Assembly: GCA_052390515.1 (NCBI GenBank)
Contig: JBQTGV010000011.1
Coordinates: 9,576-73,575 of the forward strand
Origin: Candidatus Eiseniibacteriota bacterium
Lineage (GTDB): Bacteria; ARS69
Reading direction: 5' to 3'
Length of the DNA: 64,000 nt
Shown: piece after piece, positions 1-64,000 of the stretch
Position numbering within the stretch: the stretch's first letter is position 1
How the letters are laid out: the number at the start of each line of letters is the position of its first letter
Notes under the pieces: generated by a model
What the model saw: the letters and a program-made list of their open reading frames with translations, nothing else
Databases searched by the model: none
Told to the model about the DNA's origin: nothing
Program-made: the position numbers and the translations under genes

Positions 1-1
1 C

Positions 2-358
2 GCGGAGCTCAAGAACCAGCTCGCGTGGTTCCTGCAGAAGTACGGCGGAGATCTCGACCTGGCACTGACACGAGCGAACGAGGCGGTGCAGTGGGCGCCG
101 CGCGATCCGTACTTCCGCGACACGCGCGCGATGGTACACCTTCGCCGCGGCGATCTGCGCGCCGCGATGGCCGACATCGACACGACGCTCTCGCTGCCGG
201 ACGGCGATCTCGCCGCGGTCCACTGGCACAGGGCCCTCGTGCTCGACGCCATGGGCCGACGCCGCGAGGCGGAGGACGCGGCGAACGAGGCGCTGGCGCG
301 GGAAGGGGTCGACGACGAGCTGATCAACGAGATCGGGGAGTGGTTCGGAGGGCGGTAG
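2..358 (+). CDS. TPR-repeat protein, 5'-truncated at the window edge (C-terminal fragment)
   Basis: Open frame from the window start. TPR-like helical repeats (e.g. 'AMVHLRRGDLRAAMADIDTTLSL', 'HRALVLDAMGRRREAEDAANEAL'). High-GC codon usage. Confidence 0.45.
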   Translation, partial: AELKNQLAWFLQKYGGDLDLALTRANEAVQWAPRDPYFRDTRAMVHLRRGDLRAAMADIDTTLSLPDGDLAAVHWHRALVLDAMGRRREAEDAANEALAREGVDDELINEIGEWFGGR

Positions 359-403
359 GGAAGCGCCCCGGCTCCTTGACGCGCTCGACGGGAGAGGACG
401 ATC

Positions 404-2857
404 ATGCCGGATCGTCCGCGCGCCTGGCGACGTGAAACGGGAGCGATGATCATGTCCGAGGTCGAGGCCCGCGGCCCTCTCGTCGTGCAGCTCGGCCGTC
501 GACTGATGCGGGACAGGCATCGCTGGGCGCCGCCGAACACCCTGCGCGACCGAGCCGTGCGGCTCGCGGGCCGCGCGTTCCGCGTCTGGCAGCGGGAAGG
601 CGCGCGAGGTGTCCTTCACCGGCTGAAAGTCCGGATCATCCCGACGCCCACCCCCGGTGGGAGCGACGTGAAGGTTCTGTTCCACGAGACGTACTATCTC
701 GCTCAGTGCGGGGACGTGGCCGACACGATCGGCGATCCGCTGCGGCACTATCTGAGCGTGGGGTGGCGGCAGGGTCTCAACCCGCATCCGCTCTTCGACA
801 CCCGGTACTACCTGGAGTCCAATCCCACGGTCGCGCGGGCGGATATCAACCCGCTCGTGCACTACGCCACGACCGGCTGGCGGGAGGGGCGCAGCCCATG
901 CGCGGACTTCACGCACTATCTCTGGCTGAATCCAGACATCCGGAACTGGGCGCGAAGTCCGCTCGCGCACTACGTGCTGCACGGATTCCGCGAGGGTCGG
1001 CCCTACCGCCTGCCGTCCGCCGTCGAAGTCGACCGCGGCAACGTCGAGCTGAGGCTGCCGACCGCCCGCGGTTCGCGGCGTGTGCCCGCGGATCGTGTCA
1101 CGCTGGCTCCGGCACCCCGGGTGCTGGTGCACGTGCACGCGTACTACGTCGAGCAGTGGGAGCTGGTGGCGGAGCGGTTGGCGGCGATCCCGGTGCCCTT
1201 CGACCTCGTCGTCACCAGCGACTCGCAGAGCAAGCTGGACGAAGTCGCGTCTTCACCCGGCCTGAAGAAGCTGGGATGCCCGGTGCGGTTCCTGGTGGGA
1301 CCCAACCGCGGCCGCGATCTCGCTCCGCTGCTCGTCTCGCTGGGCCGGACGGCGCTGCAGTACGACCTGGCCCTGCATCTCCACGTCAAGAAGTCCGTCG
1401 AGCGCGATCCGACGTTCGCGGACCGGTGGATGCGCCACAACCTGGATTGCCTGCTGTACGACCGCGAGTACGTGGCCGCCGTCCTGTCCCTCTTCCGGAA
1501 CGAGGCGCGTTGCGGAATCATTCAGCCGGTGCCCTTCGGACCGATCCGGCCCTACCTCGACTGGGGCGGAGACCTGCCCGTCGCGCGCGGCCTCCTGCAG
1601 CGGCTGGGGCTCCCCGACATCGCCCCCGAGGAAGGACCGCTCTCGTTTCCGGCGGGGAGCATGTTCTGGTTCAGGCCGGCCGCGATCGCGCGCATGCTCG
1701 ACGACGCGTTCGGTTTCGACGATTTCCCCGAGGAGCCGATCCCGGACGACGGGACCCTCGCGCACGCCATCGAGCGGTGCTTCGTGCCGGTTGCGGCACA
1801 CCACGGCTATCACGAGCGGAGTGTGGCGCCGCTCCCGCCGGATGAGGTTCCGAACGGCTCTCGCCATCCGGTCGTGTCCGTGGTGATTCCGGTGCGTGAC
1901 GGGGCCGAGTACCTGCACGCCGCCGTGCAGTCCGCCGTGCGGCAGCGGTACGGCACCGTGCCGCTCGAGATCCTGATCGTCGACAACGGATCGACCGACG
2001 CCTCTGCCGAGATCGCCGCGTTCTACGCGGAGAGCTTTCCCAACCTCAAGCTGCTGCGACGGTCCGGGGGCGGGGCCGGCGCCGCGCGCAACCTCGGCCT
2101 GGAGAACGCAACCGGCAAGTACGTCTTCTTCCTCGACGCCGACGATCTGCTGGCCGCGGACGGCATCGAGCAGCTGCATCGGACGGCGGTCCGGACCGAG
2201 GCGCAGGTCGTGGTGTCGCGACTGCGGATGTACGACGAGCGGCAGTCGCGGGCCCCTCTCCCGGCGACGTACGGCGCCTGGGGCGGCCGGCACGATCTGG
2301 TGGACCTGTGCTCCCGACCGGACCTCGCCGGCCTGCCCGCCGACGCGCTCGCCGAACTGAACGGCCTGTTCTCGGACTTCGGCCCGTGCGCCAAGCTCTA
2401 CGAGCGGGACTTTCTCCAAAGGCACGCCGTCCGGTTCCCGGAGTCTGGGAATTACGAGGACAACACGTTCGTCTACGACGCGTACCTGAAGGCGCAGCGG
2501 CTCCACCAGGTCCGGAGCGTCACCTACCTGTACCGGAAGCTCGGCGCGCGCGAGGGCCGTAGTCAGTCCACCGAGATGCGGCTTCGGGACGTGCAGGATC
2601 AGATCGCGCGGCTCGACGAGCTGACCGCCCGAGCGGAGCAGATCCGGAACGCGGATCTCGCGCGGCTCATCAAGAAGTGCCTGCTGGCGAAGCTCTCGTG
2701 GCTTCTGGACGCGGACCCCGCCGTGGCCGAGCACCTGCACGCGCTTCGCTCCGACACGGAGGCGCTGCTCCGGCGGCTCGACGCCGCGAAGAACGTCCCT
2801 CCGGGCGGAGCGCTGCAGGCATTCATGACGCGCAAGAAGGCGAGAGCCGCGGTCTAG
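404..2857 (+). CDS. Bifunctional glycosyltransferase: N-terminal tandem repeats, an RgpF-like rhamnan-synthesis domain and a GT2 (family 2) domain
   Basis: 817-aa ORF. The central region 'VLVHVHAYYVEQWELVAERLA...FLVGPNRGRDLAPLL' resembles rhamnan synthesis protein F. The C-terminal 'VSVVIPVRDGAEYL...LEILIVDNGSTD...FFLDADDLL' is a classic GT2 DxD-type motif. Three 'NPLxHY..GW.EGR.P...FD..YY' repeats sit at the N-terminus. Confidence 0.8.
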   Translation: MPDRPRAWRRETGAMIMSEVEARGPLVVQLGRRLMRDRHRWAPPNTLRDRAVRLAGRAFRVWQREGARGVLHRLKVRIIPTPTPGGSDVKVLFHETYYLAQCGDVADTIGDPLRHYLSVGWRQGLNPHPLFDTRYYLESNPTVARADINPLVHYATTGWREGRSPCADFTHYLWLNPDIRNWARSPLAHYVLHGFREGRPYRLPSAVEVDRGNVELRLPTARGSRRVPADRVTLAPAPRVLVHVHAYYVEQWELVAERLAAIPVPFDLVVTSDSQSKLDEVASSPGLKKLGCPVRFLVGPNRGRDLAPLLVSLGRTALQYDLALHLHVKKSVERDPTFADRWMRHNLDCLLYDREYVAAVLSLFRNEARCGIIQPVPFGPIRPYLDWGGDLPVARGLLQRLGLPDIAPEEGPLSFPAGSMFWFRPAAIARMLDDAFGFDDFPEEPIPDDGTLAHAIERCFVPVAAHHGYHERSVAPLPPDEVPNGSRHPVVSVVIPVRDGAEYLHAAVQSAVRQRYGTVPLEILIVDNGSTDASAEIAAFYAESFPNLKLLRRSGGGAGAARNLGLENATGKYVFFLDADDLLAADGIEQLHRTAVRTEAQVVVSRLRMYDERQSRAPLPATYGAWGGRHDLVDLCSRPDLAGLPADALAELNGLFSDFGPCAKLYERDFLQRHAVRFPESGNYEDNTFVYDAYLKAQRLHQVRSVTYLYRKLGAREGRSQSTEMRLRDVQDQIARLDELTARAEQIRNADLARLIKKCLLAKLSWLLDADPAVAEHLHALRSDTEALLRRLDAAKNVPPGGALQAFMTRKKARAAV

Positions 2858-2876
2858 CCGCGGCGGAGCGAAACGC

Positions 2877-3941
2877 ATGGGAAGCACGATCGTCTTCACG
2901 TCCGTCACCGGGTCGTACCTGCCGAATGCGCGCGTCCTCGCCCGGTCGGTGAAGCGGCACCATCCCGGCTGGACGATGGTCCTGCTGCTCAACGACCTGG
3001 AGCCGCCGGGCGTGCGGTGGGACGAAGAGCCGTTCGACTCGGTGTTCCTCGCCCACTGGCTGCCGGTGCCGGATTTCCGGCGCTGGGCGTTCGACCACAC
3101 CATCGTGGAGTTCTGCACGGCGACGAAGGGCGTGATGACGGAGGTTCTCTTCGACGACTTCGGCGCGGACCGCGTGATCTACCTGGATCCGGACGCGGTC
3201 GTGTTCTCGGCGCTCTCAGAGGTGGAGCGGCTGCTCGACGAGCATTCCGTGATCCTGACGCCGCACCTGACGGATCGGGAGTCGGTCGACGAGGCGATCG
3301 AGAGCCACGAGATCGCCGCGTTGAAGCACGGGACGCTCAACCTGGGGTTCTACGCCGTGGCGAACCGGCCGGCGGGGCGAGATTACTTGCGGTGGTGGAC
3401 CGACCGCTGCCTGCGCTTCAGCCGGATCGACTTCCAGGCCGGTCTGTTCACGGACCAGAAGTGGTGCAACCTCGCCCCGTACCTGTTCGACGACATCCAC
3501 GTGCTGACGGACCGCGCGTACAACGTCGCGACGTGGAACATGACCAACCGCACGATGACGCGGGATGGAGCGGCCTGGCAGATCAACGCCCGGCCGCTCC
3601 GCTTCTATCACTTCTCCGGCTTCGGCAACGACTTCTACTGGGCGGACCGGGAGCTCTCGATGTTCGCGGAGGCCGGTTCGCCGCTCGTCGACCTCTGGAC
3701 CTGGTACAAGGCCGAACTCGCCGCGAACCGGCTGCGAGAAGTCCCGCCGTGGAGGTGGGGGCACTTCGAGCACGGACCGCCGGTGGAGGCGGCGCATCGC
3801 AGGATCTACCGCGAGGACGAGCGGCTGCGCGAGGAGCACCCGGATCCGTACTCGGTGCCGTGCTACCTGGCGCTGGCCACGGCCAATCCGGCCGACTTCC
3901 GCCGACTGGGGGCGGACGGTCTCAGGATCGCCGACGCCTGA
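2877..3941 (+). CDS. Putative glycosyltransferase (nucleotide-diphospho-sugar transferase fold)
   Basis: 354-aa ORF immediately downstream of the GT fusion. The N-terminal 'IVFTSVTGSYLPNARVLARSVKRHHP' resembles GT8-like/GT-A transferases. Consistent high GC3. Confidence 0.5.
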   Translation: MGSTIVFTSVTGSYLPNARVLARSVKRHHPGWTMVLLLNDLEPPGVRWDEEPFDSVFLAHWLPVPDFRRWAFDHTIVEFCTATKGVMTEVLFDDFGADRVIYLDPDAVVFSALSEVERLLDEHSVILTPHLTDRESVDEAIESHEIAALKHGTLNLGFYAVANRPAGRDYLRWWTDRCLRFSRIDFQAGLFTDQKWCNLAPYLFDDIHVLTDRAYNVATWNMTNRTMTRDGAAWQINARPLRFYHFSGFGNDFYWADRELSMFAEAGSPLVDLWTWYKAELAANRLREVPPWRWGHFEHGPPVEAAHRRIYREDERLREEHPDPYSVPCYLALATANPADFRRLGADGLRIADA

Positions 3942-4527
3942 TCCGTCCGGCCAGCCCCTGCTTCTCCTCGAGGCCGAGTATGTCCTCCGGTGTGTTCACG
4001 CTTCGCCAGGCTCTCGCCAGCTCCGCGGGCGGCACGGGCGAAAGCACGCCCGCATGCCCGGCAAGCGCCGACGGCCCGAGCCGACCCTGGACGGCCAGCT
4101 CCTCCAGCAGCTCCCGCGCCGCGGGCTCGTAGACGGCGAGCAGCGGCTCGACGCCGCCCTCGCCCCGCGGCATCACCGCCCAGGCCTCCGGCCGGCGCTC
4201 CCCGAGCAGCCAATCCACCGCCGCCGCCGAGATCAGCGGCTGATCGCACGCGGCGATGATCCAGGCCGCGTCCGGCCGCCAGCGCATCGCCGCGAGGATC
4301 CCCGCCAGCGGCCCGGCCAGCCCCGGGGCGTCGGCCAGCCTCCGCAGCTCGGAGAGCGCCTCCGGCACCTCGCCCGACCCCAGCAGCACGATTTCGCCCG
4401 CCCGGGGCGAGAGCGCATCCACGGCGCGCTCCAGGAAGGAGTGGCCTCCCAACTCGAGAAGGTGCTTCGGCCGGCCCATGCGCCGGCTCGCCCCGCCGAT
4501 CAGGATGCCCGCCGGGAGCCGTTCCAT
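3922..4527 (-). CDS. mobA: Molybdenum cofactor guanylyltransferase MobA
   Basis: 201 aa. 'AGILIGGASRRMGRPKHLLELGG' is the MobA N-terminal nucleotide-binding motif. It carries 'AACDQPLIS' and overall MobA-like architecture. Confidence 0.85.
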   Translation of the reverse strand: MERLPAGILIGGASRRMGRPKHLLELGGHSFLERAVDALSPRAGEIVLLGSGEVPEALSELRRLADAPGLAGPLAGILAAMRWRPDAAWIIAACDQPLISAAAVDWLLGERRPEAWAVMPRGEGGVEPLLAVYEPAARELLEELAVQGRLGPSALAGHAGVLSPVPPAELARAWRSVNTPEDILGLEEKQGLAGRIRRRRS

Positions 4528-4579
4528 GACCGCAGCATACGCGGCTCAAGGGGGCCGCGCGAAGCGCCGATGCCGGGGG

Positions 4580-5101
4580 ATGAACCAGGAAAGGTCCGCG
4601 GTCACCCCCTTCTTCCAGCTCGACCGGCGACGCAAGGTCGTCATCGATCCCGCGCTGCAGCGCAAGATCGTGCTCTCCGTCTCGCTGCCCATGGTCGTGG
4701 TCCTGCTGATCGTGCTCGGCGCCCAGGTCGTCTTCGACTGGAACGTGCGTCACGGCACGCTCGACGTCGACGGCCGCGTCCTCGGTTTCCCCGAGCGGGC
4801 GCTCTCAGCGGCGCTGTTCTTCGTCTTCGCCACGCTGTGGCAGGTGATCCACGCGCTCAAGGTCTCGCAGCGCATCGCCGGTTCGGTGCACCGCATCCGC
4901 GAGGACCTGCGGGCCTACCGCAGCGGCGACCGCGACGTCCGCGTGCGGCTCCGCGCCAACGACCTGCACTCCGACCTGGCGGCGGAGATCAACGCCACGC
5001 TGGACTGGGTGGGCAACGAGGCCGGGCAGTTCCGCGGCGACCGGATCAGGCCGTCTTCGCCGCTCGCACCCGATCGCTCGCCTTCAGAAACCGCTTCCTG
5101 A
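4580..5101 (+). CDS. Small membrane protein with two TM helices and a HAMP-like domain but no output domain
   Basis: The internal ATG at 4580 matches the onset of hydrophobic TM1 'IVLSVSLPMVVVLLIVLGAQVV'. TM2 is 'ALFFVFATLWQVIHAL'. HAMP-like amphipathic helices follow ('LKVSQRIAGSVHRIREDLRAYRSGD...DLAAEINATLD'). The 5' extension to 4256 has no support. Confidence 0.55.
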   Translation: MNQERSAVTPFFQLDRRRKVVIDPALQRKIVLSVSLPMVVVLLIVLGAQVVFDWNVRHGTLDVDGRVLGFPERALSAALFFVFATLWQVIHALKVSQRIAGSVHRIREDLRAYRSGDRDVRVRLRANDLHSDLAAEINATLDWVGNEAGQFRGDRIRPSSPLAPDRSPSETAS

Positions 5102-6860
5102 GGCGAATCGACTTCGGCGTCACCTCGACGAGCTCATCGTCGTCGAGGAACTCCAGCGCTTCCTCCAGACTCGTGCGGATGGCCGGCGTCAGGATGACGG
5201 CCTCGTCGCGGCCGGCGGCGCGCATGTTGGTGAGCTTCTTGCCCTTCAGAGGATTCACCGTCAGGTCGTCGTCCCGGGTGTGGATGCCGACGATCTGCCC
5301 CTCGTAGACCTCGTCGCCGGGATCGATGAAGAGCCTGCCTCGTTCCTGCAGGTTGTACAGCGCGTAGGCCAGCGCCTTTCCCTGCGCCATGGAGACCAGC
5401 ACTCCGTTCGTGCGCCGCCCGATGCGCTCCGGCCGCGACGGCGCGTAGTGGTCGAAGACGTGGTGCATGAGCCCGGTGCCGTTGGTGAGCGTGCGGAACA
5501 TGGTCTGGAAGCCGATCAGTCCGCGCGTCGGAATCACGTAGTCGAGCCGCACCCGGCCGCGTCCGTCGGGCTGCATCTTCTCGAGGCGGCCGCCGCGGCT
5601 GCCCAGCGCCTCCATCATGGCGCCCTGGTGGCGCTCCTCGATGTCCACGGCGAGCGCCTCGTGCGGCTCGTGCTCCACGCCGTCCACCACCTTGCGGATC
5701 ACCCGCGGCCTGGACACGGCCAGCTCGTATCCCTCGCGGCGGAGGTTCTCCAGCAGGATGGAGAGGTGCAGCTCGCCACGCCCGGCCACGAGGAAGCGGT
5801 CCGGATCCACGGTCTCCTCGACCGTGAGCGCGACGTTGTGGATGGTTTCGCGGAAGAGACGCTCGCGGAGCTGGCGACTGGTGACGTACTTGCCCTCCGT
5901 CCCGGCGAAGGGTGACGTGTTCACCTCGAAGGTCATTCGGATCGTCGGCTCGTCGACGTGTAGGCGGGGCAGCGGCTCCACGTGCTCCGGATCGCAGATC
6001 GTGTCGGAGATGCGAGGGCTCTCGATGCCGGTGAAGGCGACGATGTCGCCGGCGTGCGCCTCCTCGCGCTCGACGCGGTTGAGCCCCTCGAAGCCGAACA
6101 CCTGCAGGATCTTGCCCTCGCGCGTCGCGCCCTCTCTGTCGACGACCACGACCGGACTGCCCCGCCGGAGCGTCCCGCGCGCGATCCGCCCGACGCCGAT
6201 GGCGCCGACGTAGGGCGAGTAGTCCAGCGAGCTGATCTGCAGCCGCAGCGGCCCATCGGGATCGACCGGGGGATGCGGGCAACGCGTACGGATCGTCTCG
6301 AAGAGCGGCGTCATGTCGTCCCCGGGACGGGCGAGGTCCAGCGTGGCCCAGCCTTCGAGGGCCGACGCGTACACGACGGGGAAGTCGAGCTGCTCCTCGG
6401 TGGCGCCGAGGCGGTCGAACAGCTCGAAGGTCTGGTCCACGACCCAGTCGGGGCGCGCCTCCGCTCGGTCCACCTTGTTCACCACGACGATGGGGCGAAG
6501 ACCGTGGGCGAAGGCCTTCTGCGTCACGAAGCGGGTCTGCGGCATGGGACCGTCCACGGCATCCACGAGCAGCAGTACGGAGTCCACCATGGAGAGGATG
6601 CGCTCCACCTCGCCGCCGAAGTCGGCGTGCCCTGGCGTGTCCACGATGTTGATGAAGTGGCCGTTCCACCGCAGCGCGGTGTTCTTCGCCAGGATGGTGA
6701 TACCGCGTTCCCGCTCCAGGTCGTTCGAGTCCATCAGCCGGTCGGGGACCGGCGCGCGTTCGCCGAGGATCCCGGACTGCTGCAGCAGGCGGTCCACGAG
6801 CGTCGTCTTGCCGTGGTCCACGTGCGCGATGATGGCGATGTTGCGGACGAATTCGATCAT
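5046..6860 (-). CDS. typA: Translational GTPase TypA/BipA
   Basis: 604 aa. '[22 protein letters not shown]', 'DTPGH', 'NKVD' are G-domain motifs. The full-length BipA domain organisation is present. Confidence 0.95.
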
Positions 6861-6927
6861 GGCGAACCCGGGGCTCCGTTCAGGAAGGCGCGGGAATATA
6901 CCGGAAGGGTCGCCGCCGCGGTAGCGG

Positions 6928-7566
6928 TCACGGGTGGCGAGGCGGCCGCGGCCGGGCGAAGTTCGCCAGGGCCCTTTCCGACGTGCCGCTCCGGTCGAGC
7001 GCGTGGATGATGCGAAGAGCCGCCTCGACCAACCGCTCGCGCGCCTCGTCCAGCAGGTCCGGCTGCGACCGGCGCAGCAGGGCGCGAAGGTCGGCGAACC
7101 GTGCCGCTTCCGGCGCGGGCAGGTCGAGGCCGGCCAGGGCGCTCTCGTGCGCCGGGATCACCGTGGCCTCGGGCAGGACCTCGCGCAGGTACGCGCGGGT
7201 GCGGGCGGCGTGGTACGGGTGGGTCACGGCGAGGAGCTTCGCGGCACCGGCCTCGGCGCACAGATCGCGGAGCGCGCGCACCTCGACGAACGTGCAGTGG
7301 GAGATCCGGCGGGTGACGAGCCGGTCGGGCGGGACTCCCCAGCGGTCCAGCAGGGCGGACCGGACTGCCGGGACGTCGTGCTCGGCCGCGTACAGGAGGA
7401 GAGGCTTGGGCTCGGGCGACGCGTGCCACAGCGCGGCCCCCAGCGCGAGCCGCGCCTCGAGCTGCCGATTGTGCGGCTTCGTGCCCTGGCTCTTTCCCAG
7501 CACGGCGACGGCGGCGGAGGCTTGCATGGCGCGAAGGAGGAAACCCGCTCGACGGCCGGCCGGCAA
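6928..7566 (-). CDS. DUF218 (YdcF/ElyC/SanA-like) domain protein
   Basis: 212 aa. The 'LLLYAAEHDVPAVRSALLDRWGVPPDRLV...VTHPYHAARTRAYL' pattern is typical of DUF218. It sits upstream of typA on the same strand. The start is uncertain; an alternative Met 13 codons downstream is possible. Confidence 0.6.
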   Translation of the reverse strand: MPAGRRAGFLLRAMQASAAVAVLGKSQGTKPHNRQLEARLALGAALWHASPEPKPLLLYAAEHDVPAVRSALLDRWGVPPDRLVTRRISHCTFVEVRALRDLCAEAGAAKLLAVTHPYHAARTRAYLREVLPEATVIPAHESALAGLDLPAPEAARFADLRALLRRSQPDLLDEARERLVEAALRIIHALDRSGTSERALANFARPRPPRHP

Positions 7567-7649
7567 TTGTCAAATCGTGCAACGGCGGCCGGGGTGGGCA
7601 AGGCGCCGGGGCGGTCCGCGGGCTATGGTCGCGGCGGCATGTTCCGGAG

Positions 7650-8426
7650 GTGACCATGAAGAGCTCCCGCAGGTACGCGCTGGCCGCCGGTGCCGCTGTG
7701 GTGGTCGCGCTTTCCGTCCAGCAGGTCCGCTCGCAGCCGCGGTGGCAGTGGCCCGAGAAGGCCACGAACCTCAAGGTGCTCGAGCCCGACACGTCCTCCG
7801 AGCGCCTTCGCGACATCATGCTCGGCTTCTGCAACGCGCTCGGTGTGCGGTGCAACCACTGCCACGTCGGCGAGCCGGGCGCGGACCTCTCCACCTACGA
7901 CTTCGCGTCCGACGAGAAACCGGCGAAGAACACCGCGCGGGCCATGTACACCATGCTCGGCGACATCAACGGGCACCTGGACAAGATAGAGCCGTCCGGG
8001 CCGCACCGGGTGAACATGTGGTGCCACACCTGCCATCGCGGGCAGGCGCGGCCGATGAACCTCTTCGAGGATCTCGGCGAAGCGCAGGCTGCCGCAGGGA
8101 CCGACTCGACGGTCGCGCGGTACCGGTACTTGCGGGAGCGGTTCTACGGCCGCGGCGGCTATGACTTCGGCGAGGAGGAGGTGCTCAACGCGCTCGGGTA
8201 CGAGCAGCTCGGCAAGGGGCTCGTCGAGGACGCTGTCACCCTCTTCGCCCTCAACACGGAGCACTTTCCCGGATCCGCGAACGCGTGGGACAGCCTGGCC
8301 GAGGCGCACCGCAAGGCGGGGCACCGGGATCTCGCCATCGAGTACTACCGCAAGTCCCTGGAGCTCGACCCGGAGAACCACAATGCAGCCGAGATGCTGA
8401 AGGAGATGGAGGCGGAGCAGAAGTAG
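7650..8426 (+). CDS. Secreted diheme c-type cytochrome with a C-terminal TPR-like region
   Basis: N-terminal signal peptide 'MTMKSSRRYALAAGAAVVVALSVQQ'. Two CxxCH heme motifs ('CNHCH', 'CHTCH'). C-terminal 'AEAHRKAGHRDLAIEYYRKSLELDPEN' is TPR-like. A GGAGG Shine-Dalgarno sequence lies upstream. Confidence 0.75.
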   Translation: MTMKSSRRYALAAGAAVVVALSVQQVRSQPRWQWPEKATNLKVLEPDTSSERLRDIMLGFCNALGVRCNHCHVGEPGADLSTYDFASDEKPAKNTARAMYTMLGDINGHLDKIEPSGPHRVNMWCHTCHRGQARPMNLFEDLGEAQAAAGTDSTVARYRYLRERFYGRGGYDFGEEEVLNALGYEQLGKGLVEDAVTLFALNTEHFPGSANAWDSLAEAHRKAGHRDLAIEYYRKSLELDPENHNAAEMLKEMEAEQK

Positions 8427-8520
8427 GGATCGGCAGGGATCGGCTACGAGACCGGGCGGAGCAGGCGATTCCACGGAGGAGATCGAGGCGGCTCCGTCGT
8501 AGAATCGGCGCGGTGCCCGA

Positions 8521-9570
8521 ATGCCGATCAATCCGTCGCCCGAGTACAAGGAAGCCGAGGCGCAGTATCGCAAGGCCCGCCAGCCGCACGAGCGGCTGCG
8601 CTGCCTGCAGGAAATGCTTCGCACCATCCCGAAGCACAAGGGGACCGAGCGGCTCCAGGCGGACCTCAAGACGAAGATCAAGCAGCTCACCGAGGAGCTG
8701 GCCGGTCCGCGAAAGGGCGGCGGCCGCTCCGGTCCGACGCACGCGGTCCGTCCGGAAGGCGCCGCGCAGGTGGCGCTCATCGGGCCGCCGAACGCCGGCA
8801 AGTCGAGCCTGATGAACCGGCTCACGGGCTCCGCGTCCGAGGTCGGGCCGTATCCCTTCACGACCAAGCAGCCCGTTCCCGGCATGCTGCCGTTCGAGGA
8901 CGTGCACATCCAGCTGGTGGACCTGCCGCCGGTGTCCGCGGAGTTCATCGAGCCCTGGTACACGAACGCCCTGCAAGCGGCCGACGCGGCGCTGCTGGTC
9001 GTCGACCTGGCCGACGCGGAGTGTCTGGATCACGTCGCGGCCATCCGGGACCGCCTCGACGAGCGGCGCGTCACGTTGGAAGAGCGCTGGCCGGGGTCCG
9101 AGGCAGAGGGCGAAGCGCCGGCGCCGCCGCGCGCCGCCGACGATGACGACGGCGAAGAGCCGGACCCGTTCCGGCTGCGCATTCCGGCGCTGCTCGTCGC
9201 CAACAAGAGCGACCTCGACCCGGACCCCGACGAGGTGAAGGTGCTCGAGGAGCTGCTGGGGGTCCGCTACCCGGCCCTCGCCGTGTCGGCGAAGACCGGT
9301 GCCGGCCTCGGGGAGATCGCGCCGTTCCTGTTCCGCAACCTCGGCATCGTGCGCGTGTACACGAAGGTTCCCGGCAAGCCGTCCGACCGCGAGCGCCCGT
9401 ACACGCTGCGCGCCGGCGCCACGGTGCACGACGTCGCCCGGCTCGTGCACAAGGACGTGGCGCAGCGCCTGCGCTTCGCGCGCGTCTGGGGAAGCGGCCT
9501 GTTCGAAGGGCAACAGGTGGGACCGGAGCACCGGGTGGCCGACCAGGACGTCGTCGAGCTGCACTCCTGA
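8521..9570 (+). CDS. Obg-like/DRG-family GTP-binding protein with a C-terminal TGS domain
   Basis: 349 aa. 'VALIGPPNAGKSSLMNRLTG' is G1, 'FTT' is G2, 'DLPP' is G3, 'ANKSD' is G4. The C-terminal 'IVRVYTKVPGKPSDRERPYTLRAGATVHDVARLVHKD' is a TGS-like fold. Confidence 0.85.
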   Translation: MPINPSPEYKEAEAQYRKARQPHERLRCLQEMLRTIPKHKGTERLQADLKTKIKQLTEELAGPRKGGGRSGPTHAVRPEGAAQVALIGPPNAGKSSLMNRLTGSASEVGPYPFTTKQPVPGMLPFEDVHIQLVDLPPVSAEFIEPWYTNALQAADAALLVVDLADAECLDHVAAIRDRLDERRVTLEERWPGSEAEGEAPAPPRAADDDDGEEPDPFRLRIPALLVANKSDLDPDPDEVKVLEELLGVRYPALAVSAKTGAGLGEIAPFLFRNLGIVRVYTKVPGKPSDRERPYTLRAGATVHDVARLVHKDVAQRLRFARVWGSGLFEGQQVGPEHRVADQDVVELHS

Positions 9571-9879
9571 AGCGGACGGCGGATCGGGGATGTTCCGGCC
9601 GCCGATCATGGGCGAAAAAGACGACGGGAGAGGGTCACTGGAGGAACGGGGCTCGTTCTTGCGTTCCCCGCGGTGACCACTCTCCCGCGTATTTCCCGGA
9701 ATTCTCCGGGTCGGGCCGGCAAGGGGGCGAACTCCTCGCCGCAGTCTTCCTCCCTGCCCCGAGGGATGAAGGAGGAGGCGCCACCTTGCCCGCGCCCTTT
9801 CAGACGCCCCAAAGTGTGGCGGCCGGCGAAACCCTGCCATGACATCGGTCAGTCTCGATGATGATTGTTGCGGGGGCGG

Positions 9880-11313
9880 TCAGATGCGGTGCTCGAGCCA
9901 GCTCCCCCGCCGCAGCAGGTGCACGGAGAGCAGCGCGCCGAGCGCCTGCCCGAGCGAGTGGCCGGCCAGCATGCCGGACGGACCGAGATGCAGCAGGTGG
10001 CCGAAGGCGAGCATGAACGGCACGACCAGTGCCCAGCCGATGAACACCTGCATCCAGAACGCCGGCACGTTGCGGCCCGCTCCCGCGTAGGCCTGCTCCG
10101 CCGCCATCGTCAGCCCGAAGAACGGAAGCCCGACGGCCAGGAGGCGAAGGTAACGGGCTCCCTCCGGCGCCAGCGCCGGATCGTCGAAGAAGAAGTGGAT
10201 GAGCCAGGGCGCGCCGAGGACCACGCCGACCGCGAAGGCCAGCATGGAGTACGCCGCGAGACGGGCGTTGATCACCCCGGCGAGCCACGCCTTGTCGAGC
10301 TCGCGGGATCCGAGGTACTGGCCGATGAGCGCGCTGGTGCCGAGCCCCAGGCCGCCGATCAGCATGCCGCCGAAGCGCACGATCTTCTGACCCGCGCCGA
10401 ACAGCGCGACCGTGGTCGTGCCGAACACCGCCACGAGCTTCACGATCACCGACGCGAGAATGGCGAAGGAGAGCGCGCTCAGCGCCGAGGGCAGGCTGAT
10501 TCGCATCATTCGCCATGTGTCACGCAGGTCGGGCCACGGGCGGCCGAACCAGCGGACCCGCACGGGCGAACGATGGCTGGCCAGCGCGATCATGCCCACG
10601 CCGGTCACGGTGGTGAAGCCCGCCATCGAGGCGATGGCCGCCCCGGCGATGCCCAGCTTCGGGAACGGCCCGATCCCGAAGATCAGCAGGGGATCGAGCA
10701 CCAGGTTGATGACGGCGCCGACGAGGCTCGTCCACATCCCGAAGCTCGGCCGGCCGATGCCGCGCAGGGCCGTGTACACCGAGAAGCTGGCCAGCGAGAT
10801 GCCGAGACCGGCGCACTGGATCCAGCCGTAGGAGACGCCGAGGTCACGGACCTCGGGCGTGGCACCCAGGAACGTCAGCGAGAAAGGCAGCAGGGGGATC
10901 GCGATTACCCCCATGACTCCGCCGAGGACGAACTTGCCGAGGAACGTGTTCTTGATGGCGACTTCGGTCCCGACGGCGTTTCCTTCGCCGAAGCGCCGGC
11001 TGATCACGGCCACGCTTCCCGTGCCGATCAGCTGGTTCGGGAAGGACATCACCGCGATGAACGCACTGAAGACGGTCACCGCCGCGACCGGCTCTTCGCC
11101 CAGGCGCGCCAGCCAGAACATGTTGGTCAGGTCATAGATGGTGAGCAGCAGGAAGCTGGCGACGGAAGGAAGTCCCATCGAGAGCACCCGGCCGAGGACG
11201 TGCTTCCGGGCGGCTCGATCCAGCGCGTCCTCCCCTCCGCGGCCCGCCCGGACGAGGATCTCGAGGACGCGGGCCGTGGGACGAGTCGGGACCATCGAGG
11301 CAGGATAATCCAT
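9880..11313 (-). CDS. MATE family efflux transporter
   Basis: 477 aa with 12 predicted TM helices. 'LGLPSVASFLLLTIYDLTNMFWLARLG' is a typical MATE N-terminus and the two-lobed repeat structure is present. Confidence 0.9.
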   Translation of the reverse strand: MDYPASMVPTRPTARVLEILVRAGRGGEDALDRAARKHVLGRVLSMGLPSVASFLLLTIYDLTNMFWLARLGEEPVAAVTVFSAFIAVMSFPNQLIGTGSVAVISRRFGEGNAVGTEVAIKNTFLGKFVLGGVMGVIAIPLLPFSLTFLGATPEVRDLGVSYGWIQCAGLGISLASFSVYTALRGIGRPSFGMWTSLVGAVINLVLDPLLIFGIGPFPKLGIAGAAIASMAGFTTVTGVGMIALASHRSPVRVRWFGRPWPDLRDTWRMMRISLPSALSALSFAILASVIVKLVAVFGTTTVALFGAGQKIVRFGGMLIGGLGLGTSALIGQYLGSRELDKAWLAGVINARLAAYSMLAFAVGVVLGAPWLIHFFFDDPALAPEGARYLRLLAVGLPFFGLTMAAEQAYAGAGRNVPAFWMQVFIGWALVVPFMLAFGHLLHLGPSGMLAGHSLGQALGALLSVHLLRRGSWLEHRI

Positions 11314-11344
11314 CCCTGGCGAGGTCGCAGGCGCTCACGCTACA

Positions 11345-12202
11345 ATGACCGCCGGCAGCAGCCGAAAAACCGGGAGTACCCCAGAGGAAGCCCGAGGACG
11401 CCCCCCGAATCCTGGAGCGCCGAACGCCTTGTCCACATCCGACACCTCGAGTCGCCCGACTCCGGTGGTCGACGTCATCATCCCGGTCTACAACGAAGAG
11501 AAGATCCTCCCGCAGAGCATCAAGACGCTCGTGGGGTTCCTCCGGGAAAACGTCGACGTCCCGTGGCGCGTGCTCATCACCGACAACGCCTCGATCGACC
11601 GGACGGAGGAGGTCTCGCGCGCGCTGACGAAGGAGTATCCGGAGGTCGACTACGTGCGCCTGCCGCGCAAGGGTCGTGGCGGCGCGCTGAAGCAGGTGTG
11701 GCTGGCCAGCCCGGCGCAGTACGTCACCTACATGGACGTGGACCTCTCCACGCACCTGCGGGCGTTCAACCAGATGCTGGACCTGCTGCGCAACGGCAGC
11801 GACGTCGTCATCGGGTCCCGGCTTCGCCCGGATGCGAACACGACACGCAGCCTGAAGCGCGAGATCCTCTCCCGCGGGTACAACGTGCTCGTGCGCATCT
11901 TCTTCCGCACGCGGTTCACCGACGCGCAGTGCGGCTTCAAGGGAATGCGCCGCGAGGCCTGCCAGCTCCTCGTCCCCCACGTCGAGGACATCAAGTGGTT
12001 CTGGGACACGGAGCTCCTGGTCATCGCCGAGAAGTCGGGTCACCACATCGGCGAAGTGGCCGTCGAATGGATCGAGGATCTCGATACGCGCGTGAAGCTG
12101 GTCCAGACGATCTACGACGACATGGTCGCGCTGTTCCGACTGAGCGGTACGCTGTCCGACGTGTTGAAGCGCATCGATGAATCGCGCCCGCGTGGCGGCT
12201 GA
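11345..12202 (+). CDS. GT2 polyprenol-phosphate glycosyltransferase (dolichol-P-mannose/glucose synthase-like)
   Basis: 'VVDVIIPVYNEEKIL', 'VLITDNASIDRT', 'YVTYMDVDLS' and 'QCGFKGMRREA' are motifs of Ppm1/ArnC-like GT2 enzymes. Confidence 0.85.
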   Translation: MTAGSSRKTGSTPEEARGRPPNPGAPNALSTSDTSSRPTPVVDVIIPVYNEEKILPQSIKTLVGFLRENVDVPWRVLITDNASIDRTEEVSRALTKEYPEVDYVRLPRKGRGGALKQVWLASPAQYVTYMDVDLSTHLRAFNQMLDLLRNGSDVVIGSRLRPDANTTRSLKREILSRGYNVLVRIFFRTRFTDAQCGFKGMRREACQLLVPHVEDIKWFWDTELLVIAEKSGHHIGEVAVEWIEDLDTRVKLVQTIYDDMVALFRLSGTLSDVLKRIDESRPRGG

Positions 12203-14213
12203 GGAGCTTACCCGGAGCACATCGGCCGCGGCGCACGGCGTGCTCGCCGCCGCGGGACTCGCCTACCTGCCGCTGATCGCCGCGGCAGCCCTGACCTTCG
12301 CGTGCGCTGCCGCCGACCGCGTCTCCTTCGACGACGTCGTGCTGCTTTCGCCGGTAGGTGCGGCCGCGGGGCGCTTCGCCGCGGCTCTCGCGGCCATGGC
12401 GGCCGGATACTTCGCCGTCTTCTTCGCTCCCGGGCTTCTCATCCTGCGTGCGCTGCGCTGGCGGGCAGCGACGCCGGTCGGCGGTGTCGTGGCTGCGTTC
12501 GCGCTCTCGCAGCTCGGCATGGCGCTGGCGTGGATTGCGGCGCAGGCGGTGACGGAGGGCGTGGCCGGGCGGACGTGCGTGTACCTGACGGCGGCATCGC
12601 TCGACGCGGCCGCGTTGCTCGCGGCGGTCTTCGTGCGGCGGCGGGAGGGCGAAGGTCCGGCAGCCGGCGGCGAAGTTCCGGTGAGCGAAGGTCCGACGCT
12701 TCGCAGCCGCGAGGTGCTGGCGCCGGCGGCGGCGGCCGTGCTCGTGATCGCGGCGGCCTGGCTTTTCATGCCGGGCAAGATCACGACCGAAGCTCTCGAG
12801 GGCGACGCCACCGAAGTGCACGGCTTCGCCACGAGCCTCGTGGAGCGGGCGCTTCCGGAGTGGGATCTGGAGTCGGGCGCGTGGGGCTTCTACCCGACGT
12901 TCATGTACGTCGGGTACCCGGTGTTCTGGTCGATCGCGCTGGGTGGGGACTCGGAGGCGGCGGTGCGGCTCCCGGCGCTGCTCTTCCTCGGCATGCTGCT
13001 CGTCATGCTGGCGGAGCTCGCGGGGAGGAAGAGCGTAGGGACGGCGGACGGCGACCTGCGTGGGACCGCCGCGCGGGGGGGCGGCGCGCTCGGGGTGCTG
13101 CTGCCGCTCGCCTTCGTGGCGTACCTCTCCGTGCAGGTCGGCGCGTACTACTGCGGCTACCATCCCGTGCACGGCGATCTCGGAAGCTCGCCGCTCGAGG
13201 AGTGGATGGTGACCGCGCTCGCGGTGTGCGCCATCGTGCTGCTCCGCGACGGGGCGCCGGCGCTGGCCGTGATCCCGGCGTTCCTCTCGGTGCTGACGTT
13301 TCCGAGCGGACTGATGTTCGTGGCGCTCGTGGGGGTGGCCGGTGTCATGTCGGCGAGGGGTGCACAGCGCCGCGAGGTCATCAGGTGGGGCCTGCTGCTC
13401 GCCGCGGTGCTCGCCGTCTACGCCGTCTCTCTCGTCGTGCAGACGAAGGCGAACGGCACGTTCGACGCGATGATCGGCGAATGGCACCGCAAGTACTTCG
13501 CGCGGCGCGCGAGCTTCGGCGCGGAGGAGCCGGCGCGCATGGCGGCGGCGGTCGGCTGGTACGCGCTGCTTGCCGGAGGTGTCCCCGTGCTCGGGTACCT
13601 GCTCGCGCCGCGCTGGGACCGCGTGGCGAAGTGGCTCGCGCTGCTGGGCGTTGCCTGGACGCTCTTCTTTGTGCTCTCGCCCGGCAAGAACGTGCACTAC
13701 TTCCTGCCGTCGGCGCTCCTGCCGGCGGCGGTGCTGCTACGCTGCACGTCGTCGCGGTGGGTGCCGGCGGCGGTGGCGGCGTCGGCGCTCACGTGTATCG
13801 CGCTGTGTCGGCCGTCTTCGCCCGAGATCTACACCGCCGACCGCCAGTTCGGCCGGCGCACGCTCTTCCTCACGAACAGCTACCAGGAGGCGGTGCGCTG
13901 GTCGCACGTGATCTACAACCTGGTGGAGTACGGCCCGCACTGGGATCCGGGGAAGTCGTGGTCCATCGGGCACCACACCTGGGTGCTGTACGCCGACCGT
14001 GGCTTCGACGTGGACGGCGACTACCAGTTCTTCGTCAGCGACGGCCCGGCGCCGCGGCCCGAACTCACCGAGATCACGCGGCTGCCGCTCGAGGGCGGGA
14101 AGTCGGCGGTTCTATGGTCTCGGGAAGGCCGCGCGACGCTTCGCCCATGGAAGGACCGCACGTTCGCGACGAAGCGCGAGTTGAGCCGGTTCGACTTCGA
14201 CATGGGGAAGTGA
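12177..14213 (+). CDS. Polytopic membrane protein, putative GT-C fold glycosyltransferase coupled to the upstream GT2
   Basis: 678 aa with more than 12 hydrophobic helices. The start overlaps the stop of the GT2 gene by 26 nt. GT2 plus GT-C pairing is typical of lipid-linked sugar donor/acceptor systems. Confidence 0.6.
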   Translation: MNRARVAAEELTRSTSAAAHGVLAAAGLAYLPLIAAAALTFACAAADRVSFDDVVLLSPVGAAAGRFAAALAAMAAGYFAVFFAPGLLILRALRWRAATPVGGVVAAFALSQLGMALAWIAAQAVTEGVAGRTCVYLTAASLDAAALLAAVFVRRREGEGPAAGGEVPVSEGPTLRSREVLAPAAAAVLVIAAAWLFMPGKITTEALEGDATEVHGFATSLVERALPEWDLESGAWGFYPTFMYVGYPVFWSIALGGDSEAAVRLPALLFLGMLLVMLAELAGRKSVGTADGDLRGTAARGGGALGVLLPLAFVAYLSVQVGAYYCGYHPVHGDLGSSPLEEWMVTALAVCAIVLLRDGAPALAVIPAFLSVLTFPSGLMFVALVGVAGVMSARGAQRREVIRWGLLLAAVLAVYAVSLVVQTKANGTFDAMIGEWHRKYFARRASFGAEEPARMAAAVGWYALLAGGVPVLGYLLAPRWDRVAKWLALLGVAWTLFFVLSPGKNVHYFLPSALLPAAVLLRCTSSRWVPAAVAASALTCIALCRPSSPEIYTADRQFGRRTLFLTNSYQEAVRWSHVIYNLVEYGPHWDPGKSWSIGHHTWVLYADRGFDVDGDYQFFVSDGPAPRPELTEITRLPLEGGKSAVLWSREGRATLRPWKDRTFATKRELSRFDFDMGK

Positions 14214-14219
14214 AGCGGG

Positions 14220-14738
14220 TCACGCCGGCTCGGCGGGTGCTGCGGTGTGCAGCTCGCCCGGAGCGACGGCGCCGACGCCGGCACCCTCGCCGGTGACGAC
14301 GCGGCGGTGATAGTCGACCTGCCCGAGATGGTAGGCCAGGTGCGCTTCGAGGTGGATCAGGAAGTCCAGCGTGCGCAGGCGGGAGCCGGCCACCTCCAGC
14401 GGATACATCGCGTCGAGCTGCGCCGGCGTGATTCGACGCAACGCGCGCTCCACGTCGGACGAAGCGCGGCGGATCAGGTCGATCAGGTCGGAACGCGGGA
14501 CGTCCCGGTCGGCGAACTCGGCCGGCCGGTTGCGGACGTAGCCGCTGCCGCCGAGCACGCCGCCGATGAAGTGGCGGAGGTTGCCGACCAGATGCAGGGC
14601 GAGCGTTCCCGCGGAGTTCGTGATCCCGGGCGGCGTGTGCCAGATGTCGCGCTCGTCGGCGTAGGCCTGGAGCTCGCGCTCGAGCGCGGCGAGCTCCCGC
14701 TGGATCATCCGGCTCAGGATCTCGACGACCGTCATCAT
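14220..14738 (-). CDS. DinB-family (DinB_2/DUF664-like) metal-dependent protein
   Basis: 172 aa. Four-helix-bundle His pattern ('LHLVGNLRHFIGG', 'HLEAHLAYHLGQV') typical of DinB/YfiT. Confidence 0.8.
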   Translation of the reverse strand: MMTVVEILSRMIQRELAALERELQAYADERDIWHTPPGITNSAGTLALHLVGNLRHFIGGVLGGSGYVRNRPAEFADRDVPRSDLIDLIRRASSDVERALRRITPAQLDAMYPLEVAGSRLRTLDFLIHLEAHLAYHLGQVDYHRRVVTGEGAGVGAVAPGELHTAAPAEPA

Positions 14739-14803
14739 CCGCTCCGGATCCGCTCCGGCCGGCAGTATACCGCGGTGGTATAGTCCGCGGCGGAGGGGAA
14801 GTC

Positions 14804-15646
14804 GTGAGGGATCCTCGTGGGGTCTGGATGGCTGCCGGCCCCGTTGCCGTCGTCATCGCCGCTGCCACCGCCGCCCTGCTCTTTTCCACGCAGGGCGCCC
14901 GGGCCGAGGAGGGCTGGCTCGGCGTCGTCTTCGCCGATCAGGCGGTGGAGCTGTCGGCCGAGGCGGCCGGGACCGTCGCCGCGTATCACGCCCGTCTCGG
15001 GGACCTTGTCCGCACGGGTCAGCCGGTCGTCGCTCTCGAGTCGGAGGAGCTGCGCTCCGCGCGGGCCGGGTCCCAGGCCGCGCTCGACGCGGCGCGAGCG
15101 CGGGCGGAGAAGGCCGACGCCGAGCTCGGCGACGCCACGCGGATGGTCGAGCGGCGTCGCGAAGCGCCGGATCTCTTTTCCAGCGAGGAGATCGCGAAGC
15201 TCGAGTCCCGGCACCGCGTGGCCGAGGCGGAGCTGGCCGCGGCGCGGTCCGCGGTGGCCGAGCGGGAGGCCGCGCTTCAGGAGATCGAGAGACAGCTCGG
15301 CGGGATGACGCTGCGCGCGCCGTTCGACGGATCCGTGGCGCTCGCCCTGCGCGAGGTCGGCGACCGCGTCGCCGCGGGCGAGGCGCTCGTCCGGCTCATC
15401 AGCCGCGGCGATCCGTGGATCCGCTTCGCCGTGCCGTCGAGCGAGGCGGCGGGCGTGGCGGCGGGTGGCGCCGTGCGCGTGACGCTTCCGGGCGGCGCGC
15501 AGAGCTGGAGCGCTCAGGTGCGGCGCGTGGCGCCCGAGATCGATCCCGCGACCGACATGATCTTCGCGGAGGCGGTGCTGACGCTCGCGGCGGGGGAGGC
15601 GGGGCCGAGGGCGGGGGAGGTGGTGCGGGTGAGGGCCGGAGGCTGA
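14804..15646 (+). CDS. HlyD-family periplasmic adaptor (membrane-fusion protein), short form
   Basis: N-terminal TM 'MAAGPVAVVIAAATAALLF'. A lipoyl-like 'GDLVRTGQPVVALES' hairpin. A long coiled coil. A C-terminal beta-barrel 'LRAPFDGSVALALREVGDRVAAGEALVRL'. Confidence 0.65.
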   Translation: MRDPRGVWMAAGPVAVVIAAATAALLFSTQGARAEEGWLGVVFADQAVELSAEAAGTVAAYHARLGDLVRTGQPVVALESEELRSARAGSQAALDAARARAEKADAELGDATRMVERRREAPDLFSSEEIAKLESRHRVAEAELAAARSAVAEREAALQEIERQLGGMTLRAPFDGSVALALREVGDRVAAGEALVRLISRGDPWIRFAVPSSEAAGVAAGGAVRVTLPGGAQSWSAQVRRVAPEIDPATDMIFAEAVLTLAAGEAGPRAGEVVRVRAGG

Positions 15647-15664
15647 CGGCGTCGGGTCACGCGC

Positions 15665-17872
15665 TCATATCGCCCGCGCGCCGACCAGCTCGGCGTAGTG
15701 CCCCCCCCGCGCCACGAGCTCGTCATGAGTCCCCCGCTCCACGAGCTGCCCGCGGTCCATCACCAGGATCACGTCGGAGTCCAGGATCGAGCTGAGCCGG
15801 TGCGCGATGACGATGCGCGTGCAGTCCAGCGCCCGCAGGTTCTGCTGGATCTTGCGCTCGGCCAGCGCGTCCAGGTGGCTGGTGGCCTCGTCCAGCACCA
15901 GGATCGGCGGTCGCCTGAGCAGCGCCCTCGCCAGCGCGATCCGCTGTCGCTGTCCGCCCGCCAAGCTCCCGCCGCCGGACGCCACCGGCGTCTCGTAGCG
16001 CAGCGGCATCTCCAGGATGTCGTCGTGGATGTGCGCCAGCTCCGCCGCCCGCTGGATGTCGGCCAGCGGCGTCGCGGCGTCCACCATGGCGATGTTCGTG
16101 CGGATGGTCCCTGCGAAGAGGAACGGATACTGCGGCACGAAGCCGACCTGCCGCCGGATCGAGCCGAACTCGTAGTGCGAGAGATCCCGGTCGTCGTACA
16201 GGATCTTGCCCTTGACCGGCTCGTACAGCCCGACCAGCAGCCGCGCCAGCGTCGACTTGCCCGACCCGCTGCGCCCGACGATGGCCACCTGCGCTCCGCG
16301 CGGGATCGTGAGGCTCACGCCGTCCACCGCCCAGGGCGCGGCCTCGCTGTAGCGGAACGAAACGTCGCGCAGCTCGATTCCCCCGGCGAGCGGCGGCGCC
16401 GCCGTCGTCGTCGTGCCCTGCTGCTCCGGCGCGTTCTCCAGCACGTCGTCGACGCGCTCCACGTAGCTCCCGAGGAGCTGGAACTGCAGCGCGGTCTGCA
16501 CCAGCGACGACAACGGCCCCAGGAACCCCGCGGCCAGCGCGTTCATGGCCAGCATGGTGCCCAGCGTGAGCTCACCCGCGAGCGTCAGGTGCGCGCCGTA
16601 GCCGAGCAGCACGAGCGGCGAGGCGGTCGCCAGCGCACTCAATGACGAATCCACCAGCGCCGCGAGCTTCGCCCTGCGGATGGAGATGTTCATCACGTCC
16701 ACGAGCAGGTTGGACGACTGCTCCAGCGCCCTTCGCTCCGCGCCCGTCGTCTTCAAGGTCTCGATGCCCTCGATCATCTGCACCTGGAAGTTGGACGACG
16801 CCGCCTGCGCCTGCAGGTTTTCGGTCATGAGCTCCCGGTAGCGGCGGCGCGTCCCCAGGTAGATGGCCACGCGCAGCGCTCCCAGCGCCAGCACGACGAG
16901 CCCGAGCCCGGCGTGGGTGAGCAGCAGCACGATCAGGTAGCCCGTCACGAGCAGTCCGTCGAGCACCGCCGACATCGCCCCGGAAGTGAGCATCTCGCGG
17001 ATGGCGGCGTTACTGTTGAGGCGCATCACCAGGTCGCCGGTCTGTCGGAGCTGGAAGTACGAGAACGGTAGGCGCAGGAGGTGCTCGAGGAAGTCCAGCG
17101 TCATCTGCACGTCGAGCGCCGTTCGCAAGTGCAGCAGGAGGTGCGCGCGCAGGAACGAGGCGAAGAAGCTGAACAACGTGATCCCGGCGATGCCCACGGC
17201 CAGCACCTGCAAGAGGTGCAGGTCGGCGCGCGGGACGACGCGGTCGACGACGGCACCGGTGAGCACCGGCAGCGCCAGTGCCAGCACCTGGGCGAAGAGC
17301 GAGACGACGACGATGCGGCTCAGGAGCCCGGAGTGCGCCAGTACCTTCGCCACGTAGCGGCGCACGCGAGACTCCCCGCGCGGCACCGCCTCGAAGCCGT
17401 GCGACGGCTCGAGCTGCAGCGCCACGCCGGTGAACGCCTTGCTGAAGTCGTCGTGCGGGATGAGGCGGCGGCCGGCCGCGGGATCCACGATCTCGACGCC
17501 CTTGCGGCCGATGCGGTCGAGCACCACGAAATGCTTCATCTGCCAGTGCAGGATGGAACCGGTCTTCAAGTAGTCGAGGTCCGAGACGTCCAGGCGCACC
17601 GCCTGCCCGCGCAGACCGAACTGGGCCGCGCACTCCACGATGGCGAGCGCGTTCACGCCGTCGCGGCCGGCGAACAGCTTGTCGCGCACTTCGTCCAGCG
17701 TCGTCTCCCGACCGTGGTAGCGCAGGACCATGGCCAGGCATGCCGCGCCGCAGTCGGTGACGTGGAGCTGCTGCACGTAGGGAACGTGCCGGCGCTTCGC
17801 GCGCGCTTCACCGATGCGCTTGACCGCGGGGAATCGATCCGCGAGCGAGCCCTTCGCCGGGCCGTCGGTCAC
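15665..17872 (-). CDS. Peptidase-C39-domain ABC transporter (bacteriocin/double-glycine peptide processing exporter)
   Basis: 735 aa. The N-terminal C39 domain has catalytic Cys and His ('VTDCGAACLAMVLRYHG', 'HFVVLD'). Six TM helices follow, then an ABC ATPase (Walker A 'GRSGSGKST', signature 'LAGGQRQR', Walker B 'ILVLDEATS'). Confidence 0.9.
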   Translation of the reverse strand: MTDGPAKGSLADRFPAVKRIGEARAKRRHVPYVQQLHVTDCGAACLAMVLRYHGRETTLDEVRDKLFAGRDGVNALAIVECAAQFGLRGQAVRLDVSDLDYLKTGSILHWQMKHFVVLDRIGRKGVEIVDPAAGRRLIPHDDFSKAFTGVALQLEPSHGFEAVPRGESRVRRYVAKVLAHSGLLSRIVVVSLFAQVLALALPVLTGAVVDRVVPRADLHLLQVLAVGIAGITLFSFFASFLRAHLLLHLRTALDVQMTLDFLEHLLRLPFSYFQLRQTGDLVMRLNSNAAIREMLTSGAMSAVLDGLLVTGYLIVLLLTHAGLGLVVLALGALRVAIYLGTRRRYRELMTENLQAQAASSNFQVQMIEGIETLKTTGAERRALEQSSNLLVDVMNISIRRAKLAALVDSSLSALATASPLVLLGYGAHLTLAGELTLGTMLAMNALAAGFLGPLSSLVQTALQFQLLGSYVERVDDVLENAPEQQGTTTTAAPPLAGGIELRDVSFRYSEAAPWAVDGVSLTIPRGAQVAIVGRSGSGKSTLARLLVGLYEPVKGKILYDDRDLSHYEFGSIRRQVGFVPQYPFLFAGTIRTNIAMVDAATPLADIQRAAELAHIHDDILEMPLRYETPVASGGGSLAGGQRQRIALARALLRRPPILVLDEATSHLDALAERKIQQNLRALDCTRIVIAHRLSSILDSDVILVMDRGQLVERGTHDELVARGGHYAELVGARAI

Positions 17873-18810
17873 GAGCCGCGCTCCAGCAGCTCACGCAGTC
17901 CTGGCACGAGCGCGACGAGCAGCTTCTCGCGGCGCACCGCGACTTCCGCCTCCGCGGCCATGCCGGGAAAGAAGCGATGCTCCCGCCCTCCGGCGCGGAA
18001 GGTGGGGTCGACCAGCGGCGCGTGCGCGAAGACCACCGGTCCGGAGATCGACACGGCGTCCCCGAGCTCGGTGCCGAGGTAGCGCTGCACCGCGCCCGGA
18101 CCGACCACCTCCTCGCCGACGGTGGCGATCTCCGCGTCGACGTACGCGTGCGAGTAGCCCGGTACTTCCAGCCGCATGACGAGACCGGGGCGAAGCAGCG
18201 GGCGGTAGCTTCCCGGCAGGAACGCGACGACCGCGAGCCCGCCCTCTTCCGTGGAGAGCGTGAGCACGCGGTCGCCGGCGGAGAGGAGCTGGCCCGGACG
18301 GATGCGAAGGTCCTGGACGCGGCCGTCGTGCGGTGCCGCGACAATGCGCTCCTCGAGCCGTGCGAGCGCTTCCACCATCGCGGGGCGGGCGGCGGCGGCG
18401 GCGGCTCGCGCGGCCTGATCCCCCGGATCCCGTAGCACGCGCACGAGCTGCATCTCGAAGTCGGACCGCGCCGCGTCGGCCGCGCTGCGCTCCGCGCCGG
18501 CGTAGAACCGCACCAGCTCCTGTCCGGCGGTGACGGCGTCCCCCGGCGCGACGAGCACCTCGTCCACCGTCCCGGCGACGCGCGCGGTCAGGTCGATCTG
18601 TCCCTCGGTGCGCACCACCGCCGGACCGGACGCGTACTCGTCCACGCTGCCGAAGAAGCCGTAACCGAGCGCCGCCACGAACGCGACGACCAGGACGTGG
18701 TACGTCCACCGCGTCCAGCGGTCTGAGTTCCGCAGAACGGCGCCTTCGCCTTCCCGGCCGCGCGCCGCTTCGCGCAGCGCTTCCTCGCGGAAGAGGTCGC
18801 TCGGAGTCAC
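17869..18810 (-). CDS. HlyD/CvaA-family secretion adaptor for the C39-ABC exporter
   Basis: 313 aa. N-terminal 'LFREEAL' followed by TM 'YHVLVVAFVAALGYGFF', a coiled coil, and C-terminal 'GYSHAYVDAEIATVGEEVV'. A 4-nt ATGA overlap with the ABC gene. Confidence 0.8.
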   Translation of the reverse strand: MTPSDLFREEALREAARGREGEGAVLRNSDRWTRWTYHVLVVAFVAALGYGFFGSVDEYASGPAVVRTEGQIDLTARVAGTVDEVLVAPGDAVTAGQELVRFYAGAERSAADAARSDFEMQLVRVLRDPGDQAARAAAAAARPAMVEALARLEERIVAAPHDGRVQDLRIRPGQLLSAGDRVLTLSTEEGGLAVVAFLPGSYRPLLRPGLVMRLEVPGYSHAYVDAEIATVGEEVVGPGAVQRYLGTELGDAVSISGPVVFAHAPLVDPTFRAGGREHRFFPGMAAEAEVAVRREKLLVALVPGLRELLERGS

Positions 18811-18881
18811 AGCTCCGGGATTCTAAGGACTCCCGGTCGGCCTTGCGAGCCCTGCTTCGCGGCGGCGGTCTCGATCGGCCG

Positions 18882-19355
18882 TCAGCCCTGCGAGCCCTGC
18901 TTCGCCATCTCCGCCATACGCCGGTCCAGCTCCTCCGGGCTGACGTCCTCGACGTGCGTGGCCAGCGTCCAGCGGTGGCCGAAGGGGTCGGTGAACGTGC
19001 CGGAGCGGTCGCCGTAGAACTGATCCTGCACCGGGCGCTCCTCCTTCGCTCCGGCGCGGACGGCGCGGGCGAAGGCCTCGTCCACCTTCTCCACGTAGAT
19101 CATCAAGTGCACGGGCGTCCCGCCGAGGGTCTTCGCGCTGCGAACGTTCATCGCGGGATGCTCGTCGGCCAGCATGATGCGCGCGTCCCGGATGAGCAGC
19201 TCGGCGTGGCCGACCTTCCCTCCCGGCGAAGGGATCCGCATGAGCTCCGTCGCTCCGAGGGCCTTTCCGTAGAACTCGATCGCGGCGTTGGCGTCGTGAA
19301 CGATGAGATACGGCGTGACGGTCTGGTACTCGTCGGGAATCGGCTTGACTGTCAT
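18882..19355 (-). CDS. VOC-family protein (glyoxalase / bleomycin-resistance / PhnB-like)
   Basis: 157 aa. 'VTPYLIVHDANAAIEFYGKALGATE...GKVGHAELLIRDARIMLADEHP' is typical of PhnB/VOC proteins. Confidence 0.85.
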   Translation of the reverse strand: MTVKPIPDEYQTVTPYLIVHDANAAIEFYGKALGATELMRIPSPGGKVGHAELLIRDARIMLADEHPAMNVRSAKTLGGTPVHLMIYVEKVDEAFARAVRAGAKEERPVQDQFYGDRSGTFTDPFGHRWTLATHVEDVSPEELDRRMAEMAKQGSQG

Positions 19356-19367
19356 GGATGACCTCCT

Positions 19368-19730
19368 TCAGCGCCCTGCGGCGGGCGCGTGTCCGTACTT
19401 CTGCGTGGCGAAACCGACGATCAGCCCGAGCACGGTGCCCGGCAGCATGATCTCCAGGTAGTAGTGGTTGCCGCTCGCGTCGGGCATCGCGGCGACGAGC
19501 CAGGATAGCAGGAGCCCGACCACGAGTCCCGCGCCGAGCCCCACGGCGAGCGACTTCACGCGGCGGGAGACCGCGCCGACGACGAGACCGGTGATCAGCC
19601 CCTTCGCCGTCGAGCCGATGACGATTCCGGTGAGCATCGGCTTGACTTCCGGTGCCGAGAGCAGCGCGGAGAATCCGTCGATGATCCCGAGAATGCCGCC
19701 GAGCACGAGGCCGAGGACGGGCTTGCTCAT
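19368..19730 (-). CDS. Small glycine-zipper membrane protein, paralog B (120 aa)
   Basis: The internal ATG overlaps the stop of paralog A (ATGA). Paralogous over its full length to the upstream gene: 'LGLVLGGILGIIDGFSALLSAPEV...GIVIGSTAKGLITGLVVG' versus 'LGILLGTALGALDGSTAFVSAPEL...GIVLGSTAKGLVVGLVTG'. Confidence 0.6.
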   Translation of the reverse strand: MSKPVLGLVLGGILGIIDGFSALLSAPEVKPMLTGIVIGSTAKGLITGLVVGAVSRRVKSLAVGLGAGLVVGLLLSWLVAAMPDASGNHYYLEIMLPGTVLGLIVGFATQKYGHAPAAGR

Positions 19731-20098
19731 CGGGACACCGCGGGGCGGCCCCAGCGAACGGCCGCGTAACCGGTCAAGAGGCCCGTCAGGCATCCCGGCA
19801 AAATGATCTTCCAGTAGTACGACGCGTTCTCGTAGTACGTCGCGTTCATGTGCGCGATCGGAGCCGCCAACGCGAGCGCCACGACGAGTCCGACGAGCGC
19901 GCCGGTCGGGAACGAGCCCGTCTTGCGCACGAGGAATCCGGTGACGAGTCCCACGACGAGCCCCTTCGCCGTCGAGCCCAGCACGATGCCGAGCAGCTCG
20001 GCGCGCAGCTCCGGCGCAGAGACGAACGCGGTGCTGCCGTCGAGCGCCCCGAGCGCCGTACCGAGCAGGATTCCGAGGAGCGGTCGATTCATCCCCAC
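19727..20098 (-). CDS. Small glycine-zipper membrane protein, paralog A (123 aa)
   Basis: A strong GGAGGTGGGGA Shine-Dalgarno sequence lies 7 nt upstream. Three predicted TM helices rich in GxxxG/AxxxG. Tandem paralog of the next gene. Confidence 0.6.
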   Translation of the reverse strand: MGMNRPLLGILLGTALGALDGSTAFVSAPELRAELLGIVLGSTAKGLVVGLVTGFLVRKTGSFPTGALVGLVVALALAAPIAHMNATYYENASYYWKIILPGCLTGLLTGYAAVRWGRPAVSR

Positions 20099-20137
20099 CT
20101 CCTTCCGAGCTTCCTTTCCACGACGCGCCGGATTCGT

Positions 20138-21052
20138 TTACGTCCCGGCGAACAAAAAGACGAGAGCGCGCACGACGACGTAGGCGAGCACGAGCAGGAT
20201 GGCCGTCCGGTACCTTCGCGCCCAGCGCCCGAGGCGGTCCAGCACTCCCTCGCGGTAGGCGCTGACCGGGTCCCCGTCGATGAAGCGGGTGACGTCCCTG
20301 GCCAGCTCGTCGACGCTCTCGTAGCGCCGTGCCGGATCGTCGGCTCCGGCACGCTCGCGGATGGCCCGCGCCGCCCTGGGGGCCGGGCCTGCCCCGTCCA
20401 GCAAGTGCCCGAGAATGGCGCCCAGGGCGAAGATGTCGCTCTTGGCGTCGGCCAGGTCGGAGCGCCCGCGGGCCTGCTCCGGCGCCATGTACCCGGGCGT
20501 GCCCAGCACGGTGCCGGGCTCCTCGCCGTCGCGCGCGCCCAGCACCCTCGCGACGCCCCAGTCCATGATCAGCACTTCCCCGAACCGCCCGACCATCACG
20601 TTCGCGGGCTTCAAGTCCCGGTGCACGACGCCGTGCGCGTGCGCGAACGCGACCGGCTCGCAGATGCGCAGGAAGAGCCGGAGCCGCTCCGGAAGGCTGT
20701 CGATCCCGCGCACGTGCTCGTCGAGCCGGCTCCCGCGAACGAGCTTCATCGAGTACCACGCGCGCCCGTCCCCGAGGCGCCCGAAGTCATGCACCGGAAC
20801 GATGCCGGGATGTTCGAGCCGCGCCAGGATTCTCGCCTCGTGCAGCAGTGGCGGATGTCCGGCGTTGCCGCGAGGATCGTTCAGCACCTTGATCGCCACG
20901 TCCCGGTCGAGCTGCCGGTCGGTGGCGCGGTAGACGGCGCCCATGCCCCCACGCCCGATCGGCTCGCGGATCTCGTAACGCGGATCCTCGAGCTCCGGCC
21001 AATCGAGGGCGGCGCGGAGGTGCCGGACCGTGTCGTCGGAGAGCCAGGTCAC
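20138..21052 (-). CDS. Tail-anchored Ser/Thr protein kinase (Hanks-type), no sensor domain
   Basis: The GTG start overlaps the sigma-factor stop (GTGA). It carries 'IGRGGMGAVYRA', 'VAIKVL', 'HRDLKPANV', 'DWG', 'GTPGYMAPE' and a C-terminal TM 'TAILLVLAYVVVRALVFLFAGT'. The long upstream extension of the ORF (to 21985) lies in the sigma gene's alternate frame and is rejected. Confidence 0.85.
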   Translation of the reverse strand: MTWLSDDTVRHLRAALDWPELEDPRYEIREPIGRGGMGAVYRATDRQLDRDVAIKVLNDPRGNAGHPPLLHEARILARLEHPGIVPVHDFGRLGDGRAWYSMKLVRGSRLDEHVRGIDSLPERLRLFLRICEPVAFAHAHGVVHRDLKPANVMVGRFGEVLIMDWGVARVLGARDGEEPGTVLGTPGYMAPEQARGRSDLADAKSDIFALGAILGHLLDGAGPAPRAARAIRERAGADDPARRYESVDELARDVTRFIDGDPVSAYREGVLDRLGRWARRYRTAILLVLAYVVVRALVFLFAGT

Positions 21053-21804
21053 GGGTTCTCGCTCCCGAGGAGGTCGCGCGCTTCCTCCCGGAACTCCGCG
21101 TCGCTCGCGCACAGCTCCCGCAGGCGGTCCAGGACGATGCCGCGGAAGCGCTTGCGCACGGCGTGCAGCCGGTTCGTCACTGTGGTCACGTCCAGCCCGT
21201 GCTCGCGTGCGAGGTCGCCGTACGATACGCGCTCCGAGGCACCCGGCCCCTCCAGATCGTAGCGGCGGAACATGGCGAAGGCCGACTGCCTGCCTTCGGC
21301 CTCGCAGCGCGCGCGGAGCTCGTCCACCGCCAGCGCGAGGAGGCTGCGGACCCACTCGCGGTGGAAGAGCGTCTCCGGATCGGCGAAGTCCGGGACGGCG
21401 TGCGCGGCCAGCTCGCCTTCCGCCGTCTCGAAGTCGAGCGGCACGTGGCGAACGTCGCCGCCGCGCTTCAAGCGCCGCAGGGCCTTGCGCTCGTTGGAGA
21501 CGTAGCCGTCGAGACAGGTGCGCAGCCAGGTGCGGAACTTCGCCTTGCCCGGGTCGTACCGGGCGAGGATCTCGCGATCGATGGCCGAGGCGAAGAAGCC
21601 CTGCGTCAGGTCCTTCGCCTCCTCGTTGTCGGCCTTCCAGCAGAGGCGAAGGTACTTGTAGACCGGCTTCCAGTAGCTCGCCACCAGCACGTCGAGCGCG
21701 CGCCGGCGCTCGTCCGAATCGGGGCTGCCGGTGGCGCGGACGACGGAAAGCCGGGTCTCCGGAAAGCGGTCCCGGGCGCCGCCCATGTCGGTGTCGCGCT
21801 CCAT
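21049..21804 (-). CDS. ECF-type RNA polymerase sigma-70 factor, translationally coupled to the Ser/Thr kinase
   Basis: Sigma2 region 'DLTQGFFASAI...FRTWLRTCL' and sigma4 HTH 'SYGDLAREHGLDVTTVTNRLHAVRKRF'. No anti-sigma gene is adjacent. The STK gene follows immediately. Confidence 0.85.
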   Translation of the reverse strand: MERDTDMGGARDRFPETRLSVVRATGSPDSDERRRALDVLVASYWKPVYKYLRLCWKADNEEAKDLTQGFFASAIDREILARYDPGKAKFRTWLRTCLDGYVSNERKALRRLKRGGDVRHVPLDFETAEGELAAHAVPDFADPETLFHREWVRSLLALAVDELRARCEAEGRQSAFAMFRRYDLEGPGASERVSYGDLAREHGLDVTTVTNRLHAVRKRFRGIVLDRLRELCASDAEFREEARDLLGSENP

Positions 21805-21893
21805 GAGTCCTCAGGGTAGCACGCTCCGGGGGCGCGTCACGGCATCCGGTGATATCCTGCCGCGGGCGATTGGCCGGAGGGACTCCCGTGAGC

Positions 21894-22760
21894 ATGATCC
21901 AGACCGCGCCTCGCCTGGCCGCGCTCTTCACCGATCCGCGCAGCCGCCCGATCGGCGTCTTCGATTCCGGCGTCGGCGGGCTCACCGTGCTGTCCGCGCT
22001 CCGTGACGCGCTTCCCGGAGAGTCGCTGATCTACCTCGGCGACACGGCGCGGCTGCCCTACGGCACGAAGAGCTTCTCCACGGTCACGCGCTACGCGATC
22101 CAGGCCGCGCGCGTGCTCGTGGATCAGGGGATCAAGCTGCTGGTGGTGGCGTGCAACACCGCGTCGGCGCTGGCGCTCGACGATCTGGCCATCGAGTTCT
22201 ACGACGTTCCGGTGATCGGCGTGCTGCGTCCCGGGGCGGACGCCGCCTGTCTCGGCTCGCCGACCGGGCGAATCGCGGTCATCGCCACGGAGAGCACGAC
22301 GTCCCACGGCGCCTACGAGCGCGAGATCCGCCGCATCCGCCCCGAGGCGCGCGTCGTGTCCCGCGCGTGCTCGCTCTTCGTGGCACTGGTGGAGGAGGGC
22401 TGGACCAAGGGGCCGATCGTGAAGGCCGTCGCGCACGAGTACCTGGATCCGATCTTTGCCGGGGTGGGCGGCGGGGTGGGCGCGCCCGACTGTCTCGTGC
22501 TGGGCTGCACGCACTTCCCGGTGCTCGCCGAGCTGCTGCAGGAAGTGACCGGCCCGGACGTCATCATCGTGGACTCCGCGCGGACCACCGCGGAGGCGGT
22601 GCGCGAGGAGCTGCGCAAGCGCAACCTCGGGCGCACCGACGAGGCCCCGGCCACGATCCGGCTGATGGCGACCGATTCGCCGGCGCGCTTCGCGCGCGTC
22701 GCCGCCAACCTCATCCCGCGGGAGATCCTCCCGGACACGATCGAGCTCGTCGATCTCTGA
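21894..22760 (+). CDS. murI: Glutamate racemase
   Basis: 'PIGVFDSGVGGLTV', 'LVVACNTAS', 'LGCTHFP' catalytic motifs. A GGAGGG Shine-Dalgarno sequence lies upstream of the ATG at 21894. The ORF start at 21849 is possible but less supported. Confidence 0.9.
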   Translation: MIQTAPRLAALFTDPRSRPIGVFDSGVGGLTVLSALRDALPGESLIYLGDTARLPYGTKSFSTVTRYAIQAARVLVDQGIKLLVVACNTASALALDDLAIEFYDVPVIGVLRPGADAACLGSPTGRIAVIATESTTSHGAYEREIRRIRPEARVVSRACSLFVALVEEGWTKGPIVKAVAHEYLDPIFAGVGGGVGAPDCLVLGCTHFPVLAELLQEVTGPDVIIVDSARTTAEAVREELRKRNLGRTDEAPATIRLMATDSPARFARVAANLIPREILPDTIELVDL

Positions 22761-23335
22761 TGAACCACCTCGCGCACGCGCTGATCGCGGTCCGCTCGCG
22801 CGGGTCGATTCCCGGCCATCTGCTCGGCGACTTCGTGAAGGGAGCACCGGAAGGCCGCTACCGGGGCGAGCTGCTCGAGGGGGTCCGCATCCACCGCCGG
22901 GTCGACGCGTTCACCGACGCCCATCCGCGCATCGCCCTGAGCCTGCGGCGCTTCGACCCGCCGTACCGCCGCTTCGCGGGGATCCTCGTGGACCTCTTCT
23001 TCGACCACTTGCTGGCACGCTCGTGGGAGGAGTGGTCGGGCGAGCCGCTGCGGGCCTTCGCCGACCGCGTGTACGCGGAGCTCGGCGCCGCCCGCGGGGA
23101 GCTGCCCGCGGAGATGCAGCACTTCGCCGACTACATGACGGCGAGCGACCTGCTCGTGTCCTACCGGGAGCCCGCGGGACTGGCGCGGGCGCTCGTCGGA
23201 ATGTCCCGGCGAATGCACCGCCCGAACCCGTTGGCCACCGCCGCCGGGGCGATGGAGCGCAGCCGCGGTGGCCTGGAGACCGACTTTCGCGTCTTCTTCC
23301 CGGAGCTGCTCCGGGAGTTCGCGCCTGATGCGTGA
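22760..23335 (+). CDS. acpH: Acyl carrier protein phosphodiesterase (AcpH-family)
   Basis: 'MNHLAHALIAVRS...HLLGDFVKG...RIHRRVDAFTDAHP' is the N-terminal HD-like motif characteristic of ACP phosphodiesterase. The ATG overlaps the murI stop (TGATG). The long upstream ORF extension is rejected. Confidence 0.8.
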   Translation: MNHLAHALIAVRSRGSIPGHLLGDFVKGAPEGRYRGELLEGVRIHRRVDAFTDAHPRIALSLRRFDPPYRRFAGILVDLFFDHLLARSWEEWSGEPLRAFADRVYAELGAARGELPAEMQHFADYMTASDLLVSYREPAGLARALVGMSRRMHRPNPLATAAGAMERSRGGLETDFRVFFPELLREFAPDA

Positions 23336-23379
23336 GCGGACCACTTGCGTTTCCGGTTTCGCACGGCTATGAGGATGGC

Positions 23380-24036
23380 ATGGCCACCGACTCACGTCTG
23401 ATCGAGTACTACGCGCGCCGGGCGGGCGAGTACGACCGCATCTACGAGAGGCCCGAGCGGCAGGCGGACCTTGCCGAGCTGACTGAGCTGGTCTGCGGCT
23501 GGGCTCGGGGGGAGCGGATCCTGGAGCTGGCCTGCGGGACCGGCTGGTGGACGGAGAGGCTGGCCGGAGTCGCCGAGTTCGTGGTGGCCACGGATGCTTC
23601 GCCCGAGGTCCTGGCGGTGGCGGCCGCGAGAACGTACGCGCCCGCCCCGGTCGAGCTGCGCCGCGGGGACGCTCTTCGCCCCGGGTCCATCGAGGGGAGC
23701 TTCTCCGCGGTCGTGGCGGGGTTCTTCCTCTCGCACCTGCCGAGGGCGGACGTGGCGGCGTACCTCGAAGCGCTCGCGCGGCGCGTGGGGCCCGCGGGCA
23801 GCGTGATCCTCTTCGACAACCGCTTCGCCGAGGGGAGCAGCACGCCGCTGTCACGTCGGGACGAAGCGGGGGACACGTGGCAGATGCGCCGGCTCGAGGA
23901 CGGCAGCGAGTTCGAGGTGCGCAAGAACTTCTTCGACGCGGACGAGTTGCGCGGCCTCGTGCCGGGCGATGCCGTGGCGGTCGAGATCCGGGAGCTGGGC
24001 CACTACTGGGCCTTGCGCTGGCGTGTCGGGCGATGA
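23380..24036 (+). CDS. Class I SAM-dependent methyltransferase
   Basis: 'RILELACGTGWWTERLA' is motif I (GxGxG) and 'VILFDN' is a post-I-like motif. Start chosen at Met 17 'MATDSRLIEYY'. Confidence 0.75.
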   Translation: MATDSRLIEYYARRAGEYDRIYERPERQADLAELTELVCGWARGERILELACGTGWWTERLAGVAEFVVATDASPEVLAVAAARTYAPAPVELRRGDALRPGSIEGSFSAVVAGFFLSHLPRADVAAYLEALARRVGPAGSVILFDNRFAEGSSTPLSRRDEAGDTWQMRRLEDGSEFEVRKNFFDADELRGLVPGDAVAVEIRELGHYWALRWRVGR

Positions 24037-24074
24037 GGGCGATGCTATGAGGGCCGAGCGATGAGGGCCGAGCG

Positions 24075-24575
24075 ATGAAGATCCGCATCCTCACGACCGG
24101 CGGCACCATCGACAAGGACTACTTCGACGAGCAGAGCGCCTACGAGGTCGGGGAATCGCACGTGCCGGACATCCTTCGCGACTCCAACGTGACGTTCGAC
24201 TACGACGTGGTCAACCTGATGCGCAAGGACAGCCTGCACATGACCGACGCCGACCGCCGGATCATCCGCGAGGCCATTGCCGCCAGCGACGTCCCTCGCA
24301 TCGTGGTGACCCACGGCACCGACACCATGGTGGAGACCGCGAAGGCGCTGATCGGCGTCCCGGGGCGGGTCGTCGTGCTGACGGGATCGCTGAATCCGGC
24401 GCGCTTCAAGACGTCCGACGCGGTGTTCAACGTCGCGGCGGCGGTGACGGCCGCGCAGACGCTGGCGGAAGGCGTCTACATCGCGATGAACGGGCGTATC
24501 TTCGAACCGCACGAGGTGCGCAAGAACCGGGAGCGAAACCGATTCGAGAAGATCGAGGGCGAGGGTTCCGCGTGA
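24075..24575 (+). CDS. Asparaginase N-terminal-domain-only protein (166 aa)
   Basis: 'ILTTGGTIDK' matches the asparaginase/glutaminase 'TGGTIAG' threonine motif, with 'VVTHGTDTM' as the second motif. The protein ends after the N-domain. Confidence 0.6.
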   Translation: MKIRILTTGGTIDKDYFDEQSAYEVGESHVPDILRDSNVTFDYDVVNLMRKDSLHMTDADRRIIREAIAASDVPRIVVTHGTDTMVETAKALIGVPGRVVVLTGSLNPARFKTSDAVFNVAAAVTAAQTLAEGVYIAMNGRIFEPHEVRKNRERNRFEKIEGEGSA

Positions 24576-24609
24576 AGACCTTCGAGGAGACCGCCGGCGA
24601 GGGGCGCGC

Positions 24610-25080
24610 GTGAAGAACTTCGAGAGAGCGCTGCGCTACGAGAGCTGGGCGAATCGCCGGGTGCTGGCCTGCCTGCGCGAGCACCCCGGCGAAGCGCGCG
24701 GCTGGCGCATCTTCGCGCACGTCCTGGCTGCGCAGGAGCTGTGGCTGGCGCGGCTTCGGGGAGATGACTCCGACGGGATGGAGGTCTGGCCGGAGTGGGG
24801 GGCGGACCGGTGCGAGGAGGCGCTGGACCGCGCGGAGGCGGGCCTCGCGGAGTTCGAGCGTGGCATCGGTCCGGAGCTCCTCGAGCAGCGGGTGCTCTAC
24901 CGGAACACCCGGGGTACGCCGTACACGACGCGCGTGCACGACATACTCCGGCACCTGAACCGGCACGGCGTCTATCACCGCGGGCAGGTCGCGCTGGCGG
25001 TCCGACTCGGCGGAGGGTCGCCCGTGAACACGGACTACATCGCGTGGGTCCGGGAGCTCGAAGGGCAGCCGCTGCGATGA
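24610..25080 (+). CDS. DinB-family protein
   Basis: 'YESWANRRVLACL', 'FAHVLAAQELWLARL', 'HLNRHGVYHRGQVALAVR' are the DinB superfamily His-triad pattern. Confidence 0.8.
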   Translation: MKNFERALRYESWANRRVLACLREHPGEARGWRIFAHVLAAQELWLARLRGDDSDGMEVWPEWGADRCEEALDRAEAGLAEFERGIGPELLEQRVLYRNTRGTPYTTRVHDILRHLNRHGVYHRGQVALAVRLGGGSPVNTDYIAWVRELEGQPLR

Positions 25081-25448
25081 GCCGCTTCTCCCGCGACGAC
25101 ATGATCCGCGAGTTCGGCGAGCCGGGCGTTCAGAATCCGCGCGTGGTGGACCTCATCCGCCCGGACCGCGGGCGTGTCCACCTGGTGATGGTCGAGCATC
25201 GCCCCTGGACGTCGGAGGAGCAGCTCCGCCAGCTCGAGGAGAAGATCAACCGCTACCTCGGCTACGTGCTGGACGGGTACTTCCTCGACCACTACTCCGA
25301 GTATCGCGGCGTGCCGGTCGTCCTGGAGCTCGAGTGCGTCCAGACTCCCCACGGCGAAGTCGTCGAGTTCCTCGAAGAGGCGACCCGGGCGGTCGAGGAA
25401 GTCGGCCTCCGCTTCCAGGTCCGCGTCCTGGACGCGCCCGCGGCCTGA
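25077..25448 (+). CDS. Hypothetical protein (123 aa), translationally coupled to the upstream DinB gene
   Basis: An ATGA overlap. High GC3. An acidic protein ('RPWTSEEQLRQLEEKINRYLGYVLDGYFLDHY'). Confidence 0.5.
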   Translation: MSRFSRDDMIREFGEPGVQNPRVVDLIRPDRGRVHLVMVEHRPWTSEEQLRQLEEKINRYLGYVLDGYFLDHYSEYRGVPVVLELECVQTPHGEVVEFLEEATRAVEEVGLRFQVRVLDAPAA

Positions 25449-25571
25449 CGGCGGCGCGCCGCCCCGCTCGAACGGCCACGCCGGCCCGACCACGGTCTCC
25501 GACCCGCCCCGGCCCTCGAACCTGATTTTCGATTCGCCTACAGGACAGTTCATTCACAGTCGATTCACCTG

Positions 25572-25600
25572 TTGACATGGCCGATTCGTAGTTCTATCGT
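25572..25600 (+). promoter_or_regulatory. Sigma-70-like promoter upstream of the Lrp-family regulator (TTGACA, 17 nt spacer, TATCGT)
   Basis: An exact -35 hexamer and a 17-nt spacer. The -10 hexamer matches TATAAT at 4 of 6 positions. It lies in a locally AT-richer stretch 25 nt upstream of the ATG at 25625. Flanked by three GATTCG/GATTCA direct repeats. Confidence 0.4.
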
Positions 25601-25624
25601 CACTCAATCCACGGGGCTCGTTGA

Positions 25625-26158
25625 ATGATCGACGCAACCGACCGCGAGATCCTCTCGCTCCTGCGCACGAACTCCTGCACGCCGAAGGCGGAGATCGCCC
25701 GGCGGGTCGGGCTCACCCCCACGGCGGTCTTCGAGCGGATCCGCAAGCTGGAGGACAAGGGCGTCATCGCCGGCTACCACGCGCACCTGGATCCCAAGGC
25801 GTTCGGCCGGAGCCTCCTCGCGTTCGTGTTCGTGACCGACGAGCGTCCCGCGCAGGGCCCCGAGCTCGGCCGTACGCTCGCCGCGATTCCCGGAGTCGAG
25901 GAGACGCACGTGATCGCCGGCGAGGACTGCTTCCTGCTGAAGGTGCGCGCCGCGGATACCGAGGCCCTGTACCGGCTGCTCCGCGAGCGCATCGGCTCCA
26001 TCCCCTCGGTCCGCGGCATCCGCACCACGATCGTGCTCGAGACCGTGAGCGAGGGCGGCGGTGTTTCCCTGAACGAGACGGACGAGGAGGAGGTGGGCGC
26101 AGTGCCGCGTCCCACACTGCTGAGCCTCGTCGAGAAGAGGTGCCGGGAGGCGGACTGA
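25625..26158 (+). CDS. Lrp/AsnC-family transcriptional regulator
   Basis: N-terminal HTH 'REILSLLRTNSCTPKAEIARRVGLTPTAVFERIRKLE'. C-terminal RAM domain 'FVFVTDE...THVIAGEDCFLLKV'. Confidence 0.9.
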   Translation: MIDATDREILSLLRTNSCTPKAEIARRVGLTPTAVFERIRKLEDKGVIAGYHAHLDPKAFGRSLLAFVFVTDERPAQGPELGRTLAAIPGVEETHVIAGEDCFLLKVRAADTEALYRLLRERIGSIPSVRGIRTTIVLETVSEGGGVSLNETDEEEVGAVPRPTLLSLVEKRCREAD

Positions 26159-26170
26159 GGCGAGGACGCG

Positions 26171-26701
26171 ATGAGCGCGAATCCCGTTCCGTGGCTCGAG
26201 AGGACGTTCGAGGTCGATCCGTCGGCCGACCGGGAGGGCCTGCTGCGGCGGCTCCGCGGCGCGCCGGATCGGCTGATGACGCTCGTCGCCGGGCTCTCCC
26301 GTGAGCAGCTCATCCACCGCCCCGGCGAGGCCTGGTCGATCCAGGAACACGCCGGGCACCTGCTCGACCTCGAGGACCTTCATCTCGGCAGGCTCCGCGA
26401 CCTCGCCCGAGGAGCGAAGGAGCTTCGCCCGGCGGATCTGTCGAACCGCCGCACCTACGAAGCGCACCACAACGACGACACGATCGGCTCGATCCTCGCC
26501 GACTTCCGCTTCACGCGCGAGGTTCTCGCCGAGCGGTTCGAGGAGGCGGATCCGGTGTTCCGTGCCGTCCACCCCCGGCTCGGCACGTCGATGGGCGCGG
26601 TGGATCTGCTGCGTTTCGTGGTCGAACACGACGACCATCACCTGCAGGTCGCCGAGCGGTTGGCGGAACGCTGGACCGCGGGAGACCCCGATGGCGACTG
26701 A
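26171..26701 (+). CDS. DinB-family protein (third paralog in the window)
   Basis: 'EHAGHLLDLEDLHLGRL', 'VVEHDDHHLQVAERL' are DinB-type His motifs. Confidence 0.8.
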   Translation: MSANPVPWLERTFEVDPSADREGLLRRLRGAPDRLMTLVAGLSREQLIHRPGEAWSIQEHAGHLLDLEDLHLGRLRDLARGAKELRPADLSNRRTYEAHHNDDTIGSILADFRFTREVLAERFEEADPVFRAVHPRLGTSMGAVDLLRFVVEHDDHHLQVAERLAERWTAGDPDGD

Positions 26702-27203
26702 GCGGTTCGTGGCGTCCGAGCGCTCGCTGGAGATCCGGGGCAAGACCTACGTGGACGCTGCGCCGACTCGTGTCTGGGAAGCGTTTGCCACCGCCGAGGG
26801 TCTCGACGGCTGGTTCACGCGCGGCGCGAGCGCGAACGTTCGCCCGATGGGCCACATCCACTTCCGCTGGCGGGCGTGGGGTCCGGACCGCGTGAACCTG
26901 GACGCGTACTGCCCGGTGCTCGACGCGCAGCCGCCGTCACGCCTCGTGTTCCAGTGGGCGCCGCTGCCGGGAGCACCGGACCGGCCCACGACGATCGAGA
27001 TCGACTTCGAGCGGCGCGGCAGCGGCACCATCGTGCACCTCAAGGAGCACGGCTACCCGCTCACCGCGGAAGGGCTGCGCGCGCACCGCGAGTGCGCGGT
27101 GGGCTGGGGCGAAGCGCTGACGCTGCTCAAGTTCTGGGTCGAACACGGCTTGCGCTACGAGAGCCCCCCGATCGTCCGGCCGAGGCGTCGCGCGCACCGC
27201 TGA
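26691..27203 (+). CDS. SRPBCC-superfamily protein (AHSA1 / activator-of-Hsp90-ATPase-like)
   Basis: 'RVWEAFATAEGLDGWFT...HIHFRWRAWGP...RLVFQW' resembles the AHSA1/START-like fold. A 10-nt out-of-frame overlap with the preceding DinB gene. Confidence 0.75.
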   Translation: MATERFVASERSLEIRGKTYVDAAPTRVWEAFATAEGLDGWFTRGASANVRPMGHIHFRWRAWGPDRVNLDAYCPVLDAQPPSRLVFQWAPLPGAPDRPTTIEIDFERRGSGTIVHLKEHGYPLTAEGLRAHRECAVGWGEALTLLKFWVEHGLRYESPPIVRPRRRAHR

Positions 27204-27264
27204 CGCCGTTCGACGTCGTCGCCGCGGCAGGGTGCCCATCCGACCTTCGTCGATCCGCCCCTCG

Positions 27265-29265
27265 TCAATTCGACGACGCCGGCTCCGATGCCTCCGACTT
27301 CTCGGCGCGGTCGCCGTCGTCGAGCAGATACGTCTCCCAGAACAGGGCCTGCGCCCAGAGCATCCAGTCCGAGTTCGACTTCTTCGCGAACCCGTGACCC
27401 TCGTCCTTGGCGAGCATGTACCAGGCGGGGTTGCCGTTGCGGCGGACGGCCGCGACGATCTGCTCCGCCTCCGACGCCGGCACGCGCGGATCGTTCGCGC
27501 CCTGGACCACGAAGAGCGGCACGTCGATCCGGTCCACGTTGTTCGTGGGCGAGATGCGCTGCAGGAACTCGTTCATCGCCGGGTCACGCTCGTCGCCGTA
27601 CTCCACGCGCCGCAGATCGCGCCGGTACTCGGCGGTGTTGGTCAGGAACGTCACGAAGTTGGAGATGCCCACCTGGTCGATGCCCGCGCGGATGCGGCTG
27701 CCGTAGTGCATCAGCACGGCCAGGGCCATGTAGCCGCCGTAGGATCCGCCGGTCACGCCGACGCGGGTGGCGTCCAGATCCGGCTGCGTCTCGATCCAGT
27801 CGAGCAGCGCTCCGATGTCCTTGACCGAGTCTTCGCGAAGGAATCCGTCGTCCAGCTTGAGGAACGTCTTGCCGTAGCCGGAGGAGCCGCGCACGTTCGG
27901 GTAGATGACCGCGCAACCGAGCTCGGCGACCTCGTACTGGCTGGTGTACGAGAACCAGGCGCCGGCCTGGCTCTCCGGCCCGCCGTGAATGCGGATCACC
28001 ACGGGGAACGGCCCGTCGCCTCGCGGCTTGTACACGAACGCCGGGATCGTGCGACGCTCGCCGTCGGCGTCGGTGTCGAACGTCGGGACGTGGACGAGCT
28101 GCGACGGCACGAACTCGGAGGGATCGAGCCCGCCGACCTCCGCGGTCGTCCACCGCGTCGTCTCGCCGCGCTCGAGATCGACGGTGTACACGTCCTTCGG
28201 GCTGAGCGGGGACTCGAGCGAGAGAGCGAGCTGCCGTCCGTCCGGGCTGAAAGCGAGGTTGGTCACGATGCCTTCGGGAAGATCGATCCGCTCGGGGTCA
28301 CGGCCGCGCGTCTTCATGACGTACGCTCCGTACCGCCCGCCCTCGTTGACCGTGAACGCTATGCGCGACCGGTCCCGCGACGCCGCCAGCGAGTGCACGT
28401 CCCAGGGAATGTCCGCCGTGATCGGCACCTGCTCGGTCGAGCCGATCTTCGTCCAGCGCAACGTGCGGTTCTCGGAGCGTTCATCCGACACGAAGTACAC
28501 GCCGGTGCCCTTGGCGTCGAACACGGCGCTCTCGTAGTAGATCGGTGCCCCGTCCACGACCGCGTGACTCGCGACCGGTGTCCGTGCTCCGGACTCCACG
28601 TCGACGACCCACACGTAGGTCTCCGTGGCGGACACCGAGTGCATCACCAGCACGCGGCGATCGTCCGGCGACCAGTCCAGCGCCGTCCAGTATCCCTCCG
28701 CCTCGACCAGCAGGCGCTTCTCCTCGGCGCGGAGCGGATCCATCATCCATACGTCGTGGTCCTTTCCGTTGCGCGCCGTGCTCCGCCAGGCCACGCGGTC
28801 CCTGCGGTTGGACCAGGTCGGCGTCCCGTTCTGGCTCTTTCCGTCGGTGAGCAGCGTCTCGCGGCCGCGGCGAAGATCGAAGCGGAAGATCTGCGCGTAC
28901 TCGTTGCCGCCGGAGTCGCGGTTGAACAGCAACCAGTCCGAGGATCGGCCGAACGAACCGCCGTCGACCGGATCGGAGAAGAACGTCAACTGACGGCGGG
29001 CGCCGCCGGGTACGGCGACGTGGTGCAGCTGGTCGGACTCGGCGAACCGCGTGCGGATCAGGACACCGCCGTCGGGTGCCCAGTCGGCGAAGGTGGCGCC
29101 GCGCACGTTCTGGTACTGGTTCGTACGTTCGACGATCCGCTGCGGGATCTCCGGGATCCCGTCCAGCACGAGCTGTCCGACCTCTCGGACGTCCGGCCGC
29201 GCTTCCGTCGTGACACCCATCAGGATGGCGACGGCGAGACGGACCGTTCCGGGCACGTTTCTCAT
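27265..29265 (-). CDS. Secreted S9-family serine peptidase (prolyl oligopeptidase / acylaminoacyl-peptidase-like, beta-propeller plus alpha/beta hydrolase)
   Basis: Signal peptide 'MRNVPGTVRLAVAILMGV' with a GAGGAG Shine-Dalgarno sequence upstream. Nucleophile 'GGSYGGYM' (GxSxGG). C-terminal Asp/His ('GANDPRV', 'EGHGF'). Confidence 0.85.
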   Translation of the reverse strand: MRNVPGTVRLAVAILMGVTTEARPDVREVGQLVLDGIPEIPQRIVERTNQYQNVRGATFADWAPDGGVLIRTRFAESDQLHHVAVPGGARRQLTFFSDPVDGGSFGRSSDWLLFNRDSGGNEYAQIFRFDLRRGRETLLTDGKSQNGTPTWSNRRDRVAWRSTARNGKDHDVWMMDPLRAEEKRLLVEAEGYWTALDWSPDDRRVLVMHSVSATETYVWVVDVESGARTPVASHAVVDGAPIYYESAVFDAKGTGVYFVSDERSENRTLRWTKIGSTEQVPITADIPWDVHSLAASRDRSRIAFTVNEGGRYGAYVMKTRGRDPERIDLPEGIVTNLAFSPDGRQLALSLESPLSPKDVYTVDLERGETTRWTTAEVGGLDPSEFVPSQLVHVPTFDTDADGERRTIPAFVYKPRGDGPFPVVIRIHGGPESQAGAWFSYTSQYEVAELGCAVIYPNVRGSSGYGKTFLKLDDGFLREDSVKDIGALLDWIETQPDLDATRVGVTGGSYGGYMALAVLMHYGSRIRAGIDQVGISNFVTFLTNTAEYRRDLRRVEYGDERDPAMNEFLQRISPTNNVDRIDVPLFVVQGANDPRVPASEAEQIVAAVRRNGNPAWYMLAKDEGHGFAKKSNSDWMLWAQALFWETYLLDDGDRAEKSEASEPASSN

Positions 29266-29370
29266 GACTCCGCTCCTCGAAAAGTACGCGGCAAGGGATC
29301 GATCCTGAACGGAACTTGACACTCCTCCGTCCGAACATCAAGCGGCCCATCGGCCGGACGGGACGTGGTA

Positions 29371-29396
29371 GAACTTCCTCACGGGTGAGGAGTTTC
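29371..29396 (+). promoter_or_regulatory. 26-nt near-perfect palindrome (GAACTTCCTCAC-GG-GTGAGGAGTTTC) upstream of the RND operon; candidate operator
   Basis: Inverted repeat 45 nt upstream of the adaptor gene start. A similar GAACTTGACAC half-site lies 55 nt further upstream (29312-29322). No regulator gene is adjacent. Confidence 0.35.
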
Positions 29397-29440
29397 CAGC
29401 GCGCGGACCTTCACCCGTTCCTCGAACAGCGGTAAGGACC

Positions 29441-30613
29441 ATGCCCCTGCATCGTTCCGCTCTCCTCCCACGCTGGAAGGCTCCCGCGGGTTTGCTCTTC
29501 GCCGTGGTGCTTGCCGGCGGATGCGGCCGTTCCGAAGACCAGGCCCCGGCCGGCCACGGCGCCCCCGGAGCGGCCGCGGCAGGCGAGAGCGGACCCCCCG
29601 GCGAGGGCGATCGCCCCGCGGTCCCGGTCGCCGTGGAGCGCGCCAAGGTCGGTCAGGCCGCCTCCTACTACAGCGCCACCGCCACCCTCGAAGCCGCGAG
29701 CCACGCCGAGATCCTCTCCCGTACCACCGGTGTCGTCCGCGAGATCCAGCGGGAGGAAGGGGACCTGGTTCGCGAAGGTGACACTCTTTTACTTCTGGAA
29801 GACGACGAGGCGAGGCTCCGTGTTCAGCAGGCGGAGGCGAACCATCGGCTGGCGAAGGCGGACTTCGACCGCCGCAGCGCGATGCTGGAGGGCGGGCTCC
29901 TCTCCGCGGGAGAGTTCGAGACGACGCAGGGAACGCTCGAGGTCCGCGAGGCGGAGCTCGGGCTGGCCCGCGTGGCCCTGGCGCACACGCGCATCGTCGC
30001 GCCGTTCACCGGCCGCGTCGTCCGCCGGCACGCCGAGCTCGGCGCGAACGTGAGCGCCGGCGCGCCGCTGTTCGAGATGATGGACGTGACCCCGTTGCTC
30101 GCGCGCATCCACATCCCGGCGAAGCGGATGGGGTACGTCGTCGTCGGACAGCCCATCGAGATCCGCGTGGATTCGATCGACGACACGCTCGACGGGGTCG
30201 TGAGCCTGGTCAGTCCGATCGTCGACGCCGCCACCGGAACCGTGAAGGTCACCGCCGAGATCGCCCGCTATCCGGAGGACACTCGCCCCGGAGACTTCGC
30301 CGAGGTTCGCATCGTCACGGCGAGGCACGACAACGCCGTTCTCGTTCCCAGCACGTCTCTCTTCGAGGAGCAGGGCGAGAGCGTCCTGTTCGTCGTCCAG
30401 GACGGCAAGGCGGCGCGGCGCGTGGTCGAGCAGGGCTTCATCGACGGCGACTTCACCGAAATCGCCCAGGGCGTGAGCGAAGGCGACCTCGTGGTGACCA
30501 AGGGGCAGCGCCAGATCCAGGACGGGGCCGCGGTCAGCATTCTGGAAGGGCCGCCGGACGTGATCGCGAAGTCGGCGGAACCGGAGGCAGGCGCGAAGCG
30601 GGACGCGTCGTGA
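29441..30613 (+). CDS. Efflux RND periplasmic adaptor subunit (lipoprotein), MdtA/AcrA-like
   Basis: Lipobox 'LAGGCG'. Biotinyl/lipoyl hairpin. Coiled coil 'EARLRVQQAEANHRLAKADFDR'. 'RIVAPFTGRV' beta-barrel motif. Confidence 0.9.
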   Translation: MPLHRSALLPRWKAPAGLLFAVVLAGGCGRSEDQAPAGHGAPGAAAAGESGPPGEGDRPAVPVAVERAKVGQAASYYSATATLEAASHAEILSRTTGVVREIQREEGDLVREGDTLLLLEDDEARLRVQQAEANHRLAKADFDRRSAMLEGGLLSAGEFETTQGTLEVREAELGLARVALAHTRIVAPFTGRVVRRHAELGANVSAGAPLFEMMDVTPLLARIHIPAKRMGYVVVGQPIEIRVDSIDDTLDGVVSLVSPIVDAATGTVKVTAEIARYPEDTRPGDFAEVRIVTARHDNAVLVPSTSLFEEQGESVLFVVQDGKAARRVVEQGFIDGDFTEIAQGVSEGDLVVTKGQRQIQDGAAVSILEGPPDVIAKSAEPEAGAKRDAS

Positions 30614-33600
30614 TCTCGGCGGTCGTCGCCTTCGCGGTCCGAAGGCGCGTGACCGTCCTCATGGTGGCGCTGGCGGTCATCGCCTTCGGCGGCGTCGGTT
30701 TCTCTCGCCTGCCCCTCGACCTGCTTCCGGACATCAGCTACCCGTCGATCACCATCCAGACGGAGTTCCCGGACACCGCGCCCGGCGAGGTGGAGACACT
30801 CGTCACTCGCCCCGTCGAAGAGGCGGTCGGCGTCCTCCGCGGATTGCAGGAGATCCACTCCGTCACGCGGGCCGAGCGGTCCGAGGTGACCCTCCAGTTC
30901 GACTGGGGCGCGGACATGGACGACCTCTCGCTGGAAGTGCGCGAGAAGCTGGACCGCCTGGAGTTCCCCGAGGAGGTGCAGGCTCCGGTCGTGCTTCGCT
31001 ACGACCCGGCGCTCGATCCCATCATCCGGCTCGCGTTGACCGGGCCGGACGATCTGCGCCTGCTCCGGCGCGTGGCCGAGAAGGAAGTGAAGGAGGATCT
31101 GGAAACGCGCGAGGGTGTCGCCGCCGCCGTCGTGAAGGGCGGCGAGGAGGAGGAGATCCAGATCGAAGTCGATCAGGGGAAACTCTCCGCCATCGGCATC
31201 ACTCCGGAAACGCTCGGCGAGATCCTCGCGACGTCCAACATCAACCGCCCCGGCGGCTCGCTGGAGTCGGTCGAGAACCGGTACCTCGTCCGCACGCTGA
31301 ACGAGTTCGATTCGCTCGACGAGATCCGGGAGCTGCCGGTCAACCCGCCGGGCACGCCCCCGGTGCGGCTCGCGGACGTGGCCACGGTCACCTGGGGAGT
31401 GAAGGAGCGCGAGGAGATCACCCGGGTCGACGGCCGCGAGTCGGTGGAGATCGCCGTCTACAAGGAGGGCGACGCGAACACCGTCGCCGTGGCGGACGCG
31501 GTGGCGGAGGCGCTGGAGTGGCTCGGCGAGGAGCTGCCCAAGGGCATGGAGCTGACCGTGCTCTTCGACCAGTCGCGCTTCATCCGCCAGTCCATCGACG
31601 AGGTGCAGAGCGCGCTGTGGATCGGCGGCGGCCTCGCCATCCTGGTGCTGTATCTCTTCCTTCGCAGCATCCGGCCCACGCTGATCATCGCCACGTCCAT
31701 CCCGCTCTCGATCCTGTTCACGTTCATGCTGATGTACCGGCTCGACGTTTCGCTCAACATCATGTCGCTCGGCGGTCTGACGCTCGGGATCGGCATGCTG
31801 GTGGATGCGTCCATCGTGGTGCTGGAGTCGATCCACCGGCGTCGCCAGGAGGGGTTGCCGCTGGCGAAGGCCGCCATCGAAGGAACCGCGGAGGTCGGGG
31901 GCGCGGTCGCCGCCACCGTCCTCACGACCGTCGCGGTCTTCTTCCCCATCGTGTTCGTCGAGGGCATCGCCGGACAGCTCTTCCGGGACCAGGCGCTCAC
32001 GGTGACGTTCAGCCTGCTCGCTTCGATGGTGGTGGCGGTGACGATCATCCCCATGTTCTCGTCGATCGGGGACGCGAACGTGGGGACGGAGCCGTCGCGT
32101 CGCAAGAGCCGCCCGGCCAAGTCCGAGAAAGCTACGCTCGGCCGACTGTCGCAGCGTTACGAGCGCGTCATCCGGGGAGCGCTGGCGCGGCCGGGGCTCA
32201 CGCTGACCATCGCAGGCGTGCTGTTCCTCGCTTCCCTCGCGGTGATCCCGACCCTCGGCACCGAGCTCATCCCGGTGCTGACCGAGGGCGAGTTCTACTT
32301 CGAGGCGGTCCTTCCCGAGGGCACGCCGCTGGCCGCCACCGATCGTGTGATCGCGCGCATGGACGAGGCCGCGCGCGCGGAGCCGGCCGTCGAGCAGACC
32401 TTCGCGACGATCGGCAGCCGGCTGGTCTCGGGTGGGCTCGCGCTGAAGACGAGGGACGAGAACCTCGGCCAGCTCAACCTCGTCGTCGGCGACCGCTCGG
32501 ACGAGACCCAGGAGCTGGCCATCGCGGACCGCCTGCGCGAGCAGTTCTCCCGCATCCCCAATCTGGTCACCAAGTTGGGCCGGCCGTCGTTCTTCAGCTT
32601 GAAGACCCCGGTGGAGCTCGTCTTCTACGGAGAGAACCTGGAGGAGCTACGCGACTACACGCTCGGACTCCTCCCCGCGGTCCGCGAGGTACCCGGGCTG
32701 GTCGACGTGCGAGCCTCGCTCGAGTCGGGTAACCCCGAGCTGACCGTGCAGTTCGACCGCGACCGGCTCGCCGCGCTCGGTCTGTCCATCGCCGACGTCT
32801 CCTCCGGACTCCACGACCGCGTGAACGGTACGGTGGTTTCGCGGTTCCGCGAGGAGGATCGCGACATCGACATCCGGCTGCGCAACCGCGAGCAGGACCG
32901 GGACACGGTCGGCGACATCGAGAACCTGGTCGTCGCCGAGCGCGACGGAGTCCCGGTCACGCTGGCCGCCGTCGCCGACATCACGCCGGCGCGCGGTCCT
33001 GCGGAGATCCACCGCATCCAGCAGAGCCGCGCGGCGATCGTGACCGGGGAAGTCGCCGGGCGAAGCGTCGGCGCGGTGAACGAGGATCTGGAAGCGCTGG
33101 TCCTCGCCAATCGGCCGCCGGCATCCATCACCTGGGAGCTCGCCGGGCAGAACCGCGAGATGGAGCGCTCCTTCGCGAGCCTGCGCTTCGCACTCCTGCT
33201 GGCGATCTTCCTCGTCTACCTGGTCATGGCCGCGACGTTCGAGAACCTGGTGCATCCGTTCATCATCCTGTTCACCATTCCGCTGGCGCTCGTCGGCGTG
33301 GTGCTGGGACTCGTGGTGGGCGGTTTCACGCTCAGCGTGATCGCCATGCTCGGCGCGATCCTGCTGGCCGGCGTCGTCGTGGACAACGCGATCATCCTGG
33401 TGGATGCGATCAACCGCTTCCGCAGGGACGGCGTGGACAAGCGCGAGGCGATCGTCGCCGCGTGCCACGTCCGGCTGCGCCCGATCTTGATGACGACGCT
33501 CACCACCATTCTCGGCCTCGTCCCCATGGCAATAGGCTTCGGGGAGGGCGCGGAGCTGCGCCAGCCGCTCGCCGTGGTGGTCATCTTCGGACTGGCCGTC

Positions 33601-33747
33601 GGAACGGCGCTCACGCTGCTCGTCATCCCCGCCGCGTACCTCGTGGTCCCGACGTCCGTCGCCGTGGAACACGAGGAGGATGCGCCGGAGCCGGGGCGAA
33701 TCCCGCGCGTCACCGGAGGCGAGCCTCTCCCGGAGCGTGCCACATGA
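30610..33747 (+). CDS. RND efflux permease (HAE1 family), first of two tandem paralogs (MdtB-like)
   Basis: 1045 aa with 12 TM helices and two large periplasmic loops. 'MISAVVAFAVRRRVTVLMV' is a typical AcrB-family N-terminus. An ATGA overlap with the adaptor gene. Confidence 0.95.
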   Translation: MISAVVAFAVRRRVTVLMVALAVIAFGGVGFSRLPLDLLPDISYPSITIQTEFPDTAPGEVETLVTRPVEEAVGVLRGLQEIHSVTRAERSEVTLQFDWGADMDDLSLEVREKLDRLEFPEEVQAPVVLRYDPALDPIIRLALTGPDDLRLLRRVAEKEVKEDLETREGVAAAVVKGGEEEEIQIEVDQGKLSAIGITPETLGEILATSNINRPGGSLESVENRYLVRTLNEFDSLDEIRELPVNPPGTPPVRLADVATVTWGVKEREEITRVDGRESVEIAVYKEGDANTVAVADAVAEALEWLGEELPKGMELTVLFDQSRFIRQSIDEVQSALWIGGGLAILVLYLFLRSIRPTLIIATSIPLSILFTFMLMYRLDVSLNIMSLGGLTLGIGMLVDASIVVLESIHRRRQEGLPLAKAAIEGTAEVGGAVAATVLTTVAVFFPIVFVEGIAGQLFRDQALTVTFSLLASMVVAVTIIPMFSSIGDANVGTEPSRRKSRPAKSEKATLGRLSQRYERVIRGALARPGLTLTIAGVLFLASLAVIPTLGTELIPVLTEGEFYFEAVLPEGTPLAATDRVIARMDEAARAEPAVEQTFATIGSRLVSGGLALKTRDENLGQLNLVVGDRSDETQELAIADRLREQFSRIPNLVTKLGRPSFFSLKTPVELVFYGENLEELRDYTLGLLPAVREVPGLVDVRASLESGNPELTVQFDRDRLAALGLSIADVSSGLHDRVNGTVVSRFREEDRDIDIRLRNREQDRDTVGDIENLVVAERDGVPVTLAAVADITPARGPAEIHRIQQSRAAIVTGEVAGRSVGAVNEDLEALVLANRPPASITWELAGQNREMERSFASLRFALLLAIFLVYLVMAATFENLVHPFIILFTIPLALVGVVLGLVVGGFTLSVIAMLGAILLAGVVVDNAIILVDAINRFRRDGVDKREAIVAACHVRLRPILMTTLTTILGLVPMAIGFGEGAELRQPLAVVVIFGLAVGTALTLLVIPAAYLVVPTSVAVEHEEDAPEPGRIPRVTGGEPLPERAT

Positions 33748-36700
33748 CGCTTCCCGAACTGGCCATCCGGCGCCCGATCACCGTCCTGATGCTGCTCGTC
33801 TCGCTCGTGGTGATCGGTTCGATCGCGCTGAACCGCCTGCCGCTCGCGTTCCTCCCGGAAGGCGAAGAGCCGCAGATCTGGGTCGTCGTCCCCTACCCGA
33901 ACGCTTCGCCGAAGACCATGGAGCGGTCCATCCTGCGGCCGATCGAGGACGCGCTCGGTTCCATCGGCGGGCTGCAGCACATGTGGTCCACCTGCGACGG
34001 GAACGAGGCGAGGGTCAGCCTCTTCTTCCGGTGGGACGAGGACATGGCCACCAAGCGGGTCGAAGTCCGCGAGCGTCTCGACCGCGTACGCCCAGACCTG
34101 CCCGAGGACGTCGACCAGATCCACATCTCCCGCAACTGGGACGTGGGCCGCACCGGGGAGACCATCCTGGAAGCGCGCATCGCTTCGGGACGGGACCTCA
34201 GCCACGGTTACGAGCTGCTGCACACGCGCATCGTGAAGCCGCTGGAGCGCATCCCCGGCGTCGCGTCGGTGAACCTGGACGGGGTCAACCCGCGCGAGGT
34301 CCGCGTGAATCTGAAGCTCGCCGAGCTGGCCCGCTACAACGTGGACGTCCGCGACGTCATGACCGCCCTGCGCGAGAACAACGAGGACCGCTCGATCGGC
34401 GAGCTGCGCGGGAGCGACCGCGTGCTGATGGTCCGTGTGGACGGTTCGTTCGGGAAGCTTTCGGACATCTCCGACCTCGTCGTCGGAGAGGGCGGGATCC
34501 GGCTCTGCGACGTCGCCGACGTCTCCTACGAGGAACCGCCACTGGAGTACGGGCGGCACCTGGACGGGCAGTTCGCGCTGGGGATCGACGTCGCCCGCGA
34601 GGCCGGCGCGAACACCGTGGAGATCTCCCAGGCGATCAAGGAACGCGTCGCGCAGATGGCCGAGGACCCGGAGCTGGAGGGCGTCAACTTCCTGATCTGG
34701 GAGGATCAGGGCGCGGAGATCCTCAAGACCATGCGCGACCTGCGCAACACCGGGATCATCGGCGCGCTGCTGGCTTCGGTCGTCCTGTACGTGTTCCTTC
34801 GCCGGTTCTCGTCGACGGTCTTCGCCGTGCTGTCCATTCCCTTCTCGCTCATCGTGGCGTGCGGCATCGTCTGGGCGAAGGGTGGCACGCTCAACACGCT
34901 GACGCTGCTGGGCCTGATCGTCGGCGTCGGCATGCTGGTGGACAACGCCATCGTGGTGATGGAGAACATCAATCGCCACCGGGAGAACGGTCTGCCGCCA
35001 CGCCAGGCCGCTCTGATCGGCGCGCGGGAGGTCTCGGTGGCGGTGGTGTGCGGGACGGCCACGTCGGTGATCGTCTTCCTGCCGATCATCTTCAACCGGC
35101 CGGATGAGATGAACCGCTACCTGCGGGAGCTCGGCCTCACCGTCACCTTCACCCTGATCGCCTCGTTGTTCGTGAGCCAGACGCTCATTCCGCTGGCCAT
35201 GAGCCGCTTCGTGCGGGTCAAGAACATGCCCCCCACGCGGTGGATGGTGGCGCTGCAGGACGGCTACAGCAACCTCCTCGCTCTGACCTTGCGGCATCGC
35301 TGGATCGCGCCGGTGGTCGGATTGGCGGTGATCGGTTCCGGCTGGTACCCGTACGGCAAGGTGGACAAGAACTTCGAGGCCAGCGAGGCCGAGATGTTCG
35401 TCAGCATGAACTACCGGATCGACCAGCCGATGTCGCTCGAGCGGAAGGAAGAGCTCGTCACTCGGGTCGAGAGCCTGCTGGAGCCGTATCGGAAGGAGCT
35501 GCACGTCGACTCGATCTACAGTTTCTGGAGCGAGAACTGGGCGATGACCCGCTGCTACATGGAGGACGGGCACACCAACGAGGAGGAGATGAACCGCGTC
35601 CGCCAGAAGCTGCGCGAGGTGGCGCCGGAGATCCCGGGCGTGCGCCTGGAGGTGCAGGACTCCGGCCGGTTCTGGGAACGCAACAGCGGAAAGAGGCTGG
35701 GTTTCCGCCTCTCCGGTCCGGACAGCGAGGTGCTCACGGAGCTGGCGCTGGACGCGCGCCGGCGCCTGGAGACGCTCGACGGGCTCTTCGACTTCTACAC
35801 CACGGCGGAGGGCGGTCGGTACGAGGTGCAGACGCGCATCGACCGGGACCTGGCGCGGGAGTACGGCGTGGGCGTGACGCAGGCCGCCGACGTCGTCGAC
35901 TACACGTTCCGGGGCCGGCGGCTGCCGCGGTACCGGGGGCACGAAGCGGTGGAGGAAGTGGAGATGAGCCTGACGCTCGACGAGCGCGAGGACGAGAGCA
36001 TCGAGCAGCTCAAGAACCTGCCGCTCGTGCAGGGCGGCGCGGAGGATCGCCGCGCGATCCCGCTGGCCACGGTGGCGGACTTCGCCGTGGTGCAGGGCCC
36101 CGAGGACATCCAGCGCGACAATCGCGTGACCGGCGTGTGGATCGGCGCGCGGTTCGAGGAGGACACCGAGGAGGAGCACATGGCTCGGTCGGAAGCCGTC
36201 CTCGACGACATCATCCTCCCGTACGGATACGAGTGGGACCATCACCAGTTCATTCGGCACGAGGAGGAAAGCCAGACGGAGTTCCTGATCACGCTGCTGC
36301 TCGCGCTCGGACTCATCTTCGCGGTGATGGCGGCGCTGTTCGAGTCGATGCGGCAAGCGCTGTCCCTGATGGTGTCGCTGCCCTTCGCCGTGGCCGGCGC
36401 GGCGTGGACGCTGTGGCTCACCGGGACGGACTTCGACCAGCCGGCGTCGGTGGGCCTGCTGCTTCTCCTCGGCATCGTGGTGAACAACGGCATCGTGATG
36501 ATCTCGCACATCAACCACTATCGCCGGGAAGGCATGCCGCGCGAGGCAGCCATGGTGCGCGGCGGCCGCGAGCGCCTGCGGCCCGTGATCATGACCGCCT
36601 TGACCACGCTGCTGGGACTCCTGCCCATGGTCGTGCAGCGGCCGAGCCTCGCCGGCGTCTACTACTACTCGATGGCGCTCGTCATCATGGGCGGTCTCAT

Positions 36701-36845
36701 CATCTCGACGATCCTCACGACGATCCTGCTGCCCACCACAGTCTGCCTGACCGAGGACGCACTCGGTGCGATCAGCCGGTTCAGCCGGTGGCTCGCGCGC
36801 TCGTTCCGAGGAGTCGTGCTGCGCGCGCCGGCGCGGGCGAGCTGA
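33744..36845 (+). CDS. RND efflux permease (HAE1 family), second tandem paralog (MdtC-like)
   Basis: 'MTLPELAIRRPITVLMLLVSLVVIGSIALNRLPLAFLP' and full AcrB-like topology. An ATGA overlap with the preceding RND gene. Confidence 0.95.
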   Translation: MTLPELAIRRPITVLMLLVSLVVIGSIALNRLPLAFLPEGEEPQIWVVVPYPNASPKTMERSILRPIEDALGSIGGLQHMWSTCDGNEARVSLFFRWDEDMATKRVEVRERLDRVRPDLPEDVDQIHISRNWDVGRTGETILEARIASGRDLSHGYELLHTRIVKPLERIPGVASVNLDGVNPREVRVNLKLAELARYNVDVRDVMTALRENNEDRSIGELRGSDRVLMVRVDGSFGKLSDISDLVVGEGGIRLCDVADVSYEEPPLEYGRHLDGQFALGIDVAREAGANTVEISQAIKERVAQMAEDPELEGVNFLIWEDQGAEILKTMRDLRNTGIIGALLASVVLYVFLRRFSSTVFAVLSIPFSLIVACGIVWAKGGTLNTLTLLGLIVGVGMLVDNAIVVMENINRHRENGLPPRQAALIGAREVSVAVVCGTATSVIVFLPIIFNRPDEMNRYLRELGLTVTFTLIASLFVSQTLIPLAMSRFVRVKNMPPTRWMVALQDGYSNLLALTLRHRWIAPVVGLAVIGSGWYPYGKVDKNFEASEAEMFVSMNYRIDQPMSLERKEELVTRVESLLEPYRKELHVDSIYSFWSENWAMTRCYMEDGHTNEEEMNRVRQKLREVAPEIPGVRLEVQDSGRFWERNSGKRLGFRLSGPDSEVLTELALDARRRLETLDGLFDFYTTAEGGRYEVQTRIDRDLAREYGVGVTQAADVVDYTFRGRRLPRYRGHEAVEEVEMSLTLDEREDESIEQLKNLPLVQGGAEDRRAIPLATVADFAVVQGPEDIQRDNRVTGVWIGARFEEDTEEEHMARSEAVLDDIILPYGYEWDHHQFIRHEEESQTEFLITLLLALGLIFAVMAALFESMRQALSLMVSLPFAVAGAAWTLWLTGTDFDQPASVGLLLLLGIVVNNGIVMISHINHYRREGMPREAAMVRGGRERLRPVIMTALTTLLGLLPMVVQRPSLAGVYYYSMALVIMGGLIISTILTTILLPTTVCLTEDALGAISRFSRWLARSFRGVVLRAPARAS

Positions 36846-36983
36846 CGGGGCGGCACCGCTCGCTTCGTGGCGGCTCCGCTCCGCCGTCCGTGGCTCCTGG
36901 GCCGCGACGACGCTCGTGCGAACGAAGCGGAACCTGCCGCCCCCGAGCGAGGCGAGCGGAGCGAGTTCCGCGGTCCGGAAGCT

Positions 36984-37973
36984 CTAGCCGCCGATCGCCG
37001 GCGCGGCCGATCGGCCAGGCGGCACCTGACCGTACGCGCGCCACTCGTCGATCGCCGAGGCGCGGCGAACGCAGCCGATCGTGCAGCGCGCCTCGCAGCC
37101 CTTGCGCTCGAAGAACGCCCGGCGCAGGTCGTCCCTGGTGTAGTCCATGAGACGGATCCCCGGTTCCCCGCGCCGCTGGCTGCAGTAGTTCACGAAGCCG
37201 TCCTCGTCGATGTACAGATAGCGGCTTCCGGCCCGGCACTTCCACGATGACTCACCCTCGAGCAGCATCCGCCGCTCCCACCCTTCGCCGAACTGGTGGA
37301 AGAAACTCTTGCGCAGGCCCTTGCGGATCTCCTGCCAGAACCCGGCGAGGTCCGATCCGATCAGGCCCGGATCGAGCTGGCCGTTCCCGTCGTGCAGCAT
37401 CTGCACGGTCATGTAGAAGCCCATGGACTGGATCTCGGTGACCAGCAGACGCGTCTGTTCCTTGGTGCACGAACCGAGCACCGCGTTCACGTTCGTCGGG
37501 AACTTCGCGTGCTCGGCGAGCAGCGCCAGCTTCGGTTTCAACACGGACCAGGACTTCTGCGACGTCTCGTTCGGCTCGAGGTTGTCGATCGAGATCTGCA
37601 GCAGCGTGAGCCGGGCGTCGTTGAGCAGCTCGATGCGCTTCTTCGTCAGGCAGTAGCCGTTGGTGATCGACGTGCAGATCATGCCTCGCCCGACCGCATG
37701 AGCGATGATCTCGTGCACCTTCGGATGCATCAGCGGCTCGCCGCCGGTGAGCGTGAGCACCAGCGTGCCCAAGTCGGCGAGCCGGTCGAGGCGCGCCTTC
37801 AGCTCGTCCAGGGGAACGGGCGCCGAGACGTGGTCGTACTCGTTGCAGTACCCGCAGGACAGGTTGCAGCGCCGCGTGACCACGAACTGCACGTGCGACG
37901 GCGTGACGTACGGGCGAAGGATGACGCGTGCCGCGCGGGCCAGCGCTCCGGGAAGTGGTTTGGGAACGAGCAT
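36984..37973 (-). CDS. Radical SAM enzyme with a C-terminal SPASM/twitch-like Cys cluster
   Basis: 'VTRRCNLSCGYCNE' is the CxxxCxxC radical-SAM cluster and 'LTGGEPLMHP' is the SAM-binding GGE motif. The C-terminal 'CRAGSRYLYIDEDGFVNYC...GCEARCTIGC' is an auxiliary Fe-S cluster Cys pattern. Start at internal Met 'MLVPKPL'; the 190-aa upstream extension is low complexity and rejected. Coordinates are accurate to about 1 nt. Confidence 0.8.
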   Translation of the reverse strand: MLVPKPLPGALARAARVILRPYVTPSHVQFVVTRRCNLSCGYCNEYDHVSAPVPLDELKARLDRLADLGTLVLTLTGGEPLMHPKVHEIIAHAVGRGMICTSITNGYCLTKKRIELLNDARLTLLQISIDNLEPNETSQKSWSVLKPKLALLAEHAKFPTNVNAVLGSCTKEQTRLLVTEIQSMGFYMTVQMLHDGNGQLDPGLIGSDLAGFWQEIRKGLRKSFFHQFGEGWERRMLLEGESSWKCRAGSRYLYIDEDGFVNYCSQRRGEPGIRLMDYTRDDLRRAFFERKGCEARCTIGCVRRASAIDEWRAYGQVPPGRSAAPAIGG

Positions 37974-38011
37974 CGGCGGATTGTGCTTCGGATCCGTCGA
38001 AGGGGCAAGCG

Positions 38012-39016
38012 CTACCGGAGCGAAAGTTCGAGGCGCCCGCGCGCGGCGAGCGCCTGGGTGGCGATACAGCGCCAGGAGAGAGCGGCGGAACGCGTAGCCG
38101 AGCGGCTGCGCGCGCGGGACAACGCGAGGGCCGGAACGGCCAGGCGAAGCACGTCCGCCGGAGTTCCGCACTCCGTGAGACAGTCCTCCAGAAAGCCGAG
38201 GACCAGCGTGCGAAGCGGTCCGTCGTCGAGGAAGGCGCGGCGGAATCCGCCGGCCGCGTCGTCGCCGCGGAGCTGGCCGAGGCGGACTGCGATGTCGAGC
38301 GCGAACGCGACCGGATCGATCCACGAGAACTGGTGCAGCCGCCCGTGCTCCCAGTCGACAGCGCCGAGCTCGCCCGAGTCCCCGAGGAGATTCCCGGCGC
38401 CGAGGTCCCCGTGCGAAACGGCGGCGAGGCACGTCGTCCCGGCGCGCGCTTCGATGGCGGCGATGAGCGTCTCGATGTCGCGGGTCTTCGCGCCGCCGCC
38501 CTCGCTCTCCAGCGCCGCCAGCGCGGCGCGCAGCACCGGTTCCCACATCGCGGCCTCGCCGGCCTCGAAGAGGCCCGTCGCGCGCCAGATCTGTCCGAGC
38601 CAGTCCCTCGCGTCGTCGAACAGACGGCGGGCGTCGTCGACGTCGGCGAAGGCGCGAAGTTGGTCGGCGAGCGGCTCGCCCGGGATCACGGACTGCACCG
38701 TGAAGAGCCGGTCCCCGTCGTCTTCGAGCAGGAGCGCCCGCGGGAAGCGCCGCCCGGCCAGCCGCGGCGCGGCCTCCTCGAGCTCGCGGAGGAGCCGGTG
38801 CTCCCTCTCCGCGCGGGCACGCGCGGCTCCGCTGCGCGGGAACTTGGCGATCAGCGCCGGATGCGAATCACCGGAGGGAAAGACGCGGACCAGGGCGCGG
38901 CCGGCCCGCCCCATTCCGTCGTCGCAGAGGTGGAAGGAGAGATCTCGCGGCGCCGCTCCGGGGATTCCGAGCTCCCGCCAGCGGCCGAGAACGGCGCCAC
39001 GCAAGCGGTCGATCAT
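38012..39016 (-). CDS. Phosphotransferase-enzyme-family (APH/choline-kinase-like) small-molecule kinase
   Basis: 'VSHGDLGAGNLL' is the Brenner HxDxxxxN catalytic motif and 'VDWEH' is a DxE/D-like motif. Start chosen at 'MIDRLRGAV', giving an ATGA overlap with the upstream methyltransferase. Confidence 0.65.
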   Translation of the reverse strand: MIDRLRGAVLGRWRELGIPGAAPRDLSFHLCDDGMGRAGRALVRVFPSGDSHPALIAKFPRSGAARARAEREHRLLRELEEAAPRLAGRRFPRALLLEDDGDRLFTVQSVIPGEPLADQLRAFADVDDARRLFDDARDWLGQIWRATGLFEAGEAAMWEPVLRAALAALESEGGGAKTRDIETLIAAIEARAGTTCLAAVSHGDLGAGNLLGDSGELGAVDWEHGRLHQFSWIDPVAFALDIAVRLGQLRGDDAAGGFRRAFLDDGPLRTLVLGFLEDCLTECGTPADVLRLAVPALALSRARSRSATRSAALSWRCIATQALAARGRLELSLR

Positions 39017-39876
39017 GCGCCCTTCCCCGAGCGCGCGACGACCGCGAAGTGAGGCACGAGCCGCGCGGCGATTCCACCGCGCAAGCGGTGTCCGAGACGC
39101 GAGCGTTTCGCCAGCCACCAGTCCAGCGCCTCCGGGCCGTCGAGCGGCAGCAGCTCACGCGGCTGATGCGCATCCGGAAACGCGGCGTGGAAGCGGAGCG
39201 CCTCGAATCCGGCCGTGCGGAAGATCTTCGCCCATCCGTCGAGTCCATGAGGGGCGTGACGCGGGGCGGCGTGCTCCCGGCGGCCGGGGAAGAGCGCGCC
39301 GAACCGGTTCGCGACCGGGGCGAAGAGCGCGCCCCCGGGCAGGAGCTTCCGGCGGATGCGGCGGAGCCGCGCGATCTGCTCGCCGTTCGTGCCGCCGAGG
39401 AGGTCTCCGCCGAGCACCGCAAGGTCGAACTTCCCGTCGCGGAAGGGGATCGCTTCGGCGCGGGAGACGACCGCCACGATGTTCGCGCCGCCGATCGACC
39501 GCGCCCGCTGGAGACTGCGCTCCACCACCCCGACCTGCTCGGCTTCGCCGGCGATGACGCGCGTCACGCCTCCCGCGACCGACCCGATGACCAGGACGCG
39601 CACTGCATCGGCGGGAAGCAGGAAGCGCCAATCCGCGTGCGCGTCGTCGTCCTCTTCGGCTGCGTCTCCGCCGGCGGCGTTTGCTGCGGCGTCGGCCGCT
39701 GCTGCGGGCGGTTCCTCCGACGGCACGGCGAAGAGGGGCACTCCGTCCCGGCACTCCCACTCGTCGCCGCAACGCAGGCAAGCGATGCCGGCCTCGTCAC
39801 GGTGGAGCAGGGTGCCGTCGTCGGGGCAGACGAGGTCGGTGGCGCGAGGCAGGGCGGCGAGCTCGGCGAGGGCCAT
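39013..39876 (-). CDS. Methyltransferase with an N-terminal Trm112-like zinc ribbon
   Basis: 'LVCPDDGTLLHRDEAGIACLRCGDEWECRDGVPLF' is a Trm112/DUF343 ribbon. It is followed by an acidic linker and an MT-like core 'VRVLVIGSVAGG'. A GGAGG Shine-Dalgarno sequence lies upstream of the ATG at 39876. Confidence 0.6.
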   Translation of the reverse strand: MALAELAALPRATDLVCPDDGTLLHRDEAGIACLRCGDEWECRDGVPLFAVPSEEPPAAAADAAANAAGGDAAEEDDDAHADWRFLLPADAVRVLVIGSVAGGVTRVIAGEAEQVGVVERSLQRARSIGGANIVAVVSRAEAIPFRDGKFDLAVLGGDLLGGTNGEQIARLRRIRRKLLPGGALFAPVANRFGALFPGRREHAAPRHAPHGLDGWAKIFRTAGFEALRFHAAFPDAHQPRELLPLDGPEALDWWLAKRSRLGHRLRGGIAARLVPHFAVVARSGKGA

Positions 39877-39972
39877 GATTCCTCCGGGTCGACGCTCTTG
39901 CTTCGGCAAACGGGGCGGGCGACTTTCGTCAGGACTTGCGGGGTTTCAGCGGGATCGGCAAGCCCTGGCGGC

Positions 39973-42867
39973 TCAAGGAGTTGAGGCGACCTTCCGCCGC
40001 ACCCGGGCCAGGTCCTCGGCGGCCTGTCGCAGGATCTGGGAATCCGGGTGCCGCGCCCGGCCGGCCGCGAAGATCGAGTCCGCGCGGTCGTGCTCGGAGA
40101 GCTTCACGAGGACGTCGCCGAGCGCGAGGAATCCGTCGTGGCACGACGGATCGAGGCGAAGCGACTCGAGCGCGTCCTCGTGTGCGGGCTCGAGGTCCCG
40201 CGCCCGCGTCCGCACGCGCGCGCGCAACGCGTGGAATTCGGCGCGGCGCGGTTCGCGACGGAGCGCCTCGGAGATCGCGACCTCCGCGGCCTCGAGATCG
40301 CCGGCCTCGAGGTACAGCCGCGCGACGTTCGCCGGCGGATCGCCGTACTCGGGATCCACTTCGGCCGCGCGCCGGTACAGCGCGAGGGCCTCGGCCACGC
40401 CGCCGTGCCGCGCGCGTGCTTCTCCCCTCCCGTTGAGCGCCTGGGAGAGCACGTCGGCGACGGCGGGGTCTCCGCTTCGGAGCCGCCACGCTTCCTCGGC
40501 GGCGGCGAGGCCCGCCTCGCCCTCGCCCGCGCGGAAGGCCAGGCGCGCCTGCGACTCGAGCTCCCGCACGCGCCGTGCCGCCGGAAGCTGCGCAAGCAGA
40601 CCCTCCGGCGCGGCCGCCACGAGCTGCTCGACCCCTCCGGCCGCCGCGTGCAGCCCCGTGTACAGCTCGGGAAGCGTGTCGCGGTAAAGCAGCTTCGGCG
40701 CCTGGAACTCGAGCAGCAGGTTGTCGTCGGTGTTCGCCGCGGCTCCGCCGACGTAACGGTCCAGCGCCTCTCCGGCGAGCAAGCATCGGGATGCGAACGT
40801 CACGAGATCCGGCGTGCCGCTCTCTCGAAGCAGTCGGCGGATGTCCTCGTGCTGCGCAGCTTTCGCCAGGACGCGCTGTGCATCGATGGAGAGAGTCTCG
40901 TCGCCGGCCAGGATGACGAGGTCGCCCCAGCCGGCGCTCCACAGCGTCACCCGGGCGAAGTGCAGGCGGGCGGCGGCGAGCACGCCGCGGAGCGCCTCCG
41001 GGGAGAGTGAGTAACCTTGGAGCCAGGACGCGAAGAGCCCGCCCGGCGAAAGGCCCTCACGACACGCGGCGAAGAACTCCGCGGTGAGCAGCGACGACGC
41101 TCCCGAGACCCATACGTTCGACGGATGCGAGATCACCGCGTCGAAGGTCCGGCCGGACAGCGCGAGGTGGTTGCGTCCGTCTCCCACCACGATGCGCGCG
41201 CGCGGATCGTGCAGCAAGCCGCGATTCGACTCCTCGAACCACGCGGCACCACGCACGACCGACTCGGAGATCTCCACGCACTCCAGCGTCTCCACGCCGG
41301 GATGGCCGCCCGCGGCGGCCGCGGTGATGCCGCTGCCCAGCCCGATGACGAGGATGTCGCGGGGGGCGGGATGCAGGATGACCGGCAGCGCGCCGAGGAA
41401 CACCTGCGTGGCGTAGTCGCCGGTGTTGCTGGCCTCGGTCACGCCGTTCATCTGCATGGTGAGCTCGTGGCCGGAGCGGCGCACCGAGACCGTCGTGGTG
41501 ACGCCCTCCTCGAAGAAGACGAGCTCGGCGCGGTCCGGAGACAGCTCGTCGACGGCGAGACGGCGCATCTCCGACGCCACGGCGAAGCCGCCGCGAGTGA
41601 GCGCGGCCGGGTTCCATTCGGGCAGGAGGAGCGCGCCGGCCGCAGCCGCCGCGGCGATCCCGAGCGCGAAACGCGGCGCACCCCGTCGAACGAGCAGCAG
41701 CACGCTCGTGGCGGCAAGCAGCAGCGAGACGCAGACGATTCCGCCGCGCAGGCCGAGGAGACGGATGAGCACGAATCCGGCGCCCCAGGAACCGAGGATG
41801 GCGCCGAGGGTGTTGGCCGCGTAGAGGTCGCCGACGGTGCGCCCCGTACCCCGGGTTGCACGGTCGATGCCGATGGCGAGAGGAAGCGCCGCGCCGGACA
41901 CCAGCGTCGGCAGCAGCATGGGCAGCGCGGCGATGGCGAAGTTCACGGCGAGCCCGTCGAGCCAGGTGCCACCCGCGCGCGCCGCGAGGCGAAGGAAGAG
42001 CGCCGGCAGCCGGTCGAAGAGCGGCACCGCGGCGAGCGCCAGCAACCCGACCGCGGCGGGAGCCAGCACGAAGAGCCGTGCGGCCGAGGCCGGGCGGCGC
42101 AGGATGCGGGCGGCGAGCGCGCTGCCCCCGGCGATGCCGGCGAGGAAGGTGCTCAGCACGACGGCGAACGCGTACACGGTGGCGCCCAGCGCGAGCGACA
42201 GCGTCCGGGTCCAGAGGACCTCGAGCGCGAGCGCGGCGAAGCCGAGCACGCCGGCGGTCGCGAGGAGAGCGGGGCGCGGTACGTCGGGTCCCGGAGCGTG
42301 CACGGCGGCACCGTCCTCGTCCGGGACGGGACGCGCGGCACGGGAGAGCAGTACCGCGACGAGGCCGACGCCGAGGTTGACGCCCATGGCGAGCCGCAGC
42401 GTCCCGGAGAGGCCGAACGCCGGGAGGAGGGCGAAGCTCGCCGCGACGGTTCCGCACACGGCCCCGAGCGTGTTCGCCGCGTAGAGATGCGCGACGCGCC
42501 GCCGGCCGGTGGACGGTCCCACGTGACTGGCCAGCAGCGGGAGCGTCGCGCCGAGGAGGAACGTGGGCGGCAGCAGCACGAGGACGCCCACGGCGAAACG
42601 CACGCCGGACAGCGCCCAGAACGAGTCGGCGAGCTTCGGGTAGAGCGCGGCGTAGAGCGACTGCGCGCTGCCGAGGAGCGCGGGGACGCACGCGGCGAGG
42701 GCGGCCAGCACGATCTCGGCGATGCCGTAGGCGAGGAGCGGGTTTCGGACGCGGTGCACGACCCGTCCCGCCGCGAACCCTCCCAGGGCGAGGCCGCCCA
42801 TGAAAGCCGAGAGGACCGTGGACACGGCGAGCACGGTCGCGCCGAGCTCGTGCACGAACCAGCGCAC
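39973..42867 (-). CDS. Fused MFS-like polytopic membrane domain, spermidine-synthase-like aminopropyltransferase domain, and C-terminal TPR
   Basis: 964 aa. The N-terminal ~430 aa has about 12 TM helices (MFS-like). The centre 'ILVIGLGSGITAAAA...VETLECVEISESVV...ARIVVGDGRNHL...FDAVISH' is a SpeE-type SAM fold. The C-terminal 'EALALYRRAAEVDPEYGDPPANVARLYLEAGDLEAA' is TPR. Confidence 0.8.
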   Translation of the reverse strand: MRWFVHELGATVLAVSTVLSAFMGGLALGGFAAGRVVHRVRNPLLAYGIAEIVLAALAACVPALLGSAQSLYAALYPKLADSFWALSGVRFAVGVLVLLPPTFLLGATLPLLASHVGPSTGRRRVAHLYAANTLGAVCGTVAASFALLPAFGLSGTLRLAMGVNLGVGLVAVLLSRAARPVPDEDGAAVHAPGPDVPRPALLATAGVLGFAALALEVLWTRTLSLALGATVYAFAVVLSTFLAGIAGGSALAARILRRPASAARLFVLAPAAVGLLALAAVPLFDRLPALFLRLAARAGGTWLDGLAVNFAIAALPMLLPTLVSGAALPLAIGIDRATRGTGRTVGDLYAANTLGAILGSWGAGFVLIRLLGLRGGIVCVSLLLAATSVLLLVRRGAPRFALGIAAAAAAGALLLPEWNPAALTRGGFAVASEMRRLAVDELSPDRAELVFFEEGVTTTVSVRRSGHELTMQMNGVTEASNTGDYATQVFLGALPVILHPAPRDILVIGLGSGITAAAAGGHPGVETLECVEISESVVRGAAWFEESNRGLLHDPRARIVVGDGRNHLALSGRTFDAVISHPSNVWVSGASSLLTAEFFAACREGLSPGGLFASWLQGYSLSPEALRGVLAAARLHFARVTLWSAGWGDLVILAGDETLSIDAQRVLAKAAQHEDIRRLLRESGTPDLVTFASRCLLAGEALDRYVGGAAANTDDNLLLEFQAPKLLYRDTLPELYTGLHAAAGGVEQLVAAAPEGLLAQLPAARRVRELESQARLAFRAGEGEAGLAAAEEAWRLRSGDPAVADVLSQALNGRGEARARHGGVAEALALYRRAAEVDPEYGDPPANVARLYLEAGDLEAAEVAISEALRREPRRAEFHALRARVRTRARDLEPAHEDALESLRLDPSCHDGFLALGDVLVKLSEHDRADSIFAAGRARHPDSQILRQAAEDLARVRRKVASTP

Positions 42868-43003
42868 CCAGACGACCTGGTAGACGAGGCCGGTGGCGCC
42901 GGAGAGGAAGAACAGCAGCAGGATGACGGCCAGCGGACCACCCCCGGCGAACGGACCGGGGGATTATGCGGCTTGCCGCGTGGGGATCAACAGGTCCGGA
43001 CCG

Positions 43004-44422
43004 TCAGGGGCCTCGAAACGTGACCTCGGCGCTTCGCCGTTCCCCGGAAGCGGAGTCGGCGACCGTGATCGTCAGCGGGAACGTGCCCGCGTAGCTGCCG
43101 CGGGGCAGCCGCGCGATCATTGAAGTCGTGACGTCGGCGAGGCTCTCCACCGCGAGCCGCGGCGTGGCCAGTACCAGCTCCGGGCGCGCGTCCCCCGTGC
43201 TCTCGGCTTCGACGAAGTAGACCGCGGAGCTTTCGCCCTTGTTCTGGATGCGGAAGTTGTAGACGTTGCGGATCTCGTCCTCTTCGAGCACGTAGGGCAT
43301 GCCGCGAACCCGGAGGACGTGCACCTCGAACGAGCTGCGCTTCGCCAGCGTGAACCCGAACGCGGCCAGCCCGGCGAGCGCGGCCGCGACATAGGCGATC
43401 GTCCGCGGCCGGATCAGCTTGCGTCGGCCCTCGGAATCGAAGCCGCCTTTCGAGTCGTAACGGATGAGTCCTTTGGGCAATCCCACCTTGTCCATGATCT
43501 CGTCGCAGGCGTCGACGCAGTTCGCGCAGCCGACGCACTCCATCTGCAGGCCGTTGCGGATGTCGATCCCGGTGGGGCACACCGCCACGCAGCGGAAGCA
43601 GTCGATGCAGTCGCCGCCCTCCTCGGCCCTGCGCGAGCGCGGTTCTCCGCGGCCGGAGTCGTACCCGATGATCATCGTGTCGGCGTCGACCAGCGCGGAC
43701 TGCGCGCGGCCGTAGGGGCAGACGATCAGGCAGACCTGCTCGCGGAACCACGCGTAGTCGAAGTACAGGATTGCAGTCCAGATGACGACCCAGAGGAACG
43801 TGGTCCAGTGCTCCGCCGGGCTGCCGCCGAGCCACGCCAGCAGTTCCTTCGGCGGAACGAAGTACGCGACGAAGATGTGCGCGTTGGCGAACGCGAGCGC
43901 CACGAAGACGGCGTGCTTGACCCCCTTCCGCCAGCTCTTGTCCCAGGTCCAGGGTCCCAGGTTGCGCTTGATCCTCGTGTCCCGCGGCCCCTCGATCCGT
44001 CGTTCGATCTTCCGGTACACGCCCTCCAGGAAGACGGTCTGAGGGCACGCGTAGCCGCACCAGATTCGCCCCCAGAGGCTGGTGACGACGAACAGCGCGA
44101 AGCCCAGGCCCGACACGAGGAAGAACAGCAGGTGGAAGTCGTTGTTCGTGAAGGTGTGGCCGGCGAGGTAGGCCGCACGTCCGGGAAGGTCGATGCTCAC
44201 GAGCGGGTGACCGCCGACCTGGATCCAGGGAACGACGGCGTAGATGACGAGCAGCGCGGCGAAGACCAGGTTCTTGCGGCGCTGGAACCGGCCGCGTACG
44301 TCCGCGGGATGGAGGAAGTTCCTGCTTCCGTCCGGGTTGATCGTGTAGACCGTGTCGAGGTCGGGCAGACGCCGCTCGAGCTTGCGGGGCCTGGAGTGCC
44401 GTGGCGGCGACGTCGTACTCAT
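43004..44422 (-). CDS. ccoG: cbb3 oxidase accessory ferredoxin CcoG/FixG
   Basis: 'CGYACPQ', 'CLIVCPYGR', 'CIDCFRCVAVCPTGIDIRNG...CVGCANCVDAC' are multiple 4Fe-4S Cys motifs. Five TM helices. Start at an internal Met overlapping the ccoP stop (ATGA). The upstream 172-aa extension lies in ccoP's alternate frame and is rejected. Confidence 0.85.
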   Translation of the reverse strand: MSTTSPPRHSRPRKLERRLPDLDTVYTINPDGSRNFLHPADVRGRFQRRKNLVFAALLVIYAVVPWIQVGGHPLVSIDLPGRAAYLAGHTFTNNDFHLLFFLVSGLGFALFVVTSLWGRIWCGYACPQTVFLEGVYRKIERRIEGPRDTRIKRNLGPWTWDKSWRKGVKHAVFVALAFANAHIFVAYFVPPKELLAWLGGSPAEHWTTFLWVVIWTAILYFDYAWFREQVCLIVCPYGRAQSALVDADTMIIGYDSGRGEPRSRRAEEGGDCIDCFRCVAVCPTGIDIRNGLQMECVGCANCVDACDEIMDKVGLPKGLIRYDSKGGFDSEGRRKLIRPRTIAYVAAALAGLAAFGFTLAKRSSFEVHVLRVRGMPYVLEEDEIRNVYNFRIQNKGESSAVYFVEAESTGDARPELVLATPRLAVESLADVTTSMIARLPRGSYAGTFPLTITVADSASGERRSAEVTFRGP

Positions 44423-45012
44423 CCGGTTCCTTGCTGCGTCCATCCCGGCGCTGCGTTCCCCGCGGCGTCCATTCCCTGCGGTGCTTTCCCGGAGAGGTTC
44501 TTGTCGCGGAGCGTCAGCAGGTACGCGACGACGTCCTGGATGCGCTGCGGCCCGAGCTGGTTCATCCACGCCACCATTCCCTTGTCGGGCACGCCGTTCG
44601 TCACGGTTCGATGGATCTGCAGCGGTGAGCCGCCGTGGATCCAGTACTCGTCCGTCAGATTCGGACCGATGTCGCCGGAGGCGTCGGGCCGGTGGCAGGT
44701 CGCGCAGATCTGGCCGAACACGGCGCCACCTGCGGCGACCCTCTCCGGCACCTGCGACACGAGCAGCAGCGTCTCGTCGGAAAGCTCCTGCCCGGACATC
44801 CTGGCGAGCTGGAGCTCGGCGGCGGCTGCCATCTCCGCGGCGTACGCGTCCCGGGGGAGGTGGCCCAGGCGCCAGGTGTGGAAGAACAGCCAGTACCCGA
44901 CGGCGAAGACGATCGCGCCGTACAGCGTCCACAGCCACCAGTTGGGGAGACGGTTGTCGAACTCGTGGATCCCGTCGTACTCGTGCTCGCGGAGCTTGTC
45001 CTGATCCGCCAT
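44419..45012 (-). CDS. ccoP: cbb3 oxidase subunit III CcoP, monoheme variant
   Basis: 'EYDGIHEFDNRLPNWWLWT' is the CcoP/FixP N-terminal signature plus TM. There is a single 'CATCH' heme motif (typical CcoP is diheme). Confidence 0.8.
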   Translation of the reverse strand: MADQDKLREHEYDGIHEFDNRLPNWWLWTLYGAIVFAVGYWLFFHTWRLGHLPRDAYAAEMAAAAELQLARMSGQELSDETLLLVSQVPERVAAGGAVFGQICATCHRPDASGDIGPNLTDEYWIHGGSPLQIHRTVTNGVPDKGMVAWMNQLGPQRIQDVVAYLLTLRDKNLSGKAPQGMDAAGNAAPGWTQQGTG

Positions 45013-45013
45013 G

Positions 45014-45196
45014 TCAGACCTCCTCCCGCCCGTCCGCTTCGAGAGGCAGACGCGCCACGTGGTCCATACGCTCGTGCCGGCGGAGACCTCGGATCTCGCG
45101 GACCAGCACCACGGTGAACGCGACGAGGAAGATCGCGAGCGCGACGAGCGGCCACGCCAGCAGATCGCTCTTCGCGAACCAGCTCTCGAACATCAT
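45014..45196 (-). CDS. ccoQ: cbb3 oxidase small subunit CcoQ/FixQ-like (60 aa)
   Basis: 'MMFESWFAKSDLLAWPLVALAIFLVAFTVVLV' is a single-TM peptide in CcoQ position. The ATGA overlap with the ccoNO stop. Confidence 0.6.
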   Translation of the reverse strand: MMFESWFAKSDLLAWPLVALAIFLVAFTVVLVREIRGLRRHERMDHVARLPLEADGREEV

Positions 45197-47742
45197 CGAC
45201 CCTCCGGGAGCTGGATCGCGGCTGCGGACGCGAGCGGTTCGCCGGCGTCCGGCGGGGCGGCCTGCGCGGAGGCCGCGGACGGTGCCGCAGCCGGTACCGG
45301 CTCGGCGCCCGTCGGCTGGGGTCCCCGCCCGAGGCGCTGCAGGTACGCGATCAGAGCCACGAGCCGGCTGCGCTCGGAGACCGTGACCGCGTTGGCCTCC
45401 AAGTCCCGGCGGATCAGCGCCGCCTGCGAGAGCGCGGTTCGTTCCGCCGCCATGATCTCCTCGGCCGAATAGGGGACGCCGAGCCGCCGCATCGCGTCGA
45501 GCTTGCCGGCCGTCTTCGAGTAGTCCACCTCGGTGTCGTCGAGCCACGAGTACGCCGGCATCAGCGATCCAGGAGACGTGGAGCGCGGATCCAGCAGGTG
45601 CTGGTAGTGCCACAGGTTCGGCAGCTTCCCGCCAACCCGATGCAGGTCCGGACCGGTGCGTTTCGATCCCCACTGGAACGGATGATCGTAGACGTACTCC
45701 TCGGCGCGGGAGAAGTCGCCGTAGCGCAGCGTTTCGTGGCGGAACGGCCGGATCATCTGGCTGTGGCAGACGTAGCAGCCCTCGCTCACGTAGACGTCGC
45801 GGCCCTCGAGCTCCAGCGGGCTGTACGGCAGCTGCACGCGCTTGGGATCCGGGGTCGACTCGAATCCGGCCGGGCCGCGCATTCCTTCGGTGGATCCGCC
45901 TCGCGTGACCGCGTCGCGGAGCATCGAGCCGCCGGACTCGCTCGCCTCGGGCGCGGTCGCGGGGGCGGCCTCGACGGCGGGAGTGAGCGGGATCCGCTGC
46001 TTCAGCACCACGGAGGGGATCAGCTCCGCCACGCCGCCCGCCAGGACGGCGAAGAGCACCAGTACGGTGAAGGCCAGCGGCCTGCCCTCCAAGAGCGCGT
46101 GCCACGTTCGCCCTTCACGACGCCAGATCCCGCCGCTCACGATCGCCGCGACGACCACCATGGTCGCGAGCGTCAGGACGACCGGGCTCATCACCGGCGA
46201 GGAGATGCCCAGGATCACCGCCACCGCGACGACCAGCGCCGACAGGACGGCGGGTCCGCCCGCGAGGACTCTCCAACCGGAGACCGCCGGCCGGGCGGCG
46301 CGCGCCTTCACCGGCACGGTGACCCGTCCGTCGACGGGATGACCCTGACGCACCGTGGCGAAGATGTTGACGGCGAAGAGCACGAACCCGACGAGGTACG
46401 CCGACCCGCCCACCAGTCGCATCATGTACATGGCCCGCTGCGCGAGCAGACCCTCGACGAAGTCCGGGTATTTGAGGAAACCGTCCGCGTCGAGCGCGCG
46501 CCAGTAGAGTCCCTGGCCGATTCCCGAGACCCACATCGACGTGATGTATAGCAGGATGCCGAACGTCCCGATCCAGAAGTGCGCGTCCGCCAAGCGCAAC
46601 GACCACAGCTTCGTGCCCCAGAGTCGCGGGACGAGCCAGTACAGCATTCCGGCGGCCATGAAGCCGTTCCAGCCCAGGGCACCGCCGTGCACGTGCCCGA
46701 TGATCCAGTCCGTGTAGTGGGCCAGTGCGCTCACGCCCTTGATCGAGAGCAGAGGTCCCTCGAAGGTCGACATGCCGTAGAACGTCACCGCCATGATGAA
46801 GAACTTGATCACCGGATCGGTGCGCAGCTTGTCCCACGCGCCACGAAGCGTGAGCAGGCCGTTGAGCATGCCGCCCCAGGACGGCGCCCAGAGCATCAGG
46901 CTGAAGACCATGCCGAGCGTCTGCGCCCAGTCCGGCAGCGCGGTGTAGAGCAGGTGATGAGGTCCGGCCCAGATGTACACGAACACCAGGCCCCAGAAGT
47001 GCACCACGGAGAGCCGGTACGAGTACACGGGGCGGTCGGCGGCCTTGGGCAGGAAGTAGTACATGATGCCCAGGATCGGCGTGGTCAGGAAGAACCCGAC
47101 CGCGTTGTGTCCGTACCACCACTGCACGATCGCGTCCTGCACGCCGGCGAACAGGGGATAGCTGTGGGTCAGCGACGTCGGCAGGTGCAGGCTGTTCACG
47201 ATGTGCAGCACCGCGATCGTCACGATCGTGGCGATGTAGAACCACAGCGCTACGTAGAGGTTCTTCTCGTTGCGGACTGCCAGCGTCCAGAAGAAGTTCA
47301 CGCCGAACGCGACCCACACCACGGCCACGGCGATGTCGATCGGCCAGATGAGCTCCGCGTACTCCTTCCCCTGCGTGAGGCCGAGCGGCAGGGTGAGCGC
47401 GGCAGAGACGATGATGGCCTGCCAGCCCCAGAAGTTGAAGCGGCTCAGGAAGTCCGAGGCCATGCGGGTCTTCGCCAGCCGCTGCGTCGAGTAGTAGATC
47501 CCGGCGAACATCATGTTGCCGACGAAGGCGAAGATCGCCGCGTTGGTGTGCAGCGGGCGAAGGCGGCTGAAGGTCAGCCACGGCGTGCCCAGGTTCGCCT
47601 GCCACCACACGAGCTGGGAGGCGATGACGGCGCCCAGCAGCAGCGCGACGAGCGCCCAGATGACCGTGGCGAGCGAGAACGCTCGTACGATCCAGTCGTC
47701 GTAGGTGATCTGCCGCGTGGGAGCGGTGCGGCTATCGGTCAT
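45193..47742 (-). CDS. ccoNO: Fused cbb3-type cytochrome c oxidase subunits I+II (CcoN-CcoO fusion)
   Basis: The N-terminal ~470 aa is heme-copper oxidase subunit I ('WWYGHNAVGFF', 'HHLLYT', 'HYTDWIIGHVHGGALGW'). The C-terminal ~220 aa is CcoO ('CYVCHSQMIRPFRHETLRYGDFSRAEEYVYDHPFQWGSKRTGPDL') after a TM and a Pro/Ala-rich linker. Confidence 0.9.
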   Translation of the reverse strand: MTDSRTAPTRQITYDDWIVRAFSLATVIWALVALLLGAVIASQLVWWQANLGTPWLTFSRLRPLHTNAAIFAFVGNMMFAGIYYSTQRLAKTRMASDFLSRFNFWGWQAIIVSAALTLPLGLTQGKEYAELIWPIDIAVAVVWVAFGVNFFWTLAVRNEKNLYVALWFYIATIVTIAVLHIVNSLHLPTSLTHSYPLFAGVQDAIVQWWYGHNAVGFFLTTPILGIMYYFLPKAADRPVYSYRLSVVHFWGLVFVYIWAGPHHLLYTALPDWAQTLGMVFSLMLWAPSWGGMLNGLLTLRGAWDKLRTDPVIKFFIMAVTFYGMSTFEGPLLSIKGVSALAHYTDWIIGHVHGGALGWNGFMAAGMLYWLVPRLWGTKLWSLRLADAHFWIGTFGILLYITSMWVSGIGQGLYWRALDADGFLKYPDFVEGLLAQRAMYMMRLVGGSAYLVGFVLFAVNIFATVRQGHPVDGRVTVPVKARAARPAVSGWRVLAGGPAVLSALVVAVAVILGISSPVMSPVVLTLATMVVVAAIVSGGIWRREGRTWHALLEGRPLAFTVLVLFAVLAGGVAELIPSVVLKQRIPLTPAVEAAPATAPEASESGGSMLRDAVTRGGSTEGMRGPAGFESTPDPKRVQLPYSPLELEGRDVYVSEGCYVCHSQMIRPFRHETLRYGDFSRAEEYVYDHPFQWGSKRTGPDLHRVGGKLPNLWHYQHLLDPRSTSPGSLMPAYSWLDDTEVDYSKTAGKLDAMRRLGVPYSAEEIMAAERTALSQAALIRRDLEANAVTVSERSRLVALIAYLQRLGRGPQPTGAEPVPAAAPSAASAQAAPPDAGEPLASAAAIQLPEGR

Positions 47743-47908
47743 CGGTCGTGCCTCCTTGCGGCAGCGGGGATTCGTCGGCCTCGAGCGGCAGGAGAGACAG
47801 GCGGTCGCCGTGCTCGAAGTCCCCGCCGTGGATGCGGGAGAAGAGCAGGATCAGCGCCGCGCCCACGAGCCCCAGGCTGATGAAGACGAGCACCACGATC
47901 ACTTCCAT
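47732..47908 (-). CDS. ccoS: cbb3 oxidase maturation protein CcoS/FixS (58 aa)
   Basis: 'MEVIVVLVFISLGLVGAALILLFSRIHGGDFEHGD' is a typical CcoS single-TM peptide. It overlaps the ccoI stop (10 nt) and the ccoNO start (11 nt). Confidence 0.7.
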   Translation of the reverse strand: MEVIVVLVFISLGLVGAALILLFSRIHGGDFEHGDRLSLLPLEADESPLPQGGTTDDR

Positions 47909-50358
47909 GAGAGACGCCTCTCGGAGAGCCGCCAGGCGGTGACGGAGACGATTGCGGCGGAGGAGAGCGGCATCAGCACGGCAGCGTGCACGGGCGTGAC
48001 CAGCCCGGCGAAACACAGCGCGAGCGCGGCGACGTTGTAGGCGACGGCCACGACCAGGTTGTCGCGAACGACGGACCTGAGCACCCGCGGCAGCTCGATC
48101 GCGGCGCGGACGGCTCCGAGCCCGCCGCCGAGGAAGTAGAAGTCGGCGCGCGCGGGCAGCGAGGCGTGGTCCACGGCCGGCGTGCCCGAAGTCCAGGCTG
48201 CGGACAGGCTCGGCGCGTCGTTCAGCCCGTCGCCGATCATCAGCGTGTCGCGGCGGTCGAGCGAAGCCACGAGCGCGGCCTTGTCTTCGGGGGAGAGCCG
48301 TGCCCTGGCGCGGTCCGCGGGGATTCCCAGCTCGCGCGCGGCTGCTTCGACGCGATCGGGTGCGTCGCCGCTCAACAGGTGCACTTCGAGGCCGCGGCCC
48401 GCGAGCGCGGCGAGCTCCTCGGCGGCATCGTCGCGCAGGTCTTCGCCCCAGGGAATCGCCGCGAGCAGCCGGCCGTCGGCGGAGAGGACCGCCTCGGACC
48501 GCCAGCCGAGCGGCGAACCGTTCGCCGCACTGCCGCTGCCGAGGGCGAAGTCCCGCCGGCCGAGGCGCCACATCCGTTCGCCGTCGGACCACTCGAGGCC
48601 GAGCCCGGCCACCTCGCGGACCGCGGCGCCGCGGAGCACGTCGGGAGCGTCGTCCTCGGCCAAGGCGGCAGCCAGGGCCACGCTCACCGGATGGTTGCTG
48701 CGGACGGCGAGATTGTAGAGCGCACCGCGGGCTTCGCCCGTCAGCGAACCGATGACGCGACGGCCTTCGCTGGTGACGCGCAAGCCGCTGCGGGTCAGCG
48801 TCCCGGTCTTGTCGAACAGCACCTTGCGGATGCCGAGGGCGCGATCGGTGAACGTGGCGCTGCGCACGAACACGCCGCGACGGCGCAGCGCCGCGTGGAT
48901 CATCTCGTGCGCCAGCGGCGTCGCTAGGCCGAGCGCGCAGGGGCACGTCACTACCAGGATGGAGACGGTGACCTGGAACGCGCGTTCCACGCCGGCCGGC
49001 GACCAGGAGAGGAACCCGACCACCGCCAGCGCCAGAACCGCGGCGACGTACCCGGTGCTCACCCGGTGCCACCACGCGCCCGATCGCCGCGCGTCGTCCG
49101 CTTCGGGCATCGCGGCCAGCAGATCCACGAGCCGCGACTCGCCGAAGCCCTGCAGCGCGAGGAGGCGGATCGCCGCATCGCCGGCGTTGAACGAACCCGC
49201 GCGCACCGTGCCGCCGGCCTCGACCGACCCGACCCGGGATTCGCCGTCGATCCAGTCGAGGGAGACGAGCGCCGGTCCCTCGAGGAGACGACCGTCGAGC
49301 GGCACGAGGTCGCCGGGGACGACCCACACCTCGTCGCCTTTGCGGAGCTCGGATGCCGGAACGGACCCGAGGCGGCCGTCGCGCAGCCGCCTCGCGGAGA
49401 GGCCGTCCACACCTTCGGCGGCGAGCAGCGCGCGGCGGTTGCGCTCCAGCACTCGCTCCTGCAGCCAGCGACCGAGCAGCATCAGAGTCACGAACGCGGC
49501 GAGCGAGTCGAAGTACGCGGCCTGCGGGCCGCGCGCGAAGTGCTCCCACACCGAGCCGCCCCACGCCAGCAGGATGCCGAGCGAAATGGGCAGGTCGAGG
49601 TGGACGAGCCGGCGGCGCACGCCGAGCCACGCGCCGCGGAAGAAGACCGGTCCTGCTGCGGCCACCGCCACGGTCCCCAGCGCGAGGTTCAGCCACCCGA
49701 AGTACGGATAGACGACGCCGTCTTGCGGCGAGAGCCCGAAGTAGTAGCTCAGGCTGAACATCATCACGTTCATCGCTGCGGCGGTGGAGATGCCGAGGCG
49801 GAGGAGCAGACCGCGGCTCCTCGTCGTCGCCTGCTTGCGCGCCGGCCCGAATCGGTAGCCGAAGCGAAGGGCCTCGGCCAGGAACACGCGCAGATCGCCG
49901 CCCGCCGGCGACCACGACACGTCCGCCGTGCCGGCCGCCGGGTTGACCCGAAGGTGTACCGCGCCCGGCGTGCGCGCGAACAGCTCCTGCAGCAGCCAGA
50001 CGCACGCCGCGCAGTGCACACCCTGGACGTCGAGCGCGAGGCGCCGGACTCCGGGCGCTTCGCCCTCCGTGAGGCGGTCGAGCCATGCGAATGAATCCGC
50101 TCGGTCGCGGGCCGGCGGGGCGATCGCCCCACGACGCAAGTCATAGAAACGAGCGAGCCCGGACTCCCCAATGAGGTCGTGAACGCTCCGGCAGCCGGAG
50201 CAGCAGAAAGGGTCCGCGCGGCGCCGGCGCTCCCGGGGGACAGGGAGGCCGCAGTGCCGGCATTCGGAGGGGGTGGCCGCCGCGCCCGGGAGGACGGCCA
50301 GCGCCGGGAGAGGGGCGATATCGGCCGTGCGAGCCACCGGAGCGGGAATCGAGCCCAT
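47899..50358 (-). CDS. ccoI: Copper-translocating P1B-type ATPase CcoI/FixI
   Basis: N-terminal CxxC metal-binding motifs. 'TCPCALGLATP' is the CPC motif, 'DKTGTLT' the phosphorylation site, 'MIGDGLNDAP' the hinge. Eight TM helices. Confidence 0.9.
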   Translation of the reverse strand: MGSIPAPVARTADIAPLPALAVLPGAAATPSECRHCGLPVPRERRRRADPFCCSGCRSVHDLIGESGLARFYDLRRGAIAPPARDRADSFAWLDRLTEGEAPGVRRLALDVQGVHCAACVWLLQELFARTPGAVHLRVNPAAGTADVSWSPAGGDLRVFLAEALRFGYRFGPARKQATTRSRGLLLRLGISTAAAMNVMMFSLSYYFGLSPQDGVVYPYFGWLNLALGTVAVAAAGPVFFRGAWLGVRRRLVHLDLPISLGILLAWGGSVWEHFARGPQAAYFDSLAAFVTLMLLGRWLQERVLERNRRALLAAEGVDGLSARRLRDGRLGSVPASELRKGDEVWVVPGDLVPLDGRLLEGPALVSLDWIDGESRVGSVEAGGTVRAGSFNAGDAAIRLLALQGFGESRLVDLLAAMPEADDARRSGAWWHRVSTGYVAAVLALAVVGFLSWSPAGVERAFQVTVSILVVTCPCALGLATPLAHEMIHAALRRRGVFVRSATFTDRALGIRKVLFDKTGTLTRSGLRVTSEGRRVIGSLTGEARGALYNLAVRSNHPVSVALAAALAEDDAPDVLRGAAVREVAGLGLEWSDGERMWRLGRRDFALGSGSAANGSPLGWRSEAVLSADGRLLAAIPWGEDLRDDAAEELAALAGRGLEVHLLSGDAPDRVEAAARELGIPADRARARLSPEDKAALVASLDRRDTLMIGDGLNDAPSLSAAWTSGTPAVDHASLPARADFYFLGGGLGAVRAAIELPRVLRSVVRDNLVVAVAYNVAALALCFAGLVTPVHAAVLMPLSSAAIVSVTAWRLSERRLSWK

Positions 50359-50428
50359 TCAGGACCCCCGAAACAGGGTTCCGGCACGCTACCGGTATCG
50401 GATCAGTCGGTCAAGTTAGCCGCCGGAA

Positions 50429-51166
50429 TTACCACAGGGTCACCTTGAATAGCTCAAAGTGAGGCAGGATCGACAAGGCGGCGAGCCCTCTGAGAGCCAG
50501 CTGGACGGCGAGCCCCAGGACCAGGATTGACGCGAGGCGATTCAGCCGGCGCCGGCCGGCCGGGCTCAGAAGAGACCCGCCGAGGCCCAGGACGACCAGC
50601 GCCGGTACCGTTCCGAGGCCATAGAGCAGCAGGGCGGCGCCTCCGCGAAGCGGGTCGGGTGCGGCTGCAGCAGACAGCGTCACCACCGCCACGGGGCCGC
50701 ACGGCAGGAGCCCGTTGGCGAGCCCCAGAGCGAAGTGACTGCCGGGTCGGTTCGCCCCGAGGAGGGCCTGGATCCGCCGCAACACGGGCCGCGCGAGAGA
50801 GGACTGCTCGATCCAGGACCGTGTCGGCAGGATCCCGAGCAGACCCAGCCCGAGCAGCGTCATCAGGAGGCCGACCGAAAGGGAGACGGCGCCCTGAGCG
50901 GCCGCCACCGCGACCGTGGCGCCGGCGAGCGAGAGCACGGTTCCGAGCAGCGCGTAGCTCAGGATGCGGCCGGAGTGGTAGAGAGTCGTCGCCCGCGCCA
51001 GCGCCGCTGCGGTAGCGCCCCGGGACCGTTGCGCCGCTGCGAATCCCATGACGAGCGGCCCGCACATCCCCGCGCAGTGCCCGAGGCTCACCGCGAGTCC
51101 GGTGCCGAACAGCATGACGCCGTGCAACGGCTCCGCCGGATCGAGTCCGGCGCAGCAGGGCTCCAT
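50429..51166 (-). CDS. DsbD_2/TauE-like membrane protein with paired-Cys motifs, commonly linked to cbb3 assembly clusters
   Basis: 245 aa with six or more TM helices. 'GHCAGMCGPLV' and 'LLPCGPVAV' are conserved Cys motifs in TM1/TM4. Located directly upstream of ccoI on the same strand. Confidence 0.6.
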   Translation of the reverse strand: MEPCCAGLDPAEPLHGVMLFGTGLAVSLGHCAGMCGPLVMGFAAAQRSRGATAAALARATTLYHSGRILSYALLGTVLSLAGATVAVAAAQGAVSLSVGLLMTLLGLGLLGILPTRSWIEQSSLARPVLRRIQALLGANRPGSHFALGLANGLLPCGPVAVVTLSAAAAPDPLRGGAALLLYGLGTVPALVVLGLGGSLLSPAGRRRLNRLASILVLGLAVQLALRGLAALSILPHFELFKVTLW

Positions 51167-51279
51167 GCGCGCAGGATACGCCCCGCGGCGGGGAGGCGCC
51201 AGGACGCGCCCGTCCCGCGCGCGAGGCAGTTTCGCGGTATGTTGGCCGTCGCTCCTCGCCCCGAAACCCCGGAGACCTC

Positions 51280-51825
51280 ATGTCCCGCTCGCGCTTCTTC
51301 GCCTCATCGTTGCTTCCCTGGATCGCCCTCGCCGTCCTCGCGGTCCGCCCGACCGCCGCCACGGAGCTTCCGACCGGCAGCTTCACGTTCGAGAAGCAGA
51401 TCGTCGTGCCGGGCGCGCCCGCGGTCATCTACGACGCGATGACCGGCGACGTCTCCGGCTGGTGGGACCATCACTTCTCGGAGCATCCCAAAGCGCTGTA
51501 CATCGAGGCGAAGCCGGGGGGCGGCTTCTACGAGATCTTCGACGACTCCGGGGACGGGGCGAAGCACGCCGAAGTCATCTTCGCGAAGCGCGGCGAGATC
51601 CTCAAGATGCGCGGGCCGCTGGGCTTCTCCGGCAACGCGATCGACCTCGTGCACACGTTCCGCTTCGCGGCGGAGGACGACTCGACGCGCGTGACCCTCA
51701 CGCTCAACGCCGTCGGCCAGCTCGAGGAGGGCTGGCAGCAGGCCGCCGAGCAGGTCTGGGATCACTTCCTCGTCGAGCAGTTCAAGACCTGGGTCGAGGC
51801 CGGCCGACACCTCGCCGAAGAGTGA
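51280..51825 (+). CDS. Secreted SRPBCC (START/polyketide-cyclase-like) protein
   Basis: Signal peptide 'MSRSRFFASSLLPWIALAVLAVRPTAA'. The 'GWWDHHFSEHPKALYIEAKPGGGFYEIFDD' pattern resembles AHSA1/SRPBCC. Confidence 0.65.
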   Translation: MSRSRFFASSLLPWIALAVLAVRPTAATELPTGSFTFEKQIVVPGAPAVIYDAMTGDVSGWWDHHFSEHPKALYIEAKPGGGFYEIFDDSGDGAKHAEVIFAKRGEILKMRGPLGFSGNAIDLVHTFRFAAEDDSTRVTLTLNAVGQLEEGWQQAAEQVWDHFLVEQFKTWVEAGRHLAEE

Positions 51826-51837
51826 CGGCCGCGCCTT

Positions 51838-52293
51838 CTACGGCCAGCGCTTGGCCAGCTGCTCGATCGCCGCGTCCAGCGCGGCCGCGGACTCCAGGCT
51901 GGAACCCTGCTTCGTCTTCATGGCCGCGCGCATCACCTGATGGTGATCCGCCAGCGCGGCCAGGTAGTCGGCGTGCCCCTCGGCTCCCGCGGCGACGTCC
52001 TTCAGCTTCTGCGTCAGGAAGTACACGGACACGACCTCGATGATGTGCGAAGCGTGCTCTTCCTTCGTCATGATCCAGCGCGTGGCCTGATTCACCGACT
52101 CGGCGTCACGCTTGCCGGCCAGATCGTTGATGTTGGTGATGGCCTTGGAGATGGTCGCTGCGTCCTCGCGGAGCTGGACGAGGCGCGCGGCGTCGTCGTA
52201 GATGCCGCAGGGGACCTGGCAGTGGGCATGTACGCCGGCGGCGGCGAGCACCGGTAGCGCGAACGCGACGAGCCAGGCTGTGGCCTTCTTCAT
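51838..52293 (-). CDS. sodN: Nickel-containing superoxide dismutase (Ni-SOD) with a Sec-type signal peptide
   Basis: 'HCQVPCGIYDD' matches the Ni-hook (His1-Cys2-x-x-Pro-Cys6-Gly-x-Tyr9). It is preceded by 'MKKATAWLVAFALPVLAAAGVHA', with a GGAGG Shine-Dalgarno sequence upstream. The four-helix-bundle remainder is about 125 aa. The long upstream ORF extension is rejected. Confidence 0.8.
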   Translation of the reverse strand: MKKATAWLVAFALPVLAAAGVHAHCQVPCGIYDDAARLVQLREDAATISKAITNINDLAGKRDAESVNQATRWIMTKEEHASHIIEVVSVYFLTQKLKDVAAGAEGHADYLAALADHHQVMRAAMKTKQGSSLESAAALDAAIEQLAKRWP

Positions 52294-52539
52294 GATCGGC
52301 TCCTCCATCGAGAGTCGGGTGCAACGTCTTTGAGGCGGCATTCTTTCCGGCCGCGGTGGGGCTGTCAACACGGCGAAGTTTTCGCTGTTCCGCCGAGGGT
52401 GGGATGTGCTTATCATTCGCTCGGGCCCGCGGTGATCCACGAGTACGGAGGCCGCGGCGGCCGGCGCAGGCGGGGCGACCTGCGCGGCCGGGCGGGTTGG
52501 GTCCCGCCGTGATGGGCGCGCCCGGAAGGAGGTGATCCA

Positions 52540-52584
52540 GTGGGTTGTACCAAATACGGCTCGGCAGAGGTGACGTCCCCTTAG
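52540..52584 (+). other. 14-codon ORF (MGCTKYGSAEVTSP, GTG start) preceded by a perfect AAGGAGGTGATCC Shine-Dalgarno sequence; candidate small peptide or leader inside a structured intergenic region
   Basis: A 13-nt exact complement of the 16S 3' end, 7 nt upstream of GTG. It lies in a 430-nt non-coding gap with reduced GC and is followed by stable hairpins. Confidence 0.25.
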
Positions 52585-52668
52585 GGGGCCCTTCCTGAGC
52601 GTAGGCGGCTCCACGGATGGACACCCCTCTTCGGGGGGTACCCAACGTCGCGGATGCCCAGACCGAAC

Positions 52669-52706
52669 GGCCCCGGCGCGATTCGTCGCGCCGGGGCCTC
52701 TTCCTC
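52669..52706 (+). terminator. Putative intrinsic terminator: 12-bp GC stem (GGCCCCGGCGCG/CGCGCCGGGGCC), 6-nt loop, then TCTTCCTC
   Basis: A perfect inverted repeat read directly from the sequence. The pyrimidine/T-rich tail is on the plus strand only. A C(UUCG)G-type hairpin lies 30 nt upstream (52625-52638). Confidence 0.3.
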
Positions 52707-52724
52707 GGAGGCGGTTCACGGAAC

Positions 52725-55034
52725 TCAGAGCCGACGCTTCACTCCGAGGTGCAGCGTGACGTCATCCTCGCCGCGCTCGGGGACGCGAAGGAACGCGCCC
52801 GATTCCACCTTCCAGTCCGCGCTGATCGGCGCGCGCACGACGAGCCCCGCGGAACGGGACCGAACTCTGCCGGGCTCGAGTGCAGCGCCGGTGAAGTAGC
52901 TCTCGCCACCGGTCAGCGCGAGGAAGCGCATCTCCGTTCCACGGAACGGGGCGGAGAGGATCAGGCTCGCGCCGCCGAGCGAGTCATCTCCGCCGGCGTC
53001 GAAGCTCGTGCGCACGACGTGGCCGCGGAGCCCCATCCAGGCATCGGCCGGCAGGTACACGATGGCGCCGGTAACGAGCTCGAGCACCGACGCGTCGGTG
53101 AAGCGGGACGTGCGCGCGATCCAGGTGACCGACACCGGTGAGACCGCGGCGGCCTCTCCCTCGAGCGAAGCCGACCACCGCGCCGACGCGTCCGCTCCGG
53201 GTGCGGCGCGGAGCTCGAGCCCCGCCCCGGCGGTCGACCACAGAGCGGTCTCCGTCCCGAGGACGAAGCCGGCGTCGCGCTCGTCGTTCCGCTCCAGCGT
53301 GTAGGCGCCGGCGGTCACGCCGAGGAGCCGACGACCCCCGCTTCGCTCCCATCCCCAACGGTGCCGGCCCTCGAACCAGGTGGCGTGCAGTCCCCCCTCG
53401 CGGTGCTCGGTCGCGGCGAAGAGCGCGGCCTCCCGGGAAACCGGCGACCCTTCCGCCGGCCCGGCACCGAGCAGAGCGAGGGCGAACGTGGCGATCCTCG
53501 CCGTGGACGATGCCGCGGTGCGGAATCCGCGACGCTCCATGTCGCCCCAGGCGTGGATTCCGCGCAGGTACTCCCACGTGCCCTGCAGCCGCCACCACAC
53601 CGTGGCCTGGCGGTAGCCGAGCTCGCCGAGCGCACACGCGGCGACGAGACGCAGCCGATCACGCCACGAGTCCATGCCGAGCAGCGAACGCATGTGCGTG
53701 CGTGCCGGCACCACGGGTTCGAGCCAGGTGGCGCAGAGCACTGAGACCAGCGAGTGCAGCATGCCGAACCCCAGCGCGACCGCCGCCAGTAGAACGGCGC
53801 GCTCCACGTCGAGCGCGCCGAGCAGCACCACGAAGGGCAGCAACAGGTAGCCGAGCGCCTCGACGTACGGCCCGCAGAACTCGAACGCGACGACATAGGG
53901 GAACGCCAGCAGACCGACGCGCCCGTAGGCCGGGTTCAGCAGCATCGTCCGGTGGTAGCGCACGATCTCGAGCAGGCCGCGATGCCACCGCCGCCGCTGC
54001 CGGGCGAGCACGCGAACACTCGAAGGCACTTCGGTCCAGCAGACCGGAAGCGGCGTGTGCACGATCTTCGCCGGGCGTCCGGTCTCGCGACCATAGCGGT
54101 GCAGGCGCACGATGAGCTCCATGTCCTCGCCCACCGTTCCGCGTCCCGCACCCGAGTACTCCGCCAGCAGCCGCGAACGCACGCGTCCCGTGAGGAAGCC
54201 GCCGACCGCGAGCGCCGTCTCGCGCCGCGTCACCAGGAACGCACCCGACAGGATCAGCAGGCACCCGAGGCGGCTCCACCCGGTCCGCGCGGTCGTGAAC
54301 GAGCGCACGTACTCGAGCGCCTGGCAGAGCGGAAGGTAACGGCGCGGCACGCGCACCTGCGTGACGCGTCCGCCTTCCAGCACCGAGTCGTTCACGATCC
54401 CGATCTGCCCGCCCACCGCGTCGACCGAGGGATCGTCCTGGAACACTCTCGTCACCAGCTTGAGCGACGACGGATCGAGGATCGAATCGGCGTCCACGGT
54501 CACGAAGTACGGTGACCGGCAGGTGTTGAGCGCGCAGTTCAGGGCGTCGGCGCGACCGCCGTTCTCCTTGTCGACGACGATGAGACGCTCCACGTTCGCC
54601 GGAAGAGGCACGCCGCACTCGTACACGCCCCGCACCGCGGCGGTGTGCAGCCGGCCCTGCTCGCTGGAATCGTGCAGGCGCAGGCGGAACGCGCTACGCA
54701 AAGCCGCGAGCGTCCCGTCCTTCGAGCCGTCGTTGACGACGATGACCTCGAGCCGCGGGTAGTCGAGCTGCAGGAACGTGCGGACGGAGTCGACGATCCC
54801 GCGCTCCTCGTTGTAGGCCGGCACGAGCACGGCGATCGGCGCGCAGCCCGGGTCGTCGTCCATCATGTCCAGGTCGTGGTAGGCGAGCGCCCGCACGTGC
54901 TCCCGCGCGGGGCGGAAGCCCAGCAGGACGAGTGCGCTGTTTACGACCGCGTAGACGACGGTGAAGCCGAGGGCGAAGTACTCGGCGACGAGGAGGACGG
55001 CCAGGACGGGCGAGAGTTCGCCGAGGGAAGTCAC
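52725..55034 (-). CDS. PgaC/HAS-like processive GT2 polysaccharide synthase with a ~300-aa C-terminal extension
   Basis: The GTG start overlaps the HEAT-gene stop (GTGA). It has N-terminal TMs. The GT2 core is 'IAVLVPAYNEERG...VIVVNDGSKDGT...VDADSIL...QRRRWHRG' (a QxxRW-like processive motif). Several C-terminal TM helices follow, then a beta-rich 270-aa tail. The frame upstream of 55034 overlaps the HEAT gene and is rejected. Confidence 0.8.
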   Translation of the reverse strand: MTSLGELSPVLAVLLVAEYFALGFTVVYAVVNSALVLLGFRPAREHVRALAYHDLDMMDDDPGCAPIAVLVPAYNEERGIVDSVRTFLQLDYPRLEVIVVNDGSKDGTLAALRSAFRLRLHDSSEQGRLHTAAVRGVYECGVPLPANVERLIVVDKENGGRADALNCALNTCRSPYFVTVDADSILDPSSLKLVTRVFQDDPSVDAVGGQIGIVNDSVLEGGRVTQVRVPRRYLPLCQALEYVRSFTTARTGWSRLGCLLILSGAFLVTRRETALAVGGFLTGRVRSRLLAEYSGAGRGTVGEDMELIVRLHRYGRETGRPAKIVHTPLPVCWTEVPSSVRVLARQRRRWHRGLLEIVRYHRTMLLNPAYGRVGLLAFPYVVAFEFCGPYVEALGYLLLPFVVLLGALDVERAVLLAAVALGFGMLHSLVSVLCATWLEPVVPARTHMRSLLGMDSWRDRLRLVAACALGELGYRQATVWWRLQGTWEYLRGIHAWGDMERRGFRTAASSTARIATFALALLGAGPAEGSPVSREAALFAATEHREGGLHATWFEGRHRWGWERSGGRRLLGVTAGAYTLERNDERDAGFVLGTETALWSTAGAGLELRAAPGADASARWSASLEGEAAAVSPVSVTWIARTSRFTDASVLELVTGAIVYLPADAWMGLRGHVVRTSFDAGGDDSLGGASLILSAPFRGTEMRFLALTGGESYFTGAALEPGRVRSRSAGLVVRAPISADWKVESGAFLRVPERGEDDVTLHLGVKRRL

Positions 55035-58000
55035 GCAGTCTCGCCCTTTCCGGCCGGCGCTCCGGCGTCGATCCGCGCGAGGGCCTTGGCGGCGGCGGCG
55101 GACACGCGCGACGAGGGATCGCGGCGCGCCTGCACCAGCGCCTGTCGCCGATCGCCCTCCCGCTCCCCGAGGTCCGTGCGCGGACTCCCCAGCAGCCGGA
55201 CGGACGCGTGGCGAACCGCGGGCGACGGATCGGCCAGGGCGTCGAGCAAGGTGCCGGCGCCCGCCGCTCCGAGCCGCGGTAGGACGTGTGCGCAGGCTGC
55301 GGCGCGCACGGAGGCCCAGCGGTGCTCCAGCAGCAGGCGGACCACCTCGGGCGGCGGCACCGCGCTCGTGCGGGCAATGATCCGGGCGAGCGCGCAGAGC
55401 GTACGTTCGCTCTCGGGCCGGGCGGCGACGGCGCGGAGGATCGTGTCGAGGTGCTCTTCGGCGCGCCGACCGAGCGCGTCGGTCACGGCGATGTGGAAGC
55501 GTCGCCGTCCCGTCTCGAGATGCCGCAGAAGGAGCGGGATCGCCTCTTCCGGCAGCAGCTCGTCGGACTTGCGCGCGGCACGGACCGCCACCGACTCGTC
55601 GGGGTCCCGCAGCGCGTGCTCGAGGATGCCCACCTTCTGGGGCAGACGGCTCCGAGTCACCAGGAACTCCAGCGCGGCCGACCGCACCGGCGGCGCGGGG
55701 TCCATCAGGCAGACACCGAGCAGCACGACCTCGGCGCGCCGCGAGTCGAGCGAGCGCAGACCCTGCACGCAGCGGAGCCGCGTGGCCGCGTCGGGAGAGC
55801 GCTCCAGCTCGTGAAGCAGCATGAGCTCGGCGTAGTAGGGTGAGTCGGCTCCGAGCAGTCGGGCGAGGAACGGCGCCCCCGGCCGCTCCGCGTTCGAGCG
55901 CAGCGCCGCGAGCAACGGGTGTCCCTCGTCGCGCCAGTGGTGCAGGATGCGCAGGCGCTCCTCGTCGCGGAGCGCGGCGAGCCACTCCGGGAGCGCCTCC
56001 TCGTGCCCCTGATAGAGGCACGCCGCAGTCACCGCGAGCCGCACTTCCGGCTGCGGCCCGGAGCGAGCCTCGAGGCGTTCGCACAGCTCCCTCGGGAGCG
56101 CGCCGCGCAGCCCCAGGGCGAAGGCCACGTCGACCGCGACGCGCACGTCGCCGGACGACAGTGCGGCGACGATCTGCCGCCCGATGCGTTCGCCGGGAAC
56201 GAGCGCCACGGCGCGAACCGCCGCGGATGCGACGAGCGGGGACGGGTCCGTCGTGCACGCCGCCACGATCGGGGTCAGCTCGTCGGCGGCTGCTCCCGAG
56301 TGGACGGCAGCGGGGAAGGCGGTGGTCCGTACGCGGTCGTCGGCATCGGTCAGCAGTCGCGCGAGACCGAGGCGTTCCGCGCGGCCCGGCAGGACGAGCG
56401 CCGCAGCGGCCCGAGCCCAGCGCGCCGCCGCATCGTCCCGGGCTTCGAGGTGGAGAAGCACGTCGTCCGCAAGCGAGCTCGCCACGTCCCGGACCACCGC
56501 GGCCAGTCGATCGAGATCGCGGTCCGCGGTGCGGGGAAGGAGGGCCATGGCGAGATCCACCGACGGCAGCCCGACGCCCGCACCGAGGCCGTGCACCAGC
56601 GCGTCGAGATCGGCACCGTTCCACTCCGCGACGCCGTTCGCGAGCAAGAGGTCGTGGCGTCCGAGCGCCGCCAGCGCGCGGGCGCCTGCGCCGCGCACCA
56701 GGGCATCGGAATCGGAGAGCGAGGGCAGCACGGCCTCGACCGGGAGTCGCGGCGTCCGCATGGTCTCGACGAGGCGAAGCGCCGCCCGACGCACGCCGGG
56801 ATTCGCGTCGGCGAGCAGGGCGGTCACGTCGGGCACGCGAGCCGGGCTCCCGAGGGCCTCGTAGTACTCGAGGCACGCGAGGCGAACCCACTCGTCCGCG
56901 GAGGCGAGATACGGTGCGACCTCCGCGTCGAACCCGCCGGCGCGCACGCCGCGGAGCGCCTCCAGGACTCGCGCTTCGAGGGCGGGGTCGTCGGTCCGGG
57001 CGAGCAGGTCGACGAGTGCCGGTCCGGCGCGCCGATCACCCACGCGCCCGAGCACGCGGATGAGCTGCGTGACGAGCGCCGAATCGGGGTCGCGCAGGCC
57101 GTCGAGCAGCGCGTCCAGGCTGCCTGCCTTGCCGAGATCGTGCAGCAGCTCCGCCACTTCCGGCGTGTACCCCTCGCGGCGCAGCGACTCGATCGCCTCG
57201 GTCACGACGCCGATTCGGTCCAGGCCGCGCGCCGCCTCGCGGGCCACGTGCGGGTCGCGGTCGTGCAACGCACCGAGCAGCGAGTCGCGGGCCGGCGATC
57301 CGAGGTTCGCCAGCGACTCGACGGCTCGCAAGCGCACCCACCACTCGGGATCGGAGAGAGCGCGCGCCAGGAACTCGACGGTCTCGCGCGCGGGCAGCGA
57401 GCCGAGCGCGCGCGCCACCGCGGTGCGCACGAACGAGCTCGGGTCGGTGAGCAGGCGATCGAGGAGCGGCCCGACCGAAGAGGAGTCACGCAGGCGGCCG
57501 AGGGCTTTCGCGGAGCGAGCGCGCAGCTCCGGATCGACGTCGGCCAGCGCGTCGTGCAGCGGGCGAACCGCGCGGCGATCCCCGATCTCCCCGAGGATGG
57601 CCGCCGCCCAGCGCCGGCTCGCGGCGGGCCGCGCAGGATCGGCCAGCTCGCGCACCAGCGGCTCGACGGCACCGGACCCGATTCGCCCGAGCGCGGCGGC
57701 GGCGCGCGGAGGGAACCACGTCTCCGCGGAGCTGAGCGCCTCGATCAGCACCGGTGCCGCGTCCGGATGGCGGACGCGCTCCAGGGACCGCAGCGCGACG
57801 GCGCGCACCGGCGGCGGCTCGCCGACCGCGTCGAGCGCCACCTCGAGGAGCGCGGGGACGACGCGGGGGCTTCCCGTCCAGCCCAGCATCTCCGCCGCCG
57901 CCGCCCGACGTACCCAGCGCTTCTCCGTGCGAAGAGCGCGCAGGTAGCGGTCGACGATTCCGGAGGCTTCGTACTCGCCGGGAGAGAGGTTCGCGGGATC

Positions 58001-58267
58001 TTCGCCCCGCTTCACGACGAGGTCGAGCCACTGGTCCAGCGTGCGCAGGTCCGCGAGCAGCGAGTTCCGCGCCAGCTCCCCTTGGAGCAGGGCGCTTCCG
58101 CCGGCGCCCATGTCATCGAACATGTGCCCGAGCAGCGGCGAACGCGCGCGCAGCCGCCGCAAGCGCCACGCCACCCACGCGTTGCGCGCGACAAGCACGG
58201 CGACGATCGCCACCTGGGTGGCTGCGATCGTCAAGACCGACCAGAAGAGCCAGGTTCTGGAAATCAA
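55031..58267 (-). CDS. Membrane-anchored giant HEAT-repeat (PBS-lyase HEAT-like) protein
   Basis: 1078 aa. N-terminal TM 'WLFWSVLTIAATQVAIVAVLVA', then more than 25 'xxVRxxAxxALGxLGxxxAxxxLxxxLxDxDxxVR' HEAT-like repeats. Translationally coupled to the GT2 synthase. Confidence 0.8.
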   Translation of the reverse strand: MISRTWLFWSVLTIAATQVAIVAVLVARNAWVAWRLRRLRARSPLLGHMFDDMGAGGSALLQGELARNSLLADLRTLDQWLDLVVKRGEDPANLSPGEYEASGIVDRYLRALRTEKRWVRRAAAAEMLGWTGSPRVVPALLEVALDAVGEPPPVRAVALRSLERVRHPDAAPVLIEALSSAETWFPPRAAAALGRIGSGAVEPLVRELADPARPAASRRWAAAILGEIGDRRAVRPLHDALADVDPELRARSAKALGRLRDSSSVGPLLDRLLTDPSSFVRTAVARALGSLPARETVEFLARALSDPEWWVRLRAVESLANLGSPARDSLLGALHDRDPHVAREAARGLDRIGVVTEAIESLRREGYTPEVAELLHDLGKAGSLDALLDGLRDPDSALVTQLIRVLGRVGDRRAGPALVDLLARTDDPALEARVLEALRGVRAGGFDAEVAPYLASADEWVRLACLEYYEALGSPARVPDVTALLADANPGVRRAALRLVETMRTPRLPVEAVLPSLSDSDALVRGAGARALAALGRHDLLLANGVAEWNGADLDALVHGLGAGVGLPSVDLAMALLPRTADRDLDRLAAVVRDVASSLADDVLLHLEARDDAAARWARAAAALVLPGRAERLGLARLLTDADDRVRTTAFPAAVHSGAAADELTPIVAACTTDPSPLVASAAVRAVALVPGERIGRQIVAALSSGDVRVAVDVAFALGLRGALPRELCERLEARSGPQPEVRLAVTAACLYQGHEEALPEWLAALRDEERLRILHHWRDEGHPLLAALRSNAERPGAPFLARLLGADSPYYAELMLLHELERSPDAATRLRCVQGLRSLDSRRAEVVLLGVCLMDPAPPVRSAALEFLVTRSRLPQKVGILEHALRDPDESVAVRAARKSDELLPEEAIPLLLRHLETGRRRFHIAVTDALGRRAEEHLDTILRAVAARPESERTLCALARIIARTSAVPPPEVVRLLLEHRWASVRAAACAHVLPRLGAAGAGTLLDALADPSPAVRHASVRLLGSPRTDLGEREGDRRQALVQARRDPSSRVSAAAAKALARIDAGAPAGKGETA

Positions 58268-58466
58268 AGGCCAGGAGCGGCAGGTCCGGGGCCGGGGTGC
58301 GCTCTCTTGGGAAGGTTCGGCAAAGAATGACTTCGGTCTTAGCTTCCCCCCCTCGGCCCCCCGACGGTTCCAACTTCAGGTCCCGGCGACCTCCGCACGC
58401 CGATTCGGACTTCGGCCCGGTGACCCTCTCGGCGCCAGTCGTGTACCTTTCGCCGAGGGAGGAACC

Positions 58467-59168
58467 ATGGAGCTCTGCGTCGGGACGAGCGGCTACGCCT
58501 ATAAGGAGTGGAAGGGGAAGTTCTATCCCGAGAAGCACCCCGACAAGGAGATGCTGTCGTACTACGCGGGCAAGCTCGGCGCGGTGGAGATCAACAACAC
58601 GTTCTACCGGATGCCGACCGAGAGCCTCCTCGCCGGGTGGGCGGGCCAGGTGCCGCCCGGGTTCCGCTTCGCGTTGAAGGCGCCGCAGCGCATCACGCAC
58701 ATCCGGCGGCTCAAGGACGTCGGGCAGGAGACAGCGCATCTCGCGACGATGGCGCGCACGCTCGGCGAACGACTCGGCGTGATTCTCTTCCAGCTGCCGC
58801 CCAACTTCCGCAAGGACGTCGCGCGGCTCGATGAGTTCTTCGAGGGCGCACTGCCGGCGGACGTGCCCGCGGCCATCGAGTTTCGCCACGAGGGTTGGTT
58901 CGACGACGAGGTCTTCGCCAGGCTGCGCGCTCGGGGCGTAGCGCTGTGCGTCGCCGACACCGACGAGGGAGACACGCCGCTCGTCGGGACCGCCGGGATC
59001 GGGTACCTGCGGCTCCGGCGCGCGAACTACACGGACGACGACCTCGTCGCCTGGGCGAAGAAGATCGCGGCGCAGGATTGGGCGAAGGCCTTCGTGTTCT
59101 TCAAGCACGAGGACGCGGCCGCGGGTCCGCTCATGGCCATGCGGTTCCGGGAGATCGCCGGGCGGTAG
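58467..59168 (+). CDS. DUF72 (UPF0759) family protein
   Basis: 'CVGTSGYAYKEWKGKFYP...YYAGKLGAVEINNTFYRMP...FRFALKAPQRITH' is the canonical DUF72 pattern. A GAGGGAGG Shine-Dalgarno sequence lies upstream of the ATG at 58467. Confidence 0.8.
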   Translation: MELCVGTSGYAYKEWKGKFYPEKHPDKEMLSYYAGKLGAVEINNTFYRMPTESLLAGWAGQVPPGFRFALKAPQRITHIRRLKDVGQETAHLATMARTLGERLGVILFQLPPNFRKDVARLDEFFEGALPADVPAAIEFRHEGWFDDEVFARLRARGVALCVADTDEGDTPLVGTAGIGYLRLRRANYTDDDLVAWAKKIAAQDWAKAFVFFKHEDAAAGPLMAMRFREIAGR

Positions 59169-59171
59169 GCG

Positions 59172-59942
59172 TCAGGCGCGGGCCAGCAGATCCGGCAAGT
59201 CACGCACGGACTCGAGCACGTGGTGCGGCCGATGCTCCGCCGGCAAGCCGGCCAGCTGCCGCGCGTCGGTCTTCCCGGTGAGAACCAGGTACGTCGTCAT
59301 CCCCGCGGCGCGCCCGCCGGCGATGTCCGCCTCCAAGTCGTCCCCGGCGATGGACATCTCCTCGATGCGCTCTCCGAGCATCGCCGCGGCCATGCCAAAG
59401 AAGCCGGGCGACGGCTTACCGATGACCTCGGCCGCGACTCCGGCCGCGTACTCGAGTGCCGCGACGAAGGCGCCGGCGTCGAGCGTCCACTCGCCGTCGT
59501 CGTTCTTCCAGAAGCGGTTCGTGTGCGTGGCCACGAGGCGAGCGCCGCCGCGCAGGTTGCGGAATGCGGCGTTCAGCACGTCGAAGGTGACTTCGCGCCC
59601 CATGTCGCCCAGCACCACCGCCTCTGGCGCGTCTCCGGTCACGTCGAAGTCCGTCCAGTCGGCGCGCGACGACGCGGTCAACAGCAGCTGCACGCGGCGG
59701 ATGCGGAGCTCGCGGAGCCGGGCCGCGGCGGCCCAGCTCGCGGAGAGGATCTCCTCGTCGGCCGCCTCGATCCCCGCGCGGCGAATGGACGCTGCCACCT
59801 CGGCGCGGGACCTGCGGCTCGTGTTCGTGGCGAAGAGCAGGCGGACTCCGCGCCGGCGAAGCTCGGCGACGGCCTCGGGAGCGCCGTCGATGGCCCGGCC
59901 GGCGTCGAGCAGCGTTCCGTCGATGTCGAGGAGCACGCCCAT
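59172..59942 (-). CDS. HAD-IIA family hydrolase (NagD/PGP-like)
   Basis: 'LLDIDGTL' is motif I (DxD), 'LFATNTS' is motif II, and 'GKPSPGFF...IAGDDLEADIAGGRAAGM' is motif III/IV. Confidence 0.8.
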   Translation of the reverse strand: MGVLLDIDGTLLDAGRAIDGAPEAVAELRRRGVRLLFATNTSRRSRAEVAASIRRAGIEAADEEILSASWAAAARLRELRIRRVQLLLTASSRADWTDFDVTGDAPEAVVLGDMGREVTFDVLNAAFRNLRGGARLVATHTNRFWKNDDGEWTLDAGAFVAALEYAAGVAAEVIGKPSPGFFGMAAAMLGERIEEMSIAGDDLEADIAGGRAAGMTTYLVLTGKTDARQLAGLPAEHRPHHVLESVRDLPDLLARA

Positions 59943-59953
59943 CCCGGCAGCGT

Positions 59954-60310
59954 GTGGAGCCGCGGCGGGGCTGTCAAGCGGGCGGCTTGAATCCTGGCGG
60001 CGTTCTCGCGTTCAGCGGGCCGCCCGGAGTGGCATACATCCCCGGAACCAGGCTCGTCTTCCCGGGATGTCCCACGGCGCCGGTGGTGCTGGGTCACTTC
60101 CTGATACTGAGCCTCCCGGGACAGTTCTGTCTGGTTCCGACGACGAGCAGCGAGGTCGTGACGCTCGACTGTCAGGCCACGCCGCAGGCTCTCGCGACTT
60201 CCTGGGTCGGATTCTCGAACTCCGCCGGCGCACCGTGCATGGATGGAACCCCCTGTCCCCTGTCCGTCGATCCGACGCCGTGGGGGTCGGTGAAGGGTCT
60301 GTACCGCTAG
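59954..60310 (+). CDS. Hypothetical small Cys/Pro/Gly-rich protein (118 aa, GTG start); doubtful
   Basis: It fills a 390-nt reduced-GC gap. GC3 is lower than in neighbouring genes. Six Cys. No signal peptide and no recognisable motif. Confidence 0.3.
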   Translation: MEPRRGCQAGGLNPGGVLAFSGPPGVAYIPGTRLVFPGCPTAPVVLGHFLILSLPGQFCLVPTTSSEVVTLDCQATPQALATSWVGFSNSAGAPCMDGTPCPLSVDPTPWGSVKGLYR

Positions 60311-60334
60311 CGCCGCGTCGCGCAGAATCGGCGC

Positions 60335-61360
60335 ATGGAGCGACGTCATCCGCGCGCCTTCCCGCGCGACGACCAGCGGGTCTACGACGCCTACATCGCC
60401 GGGCGGCAGAGCGCGGCCGTCGCGGCAGCGGTGCGCATCGGGCTCTTCGAGCTGATCGCCCGCGAGGGACCGCTGAGCGAGGCGGCGGTCGGCGAACGGC
60501 TCCGCTTCCACGCGCGGCCGCTGCGCGCACTGCTCGCGGCGCTCTTCGCCATGGGACTGCTCGAGCGGAAGGGCGAACGCTTCGCTCTGTCCGCGGACGC
60601 AGCCGACTACCTCGTCCGCGGAAGGCCCGGATGGCTCGGCGGTCTGATCGACATGGAAGTGGAGCAGTTCCTCTCGCCGGCGTCGATGATCGAGGCGCTG
60701 GAAAAGGGGCGTCCCACGATCTACGGCGACGTCGATCCGTGGGAGGTCCACCGAGCCGATCACGCGCGCGCGCGCGCCTTCACCGCCGCCATGCACAGCA
60801 TCAGCGAGCGGCCGGCGGCGGGCTTCGCCGAGGTCGTGGACTTCTCCCGCGTGCGCAGGCTGCTCGACGTCGGCGGCGGATCGGGCGCGCTCTCGCTCGC
60901 CGTCGCCCGCGCGTGGCCGCAGGTGTGCTGCGTCATCTTCGATCTCGCCGTCGTCTGCGACATCGCCCGGGAGTATGCCGCGGCGGCGAGTCTGGCGGAG
61001 CGTGTCACCGCGGAGCCCGGAGACATGTTCGCCGACGAGCTCCCGTCGGGCTTCGACGCCGTCCTCTACTCGCAGATCCTGCACGACTGGCCGCCGGAAA
61101 AGGACGCCTTCCTCCTGGCGAAGGCGCACGCCGCGCTTCCGCCCGGCGGCATCGTTCTCGTGCATGAGAAGCTGGTCGAGGACGACGGGCGCGGTCCCCT
61201 GGCGAACGCGCTCGTGAACCTGGACATGGCGCTGTGGACCGAAGGCCAGCAGTTCTCCGAGGCCGAGCTTCGCGAGTTGCTCGGGGCGGCCGGCTTCGTC
61301 GACGTGGAGCGACGGCCCACGGCCGGCTACTGGAGCGTCGTCATCGGGCGAAAGGCCTGA
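60335..61360 (+). CDS. Class I SAM-dependent O-methyltransferase (Methyltransf_2 / COMT-like, with N-terminal dimerisation domain)
   Basis: 'RLLDVGGGSGALSLAVARAWP' (motif I), 'VIFDL', 'GDMFADELPSGFDAVLYSQILHDW', 'GGIVLVHEKL' are plant/bacterial OMT family motifs. Confidence 0.85.
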   Translation: MERRHPRAFPRDDQRVYDAYIAGRQSAAVAAAVRIGLFELIAREGPLSEAAVGERLRFHARPLRALLAALFAMGLLERKGERFALSADAADYLVRGRPGWLGGLIDMEVEQFLSPASMIEALEKGRPTIYGDVDPWEVHRADHARARAFTAAMHSISERPAAGFAEVVDFSRVRRLLDVGGGSGALSLAVARAWPQVCCVIFDLAVVCDIAREYAAAASLAERVTAEPGDMFADELPSGFDAVLYSQILHDWPPEKDAFLLAKAHAALPPGGIVLVHEKLVEDDGRGPLANALVNLDMALWTEGQQFSEAELRELLGAAGFVDVERRPTAGYWSVVIGRKA

Positions 61361-61433
61361 TTCGTTCCGCCGGGCCGTCCCGATCCGCTACAATCGGGGG
61401 AGGCCCGCGCCGGGCCACCTGGGAGAAAGCCCC

Positions 61434-64000
61434 ATGCGATTCCGATACCACCGGCCCGCACGGCTCTGCGTCGTGCTGGCACTCGCCGCGGGTCCCGCGT
61501 TCGCGTTCGTTCCGCACGCCGAGAATCACGGCCTCGAGTTCCCGCTCCTGTACGATGCCGTACCGCAGGCCTACCCCACGGCTCGCGCCGCGGACGTCGG
61601 ACTCGTCCGGTCCTCGAGCCTGGATCCGACCTGGATGATCCAGGCGAACCCGCGGACGGGGACGATCCAATCGGCGTACGGCGGCAGGGCGCAGCTGGCC
61701 GCGGCTGTAACCAGCGAGGCCCAGGCGGAGACCCTCGCCCGGGGCTTCCTCCTCGGCCACACGGATCTGCTGGGCGTGCGCAACGAGAACATGCAGCTGC
61801 GCAGCGTTCGCCACTGGAACGGCAAGTACGCGGTGCACTACCGGCAGGTGCTCTTCGGCCTTCCGGTCCACACCGCGACGGCATGGGTGCTGATGCGCGC
61901 CGACGGTCGCGTGGCCGGGTTCGGCTCGGACTTCATTCCCGAAACCGGTGACATTCCCGCGCACGCCACGCTGTCCGAGGCGCAGGCTGTGGAGCGCGCC
62001 GCGGCGGCTCTCGGGACGACGCCACGCACCGATGCGCCCGTGGAGGTCTCGCAGCTCTACGTGCCTGCACCGGCTGGCGAGCTGCTCGAGCTGACCATCG
62101 CCTATCGCGTGGTCTTCGAGTCCGAGGAGCCGTTCGGCAAGTGGGAGAGCACCGTCCACGGAATCACCGGCGAGGTCCTCGCGCGGCGGAACCTCTACTT
62201 CCCGATCAACGTGATCGGGAACGTGGACGGCGACGTGCAGAACCAGCTGCCGACGCTGGCGTACTGCGATGGACCCGGCACGGAGCCGCTATCGAATCTC
62301 ACGGTCAGCGTCTCCGGCGGCAACAGCGACGCCACGGACGCGTCCGGTACGTTCAACGTCAATCACGGCGGTGCTTCCGCCGTCAACGTGACCGCCACGC
62401 TGAGCGGTCCGTACATCAATGTCAACCGCGTCTCCGGGATCGGCTCCGACGCGAGCATCACCCAGAGTGTCACCCCGGGTACGCCGGCCACCTTCTCGTT
62501 CACCACCGGCAACGCCCGCCGCGACGAGATGGACACGTTCTTCCACGGCAACCGTATCCGCGACTTCATGATCGGGCTGGACCCGACGTTCACGAACCTG
62601 GACGTGCCCGTGGTCAGCAATGTCGGCAACGCTCCCGGCGTCGGCTTCTGCCCCGGCAACGCTTGGTGGAACATCGGCGGCGCGAACATGAACTTCTGCA
62701 TCGCGGACGCCACCTATGGCAACACCGGCGAGATGGGGAACGTGATCTACCACGAGTACGGCCACGGAATCACCGAGATGGTGTACTCGCGGAACGGCCA
62801 GAGCCAGCCGGTCGGGGACCTGCACGAGGGGAACTCGGACGTCGTCGCGAACTTCCTGGATCGCAACCCCCACATCGGGCTGGGATTCTTCCTGGGCAAC
62901 TGCACGTCGGGCATTCGCAACGCCAGCAACACGCTGCAGTGGCCCGCGGACAACAACGGCGGGCACTTCGGCGGCCAGATCATCGCCGGGTTCCACTGGG
63001 ATGCCTGGCAGTCGATGCTCGGCTCGATGCCGCAAGCGCAGGCCGACTCCATCGCGTTCCACACCTGGCACTACGCACGGGACATGGGGACGCCGACGAA
63101 TCAGGCGGCGCAGGTGTTGTGGACCTTCATGATGGACGACGACGACGCGGACGTGACCAACGGGACGCCGAACCATGATCACTTCTGCCTCGCGGCGGCG
63201 AATCACGGGTTCTCGTGCACCGAGATCCTCGCGGTGGGGATCACGCACACGCCGCTCCCGACCACGACCGACGACTCGATCGGCTACACCGTCGTGGCTC
63301 AGTGCACGTCCTCCGTCGCGGCGATCGATCCTGCGGAGGTCAAGCTGACCTACCAGGTGGACGGCGGCCCGGACACCGAGCTGCTGATGACCGCCACCGG
63401 GAACCCCGACGAGTACAGCGCAACGATTCCCGCGCAGGATCAGCACAGCGAGATCGAGTACTTCATCTCGGCGATGGACCTGGCCGCGAACGGGAACGAG
63501 GAGCCGTTCCTCACCGAGCTGACCGGCAAGCGGTTCGCGTTCGACGTGGTCATGACTCTCGAGTCGATGGAGACGGGTGCCGCCGGCTGGACGACGATCG
63601 ACGCGGCGAGCAGCGGCGAGTGGGGTCTCTTCAATCCGGTCGGCACGGCCGCGCAGCCCGAGGACGACTCGACTCCCGCCCCGGGCACTCTGTGCTTCAT
63701 CACCGGACAATGCGGGGCAGGTCACGGAACGTGCACCGCCGCCTGCGGCTCGGGCGATCTGGGCTGCAACGACGTCGACGCCGGGACCGTGACGCTGCTG
63801 TCGCCGGTCTACGACCTCAGCGCATTCGACCAGGTCACGGTCAAGTACGACCGTTGGTACTCGAACAACACCGGCGCGGATCCCAACAACGACTTCTGGT
63901 TGGTGGAGATTTCCAACGACGCTGGGGCGAGCTGGACGACCGTGGAGAACACGTCGGTGTCGGCGGCGTCCTGGACGAGCGTCGGGTTCGACGTGGACGC
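61434..64000 (+). CDS. Secreted zinc metalloprotease (HEXXH; M4/M36 fungalysin-thermolysin-like) with a C-terminal accessory domain, 3'-truncated by the window
   Basis: Signal peptide 'MRFRYHRPARLCVVLALAAGPAFAF'. An FTP/PepSY-like propeptide region. 'VIYHEYGHGITE' is HExxH and 'HEGNSD' is the downstream Glu motif. The continuous open frame to the window end was translated manually. Confidence 0.7.
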   Translation, partial: MRFRYHRPARLCVVLALAAGPAFAFVPHAENHGLEFPLLYDAVPQAYPTARAADVGLVRSSSLDPTWMIQANPRTGTIQSAYGGRAQLAAAVTSEAQAETLARGFLLGHTDLLGVRNENMQLRSVRHWNGKYAVHYRQVLFGLPVHTATAWVLMRADGRVAGFGSDFIPETGDIPAHATLSEAQAVERAAAALGTTPRTDAPVEVSQLYVPAPAGELLELTIAYRVVFESEEPFGKWESTVHGITGEVLARRNLYFPINVIGNVDGDVQNQLPTLAYCDGPGTEPLSNLTVSVSGGNSDATDASGTFNVNHGGASAVNVTATLSGPYINVNRVSGIGSDASITQSVTPGTPATFSFTTGNARRDEMDTFFHGNRIRDFMIGLDPTFTNLDVPVVSNVGNAPGVGFCPGNAWWNIGGANMNFCIADATYGNTGEMGNVIYHEYGHGITEMVYSRNGQSQPVGDLHEGNSDVVANFLDRNPHIGLGFFLGNCTSGIRNASNTLQWPADNNGGHFGGQIIAGFHWDAWQSMLGSMPQAQADSIAFHTWHYARDMGTPTNQAAQVLWTFMMDDDDADVTNGTPNHDHFCLAAANHGFSCTEILAVGITHTPLPTTTDDSIGYTVVAQCTSSVAAIDPAEVKLTYQVDGGPDTELLMTATGNPDEYSATIPAQDQHSEIEYFISAMDLAANGNEEPFLTELTGKRFAFDVVMTLESMETGAAGWTTIDAASSGEWGLFNPVGTAAQPEDDSTPAPGTLCFITGQCGAGHGTCTAACGSGDLGCNDVDAGTVTLLSPVYDLSAFDQVTVKYDRWYSNNTGADPNNDFWLVEISNDAGASWTTVENTSVSAASWTSVGFDVD

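What the first reader, a model, noticed from the sequence alone, without database searches (positions are those of the whole stretch)
15665..21804. Seven-gene minus-strand operon linking an ECF sigma factor / Ser-Thr kinase pair to a C39-peptidase ABC exporter
Seven tightly spaced genes lie on the minus strand. Four pairs share ATGA/GTGA overlaps and all gaps are 71 nt or shorter.
- An ECF sigma factor with no anti-sigma partner.
- A tail-anchored Hanks kinase with no sensor domain.
- Two tandem paralogous glycine-zipper membrane proteins.
- A bleomycin-resistance-like VOC protein.
- An HlyD adaptor.
- A C39 peptidase ABC exporter with an intact catalytic Cys and His.

ECF sigma factors activated by a cognate kinase rather than an anti-sigma factor have been reported; I recall Vibrio EcfP/PknT. 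That control module welded onto a double-glycine-type peptide exporter plus a resistance-like protein looks like a self-contained antimicrobial-peptide response or export system. I do not recognise this arrangement as a described system.
Basis: partly seen in the sequence, partly recalled or inferred. Interest (0 to 1): 0.7.

Follow-up and report, generated by a model that had tools for sequence, protein, structure and literature searches.

The report
Sigma-kinase stress cassette beside peptide exporter
The seven genes are real, but they are two separate modules lying side by side: a widely conserved, undescribed sigma factor/kinase/small membrane protein signalling cassette with its own internal promoter, and an unrelated lanthipeptide-type peptide exporter found next to it only in this lineage.

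Summary
All seven minus-strand genes exist with the stated domains, in a Candidatus Eiseniibacteriota MAG. There are three start/stop overlaps, not four. Comparison across about 170 loci splits the region into two modules.

Module 1 is sigma, tail-anchored Hanks kinase and a small four-helix membrane protein, followed by a VOC-fold protein in about half of loci. It recurs in Acidobacteriota, Planctomycetota, Gemmatimonadota, Myxococcota and other phyla. A conserved bipartite promoter-like motif (TTAAAG-N17-TAATAG) sits at the kinase stop codon, in front of the membrane-protein gene. It occurs once in the 64-kb window, at 20110-20142.

The sigma keeps the acidic region-2.2 residues, with Lys where EcfP-type (ECF43) sigmas carry the phospho-threonine. 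It is therefore not an ECF43-type switch.

Module 2 is HlyD, a C39-peptidase ABC exporter and a second HlyD. It follows module 1 only in near-identical relatives: 0 of 58 genome loci and none of 80 metagenome loci have it. Its closest homologues sit in lanthipeptide or double-glycine peptide clusters. No substrate gene lies in the window.

The "welded system" reading is not supported by conservation, although lineage-specific read-through cannot be excluded. The conserved cassette is the interesting part.

The parts
21813..21840 (-). Possible housekeeping-type promoter for sigma and kinase (GTGACG-N16-TACCCT), 8 nt upstream of the ribosome-binding site and ATG. Low confidence.
   Evidence: Read from the sequence. 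It resembles the CTTGTC-N17-TACACT element conserved upstream of the sigma gene in nine Terriglobia loci. The cassette's own motif has no hit here.
21049..21804 (-). Divergent ECF-type sigma factor, 251 aa. The acidic region-2.2 motif EAKD is retained.
   Evidence: Pfam Sigma70_r2 scores 27 bits. TIGR02937 scores 40.1, below its 42.9 cutoff. The AlphaFold model has pLDDT 81, and the top Foldseek hits are ECF sigmas (sigmaE, SigE, AlgU, SigH, SigW). More than 5,594 homologues were found.
20138..21052 (-). Tail-anchored Hanks Ser/Thr kinase, 304 aa. It overlaps the sigma stop codon (GTGA) and has no extracytoplasmic domain.
   Evidence: Pkinase E = 1.4e-35. The motifs VAIK, HRDLKPAN, DWG and APE can be read in the sequence. 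A C-terminal helix with at most 5 residues after it is present in 115 of 116 homologues. That helix carries an invariant Tyr (113/113) and Arg (112/113).
20110..20142 (-). Conserved bipartite promoter-like motif overlapping the kinase stop codon. Window sequence: CGTAAACGAATCCGGCGCGTCGTGGAAAGGAAG. Family consensus: TTAAAGGAWTC-N8-aCGTTTAATAGAA.
   Evidence: The weight matrix was built from 86 other loci. It gives a single window hit of 22.5 bits; the next best is 3.7 and the shuffle maximum is 16.6. Across 168 loci, 100 of 108 hits of at least 16 bits lie within 130 nt upstream of the TM gene.
19727..20092 (-). TM1: the divergent paralogue of the four-helix glycine-rich membrane protein, 121 aa.
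   Evidence: 44% identical to TM2. The start at ATG 20092 fits the homologues and the ribosome-binding site. No Pfam, NCBIfam or PADLOC hit.
19368..19730 (-). TM2: the orthodox copy of the four-helix membrane protein family, 120 aa, with invariant Asp18 and Lys43.
18882..19355 (-). VOC-fold (glyoxalase superfamily) protein, 157 aa.
   Evidence: PF00903 E = 1.1e-18. A VOC protein follows the TM gene in 29 of 58 genome loci. Most of those belong to a different, 120-127 aa Ble-like subfamily.
18816..18851 (-). 36-nt block in the VOC-HlyD gap that is identical to the 88%-identity relative L001. It contains TCGCAA-N17-TAGAAT and a small hairpin over the ribosome-binding site. Possible own promoter or translational element for HlyD and the exporter.
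   Evidence: Alignment. The surrounding locus is about 87% identical. No terminator was predicted. The gap's RNA fold is not unusual, z = -0.5.
17869..18810 (-). HlyD-family adaptor (HlyD1), 313 aa. It overlaps the exporter start (GTGA).
   Evidence: HlyD_3 E = 1e-13. A HlyD gene precedes the exporter in three of the four closest non-syntenic relatives examined (L169-L171). In L172 a 159-aa gene with no Pfam hit is at that position.
15665..17872 (-). Peptidase-containing ABC exporter, 735 aa, with an intact C39 Cys/His/Asp triad.
   Evidence: Pfam C39 + ABC_membrane + ABC_tran. The best NCBIfam model, TIGR03796, scores 599 against a cutoff of 853. The C39 domain aligns to LahT (6mpz) and PCAT1 (4ry2) with catalytic residues conserved.
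14804..15646 (+). Second HlyD-like adaptor (HlyD2), 280 aa, convergent with the exporter. It belongs to the exporter module.
   Evidence: RND_mfp E = 1.5e-29. A second HlyD gene accompanies this exporter subfamily in L169, L170 and L171 and in L001.

Best explanation
Two independent modules lie head to tail.

Module 1 (21804-18882) is a conserved signalling cassette. A divergent ECF-type sigma factor and a sensor-less, tail-anchored Hanks kinase are translationally coupled. They are probably expressed from a housekeeping-type promoter.

Inferred mechanism: the kinase activates the sigma by phosphorylation at a site other than the ECF43 region-2.2 threonine. The sigma then fires the conserved promoter that overlaps the kinase stop codon. 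That promoter drives the small four-helix membrane protein (duplicated here) and a cytoplasmic VOC-fold protein.

The membrane protein is both the universal output and the likeliest intramembrane partner or feedback regulator of the kinase. This rests on an invariant Arg in the kinase tail and an invariant Asp18 in its helix 1. The payload type (VOC; elsewhere DinB, or AHSA1 fused to the membrane protein) points to a membrane-associated toxin or electrophile stress response.

Module 2 (18810-14804) is HlyD1, a C39-peptidase ABC exporter and HlyD2. It is a lanthipeptide/double-glycine peptide exporter that landed downstream in this Eiseniibacteriota lineage. No substrate or biosynthetic genes lie in the window.

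Shown here: gene content, conservation statistics, the motif and its position, and sequence features.
Inferred: phosphorylation, recognition of the motif by this sigma, kinase-membrane protein contact, and the nature of the stress.
For: Conservation of module 1:
- In 80 GTDB genome loci from at least six phyla, the kinase is adjacent in 65 of 71 and the TM gene follows in 58 of 66, plus 3 at a greater distance. A VOC gene follows the TM gene in 29 of 58.
- Reciprocally, 80 metagenome loci were found using the TM protein. In 46 of the 53 with enough upstream sequence, the kinase lies immediately upstream.

Promoter-like motif:
- It occurs once in the window, at 22.5 bits, exactly in front of TM1.
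- 100 of 108 strong hits across 168 loci lie directly upstream of the TM gene. In 59 of these the kinase stop codon is the TAA of the first box.
- In the most compact loci (e.g. L112) the downstream box lies about 5 nt upstream of the ribosome-binding site; the TAAAG box starts a median 64 nt (43-115) upstream of the TM start codon.
- A different, sigmaA-like element lies upstream of the sigma gene.

Sigma and kinase features:
- The sigma has an ECF fold with invariant E61, A63 and D65, and K64 in every aligned sequence.
- The kinase tail anchor carries an invariant Tyr and Arg. The TM protein has invariant D18 and K43.

Payload:
- Two unrelated VOC subfamilies occupy the same slot.
- The TM domain occurs fused to AHSA1 or THAP4-like domains.
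- In L049 a second copy of the motif lies upstream of a DinB-like gene.

Independence of module 2:
- No exporter or HlyD in 0 of 58 genome loci or in any of 80 metagenome loci.
- Relatives of the exporter at 59-69% identity sit with GG-leader peptides, LanB/LanC and a second HlyD, and never with this cassette.
- A 36-nt invariant block with a TAGAAT box lies just upstream of HlyD.
Against: - No transcript or phosphorylation data exist for this family.
- The motif could be bound by a different regulator, or it could be an unusually conserved housekeeping promoter.
- I did not map any of the conserved Ser/Thr residues (Thr17, Ser20, Thr92 invariant; Thr67 nearly so) to a plausible phospho-site, so kinase-to-sigma signalling rests on analogy and strict co-occurrence.
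- No terminator separates VOC from HlyD. The exporter may therefore be co-transcribed in this lineage.
- The Arg/Asp pairing is inferred from invariance alone. There is no covariation and no complex model.
- The fold search gives no functional homologue for the TM protein.
Confidence: 0.6

Rival explanations
1. One reading: all seven genes form one self-contained system. The kinase/sigma pair senses antimicrobial peptides and switches on the membrane proteins, the resistance-like VOC protein and the exporter together.
For: - All genes are on the same strand, with gaps of 71 nt or less and three overlaps.
- There is no predicted terminator or unusual RNA structure in the VOC-HlyD gap.
- The only copy of the cassette's promoter-like motif lies upstream of TM1, so read-through into HlyD and the exporter is possible.
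- The arrangement is kept in two close relatives.
Against: - The close relatives are syntenic over the whole region, so their agreement carries no weight.
- The exporter is absent from every more distant copy of the cassette.
- Relatives of the exporter belong to lanthipeptide or GG-peptide clusters.
- No substrate gene lies in the 64 kb.
- An invariant 36-nt block with a -10-like box lies just before HlyD.
Confidence: 0.15
2. The small four-helix protein is only a stress effector of the regulon, for example a membrane-stabilising or channel-like protein. It plays no part in sensing or in regulating the kinase.
For: - It lies downstream of the promoter-like motif rather than with the regulators.
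- It resembles glycine-zipper hairpin proteins structurally.
- It is sometimes duplicated, or fused to soluble ligand-binding domains.
Against: - The kinase has no sensor domain, yet its membrane tail has an invariant Tyr and Arg. This argues for a specific intramembrane partner.
- The four-helix protein is the only other membrane protein that always co-occurs, and it carries an invariant buried Asp.
Confidence: 0.3
3. The conserved intergenic motif is not this sigma's promoter. It is instead a housekeeping promoter or the operator of an unlinked regulator.
For: - TTAAAG-N17-TAATAG loosely resembles TTGACA-N17-TATAAT.
- No experiment links the motif to this sigma.
Against: - About 30 nt of sequence are kept across phyla in the surveyed loci, at one position only. 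The window itself is about 70% GC. Housekeeping promoters at orthologous loci do not stay this constant.
- The only factor that always co-occurs with it is the sigma encoded about 1.7 kb upstream.
- It includes the CGT block typical of ECF -10 regions (own knowledge).
Confidence: 0.15
4. TM1 and TM2 are immunity proteins for a bacteriocin exported by the neighbouring exporter.
For: Small multi-pass membrane proteins next to bacteriocin exporters are often immunity proteins (own knowledge).
Against: - The family is linked to the kinase in 46 of 53 loci and never to an exporter or a peptide gene outside this lineage.
- The window contains no bacteriocin gene.
Confidence: 0.03
5. The kinase is a stand-alone anti-phage defence kinase of the PD-T4-6 type.
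For: It matches the PADLOC PD-T4-6 models with E = 3e-59.
Against: - The match covers only the generic Hanks catalytic domain.
- The kinase overlaps a sigma gene and is tied to the TM gene across phyla.
- No other protein of the locus hits PADLOC specifically.
Confidence: 0.02

Closest known systems
EcfP/PknT (Vibrio parahaemolyticus) and EcfK/PknS (Xanthomonas citri), ECF group 43
   Same: - An ECF-type sigma is encoded next to a membrane-anchored Hanks kinase.
- No anti-sigma factor is present.
- The sigma is proposed to be switched on by direct phosphorylation (PMC8999054, PMC13147305).
   Different: - ECF43 sigmas replace the acidic DxxD of region 2.2 with uncharged residues and a phospho-acceptor Thr (QTTA/STTA). 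This family keeps (E/D)AKD, with Lys at the Thr position.
[quoted passage not shown] Here there is none.
- Here a four-helix membrane protein and an internal promoter are obligate parts of the cassette.
Other kinase-linked ECF groups (ECF59, 61, 62, 217, 283; original ECF60, which has a divergent sigma-2 domain)
   Same: - They are kinase-associated and have no anti-sigma factor.
- A DAED-like acidic motif is retained.
- They are partly planctomycetal (PMC8999054, PMC7826278).
[quoted passage not shown]
   Different: - Membership could not be tested, because the ECF Hub models were not available.
- In the papers I could read, I found no description of a tail-anchored kinase, a linked four-helix protein, a VOC protein or this promoter motif for those groups.
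Peptidase-containing ABC transporters: PCAT1, LahT, ComA, and LanT-type lanthipeptide exporters
   Same: - An N-terminal C39 domain with the Cys/His/Asp triad, followed by six-helix ABC and nucleotide-binding domains.
- HlyD-family adaptors accompany it.
- Close relatives sit beside GG-leader peptides and LanB/LanC.
   Different: - No substrate or modification genes lie within the 64-kb window.
- It is paired with two HlyD-like adaptors.
- It scores below the NHLP-exporter cutoff (599 against 853).
Intramembrane-sensing kinases that depend on accessory membrane proteins (LiaFSR, BceS-BceAB). This is a functional analogy from own knowledge.
   Same: - A kinase with no extracellular sensor is paired with a small membrane protein.
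- That protein is itself part of the regulon it controls.
   Different: - Those are histidine kinases with response regulators. Here it is a Hanks kinase with a sigma factor.
- There is no sequence relationship.
- The interaction is only inferred.
VOC superfamily (glyoxalase I, fosfomycin-resistance enzymes, bleomycin-binding proteins)
   Same: Pfam Glyoxalase fold. In many relatives the equivalent gene also hits Ble-like_N.
   Different: - The window protein belongs to a different, 157-aa subfamily with only a weak YjdN-like hit.
- It has no detectable pairwise similarity to the common 127-aa type.
- Metal ligands and substrate are unknown.

Membership tests
ECF (group 4) sigma factors | A two-domain sigma-2 plus sigma-4 fold without a region-3 domain | tested here: met
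   - The AlphaFold model has pLDDT 81. The top Foldseek hits are all ECF sigmas, with probability 1.00 over about 190-212 aligned columns.
- TIGR02937 aligns over model positions 2-162 of 165 but scores 40.1, below its 42.9 cutoff.
- Pfam Sigma70_r2 scores 27.1 against a cutoff of 24.
ECF43 (EcfP/EcfK type) | A Hanks kinase gene adjacent to the sigma gene, and no anti-sigma factor | tested here: met
   - The kinase overlaps the sigma stop codon and is adjacent in 65 of 71 loci.
- No neighbouring protein hits an anti-sigma domain.
ECF43 (EcfP/EcfK type) | Acidic DxxD of region 2.2 replaced by uncharged residues, with a conserved phospho-acceptor Thr (QTTA/STTA) | tested here: not met
   - The motif is (E/D)AKD. 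E61, A63 and D65 are invariant, and K64 occupies the Thr position in all 24 aligned sequences.
- A profile alignment places it on EAQD of AlgU.
ECF43 or other kinase-linked ECF groups (ECF59-62, 217, 283) | Assignment by the ECF Hub group models | not testable with these tools
   The models and the supplementary group descriptions were not available.
Hanks-type Ser/Thr kinases | Catalytic domain with the Lys, HRD and DFG-like motifs | tested here: met
   Pkinase E = 1.4e-35. VAIK, HRDLKPAN, DWG and APE can be read in the translation.
Peptidase-containing ABC transporters (bacteriocin/lanthipeptide exporters) | A C39 domain with the catalytic Cys, His and Asp, fused to an ABC exporter | tested here: met
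   Pfam hits. The alignment to LahT and PCAT1 shows the Cys, the HFVV His and the DP Asp conserved.
Peptidase-containing ABC transporters (bacteriocin/lanthipeptide exporters) | A cognate double-glycine leader peptide encoded nearby | tested here: not met
   - No GG-leader ORF was found by pattern search.
- tblastn with the relatives' peptides found nothing.
- The large window genes tested include no LanB or LanC.
- Such genes are present in the relatives L169-L172.
NHLP-family bacteriocin exporter (TIGR03796) | A score above the curated cutoff | tested here: not met
   599 bits against a cutoff of 853.3.
VOC / glyoxalase superfamily | A match to the Pfam Glyoxalase domain | tested here: met
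   PF00903 scores 68 bits against a cutoff of 20.6.
Bleomycin-resistance proteins | The Ble-like N-terminal domain, or drug binding | tested here: not met
   The window protein has no Ble-like_N hit. The hit is present in the different VOC subfamily found in other loci. Drug binding cannot be tested here.
Glycine-zipper membrane protein families (Pfam Gly-zipper models) | A match to a curated glycine-zipper model | tested here: not met
   - There is no Pfam or NCBIfam hit.
- GxxxG-type repeats are visible in the alignment.
PD-T4-6 anti-phage kinase | A stand-alone kinase acting in phage defence | tested here: inconclusive
   The PADLOC hit (E = 3e-59) covers the generic kinase domain only. The conserved context is a sigma/TM cassette.

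The most novel reading that the evidence does not exclude
The cassette is a new three-part signalling device. A sensor-less Hanks kinase is controlled inside the membrane by the small four-helix protein, through pairing of the kinase-tail Arg with Asp18. The kinase activates a non-ECF43 sigma through a phospho-site outside region 2.2. The sigma in turn drives the four-helix protein from a dedicated promoter built into the kinase stop codon, which closes a feedback loop. In this Eiseniibacteriota lineage the loop has additionally captured an orphan lanthipeptide-type exporter by read-through.
Probability: 0.25. Interest if true: 0.7.

Novelty: new variant of a known kind. Interest (0 to 1): 0.5.

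Why it matters
According to the reviews read here (PMC8999054), kinase-controlled sigma factors have been studied experimentally only in ECF43 (EcfP and EcfK, with one further ECF43 sigma from Hyphomonas neptunium tested). Those reviews state that the other kinase-linked groups, which keep the acidic RNA-polymerase contact, must work differently and remain uncharacterised.

This family offers a compact and very widespread test case. It has thousands of sigma homologues in soil and sediment phyla, and three features that make it tractable:
- a kinase with no sensor domain;
- one obligate membrane partner;
- a sharply defined candidate target promoter.

The input, the switch and the output are therefore all directly testable. 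The analysis also shows that a tidy same-strand gene row can be two unrelated modules. That matters when function is inferred from a single genome.

Tried and rejected
- **Promoter upstream of the sigma gene.** K-mer and dyad enrichment on 104 upstream regions gave no family-wide motif. Only a sigmaA-like CTTGTC-N17-TACACT appeared, in nine Terriglobia loci.
- **Consensus promoter/terminator scan of 14000-23000.** It found no promoter and no relevant terminator.
- **Sequence search of the sigma against PDB.** It found nothing. The family profile gave only marginal hits to AlgU and SigC, E about 0.08. The fold search was needed to confirm the family.
- **ECF group assignment.** The supplementary files of the classification paper are not held. 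The Iyer et al. 2020 paper is not in the library.
- **Search for a substrate peptide or lanthipeptide enzymes in the window.** The result was negative.
- **PADLOC.** Only generic kinase and ABC matches were found.
- **Long TM-family members as possible TM-VOC fusions.** None is a VOC fusion. Two are fused to AHSA1 or THAP4-like domains.
- **Literature search combining ECF, Hanks, glyoxalase and transmembrane.** No paper was found.

Full report
**1. Observation**

The window has about 70% G+C. Its sigma and exporter proteins match NCBI entries MGQ0720247 and MGQ0720241 exactly. Both come from a Candidatus Eiseniibacteriota MAG contig of 129,768 bp.

Seven minus-strand genes are present:
- sigma, 21049-21804
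- kinase, 20138-21052
- TM1, 19727-20092
- TM2, 19368-19730
- VOC protein, 18882-19355
- HlyD, 17869-18810
- C39-ABC exporter, 15665-17872

Three pairs overlap by 4 nt: sigma/kinase, TM1/TM2 and HlyD/exporter. The other gaps are 45, 12 and 71 nt.

Domain assignments are confirmed.
- The sigma scores weakly: Sigma70_r2 at 27 bits, and TIGR02937 at 40.1 against a cutoff of 42.9. Its AlphaFold model (pLDDT 81) nevertheless matches only ECF sigma structures across both domains.
- The kinase has the catalytic motifs and ends in one hydrophobic helix followed by three residues.
- The C39 Cys/His/Asp align with those of LahT and PCAT1.

**2. The region is two modules**

I compared neighbourhoods in three ways.

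(a) Look-ups of sigma homologues.
- Relatives at 88% identity (L001), and another reached through TM2 at 89%, have all seven genes. However, they are syntenic over the entire region, including murI and the DinB genes, so they say nothing about functional linkage.
- Homologues at 57-62% identity from Pyrinomonadaceae, a 6.1-Mb acidobacterial genome and a Planctomycetota MAG have only sigma, kinase, one small TM protein and a small VOC protein. Unrelated genes follow.

(b) 80 GTDB genome loci found with a sigma alignment. They span Acidobacteriota (many classes), Planctomycetota, Gemmatimonadota, Calditrichia, Ignavibacteria, Cytophagia and Myxococcus dinghuensis.
- Kinase adjacent to sigma: 65 of 71.
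- TM gene next: 58 of 66, plus 3 at a greater distance.
- VOC gene directly after the TM gene: 29 of 58.
- HlyD or C39-ABC downstream: 0 of 58.

(c) 80 metagenome loci found with a TM-protein alignment, as a reciprocal test.
- Of the 53 with enough upstream sequence, 46 have the kinase immediately upstream.
- None has an exporter.
- A locus whose TM protein is 67% identical also lacks the exporter.

**3. The exporter module**

I examined the four closest non-syntenic exporter homologues (59-69% identity). None is near this sigma/kinase cassette.
- L169 and L171 have HlyD1 and the exporter next to a divergent operon. That operon runs HlyD2, a protein of about 490 aa, a sigma-like protein and a zf-HC2 anti-sigma, followed by 46-59-aa peptides. 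The peptides carry textbook leaders such as ...ELRQVLGG.
- L170 and the Eiseniibacteriota locus L172 carry LanB, LanC and precursor peptides.

In the window, HlyD1, the exporter and a convergent HlyD2 (14804-15646) are present. No GG-leader ORF, LanB or LanC was found in the 64 kb. The exporter is thus a lanthipeptide/double-glycine-type exporter whose substrate is encoded elsewhere or has been lost.

The 71-nt gap in front of HlyD has no terminator and no unusual fold. Its 3' 36 nt are identical between the window and L001, against a background of 87% identity. This block contains TCGCAA-N17-TAGAAT, which hints at an own promoter. Two sequences are thin evidence, and read-through remains possible.

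**4. An internal promoter-like motif**

Upstream of the sigma gene there is no family-wide motif. Terriglobia loci share a sigmaA-like CTTGTC-N17-TACACT, and the window has GTGACG-N16-TACCCT.

The kinase-TM intergenic region, by contrast, carries a strongly conserved bipartite element. Its consensus is TTAAAGGAWTC-N8-aCGTTTAATAGAA, which can be read as TTAAAG-N17-TAATAG.
- A weight matrix built from 86 other loci gives exactly one hit in the window: 20110-20142 on the minus strand, at 22.5 bits. The next best is 3.7, and 20 shuffles reach at most 16.6.
- Across about 1.9 Mb of fetched loci, 100 of 108 hits of at least 16 bits lie within 130 nt upstream of a TM gene. Seven of the other eight also lie between the kinase and the TM or VOC gene.
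- In 59 cases the kinase stop codon is the TAA of the first box.
- The remaining hit, in L049, lies about 100 nt upstream of a DinB-like gene next to the sigma.
- The position fits a promoter: in the most compact loci the -10-like box lies about 5 nt from the ribosome-binding site, and the TAAAG box starts a median 64 nt upstream of the TM start codon.

The only factor that always accompanies this motif is the sigma encoded just upstream. The most economical reading is therefore that this is the sigma's target promoter, and that the TM and VOC genes are its core regulon. This is an inference.

**5. Comparison with known kinase-controlled sigmas**

ECF43 sigmas (EcfP, EcfK) are inactive until phosphorylated. 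Region 2.2 has lost the acidic DxxD motif and carries a Thr (STTA/QTTA) that the kinase phosphorylates (PMC8999054, PMC13147305).

In this family E61, A63 and D65 are invariant, and K64, present in every aligned sequence, sits at the Thr position. A profile alignment places the motif on EAQD of AlgU. The ECF43 switch is therefore not present.

Reviews note that the other kinase-linked groups (ECF59, 61, 62, 217, 283) keep a DAED-like motif and must work differently. They also note that sigmas with divergent sigma-2/sigma-4 domains, such as the original ECF60, escape the classification pipeline (PMC8999054, PMC7826278). This family fits that description. I could not run the group models.

**6. 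The kinase and its likely partner**

In 115 of 116 homologues the kinase ends in a hydrophobic helix with at most five residues beyond it. That helix carries an invariant Tyr (113/113) and Arg (112/113), four residues apart.

The four-helix protein:
- has an AlphaFold pLDDT of 85.7;
- has no Pfam or NCBIfam hit;
- has 1,819 homologues, all annotated as hypothetical, and 699 cluster representatives at 50% identity;
- has an invariant Asp18 in helix 1 and Lys43 in helix 2.

A buried Arg in a sensor-less kinase tail, plus a buried Asp in the one membrane protein that always co-occurs, suggests an intramembrane complex. This is inferred, not shown.

**7. The payload**

The slot after the TM gene holds a VOC protein in about half of loci, and two VOC subfamilies without detectable pairwise similarity occupy it. 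The window's 157-aa type recurs in L001 and L064. A Ble-like type of 120-127 aa is the common one.

Some family members are fused at the C-terminus to AHSA1/SRPBCC or THAP4-like beta-barrel domains. One locus has a 180-aa protein of unknown family in the slot.

These are small ligand-binding or detoxifying folds. This points loosely to a toxin or electrophile response at the inner face of the membrane.

**8. Verdict**

The seven genes are real. The regulatory half is a member of the known class of sigma factors paired with a Hanks kinase, but it is a distinct variant:
- the acidic region 2.2 is retained;
- the kinase is tail-anchored and has no sensor;
- a four-helix partner is obligate;
- a promoter-like motif overlaps the kinase stop codon.

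Its fusion to the exporter is a lineage-specific juxtaposition, not a conserved system. I found no description of the sigma/kinase/four-helix/VOC cassette or its motif in the accessible literature. The key 2020 paper and the classification supplements were not readable, so prior description cannot be excluded.

Noticed in passing
window 14804-15665; L001 16133-16860: Relative to the 88%-identity relative L001, the window lacks a 728-bp segment between HlyD2 and the exporter. In L001 that segment encodes a 192-aa Cys-containing hypothetical protein with an N-terminal hydrophobic segment.
   Followed up: partly
L169 2323-6904; L171 1987-6963: Next to the closest exporter relatives lies a recurring, undescribed-looking operon. 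It runs HlyD2, a protein of about 490 aa with no Pfam hit, a 337-353-aa sigma-like protein and a zf-HC2 anti-sigma. One to three GG-leader peptides with Pro/Gly/Asp-rich cores follow.
   Followed up: partly
L004, L007, L008 and other Pyrinomonadaceae loci, about 0.1-7 kb upstream of the sigma: In Pyrinomonadaceae the cassette sits directly downstream of an FHA protein, an FHA-kinase, an RDD protein and an FHA-GAF-PP2C phosphatase. A MacAB-like ABC system lies beyond these. The PP2C could be the phosphatase that resets the sigma.
   Followed up: no
L049 9223-9870: A second strong copy of the cassette's promoter-like motif (34 bits) lies about 100 nt upstream of a 172-aa DinB-like gene, immediately before the sigma gene. 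This gene is a possible extra regulon member.
   Followed up: partly
L026, L038, L043, L074, L079 and other Terriglobia loci, between the motif and the TM start codon: A GC-rich hairpin (for example GCGGGC-N-GCCCGC) follows the promoter-like motif in the 5' leader of the TM gene in Terriglobia. The window lacks it.
   Followed up: no
L069, L071, L088: In these loci a second, more divergent copy of the four-helix protein follows the VOC gene, giving sigma-kinase-TM-VOC-TM. Duplication of the TM gene has therefore happened more than once, in different positions.
   Followed up: partly
window 12177-14213 (+): This 678-aa multi-pass membrane protein has high third-position GC and no Pfam hit at E of 1e-4 or better.
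   Followed up: no
window 14220-14738, 24610-25080; L001 4587-7095: Several DinB/MST-like and AHSA1-like small stress proteins are scattered around the locus. The block between the asparaginase-like gene and the peptidase S9 gene differs between the window and L001.
   Followed up: no
window 45193-50358 (-): A fused CcoN-CcoO (cbb3-type oxidase subunits I and FixO) gene of 885 aa lies next to a heavy-metal P-type ATPase. It is unrelated to the finding.
   Followed up: no

What the first reader, a model, noticed from the sequence alone, without database searches (positions are those of the whole stretch)
19368..20098. Tandem ATGA-coupled paralogous small glycine-zipper membrane proteins inside the kinase/exporter operon
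Two proteins of 123 and 120 aa are clearly paralogous over their full length. They share blocks such as LGxxLGxxLGxxDG, SAPE and GIVxGSTAKGLxxGLVxG. They are hydrophobic with repeated GxxxG. The second start codon overlaps the first stop. The first has a near-perfect Shine-Dalgarno sequence.

They could be immunity proteins, exporter accessory subunits or a phage-shock / stress membrane module. They do not resemble double-glycine leader peptides, so they are not the exporter's cargo.
Basis: seen in the sequence. Interest (0 to 1): 0.5.

Follow-up and report, generated by a model that had tools for sequence, protein, structure and literature searches.

The report
Membrane-protein pair of a sigma/kinase module
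The two small glycine-rich membrane proteins are real paralogues from an undescribed family that almost always sits directly behind a sigma-factor gene and a sensor-less protein kinase gene in uncultured soil bacteria, so they belong to that signalling unit and not to the neighbouring peptide exporter.

Summary
Two minus-strand genes, A (20092-19727, 121 aa) and B (19730-19368, 120 aa), overlap by ATGA. They are 45% identical (E 2e-24) and each has four hydrophobic helices and 9-10 GxxxG motifs. Both are under purifying selection (dN/dS 0.16 and 0.20). Neither matches any Pfam, NCBIfam, PADLOC or PDB family, including PF04226.

The family has at least 668 clusters at 50% identity, all from MAGs or metagenomes. 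It is the near-obligatory third gene of a trio: ECF-like sigma factor, then tail-anchored Hanks Ser/Thr kinase, then 4TM protein. The trio is present in 64 of 66 family-seeded genome loci and in 42 of 44 sigma-seeded metagenome loci. The C39-ABC/HlyD exporter is linked only in the closest relatives.

A conserved 30-nt bipartite, promoter-like motif (AAAGGAAT-N9-CGTTGTAAAGAAC) occurs only between the kinase stop codon and the 4TM start codon. The window copy is at 20110-20139.

The kinase has no sensor domain, and its membrane anchor carries an invariant Arg. The 4TM proteins carry near-invariant membrane-embedded Asp18, Ser40 and Lys43.

Best reading: the 4TM proteins are the module's conserved transcriptional output. 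Probably they are also the kinase's intramembrane partner, for input or feedback. That second step is inferred, not shown.

The parts
19727..20092 (-). Gene A: 121-aa four-helix inner-membrane protein, 'A-type' subfamily with a long periplasmic loop NATYYENASYYWK.
   Evidence: ORF and sequence. Homologues all start MNRPLL. AlphaFold2 pLDDT 94 with four helices. dN/dS 0.16 against L077.
19368..19730 (-). Gene B: 120-aa paralogue, 'B-type', the mainstream form of the family.
   Evidence: 45% identical to A, E 2e-24. 1811 clusters at E<=1e-10. Its nearest relatives are the single kinase-adjacent copies of Acidobacteriota and Gemmatimonadota. dN/dS 0.20.
19727..19730 (-). ATGA stop/start overlap of A and B, implying translational coupling. 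B has no Shine-Dalgarno sequence of its own.
   Evidence: Sequence. The same 4-nt overlap is present in L077, L078 and L163.
20098..20102 (-). Shine-Dalgarno GGAGG, 5 nt upstream of the ATG of A.
   Evidence: Sequence.
20110..20139 (-). Conserved bipartite promoter-like motif: AAACGAAT ccggcgcgt CGTGGAAAGGAAG (family consensus AAAGGAAT-N9-CGTTGTAAAGAAC). It begins within the kinase stop codon.
   Evidence: It is the only PWM hit of at least 14 bits in the 64-kb window on either strand; shuffles give 0. All hits of at least 18 bits in 763 kb of family-seeded loci lie at this position. In an independent sigma-seeded set, 28 of 29 hits of at least 16 bits in 334 kb lie at this position.
20138..21052 (-). 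Hanks-type Ser/Thr kinase, 304 aa, with no extracytoplasmic domain.
   Evidence: Pkinase E 1.5e-35. VAIK, HRD, DWG and APE motifs are visible in the translation. The GTG start overlaps the sigma stop codon as GTGA.
20141..20206 (-). C-terminal tail-anchor helix of the kinase, TAILLVLAYVVVRALVFLFAGT, containing the AY..xR motif (Tyr and Arg in the membrane).
   Evidence: Present in the kinase tails of all loci except the frameshifted L032. Tyr188 and Arg192 are invariant in alignment A2.
21049..21804 (-). Divergent ECF-like sigma factor, 251 aa, with an N-terminal FPxTRxS motif, region 2.2 EAKDLTQGFF and a KRGG linker motif.
   Evidence: Sigma70_r2 E 3.7e-6. TIGR02937 E 2.7e-10, below its cut-off. 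Alignments.
18882..19355 (-). VOC/glyoxalase-family protein, 157 aa, 12 nt downstream of B. A recurrent but not universal downstream companion.
   Evidence: Glyoxalase E 1.1e-18. Also follows the family gene in L001-L003, L021, L077, L088, L132 and L161.
15665..18810 (-). HlyD-like adaptor (17869-18810) and C39-peptidase ABC exporter (15665-17872). These are context only and not part of the conserved module.
   Evidence: Pfam. Present after the pair only in L077, L078 and the P0003 contig. Never adjacent elsewhere.

Best explanation
A and B are two anciently diverged paralogues of an uncharacterised family of about 120-aa, four-helix, N-in/C-in inner-membrane proteins. The family is the third component of a conserved three-gene signalling module.

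The three components are:
1. A divergent ECF-like sigma factor.
2. A Hanks Ser/Thr kinase, translationally coupled to the sigma gene, whose only membrane or extracytoplasmic part is a 22-residue C-terminal anchor.
3. The 4TM protein.

Shown:
- The trio is co-inherited in both directions across at least six phyla.
- The 4TM gene is preceded by the module's only conserved cis element, a strand-specific 30-nt bipartite motif placed between the kinase stop codon and the ribosome-binding site.
- Both window paralogues are under purifying selection.

Inferred, step 1: the motif is the target promoter of the cognate sigma factor. The kinase activates sigma, and sigma then drives A-B (and VOC, plus the exporter in this lineage). 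The 4TM proteins would thus be the module's conserved output.

Inferred, step 2, which is weaker: the kinase has no sensor domain and buries an invariant Arg in its anchor helix. The 4TM proteins bury near-invariant Asp18, Ser40 and Lys43. Some family members carry an added periplasmic ligand-binding-type domain. From this I infer that the 4TM protein associates with the kinase anchor in the membrane and supplies signal input and/or feedback, in the manner of MgrB on PhoQ. A and B may form a hetero-oligomer that widens or tunes this input.
For: **Synteny**
- The order sigma, kinase, family gene holds in L001-L004 and in 64 of 66 family-seeded genome loci.
- In the reverse test seeded with sigma, every locus with more than 230 nt downstream has the kinase. 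42 of 44 loci with enough room have the family gene next.
- Kinase-4TM adjacency survives even where sigma is displaced by three inserted genes (L159).
- The exporter is absent outside the nearest relatives.

**Cis element**
- The motif is found in 51 of 65 distinct kinase-4TM gaps, with a fixed 9-10 nt spacer.
- It is exclusive to that position in 763 kb of loci and in the 64-kb window.
- It was re-found in loci not used for training: 28 of 29 hits.
- Sigma genes themselves lack the motif. In Acidoferrales, sigma70-like TTGTCA-N17-TAAACT boxes lie upstream of sigma instead.

**Kinase**
- Catalytic motifs are intact.
- The tail anchor AY..xR is conserved in all loci.

**4TM protein**
- Among 278 members, Lys43 is conserved in 100%, Ser40 in 98.5% and Asp18 in 98%.
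- The four-helix model is confident.

**Fusions**
- P0109 (4TM, a fifth TM helix and a periplasmic AHSA1/SRPBCC domain) and P0087 lie in the same sigma/kinase context.

**Selection**
- dN/dS is 0.16 for A and 0.20 for B.
Against: - No experiment or transcript map supports the promoter reading.
- If GGAAT and CGTT are read as canonical ECF -35 and -10 boxes, their 9-10 nt spacing is far from the usual 16-17 nt. Either the -10 is the A(A/T)AGAAC part, or the motif is an operator for another protein.
- About a fifth to a third of loci lack a recognisable motif.
- No physical-interaction evidence exists.
- Asp18 and Lys43 could simply pair with each other inside the bundle, or form a transport or ion site.
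- Orphan copies exist without a kinase (L033, and P0120 in L076).
- The sigma factor keeps the acidic DxxD motif. The only mechanism demonstrated for sigma phosphorylation, restoring a missing negative charge, therefore cannot be assumed.
Confidence: 0.5

Rival explanations
1. The proteins are pure stress effectors. The sigma/kinase pair senses its signal by other means, and A/B are only its regulon. They might stabilise the membrane, or act as a small transporter or efflux pair resembling paired SMR proteins (about 110-120 aa, four helices, a membrane-embedded acidic residue in helix 1, tandem overlapping genes). They would have no role in signalling.
For: - The gene has its own promoter-like motif, separate from sigma-kinase.
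- Downstream companions look like small-molecule detoxification or binding proteins: VOC/glyoxalase in several clades and cupin in others.
- There is an invariant polar triad within the membrane.
- The described relative EcfP/PknT controls an antibiotic-resistance regulon (PMC8999054).
Against: - Effector genes of regulators usually vary between phyla, but this one is fixed next to the kinase in about 95% of loci in both directions.
- The kinase would be left with no input domain at all.
- There is no sequence or fold similarity to SMR or any transporter.
- The distribution of Lys and Arg favours a fixed N-in/C-in topology.
- Fusions are to periplasmic ligand-binding-type domains rather than to transporter parts.
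Confidence: 0.3
2. The proteins are bacteriocin immunity proteins or accessory subunits of the downstream C39-ABC/HlyD peptide exporter.
For: They lie on the same strand as the exporter with short gaps and no terminator-like site. The arrangement is kept in the closest relatives.
Against: - The exporter is absent from all other loci carrying the family: 64 genome loci, 42 metagenome loci, L001-L004, L161 and L163.
- No double-glycine precursor gene lies in the operon.
- The family's universal neighbour is the kinase.
Confidence: 0.03
3. The proteins are members of a known small stress-membrane-protein family (GlsB/YeaQ/YmgE Transgly_assoc PF04226, the YMGG glycine zipper, or phage-shock PspD/G-like proteins) acting as general envelope-stress proteins.
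For: They have a small, Gly-rich, multi-helix composition.
Against: - PF04226 does not hit even at E up to 10, and Gly-zipper_YMGG scores E = 4.
- There is no NCBIfam hit.
- A profile of 38 members finds nothing in the PDB.
- They have four helices and 120 aa, against three helices and about 80 aa for PF04226 (the latter from my own knowledge).
Confidence: 0.03
4. The proteins are a membrane tether or substrate. The 4TM protein would be phosphorylated by the kinase on its single cytoplasmic loop, or would hold sigma or the kinase at the membrane like an unconventional anti-sigma factor.
For: The TM2-TM3 loop is conserved as [RK][RK]xxS, with Ser60 in 92% of 278 members. No conventional anti-sigma gene is present in the module.
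Against: The cytoplasmic surface is only about 6 loop residues plus short termini, too small for a known anti-sigma domain. The basic residues are also explained by the positive-inside rule. There are no data on phosphorylation.
Confidence: 0.07

Closest known systems
ECF sigma factor / Hanks kinase pairs of group ECF43 (EcfP-PknT of Vibrio parahaemolyticus; EcfK-PknS of Xanthomonas citri)
   Same: An ECF-type sigma gene lies next to a membrane-bound Hanks Ser/Thr kinase with no anti-sigma factor. The kinase is the presumed activator of sigma (PMC8999054, PMC13147305).
   Different: - Here the sigma factor keeps the acidic DxxD of region 2.2 ((E/D)AxDLTQGFF) rather than the uncharged STTA/QTTA with the phospho-Thr.
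- The kinase has no extracytoplasmic domain, whereas PknS has periplasmic TPR repeats and ECF43-linked kinases carry varied sensor domains.
- A third, 4TM gene is co-inherited.
- The conserved cis element lies in front of that third gene, not in front of sigma.
Small membrane-protein modulators of sensor kinases (MgrB-PhoQ, SafA-PhoQ, MzrA-EnvZ, LiaF-LiaS, Abx1-CovS)
   Same: In these systems a small membrane protein, often itself induced by the pathway, acts on a kinase through membrane contacts and gives feedback or extra input. This comes from my own knowledge; Abx1-CovS appeared. It is the logic I propose here.
   Different: Those partners are histidine kinases that have their own sensor domains. 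There is no homology. The modulators have one or two helices (or an Abi domain), not a 4TM Gly-zipper bundle. An interaction is unproven here.
Paired small multidrug resistance (SMR) transporters such as EbrAB/YkkCD, and EmrE
   Same: They are about 110-120 aa with four helices and a conserved acidic residue in helix 1. Tandem, often overlapping, genes encode hetero-dimer partners (from my own knowledge).
   Different: No HMM or fold match was found. The family has an invariant Lys in helix 2, a biased N-in/C-in topology, and regulatory rather than transporter neighbours.
GlsB/YeaQ/YmgE (Transgly_assoc, PF04226)
   Same: They are small Gly-rich stress-linked membrane proteins.
   Different: No hit was found, and the helix number and length differ.
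Tim17/Tim22/Tim23 four-helix GxxxG proteins
   Different: All scores are far below the thresholds. The generic helical-bundle matches score as well or better.

Membership tests
Transgly_assoc / GlsB-YeaQ-YmgE (PF04226) | Match to the Pfam HMM at or above the gathering score | tested here: not met
   The family is not listed for A or B even at E up to 10.
YMGG-like glycine zipper (PF13441) | Match to the Pfam HMM at or above the gathering score (28.9 bits) | tested here: not met
   A scores 7.7 bits, E = 4. B gives no hit.
ECF43-type sigma/STK system | Sigma gene adjacent to a Hanks-type kinase gene | tested here: met
   Sigma and kinase overlap by GTGA. The adjacency holds in every locus with room for it.
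ECF43-type sigma/STK system | Acidic DxxD of sigma region 2.2 replaced by uncharged residues including the phospho-acceptor Thr (STTA/QTTA) | tested here: not met
   The window has EAKD-LTQGFF. The 60-sequence consensus is EDAxDLTQGFF, with Asp65 invariant in the 21-sequence alignment A3. The criterion is taken from PMC13147305 and PMC8999054.
ECF43-type sigma/STK system | Kinase phosphorylates sigma and this activates transcription | not testable with these tools
   This needs biochemistry.
ECF sigma factors in general | Sigma2 and sigma4 domains recognised by the ECF models (TIGR02937, Pfam Sigma70_r2 and r4) | tested here: inconclusive
   Sigma70_r2 scores 27.1 bits against a cut-off of 24. 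There is no r4 hit. TIGR02937 scores 40.1 bits, below its cut-off of 42.9, but spans residues 36-221. Assignment to a numbered ECF group was not possible because no classifier was available.
Small multidrug resistance (SMR) transporters | HMM match or fold match to EmrE-like proteins | tested here: not met
Cargo of the C39 exporter (double-glycine leader peptide) | Short N-terminal leader ending in GG/GA, followed by a secreted core peptide | tested here: not met
Both proteins are four-helix integral membrane proteins from residue 4 onward.
Immunity or accessory protein of the exporter | Co-occurrence with the exporter genes across relatives | tested here: not met
   The exporter is present only in L077, L078 and the P0003 contig. 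It is absent from all other loci.

The most novel reading that the evidence does not exclude
The trio is a previously unrecognised three-component signalling system, widespread in uncultured soil phyla (Acidobacteriota, Gemmatimonadota, Eisenbacteria, Krumholzibacteriota, Phycisphaerae, Myxococcota). The receptor is split into two polypeptides. A 4TM Gly-zipper protein, sometimes carrying a periplasmic ligand-binding domain, acts as the sensor. It assembles with a tail-anchored, sensor-less Hanks kinase through buried Arg/Asp-Lys contacts, comparable to the way immune receptors assemble with their signalling chains. The kinase activates a dedicated sigma factor, whose single conserved target promoter drives the sensor gene itself, closing a feedback loop. 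The A/B tandem would then be a hetero-oligomeric sensor.
Probability: 0.3. Interest if true: 0.75.

Novelty: new variant of a known kind. Interest (0 to 1): 0.55.

Why it matters
How kinases that are paired with ECF sigma factors perceive their signals is still open. A review states that PknT 'somehow senses' polymyxin stress (PMC8999054).

This module strips the problem down. The kinase has no sensor domain. There is one invariably linked membrane protein with a handful of invariant buried polar residues, and one conserved cis element. That yields a small set of directly testable predictions:
- an Arg/Asp pairing between kinase anchor and 4TM protein;
- motif-dependent transcription;
- feedback of the 4TM protein on the kinase.

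The work also defines a new protein family with no database annotation. It has at least 668 clusters at 50% identity and about 1800 at 90%, and it is abundant in soil Acidobacteriota.

For this window specifically, it re-assigns the two genes from the exporter to the regulatory module.

Tried and rejected
- **Family searches.** Pfam, NCBIfam and PADLOC searches of A and B found nothing. The PADLOC hits of the kinase to PD-T4-6 reflect generic kinase-domain similarity only.
- **RNA families.** An Rfam search of 18700-22000 found nothing relevant. The motif halves are not complementary, so an RNA hairpin reading was dropped.
- **Complex prediction.** The proposed contact is therefore untested.
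- **Promoter and terminator scan.** The sigma70 promoter and terminator scan of 15000-22500 found no promoter and no terminator on the operon strand.
- **Literature.** I found no description of a 4TM partner in ECF-STK systems. The supplementary group descriptions of the ECF reclassification paper are not held.
- **Cultured hosts.** All named hits in three protein searches and one cluster look-up are MAGs or metagenome contigs.
- **Origin of B.** Neighbour-joining placement of B was ambiguous. Its nearest distances are to primary copies of other phyla, but it clustered with the secondary copies, possibly through long-branch attraction. I therefore make no claim about how B arose.

Full report
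**1. The observation**

On the minus strand, gene A runs from ATG 20092 to TGA 19727 and encodes 121 aa. Gene B runs from ATG 19730 to the stop at 19368 and encodes 120 aa. The mechanical ORF list starts A at GTG 20098, giving 123 aa. That codon lies inside the Shine-Dalgarno sequence GGAGG (20102-20098), and all homologues start MNRPLL at the ATG. The stop of A and the start of B overlap as ATGA (19730-19727).

The two products are 45% identical over their whole length, E 2e-24. Each has 9-10 GxxxG motifs and four hydropathy peaks. An AlphaFold2 model of A built on 38 homologues has pLDDT 94 and four long helices. By the positive-inside rule, which I applied by inspection, the termini and the TM2-TM3 loop are cytoplasmic.

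**2. No known family**

The family is nevertheless large. An exhaustive profile search finds 668 clusters at 50% identity with E up to 1e-3, and 359 with E up to 1e-10. B alone has 1811 clusters at 90% identity with E up to 1e-10, against 72 for A. Every named hit is 'hypothetical protein' from a MAG or metagenome. The window itself matches a Candidatus Eiseniibacteriota MAG.

**3. Genomic context decides what the genes belong to**

In the window the gene order is as follows:

| Gene | Coordinates (minus strand) |
|---|---|
| ECF-like sigma | 21804-21049 |
| Hanks kinase | 21052-20138 (GTGA overlap with sigma) |
| A | 20092-19727 |
| B | 19730-19368 |
| VOC/glyoxalase | 19355-18882 |
| HlyD | 18810-17869 |
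| C39-ABC exporter | 17872-15665 |

I fetched 66 genome loci seeded with the 4TM family. In 64 of them the family gene directly follows a homologous kinase (46-62% identity), which in turn follows a homologous sigma factor (42-59% identity). The two exceptions are a contig end (L068) and an orphan extra copy (L033) in a genome that also has the full trio.

I then ran the reverse test, seeding a metagenome scan with the sigma factor. Every locus with more than 230 nt downstream has the kinase. Of 44 loci with enough room, 42 have the family gene next. One exception, L127, has a different 770-aa double kinase. The other, L158, lacks the 4TM gene. In L159 three genes are inserted between sigma and kinase, but kinase and 4TM remain adjacent.

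The hosts span Acidobacteriota, Gemmatimonadota, Eisenbacteria, Krumholzibacteriota, Phycisphaerae and Myxococcales. The exporter, by contrast, follows the pair only in the closest relatives, namely L077, L078 and the P0003 contig. The genes therefore belong to a sigma/kinase module, not to the exporter.

**4. A conserved cis element in front of the 4TM gene**

The kinase-to-4TM gaps share a bipartite motif, AAAGGAAT-N9(10)-CGTTGTAAAGAAC. It often starts at the kinase stop codon and ends 7-53 nt before the start codon. It scores above 8 bits in 51 of 65 distinct gaps.

With a PWM, all hits of at least 18 bits in 763 kb of loci (both strands) lie at this position on the sense strand. The window has exactly one hit of at least 14 bits, at 20110-20139 (AAACGAAT ccggcgcgt CGTGGAAAGGAAG). 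Shuffled windows give none. Those loci trained the PWM, so I repeated the scan on the sigma-seeded metagenome loci. There, 28 of 29 hits of at least 16 bits in 334 kb lie in the same gap.

No copy lies upstream of sigma. In Acidoferrales the sigma gene instead has a sigma70-like TTGTCA-N17-TAAACT. The two halves are not complementary, and Rfam finds nothing, so this is a DNA element.

Its 30-nt span with a non-conserved fixed spacer fits a promoter. I infer it is the cognate sigma factor's target. There is a caveat. Reading GGAAT and CGTT as canonical ECF boxes gives a 9-10 nt spacing rather than 16-17 nt. Either the -10 is the A(A/T)AGAAC part, or the element is an operator.

**5. Features suggesting a membrane partnership**

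The kinase has intact VAIK, HRD, DWG and APE motifs. It ends in a 22-residue helix with nothing beyond it. That helix carries AY..xR, a Tyr and an Arg inside the membrane, in every locus except one frameshifted copy.

Across 278 full-length family members, including secondary and orphan copies, the conservation is as follows:

| Residue | Location | Conservation |
|---|---|---|
| Lys43 | TM2 | 100% |
| Ser40 | TM2 | 98.5% |
| Asp18 | outer half of TM1 | 98% |
| Ser60 | cytoplasmic [RK][RK]xxS loop | 92% |

Some family members add a fifth helix and a C-terminal domain, which by topology is periplasmic. The domain is AHSA1/SRPBCC in P0109, THAP4/nitrobindin-like in P0120, and unassigned beta-rich domains in P0087, P0094 and P0097. 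P0109 and P0087 lie in the same sigma/kinase context. Such ligand-binding-type additions suit a sensor.

An AlphaFold test of the kinase-anchor/4TM contact could not be run. The partnership remains an inference.

**6. The paralogue pair**

A belongs to a derived 'A-type' clade with a longer, strongly conserved periplasmic loop (MNAxYYxNxSYYWKIILPG). In several single-copy genomes (L001-L012) this type is the kinase-adjacent gene. B resembles the mainstream type found next to the kinase in Acidobacteriota and Gemmatimonadota.

The A-B tandem is kept in L077 (83% and 90% identity). It is also kept in L161 and L163, where A is only 66-71% identical and no exporter follows. dN/dS against L077 is 0.16 for A and 0.20 for B, against 0.10-0.15 for the neighbours. 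Both genes are functional and the duplication is old.

Independent second copies occur in Acidoferrales and related lineages: 8 of 66 genome loci and 9 of 42 metagenome loci.

**7. Comparison with the known**

The closest described systems are ECF43 sigma/kinase pairs, EcfP-PknT and EcfK-PknS. There, phosphorylation of a Thr replaces the missing acidic DxxD of region 2.2, and the kinases carry extracytoplasmic sensor domains (PMC8999054, PMC8103513, PMC13147305).

Here the sigma factor retains DxxD ((E/D)AxDLTQGFF). The kinase has no sensor. A third gene is co-inherited and carries the conserved cis element. I therefore do not file the sigma factor under ECF43.

Functionally the proposed logic resembles small-protein modulators of sensor kinases such as MgrB-PhoQ. 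That resemblance comes from my own knowledge and is a lead, not a test.

**8. Verdict**

The best explanation is that the pair is the conserved output, and probably the intramembrane partner, of a sigma/tail-anchored-kinase module. My confidence in each step is:

| Step | Confidence |
|---|---|
| Membership of the module | about 0.9 |
| Motif is a sigma-dependent promoter | about 0.6 |
| Physical or functional partnership with the kinase | about 0.4 |

The main rival is a pure stress effector or small transporter (0.3). This is a new variant of a known kind of system. It is of moderate to good interest because it offers a minimal, testable case for how sigma-linked Ser/Thr kinases receive signals.

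Noticed in passing
window 21049-21052 (minus strand): The sigma stop codon and the kinase start codon overlap as GTGA, which implies translational coupling. The same 4-nt overlap is called in L001, L077 and other loci.
   Followed up: partly
window 21813-21818 (minus strand), 8 nt upstream of the sigma ATG at 21804: A -10-like TACCCT lies just upstream of the sigma start codon, and no Shine-Dalgarno sequence is evident. Relatives have TAGCCT or TATCCT at the same place (L005, L008, L021). The sigma mRNA may be leaderless or nearly so. Acidoferrales loci instead show TTGTCA-N17-TAAACT.
   Followed up: no
P0109 (L072 5001-5888), P0087 (L071 5001-5879), P0094, P0097, P0120 (L075, L076): Some family members are extended by a fifth helix and a C-terminal domain of 130-170 aa: AHSA1/SRPBCC, THAP4/nitrobindin-like, or unassigned. 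About 13 of 356 retrieved proteins exceed 200 aa, though some of these are frameshifted or chimeric calls rather than true fusions.
   Followed up: partly
A residues 56-60 (RKTGS) and B residues 56-60 (RRVKS); window about 19913-19927 and 19551-19565: The only cytoplasmic loop is conserved as [RK][RK]xxS, with Ser in 92% of 278 members. It could be a phospho-acceptor for the adjacent kinase, or simply positive-inside residues.
   Followed up: no
sigma residues 14-20 (FPETRLS) and 113-116 (KRGG); window about 21745-21765 and 21457-21468: The N-terminal extension carries an invariant FPxT and a nearly invariant Ser. The sigma2-sigma4 linker carries an invariant KRGG motif. These are candidate regulatory or phosphorylation sites, given that the DxxD motif is intact.
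   Followed up: no
window 15665-18810 (minus strand): The C39-peptidase ABC exporter keeps its catalytic Cys (DCGAACL) and sits with a HlyD adaptor, but no double-glycine precursor gene is obvious in the operon. The cargo is unknown. The arrangement is conserved in L077 at 93-94% amino-acid identity with dN/dS about 0.10.
   Followed up: partly
L024, L025, L029, L032, L036, L015 (about 100-200 nt upstream of the sigma genes); L025, L027, L052 (kinase-4TM gaps): Short tandem repeats of 6-12 nt fill several intergenic regions of Acidobacteriota loci. Examples are TTGCCGA, GGTCGAA, GTGAACCCTCGT and GAGCCGC units. In some gaps they replace the promoter-like motif.
   Followed up: no
L127 885-3197: A sigma factor of this family is followed by a 770-aa protein with two kinase domains, a central membrane helix and a Pro-rich tail, and no 4TM gene follows. 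This is a variant architecture in which the kinase has its own extracytoplasmic part.
   Followed up: partly
L001-L003, L021, L077, L088, L132, L161 (VOC); L072-L075 (cupin): Small VOC/glyoxalase or cupin genes recurrently follow the 4TM gene in different clades. This hints that the module's output deals with a small molecule.
   Followed up: partly
window 21849-22760 (plus strand): A glutamate racemase (Asp_Glu_race) gene is divergently transcribed from the sigma gene. The same neighbour is present in L001 and L077.
   Followed up: no

What the first reader, a model, noticed from the sequence alone, without database searches (positions are those of the whole stretch)
36984..42867. Operon of fused MFS/spermidine-synthase/TPR, Trm112-ribbon methyltransferase, APH-family kinase and radical-SAM/SPASM enzyme
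Four co-directional minus-strand genes. The middle pair share an ATGA overlap; the other gaps are 38 and 96 nt.
- A 964-aa fusion of a 12-TM MFS-like domain, an aminopropyltransferase fold and TPR. The 'fused MFS/spermidine synthase' family is widespread but functionally uncharacterised.
- A methyltransferase with an N-terminal Trm112-type zinc ribbon.
- A small-molecule kinase carrying the Brenner motif 'HGDLGAGN'.
- A radical-SAM enzyme with CxxxCxxC plus an auxiliary-cluster Cys-rich C-terminus.

This is a coherent tailoring toolkit: alkyl/aminopropyl transfer, methylation, phosphorylation and radical chemistry. It would suit a modified polyamine, a nucleoside-like compound or a peptide metabolite. 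No precursor peptide is visible. I cannot match it to a described pathway.
Basis: partly seen in the sequence, partly recalled or inferred. Interest (0 to 1): 0.7.

Follow-up and report, generated by a model that had tools for sequence, protein, structure and literature searches.

The report
Clade-specific gene string, not a pathway
The four genes are real and sit as described, but only three of them travel together in related bacteria. Two of those three lack conserved catalytic sites, and the radical-SAM gene is an independent, widespread enzyme that is a neighbour only in this one lineage.

Summary
**Observation: confirmed.** Four minus-strand genes lie at 36984-42867 with the stated gaps (96 nt, ATGA overlap, 38 nt), domains and motifs. 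The contig is from a Candidatus Eiseniibacteriota MAG.

**Interpretation (a coherent four-enzyme tailoring toolkit): weakened.**
- **Radical-SAM gene.** It belongs to a very large, highly conserved orphan family, about 60% identical in Myxococcota. In 83 other genomic loci this family never sits within 10 kb of the other three genes. There it lies beside GT4 glycosyltransferases, a flippase, inositol-phosphate synthase, CDP-alcohol transferase, LptF/G or LolA genes.
- **The recurring unit is a trio.** It comprises the MFS/spermidine-synthase-like/TPR membrane protein plus a translationally coupled methyltransferase-fold and kinase-fold pair. The pair is fused into one protein in two relatives. 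The trio occurs without the radical-SAM gene in two other lineages.
- **Catalytic motifs are poorly kept.**
  - Only 4 of 19 kinase-fold relatives keep the full HGD/N/D set.
  - The methyltransferase glycine loop is not conserved.
  - The spermidine-synthase-like domain lacks the aminopropyltransferase aspartates.
- **The radical-SAM enzyme is twitch/SPASM-like.** Its best structural match is BlsE. It is not an anSME, and no sulfatase or precursor peptide is visible.

**Verdict:** a clade-specific string of uncharacterised genes, of modest interest.

The parts
42963..42990 (-). Promoter-like element TTGATC-16 nt-CATAAT, between the ccoG stop (43004) and the MFS gene
   Evidence: It is the only sigma-70-like match in 36500-43400, against 0.1 expected from shuffles. 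The element is identical in the orthologous locus L086, while the flanking intergenic bases differ.
39973..42933 (-). Fused multi-TM (MFS-like) / spermidine-synthase-like / TPR membrane protein. Annotated from GTG 42867 (964 aa). The probable true start is an in-frame CTG at 42933 or ATC at 42924.
   Evidence: - Family assignment comes from Pfam and NCBIfam.
- The in-frame upstream peptide PLAVILLLFFLSGATGLVYQVVW forms a first TM helix. It is conserved in L086, P0131, P0135, P0138 and P0140. L086 has GTA where the window has the annotated GTG.
- Catalytic motifs differ from true spermidine synthases: GLGSG instead of GGGDG, and SHPSN instead of D(S/C)xDP.
39013..39876 (-). Class-I methyltransferase-fold protein with an N-terminal three-Cys ribbon-like motif. 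Its SAM-binding motif I is degenerate.
   Evidence: - Pfam hits are marginal and the N-terminus matched no Pfam family, Trm112 included.
- Motif I reads GSVAGG here, GFAEEE in L084 and AGRDDV in L088. The beta-2 acidic residue is not conserved.
- It is always followed by the kinase-fold gene with a 4-nt overlap, and is fused to it in P0256 and P0257.
38012..39016 (-). APH/protein-kinase-like fold protein. It carries the full HGD...N...D motif in this window but belongs to a small family in which those residues are mostly not conserved.
   Evidence: - PF01636 scores 45.5 bits.
- Only 13 cluster representatives out of 1.84 billion reach E <= 1e-30.
- Catalytic Asp is present in 10/19 members, Asn in 6/19 and the DFG-like Asp in 13/19. 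All three are present in 4/19.
- The AF2 model has pLDDT below 50 across residues 194-233, and the fold match to APH(3') is weak, with TM 0.36-0.44.
36984..37973 (-). Radical-SAM enzyme with a CxxxCxxC core and a five-Cys twitch/SPASM-like C-terminal domain. It belongs to a large, highly conserved orphan family.
   Evidence: - 7896 homologues were found among 8000 scored candidates. Identity is 60-67% to Myxococcota and others, and 42-50% to Acidobacteriota and Acetobacteraceae.
- 95 columns are invariant in 24 sequences.
- Every NCBIfam hit is far below its cut-off.
- The AF2 model has pLDDT 77. The best PDB match is BlsE 7vob at TM 0.63.

Best explanation
The interval holds two separable things that are neighbours only in one sub-lineage of Candidatus Eiseniibacteriota.

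**(1) A three-gene module with its own promoter-like site just after ccoG.** It comprises:
- a polytopic membrane protein whose Rossmann domain looks like spermidine synthase but has lost the aminopropyl-transfer aspartates while keeping a nucleotide/SAM-type binding loop, followed by TPR repeats;
- a translationally coupled pair of soluble proteins, one with a methyltransferase fold and one with an APH/kinase fold.

I infer that the pair works as one physical unit. It is fused into a single polypeptide in some bacteria. Its catalytic motifs are not conserved across relatives. So it more likely acts as a binding, regulatory or accessory partner of the membrane protein than as two sequential tailoring enzymes. 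The window's own kinase copy still has a complete catalytic motif and could be active.

**(2) A stand-alone twitch/SPASM-type radical-SAM enzyme from a very large, strongly conserved family.** By inference it uses 5'-deoxyadenosyl-radical H-abstraction, with one auxiliary Fe-S cluster, on a small sugar-, cyclitol- or glycolipid-type substrate in cell-envelope biogenesis.

**Shown versus inferred.** Shown: gene structure, folds, motif states, co-occurrence pattern, the fusion, and structural neighbours. Inferred: complex formation, non-catalytic roles, the envelope substrate, and co-transcription.
For: **Trio without the radical-SAM gene.**
- L090/L091: MFS 63%, MT 42%, APH 48% identity.
- L088: MFS 52%, MT 32%, APH 39% identity.

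**MT-APH pair behaves as one unit.**
- The two genes overlap by 4 nt in the window, L084, L086, L088, L090 and the P0123 contig.
- They are fused in P0256 (640 aa) and P0257 (650 aa).

**Radical-SAM family is independent of the trio.**
- 0/83 loci carry MFS, MT or APH homologues, even when distant family members are used as queries.
- A GT4 gene lies within two genes in 13 loci spanning Polyangiales, Alphaproteobacteria and Acidobacteriota.
- Polysacc_synt_3, CDP-OH_P_transf, Inos-1-P_synth, Gly_transf_sug and LptF/G occur nearby in Alphaproteobacteria.
- LolA is adjacent in 36 Acidobacteriota loci.
- CDP-OH_P_transf, DAG kinase and Kdo genes flank it in L001.

**Unequal conservation within the same pair of genomes.** Between the window and L084, the radical-SAM protein is 78% identical, against 59% (MFS), 40% (MT) and 45% (APH).

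**Motif states**.

**Structure.** The best matches are small-molecule or peptide twitch/SPASM enzymes, led by BlsE.

**Promoter-like site** is conserved in L086.
Against: - Within the window's clade the four genes are tightly packed: 38 nt separates the kinase and radical-SAM genes, with no terminator-like site. This order is kept down to 78% radical-SAM identity (L084).
- In a rearranged relative, the P0125 contig, a radical-SAM gene still lies about 0.4 kb from the MT-APH pair. A functional link in this clade therefore cannot be excluded.
- The window's kinase has every canonical catalytic residue.
- Loss of canonical motifs does not prove loss of activity.
- The radical-SAM neighbourhoods elsewhere are heterogeneous, and the sample is dominated by Acidobacteriota.
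- No experiment exists for any of these families.
Confidence: 0.55

Rival explanations
1. All four genes encode active enzymes of one pathway that tailors a small metabolite (a modified polyamine, nucleoside-like compound or peptide) by alkyl/aminopropyl transfer, methylation, phosphorylation and radical chemistry.
For: - The genes are co-directional and tightly spaced, with the order conserved in close relatives.
- The window's kinase has the full HGD/N/D motif.
- The radical-SAM fold resembles small-molecule enzymes such as BlsE, MoaA and DesII.
Against: - Co-occurrence fails outside one clade.
- The aminopropyltransferase aspartates are absent.
- MT motif I and the kinase catalytic residues are not conserved among orthologues.
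- The radical-SAM protein is far more conserved than its supposed partners.
- No core scaffold-forming enzyme and no precursor peptide are present.
Confidence: 0.15
2. The module is an accessory of cbb3-type cytochrome oxidase biogenesis, because in this clade it directly follows ccoNO-ccoQ-ccoP-ccoG.
For: - The cco genes and ccoG lie immediately upstream on the same strand.
- The same holds in the P0123 contig.
- The MT-APH pair still follows ccoG in the rearranged P0125 contig.
- Another radical-SAM homologue sits next to CcmF/H in L002.
Against: - The trio in L088 and L090 is not near cco genes.
- A separate promoter-like site lies between ccoG and the MFS gene.
- No known cbb3 assembly factor has these folds (my own knowledge).
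Confidence: 0.07
3. The radical-SAM enzyme is a RiPP maturase (SPASM-type), and its precursor peptide is unannotated or encoded elsewhere.
For: - The N-terminal region is similar to PqqE, AlbA, SkfB and SuiB.
- A 44-codon ORF lies upstream of the homologue in L084.
Against: - The window has only 38 nt between the kinase and radical-SAM genes, so the L084 ORF has no counterpart.
- About 60% identity across phyla, with single-copy housekeeping-type neighbourhoods, is atypical for RiPP maturases.
- Only five auxiliary Cys are present and no SPASM Pfam hit was returned.
- No conserved small ORF was seen beside the homologues.
Confidence: 0.03
4. The radical-SAM and kinase pair is a prokaryotic-viperin-like antiviral system.
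For: PADLOC pVip models, including 'viperins associated with kinases', hit the radical-SAM core at 61-69 bits.
Against: - The hits cover only profile positions 2-115.
- The NCBIfam viperin model scores 58.5 bits against a cut-off of 180.
- The five conserved C-terminal Cys do not fit a viperin, which to my knowledge has no auxiliary cluster.
- The family is conserved at about 60% identity across phyla in envelope-type neighbourhoods, and 0/83 homologues lie next to a relative of this kinase-fold gene.
Confidence: 0.03
5. The radical-SAM enzyme is an anaerobic sulfatase-maturating enzyme.
For: It has the general SPASM-superfamily fold. anSMEcpe ranks 14th among PDB matches at TM 0.53.
Against: - No anSME model appears among the 25 best NCBIfam hits, all of which are far below their cut-offs.
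- It has five rather than seven or eight auxiliary Cys.
- tblastn with one sulfatase-family protein found no sulfatase in the 64-kb window.
- No sulfatase is conserved among the neighbours of the 83 homologues.
Confidence: 0.01

Closest known systems
NCBIfam NF037959 'fused MFS/spermidine synthase' (uncharacterised subfamily); canonical SpeE aminopropyltransferases such as E. coli SpeE, PDB 3o4f
   Same: - The model score is above its cut-off (96 against 40).
- It has a polytopic N-terminal domain plus a Rossmann domain that aligns with SpeE over about 145 residues (E 3e-17).
- The G-x-G-x-G loop, the beta-2 Glu and the GDG motif are retained.
   Different: - GGGDG is replaced by GLGSG. To my knowledge the lost Asp is the one that selects decarboxylated SAM.
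- The D(S/C)xDP amine-binding and catalytic motif is replaced by S(H/Q/E)PSN.
- It carries a long TPR tail.
- All SpeE equivalog models score far below their cut-offs.
BlsE (cytosylglucuronate decarboxylase, PDB 7vob) and other twitch/SPASM radical-SAM enzymes (MoaA, SkfB, PqqE, SuiB)
   Same: - It has the CxxxCxxC core and a partial TIM barrel.
- Its C-terminal beta-hairpin carries a C-x12-G-x4-C motif plus further Cys.
- BlsE is the best match, with TM 0.63 and E 8e-12.
   Different: - Identity is only 22%.
- TIGR04466 scores 38.7 bits against a cut-off of 400.
- The Cys pattern is distinctive: C246, C264, then C293-x3-C297-x3-C301.
- The family has its own invariant motifs, including EPNExSQKSW, HDxxGQxDPGL and GEGWE.
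- The substrate is unknown.
APH family (PF01636), e.g. APH(3')-IIa, PDB 1nd4
   Same: - The Pfam hit is above its cut-off.
- The beta-3 Lys is near-conserved (16/19 members) and the alpha-C Glu is invariant (19/19).
- The window's copy has HGDxxxxN and a downstream Asp.
   Different: - The structural match is weak, with TM 0.36-0.44.
- A profile of the family finds no solved-structure relative by sequence at E <= 1.
- Catalytic residues are lost in most family members.
- It is always paired with, or fused to, a methyltransferase-fold protein.
Class-I SAM-dependent methyltransferases (Methyltransf_11/25); Trm112-type zinc ribbons
   Same: - Overall Rossmann-fold signatures are present: the FDLAVL and PGG motifs.
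- The best PDB relative is a UbiE-related methyltransferase, 2avn.
- The N-terminal motif VCPxDG...CxxCG...(D)G(V/I)P(L/V)F resembles Trm112-type ribbons. This resemblance is my own reading of the motif.
   Different: - The motif I glycine loop and the beta-2 acidic residue are not conserved.
- The Pfam scores sit at or below the cut-offs.
- There is no Trm112 Pfam hit, and only three Cys are present.
- The ribbon is absent altogether in L088.

Membership tests
Anaerobic sulfatase-maturating enzymes (anSME) | Family-level HMM match, or clear clustering with anSME | tested here: not met
   No anSME model is among the 25 best NCBIfam hits, and all hits are far below their cut-offs. anSMEcpe ranks 14th in the fold search at TM 0.53.
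Anaerobic sulfatase-maturating enzymes (anSME) | Full SPASM domain with seven or eight Cys for two auxiliary clusters | tested here: not met
   Only five invariant C-terminal Cys are present. No SPASM Pfam hit was returned.
Anaerobic sulfatase-maturating enzymes (anSME) | Sulfatase substrate gene nearby | tested here: not met
   tblastn with one sulfatase-family protein found nothing in the 64-kb window. Sequence outside the window was not seen. No sulfatase is conserved near the 83 homologues.
Twitch/SPASM radical-SAM subgroup | CxxxCxxC core plus a C-terminal Cys-rich beta-hairpin (C-x9-15-G-x4-C) for at least one auxiliary cluster | tested here: met
   C36/C40/C43 form the core. C246-x12-G-x4-C264 forms the hairpin, followed by C293/C297/C301, all invariant. 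Structural neighbours are BlsE, SkfB, PqqE, SuiB and MoaA. Cluster binding itself cannot be tested here.
Spermidine synthase / aminopropyltransferase | GGGDG Asp and D(S/C)xDP catalytic aspartates | tested here: not met
   The motifs read GLGSG and SHPSN in the window, and the replacement is conserved in orthologues.
Spermidine synthase / aminopropyltransferase | Equivalog HMM above its cut-off | tested here: not met
   PRK03612 scores 109 bits against a cut-off of 472. TIGR00417 scores 64.5 against 249.55.
Fused MFS/spermidine synthase (NF037959) | Subfamily HMM above its cut-off | tested here: met
   It scores 96.2 bits against a cut-off of 40. A hydropathy scan gave 20 partly overlapping peaks, which I read as about 12-14 hydrophobic segments.
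APH-family small-molecule kinase | Pfam PF01636 above its gathering score | tested here: met
   It scores 45.5 bits against a cut-off of 23.2.
APH-family small-molecule kinase | Conserved catalytic HxDxxxxN and metal-binding Asp | tested here: inconclusive
   The residues are present in the window's protein. Across 19 family members the Asp is present in 10, the Asn in 6 and the second Asp in 13, with all three together in only 4.
Class-I SAM-dependent methyltransferase | Motif I glycine-rich SAM loop and an acidic residue at the end of beta-2 | tested here: not met
   The loop reads GSVAGG, GSIAEG, GFAEEE, GFAEDG, AGRDDV, ETGSGR and ESPGHR in seven members. The beta-2 residue is E, E, D, V, R, T and T.
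Trm112-type zinc ribbon | Pfam Trm112p match and a four-Cys ribbon | tested here: not met
   No Pfam family matched at E <= 1. Three Cys are conserved where the N-terminus exists, and the segment is absent in L088.
RiPP biosynthetic cluster | Precursor peptide gene adjacent to the maturase | tested here: not met
   The gaps of 38 and 96 nt leave no room. The 44-codon ORF in L084 has no counterpart.
Prokaryotic viperin (pVip) | Full-length family HMM match | tested here: not met
   NF038283 scores 58.5 bits against a cut-off of 180. The PADLOC hits cover only the first ~110 profile positions.

The most novel reading that the evidence does not exclude
The methyltransferase-fold and kinase-fold pair (sometimes one fused protein), together with the spermidine-synthase-like TPR membrane protein, is an undescribed three-component membrane module built largely from catalytically degenerate enzyme folds.

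In the window's clade the kinase copy keeps a full catalytic motif and sits 38 nt from a deeply conserved sugar/cyclitol-type radical-SAM gene. There the module may have been joined to that enzyme to form a real envelope-glycolipid or polyamine-lipid modification pathway.
Probability: 0.2. Interest if true: 0.6.

Novelty: new variant of a known kind. Interest (0 to 1): 0.35.

Why it matters
**Two uncharacterised items are worth recording.**

1. **An orphan radical-SAM family.** It is very large, with thousands of sequences, and about 60% identical across phyla. It has five invariant auxiliary Cys. Its genomic company is GT4 glycosyltransferases, a flippase, inositol-phosphate synthase, CDP-alcohol transferase, LptF/G and LolA. 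That points to an unknown step in envelope glycolipid or polysaccharide biogenesis, and the family has members in named genera such as Gluconacetobacter, Acidisoma and Nitrospirillum.
2. **A recurring trio.** A spermidine-synthase-like membrane protein travels with a coupled or fused methyltransferase-like/kinase-like pair whose active-site residues drift. This is a possible pseudoenzyme complex.

**The main practical lesson is negative.** The apparent four-enzyme 'toolkit' is not a conserved pathway. It should not be treated as a biosynthetic gene cluster without experimental support.

Tried and rejected
- **Metagenome scan with the kinase alignment.** 600 pattern matches, none a relative. 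The patterns were too degenerate in high-GC DNA.
- **Look-up of P0152, an Eiseniibacteriota MFS orthologue.** It was not on record.
- **Contigs of P0002, P0123 and P0125.** These came without DNA, so the 289-aa and 767-aa unknown neighbours could not be compared.
- **Second metagenome scan with the MFS alignment.** It gave 80 loci. The three closest are cut at the gene end. The rest are distant paralogues at 27-38% identity with no partner genes.
- **Literature searches.** None found a paper on these families or on this gene combination. Searches covered the fused MFS/spermidine synthase name, radical SAM with inositol-phosphate synthase and CDP-alcohol transferase, and radical SAM in Acidobacteria and Myxococcota lipid work.
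- **Tes/Mss/HpnH-type lipid radical-SAM enzymes.** I considered these and set them aside. HpnH TIGR03470 scores 38 bits against a cut-off of 225. Tes is a much longer protein, from my own knowledge.
- **Rfam scan of 36000-45500.** Nothing found.
- **PADLOC.** Only generic radical-SAM-core and methyltransferase-fold hits.
- **Search of the window for envelope genes.** No inositol-phosphate synthase, CDP-alcohol transferase, GT4 or LolA homologues of the kind that flank the radical-SAM gene elsewhere. The only hit was an unrelated ABC ATPase at about 15.7-16.4 kb.
- **Profile search of PDB sequences with the kinase family.** No hit.

Full report
**Source and layout**

The window is about 70% G+C. 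The radical-SAM protein is 100% identical to a protein annotated in a 129,768-bp contig of a Candidatus Eiseniibacteriota MAG. In such DNA most long ORFs are spurious, so I used third-position GC to pick frames.

Four minus-strand genes stand out:

| Gene | Coordinates | Length |
|---|---|---|
| MFS/SpdS/TPR | 39973..42867 | 964 aa |
| Methyltransferase-fold | 39013..39876 | 287 aa |
| APH/kinase-fold | 38012..39016 | 334 aa |
| Radical SAM | 36984..37973 | 329 aa |

- Upstream on the same strand are a DsbD-like protein, a CcoI-like P-type ATPase, a fused CcoN-CcoO, CcoP and CcoG/FixG. Two short ORFs (53 and 59 aa) lie in the positions where ccoS and ccoQ would be expected, but they matched no Pfam family.
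- Downstream and convergent are a membrane-fusion protein and two RND pumps.

**Domains**

Pfam and NCBIfam confirm the fold assignments:
- Spermine_synth, TPR and NF037959 'fused MFS/spermidine synthase' above its cut-off;
- APH above its cut-off;
- Radical_SAM.

Other points:
- The methyltransferase hits sit at or below the gathering scores.
- No Pfam family, Trm112 included, matches its N-terminus even at E <= 1.
- A VCPxDG...CxxCG motif with three Cys is conserved.
- The radical-SAM protein matches 60 NCBIfam models through its N-terminal core only. All are far below their cut-offs.

**The radical-SAM gene is an independent, widely conserved gene**

Family size and conservation:
- 7896 of the 8000 scored candidates are homologues.
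- Identity stays at 59-67% in Myxococcota and other phyla.
- 95 columns are invariant among 24 sequences. These include CxxxCxxC and five C-terminal Cys: C246-x12-G-x4-C264, then C293-x3-C297-x3-C301.

Co-occurrence:
- A scan of one genome per species returned 80 loci, mainly Acidobacteriota and Acetobacteraceae at 41-50% identity, with a few at 56-63%. Three more loci came from direct look-ups.
- None of these 83 loci has a homologue of the MFS, methyltransferase-fold or kinase-fold gene within 10 kb. This held for the window's proteins and for distant family members used as queries.

What lies beside it instead:
- A GT4 glycosyltransferase within two genes in 13 loci, spanning Polyangiales, several Alphaproteobacteria, two Acidobacteriota and an unclassified genome.
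- In Alphaproteobacteria: Polysacc_synt_3 flippase, CDP-alcohol phosphatidyltransferase, myo-inositol-1-phosphate synthase, a DXD glycosyltransferase and LptF/LptG.
- In 36 Acidobacteriota loci: a LolA-like gene directly upstream.
- In L001: CDP-OH_P_transf, a DAG-kinase-like gene and the Kdo genes.

Structure:
- The AF2 model (pLDDT 77) best matches BlsE at TM 0.63.
- SkfB, PqqE, SuiB, MoaA, viperin, AbmM, anSME and DesII follow.
- This places the protein in the twitch/SPASM group without a specific family.
- It is not an anSME. A tblastn with one sulfatase-family query found no sulfatase in the window.

**What does travel together**

The kinase-fold protein has only eight word-search homologues. 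A full HMMER scan found 13 cluster representatives at E <= 1e-30 among 1.84 billion.

Close relatives keep the window's order. These are the P0122 locus (L086), the P0123 contig and L084:
- The order is ccoG, then MFS, MT, APH, radical SAM, then RND pumps. ccoG is visible only in the P0123 contig; L084 and L086 are cut at or just before the MFS gene, and no RND gene is identified at the end of L084.
- L084's identities to the window are 59%, 40%, 45% and 78% respectively. The radical-SAM gene is therefore under much stronger constraint than its neighbours.

Other arrangements:
- In the P0125 contig the MT-APH pair follows ccoG. A radical-SAM gene lies convergent about 0.4 kb away.
- In the P0002 contig (radical SAM 81% identical) the three partners are not seen in the window's arrangement. 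The genes on the radical-SAM gene's 5' side are divergent RND-efflux genes, and an unidentified 289-aa gene lies convergent on the other side.
- The trio occurs without the radical-SAM gene in L090/L091. There the MFS protein carries an extra arylsulfotransferase-like C-terminus.
- It also occurs without it in L088.
- MFS orthologues at about 50% identity in L087 and L089 have none of the partners.
- Nor do 80 more distant MFS/SpdS loci, 40 of which have at least 3 kb of downstream DNA.

The MT-APH pair:
- The two genes overlap by four bases in every locus where both genes could be inspected, except the P0125 contig, where they are 3 nt apart.
- They are fused into single proteins of 640 and 650 aa in P0256 and P0257.
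- The conserved unit is therefore the pair, usually with the MFS/SpdS/TPR protein. It is not the four-gene set.

**Are these working enzymes?**

Spermidine-synthase-like domain:
- It aligns with E. coli SpeE.
- It has GLGSG where SpeE has GGGDG.
- It has S(H/Q/E)PSN where SpeE has DCTDP.
- The replacements are conserved among orthologues, so the site is under selection for something other than aminopropyl transfer.

Kinase-fold family, 19 members:

| Residue | Conserved in |
|---|---|
| alpha-C Glu and the 'HG' dipeptide | 19/19 |
| beta-3 Lys | 16/19 |
| Catalytic Asp | 10/19 |
| Metal-binding Asn | 6/19 |
| DFG-like Asp | 13/19 |
| All three catalytic residues together | 4/19, including the window |

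- P0123, 81% identical to the window's protein, has lost two of the three.
- The AF2 model is poor across residues 194-233, which include the catalytic loop, and resembles APH(3') only weakly.

Methyltransferase-fold family:
- The motif I glycine loop and the beta-2 acidic residue are not conserved.
- The invariant positions lie elsewhere: DWRFLLP, RVL and PLD.

These patterns suggest that catalysis is not the conserved function of the pair. This is an inference, not a demonstration, and the window's kinase copy could still be active.

**Expression signals**

- The only sigma-70-like match in 36500-43400 is TTGATC-16-CATAAT at 42990..42963. It lies between the ccoG stop and the MFS gene and is identical in L086.
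- No terminator-like site separates the four genes. Co-transcription in this clade is plausible but untested.
- The annotated GTG start of the MFS gene is probably wrong.
  - A conserved in-frame hydrophobic segment lies upstream.
  - L086 has GTA at that codon.
  - Orthologues begin further upstream.
  - An in-frame CTG at 42933, 7 nt after a GGGGG run, or ATC at 42924, is the likely start.
- No Rfam family matches.

**Comparison with known systems**

- No paper in the searchable library describes these families or this combination.
- The closest named entities are NF037959 (uncharacterised), BlsE-type twitch radical-SAM enzymes, APH-family kinases and class-I methyltransferases.
- Each is matched at fold level, with defining catalytic or family-level features missing or unconserved. 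The membership table gives details.
- PADLOC gives only generic hits: the pVip core and a methyltransferase fold.

**Verdict**

- The interpretation as a coherent four-step tailoring pathway is not sustained beyond one narrow clade, and the motif analysis weakens it further.
- The most likely picture is a clade-specific juxtaposition, possibly an operon. It joins an uncharacterised three-gene membrane module with an independently conserved, probably envelope-related radical-SAM enzyme.
- Interest is modest at 0.35.
- The orphan radical-SAM family and the coupled or fused methyltransferase-like/kinase-like pair are the parts worth following.

Noticed in passing
window 42867-42990 (minus strand): The annotated GTG start of the MFS gene cuts off a conserved in-frame first TM helix, and the orthologue L086 has GTA at that codon. 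The likely start is a non-canonical CTG (42933) or ATC (42924) after a G-rich stretch. A promoter-like TTGATC-16-CATAAT element just upstream is identical in L086.
   Followed up: partly
window 45193-47742 (minus strand): CcoN (COX1) and CcoO (FixO) of the cbb3 oxidase are fused into one 849-aa protein. The same fusion appears in the related P0123 contig.
   Followed up: no
L011, L026, L029, L040, L042, L046, L049, L050, L060, L078; also L002, L004: Homologues of the radical-SAM gene sit in clusters with two GT4 glycosyltransferases, a Polysacc_synt_3 flippase, CDP-alcohol phosphatidyltransferase, myo-inositol-1-phosphate synthase, a DXD glycosyltransferase and LptF/LptG. This suggests an undescribed inositol-containing glycolipid or polysaccharide pathway that uses this orphan enzyme.
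   Followed up: partly
36 Acidobacteriota loci, e.g. L012, L025, L074: A conserved co-directional block lies immediately upstream of the radical-SAM homologue. It comprises a lipoprotein, an ABC ATPase, a small membrane protein and a LolA-like protein.
   Followed up: partly
P0256 (640 aa) and P0257 (650 aa), from the representative search: These are single polypeptides that join the ribbon/methyltransferase-fold protein to the kinase-fold protein. In both, the kinase catalytic Asp is replaced by Ser.
   Followed up: partly
L090 4194-8483; also L091 and L092: Here the MFS/SpdS/TPR orthologue (63% identical) carries an extra C-terminal arylsulfotransferase-like domain, giving 1429 aa. It is followed by the MT-APH pair but no radical-SAM gene.
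   Followed up: no
L088 13792-14805: An intact kinase-fold gene, with its GTG start overlapping the stop of the methyltransferase-like gene, was not called by the source annotation. The methyltransferase-like protein here (220 aa) lacks the N-terminal ribbon.
   Followed up: partly
L087 3503-6061 and 8076-9851: In a 4.7-Mb genome the MFS/SpdS/TPR orthologue has no MT/APH partners. It lies near a second MFS/SpdS paralogue (852 aa) and a sulfatase-family (PF00884) membrane protein.
   Followed up: no
window 29441-36845 (plus strand): A membrane-fusion protein and two tandem RND (AcrB-type) pumps converge on the radical-SAM gene. The same arrangement is kept in the P0123 contig, and L086 ends in a convergent RND fragment.
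   Followed up: no
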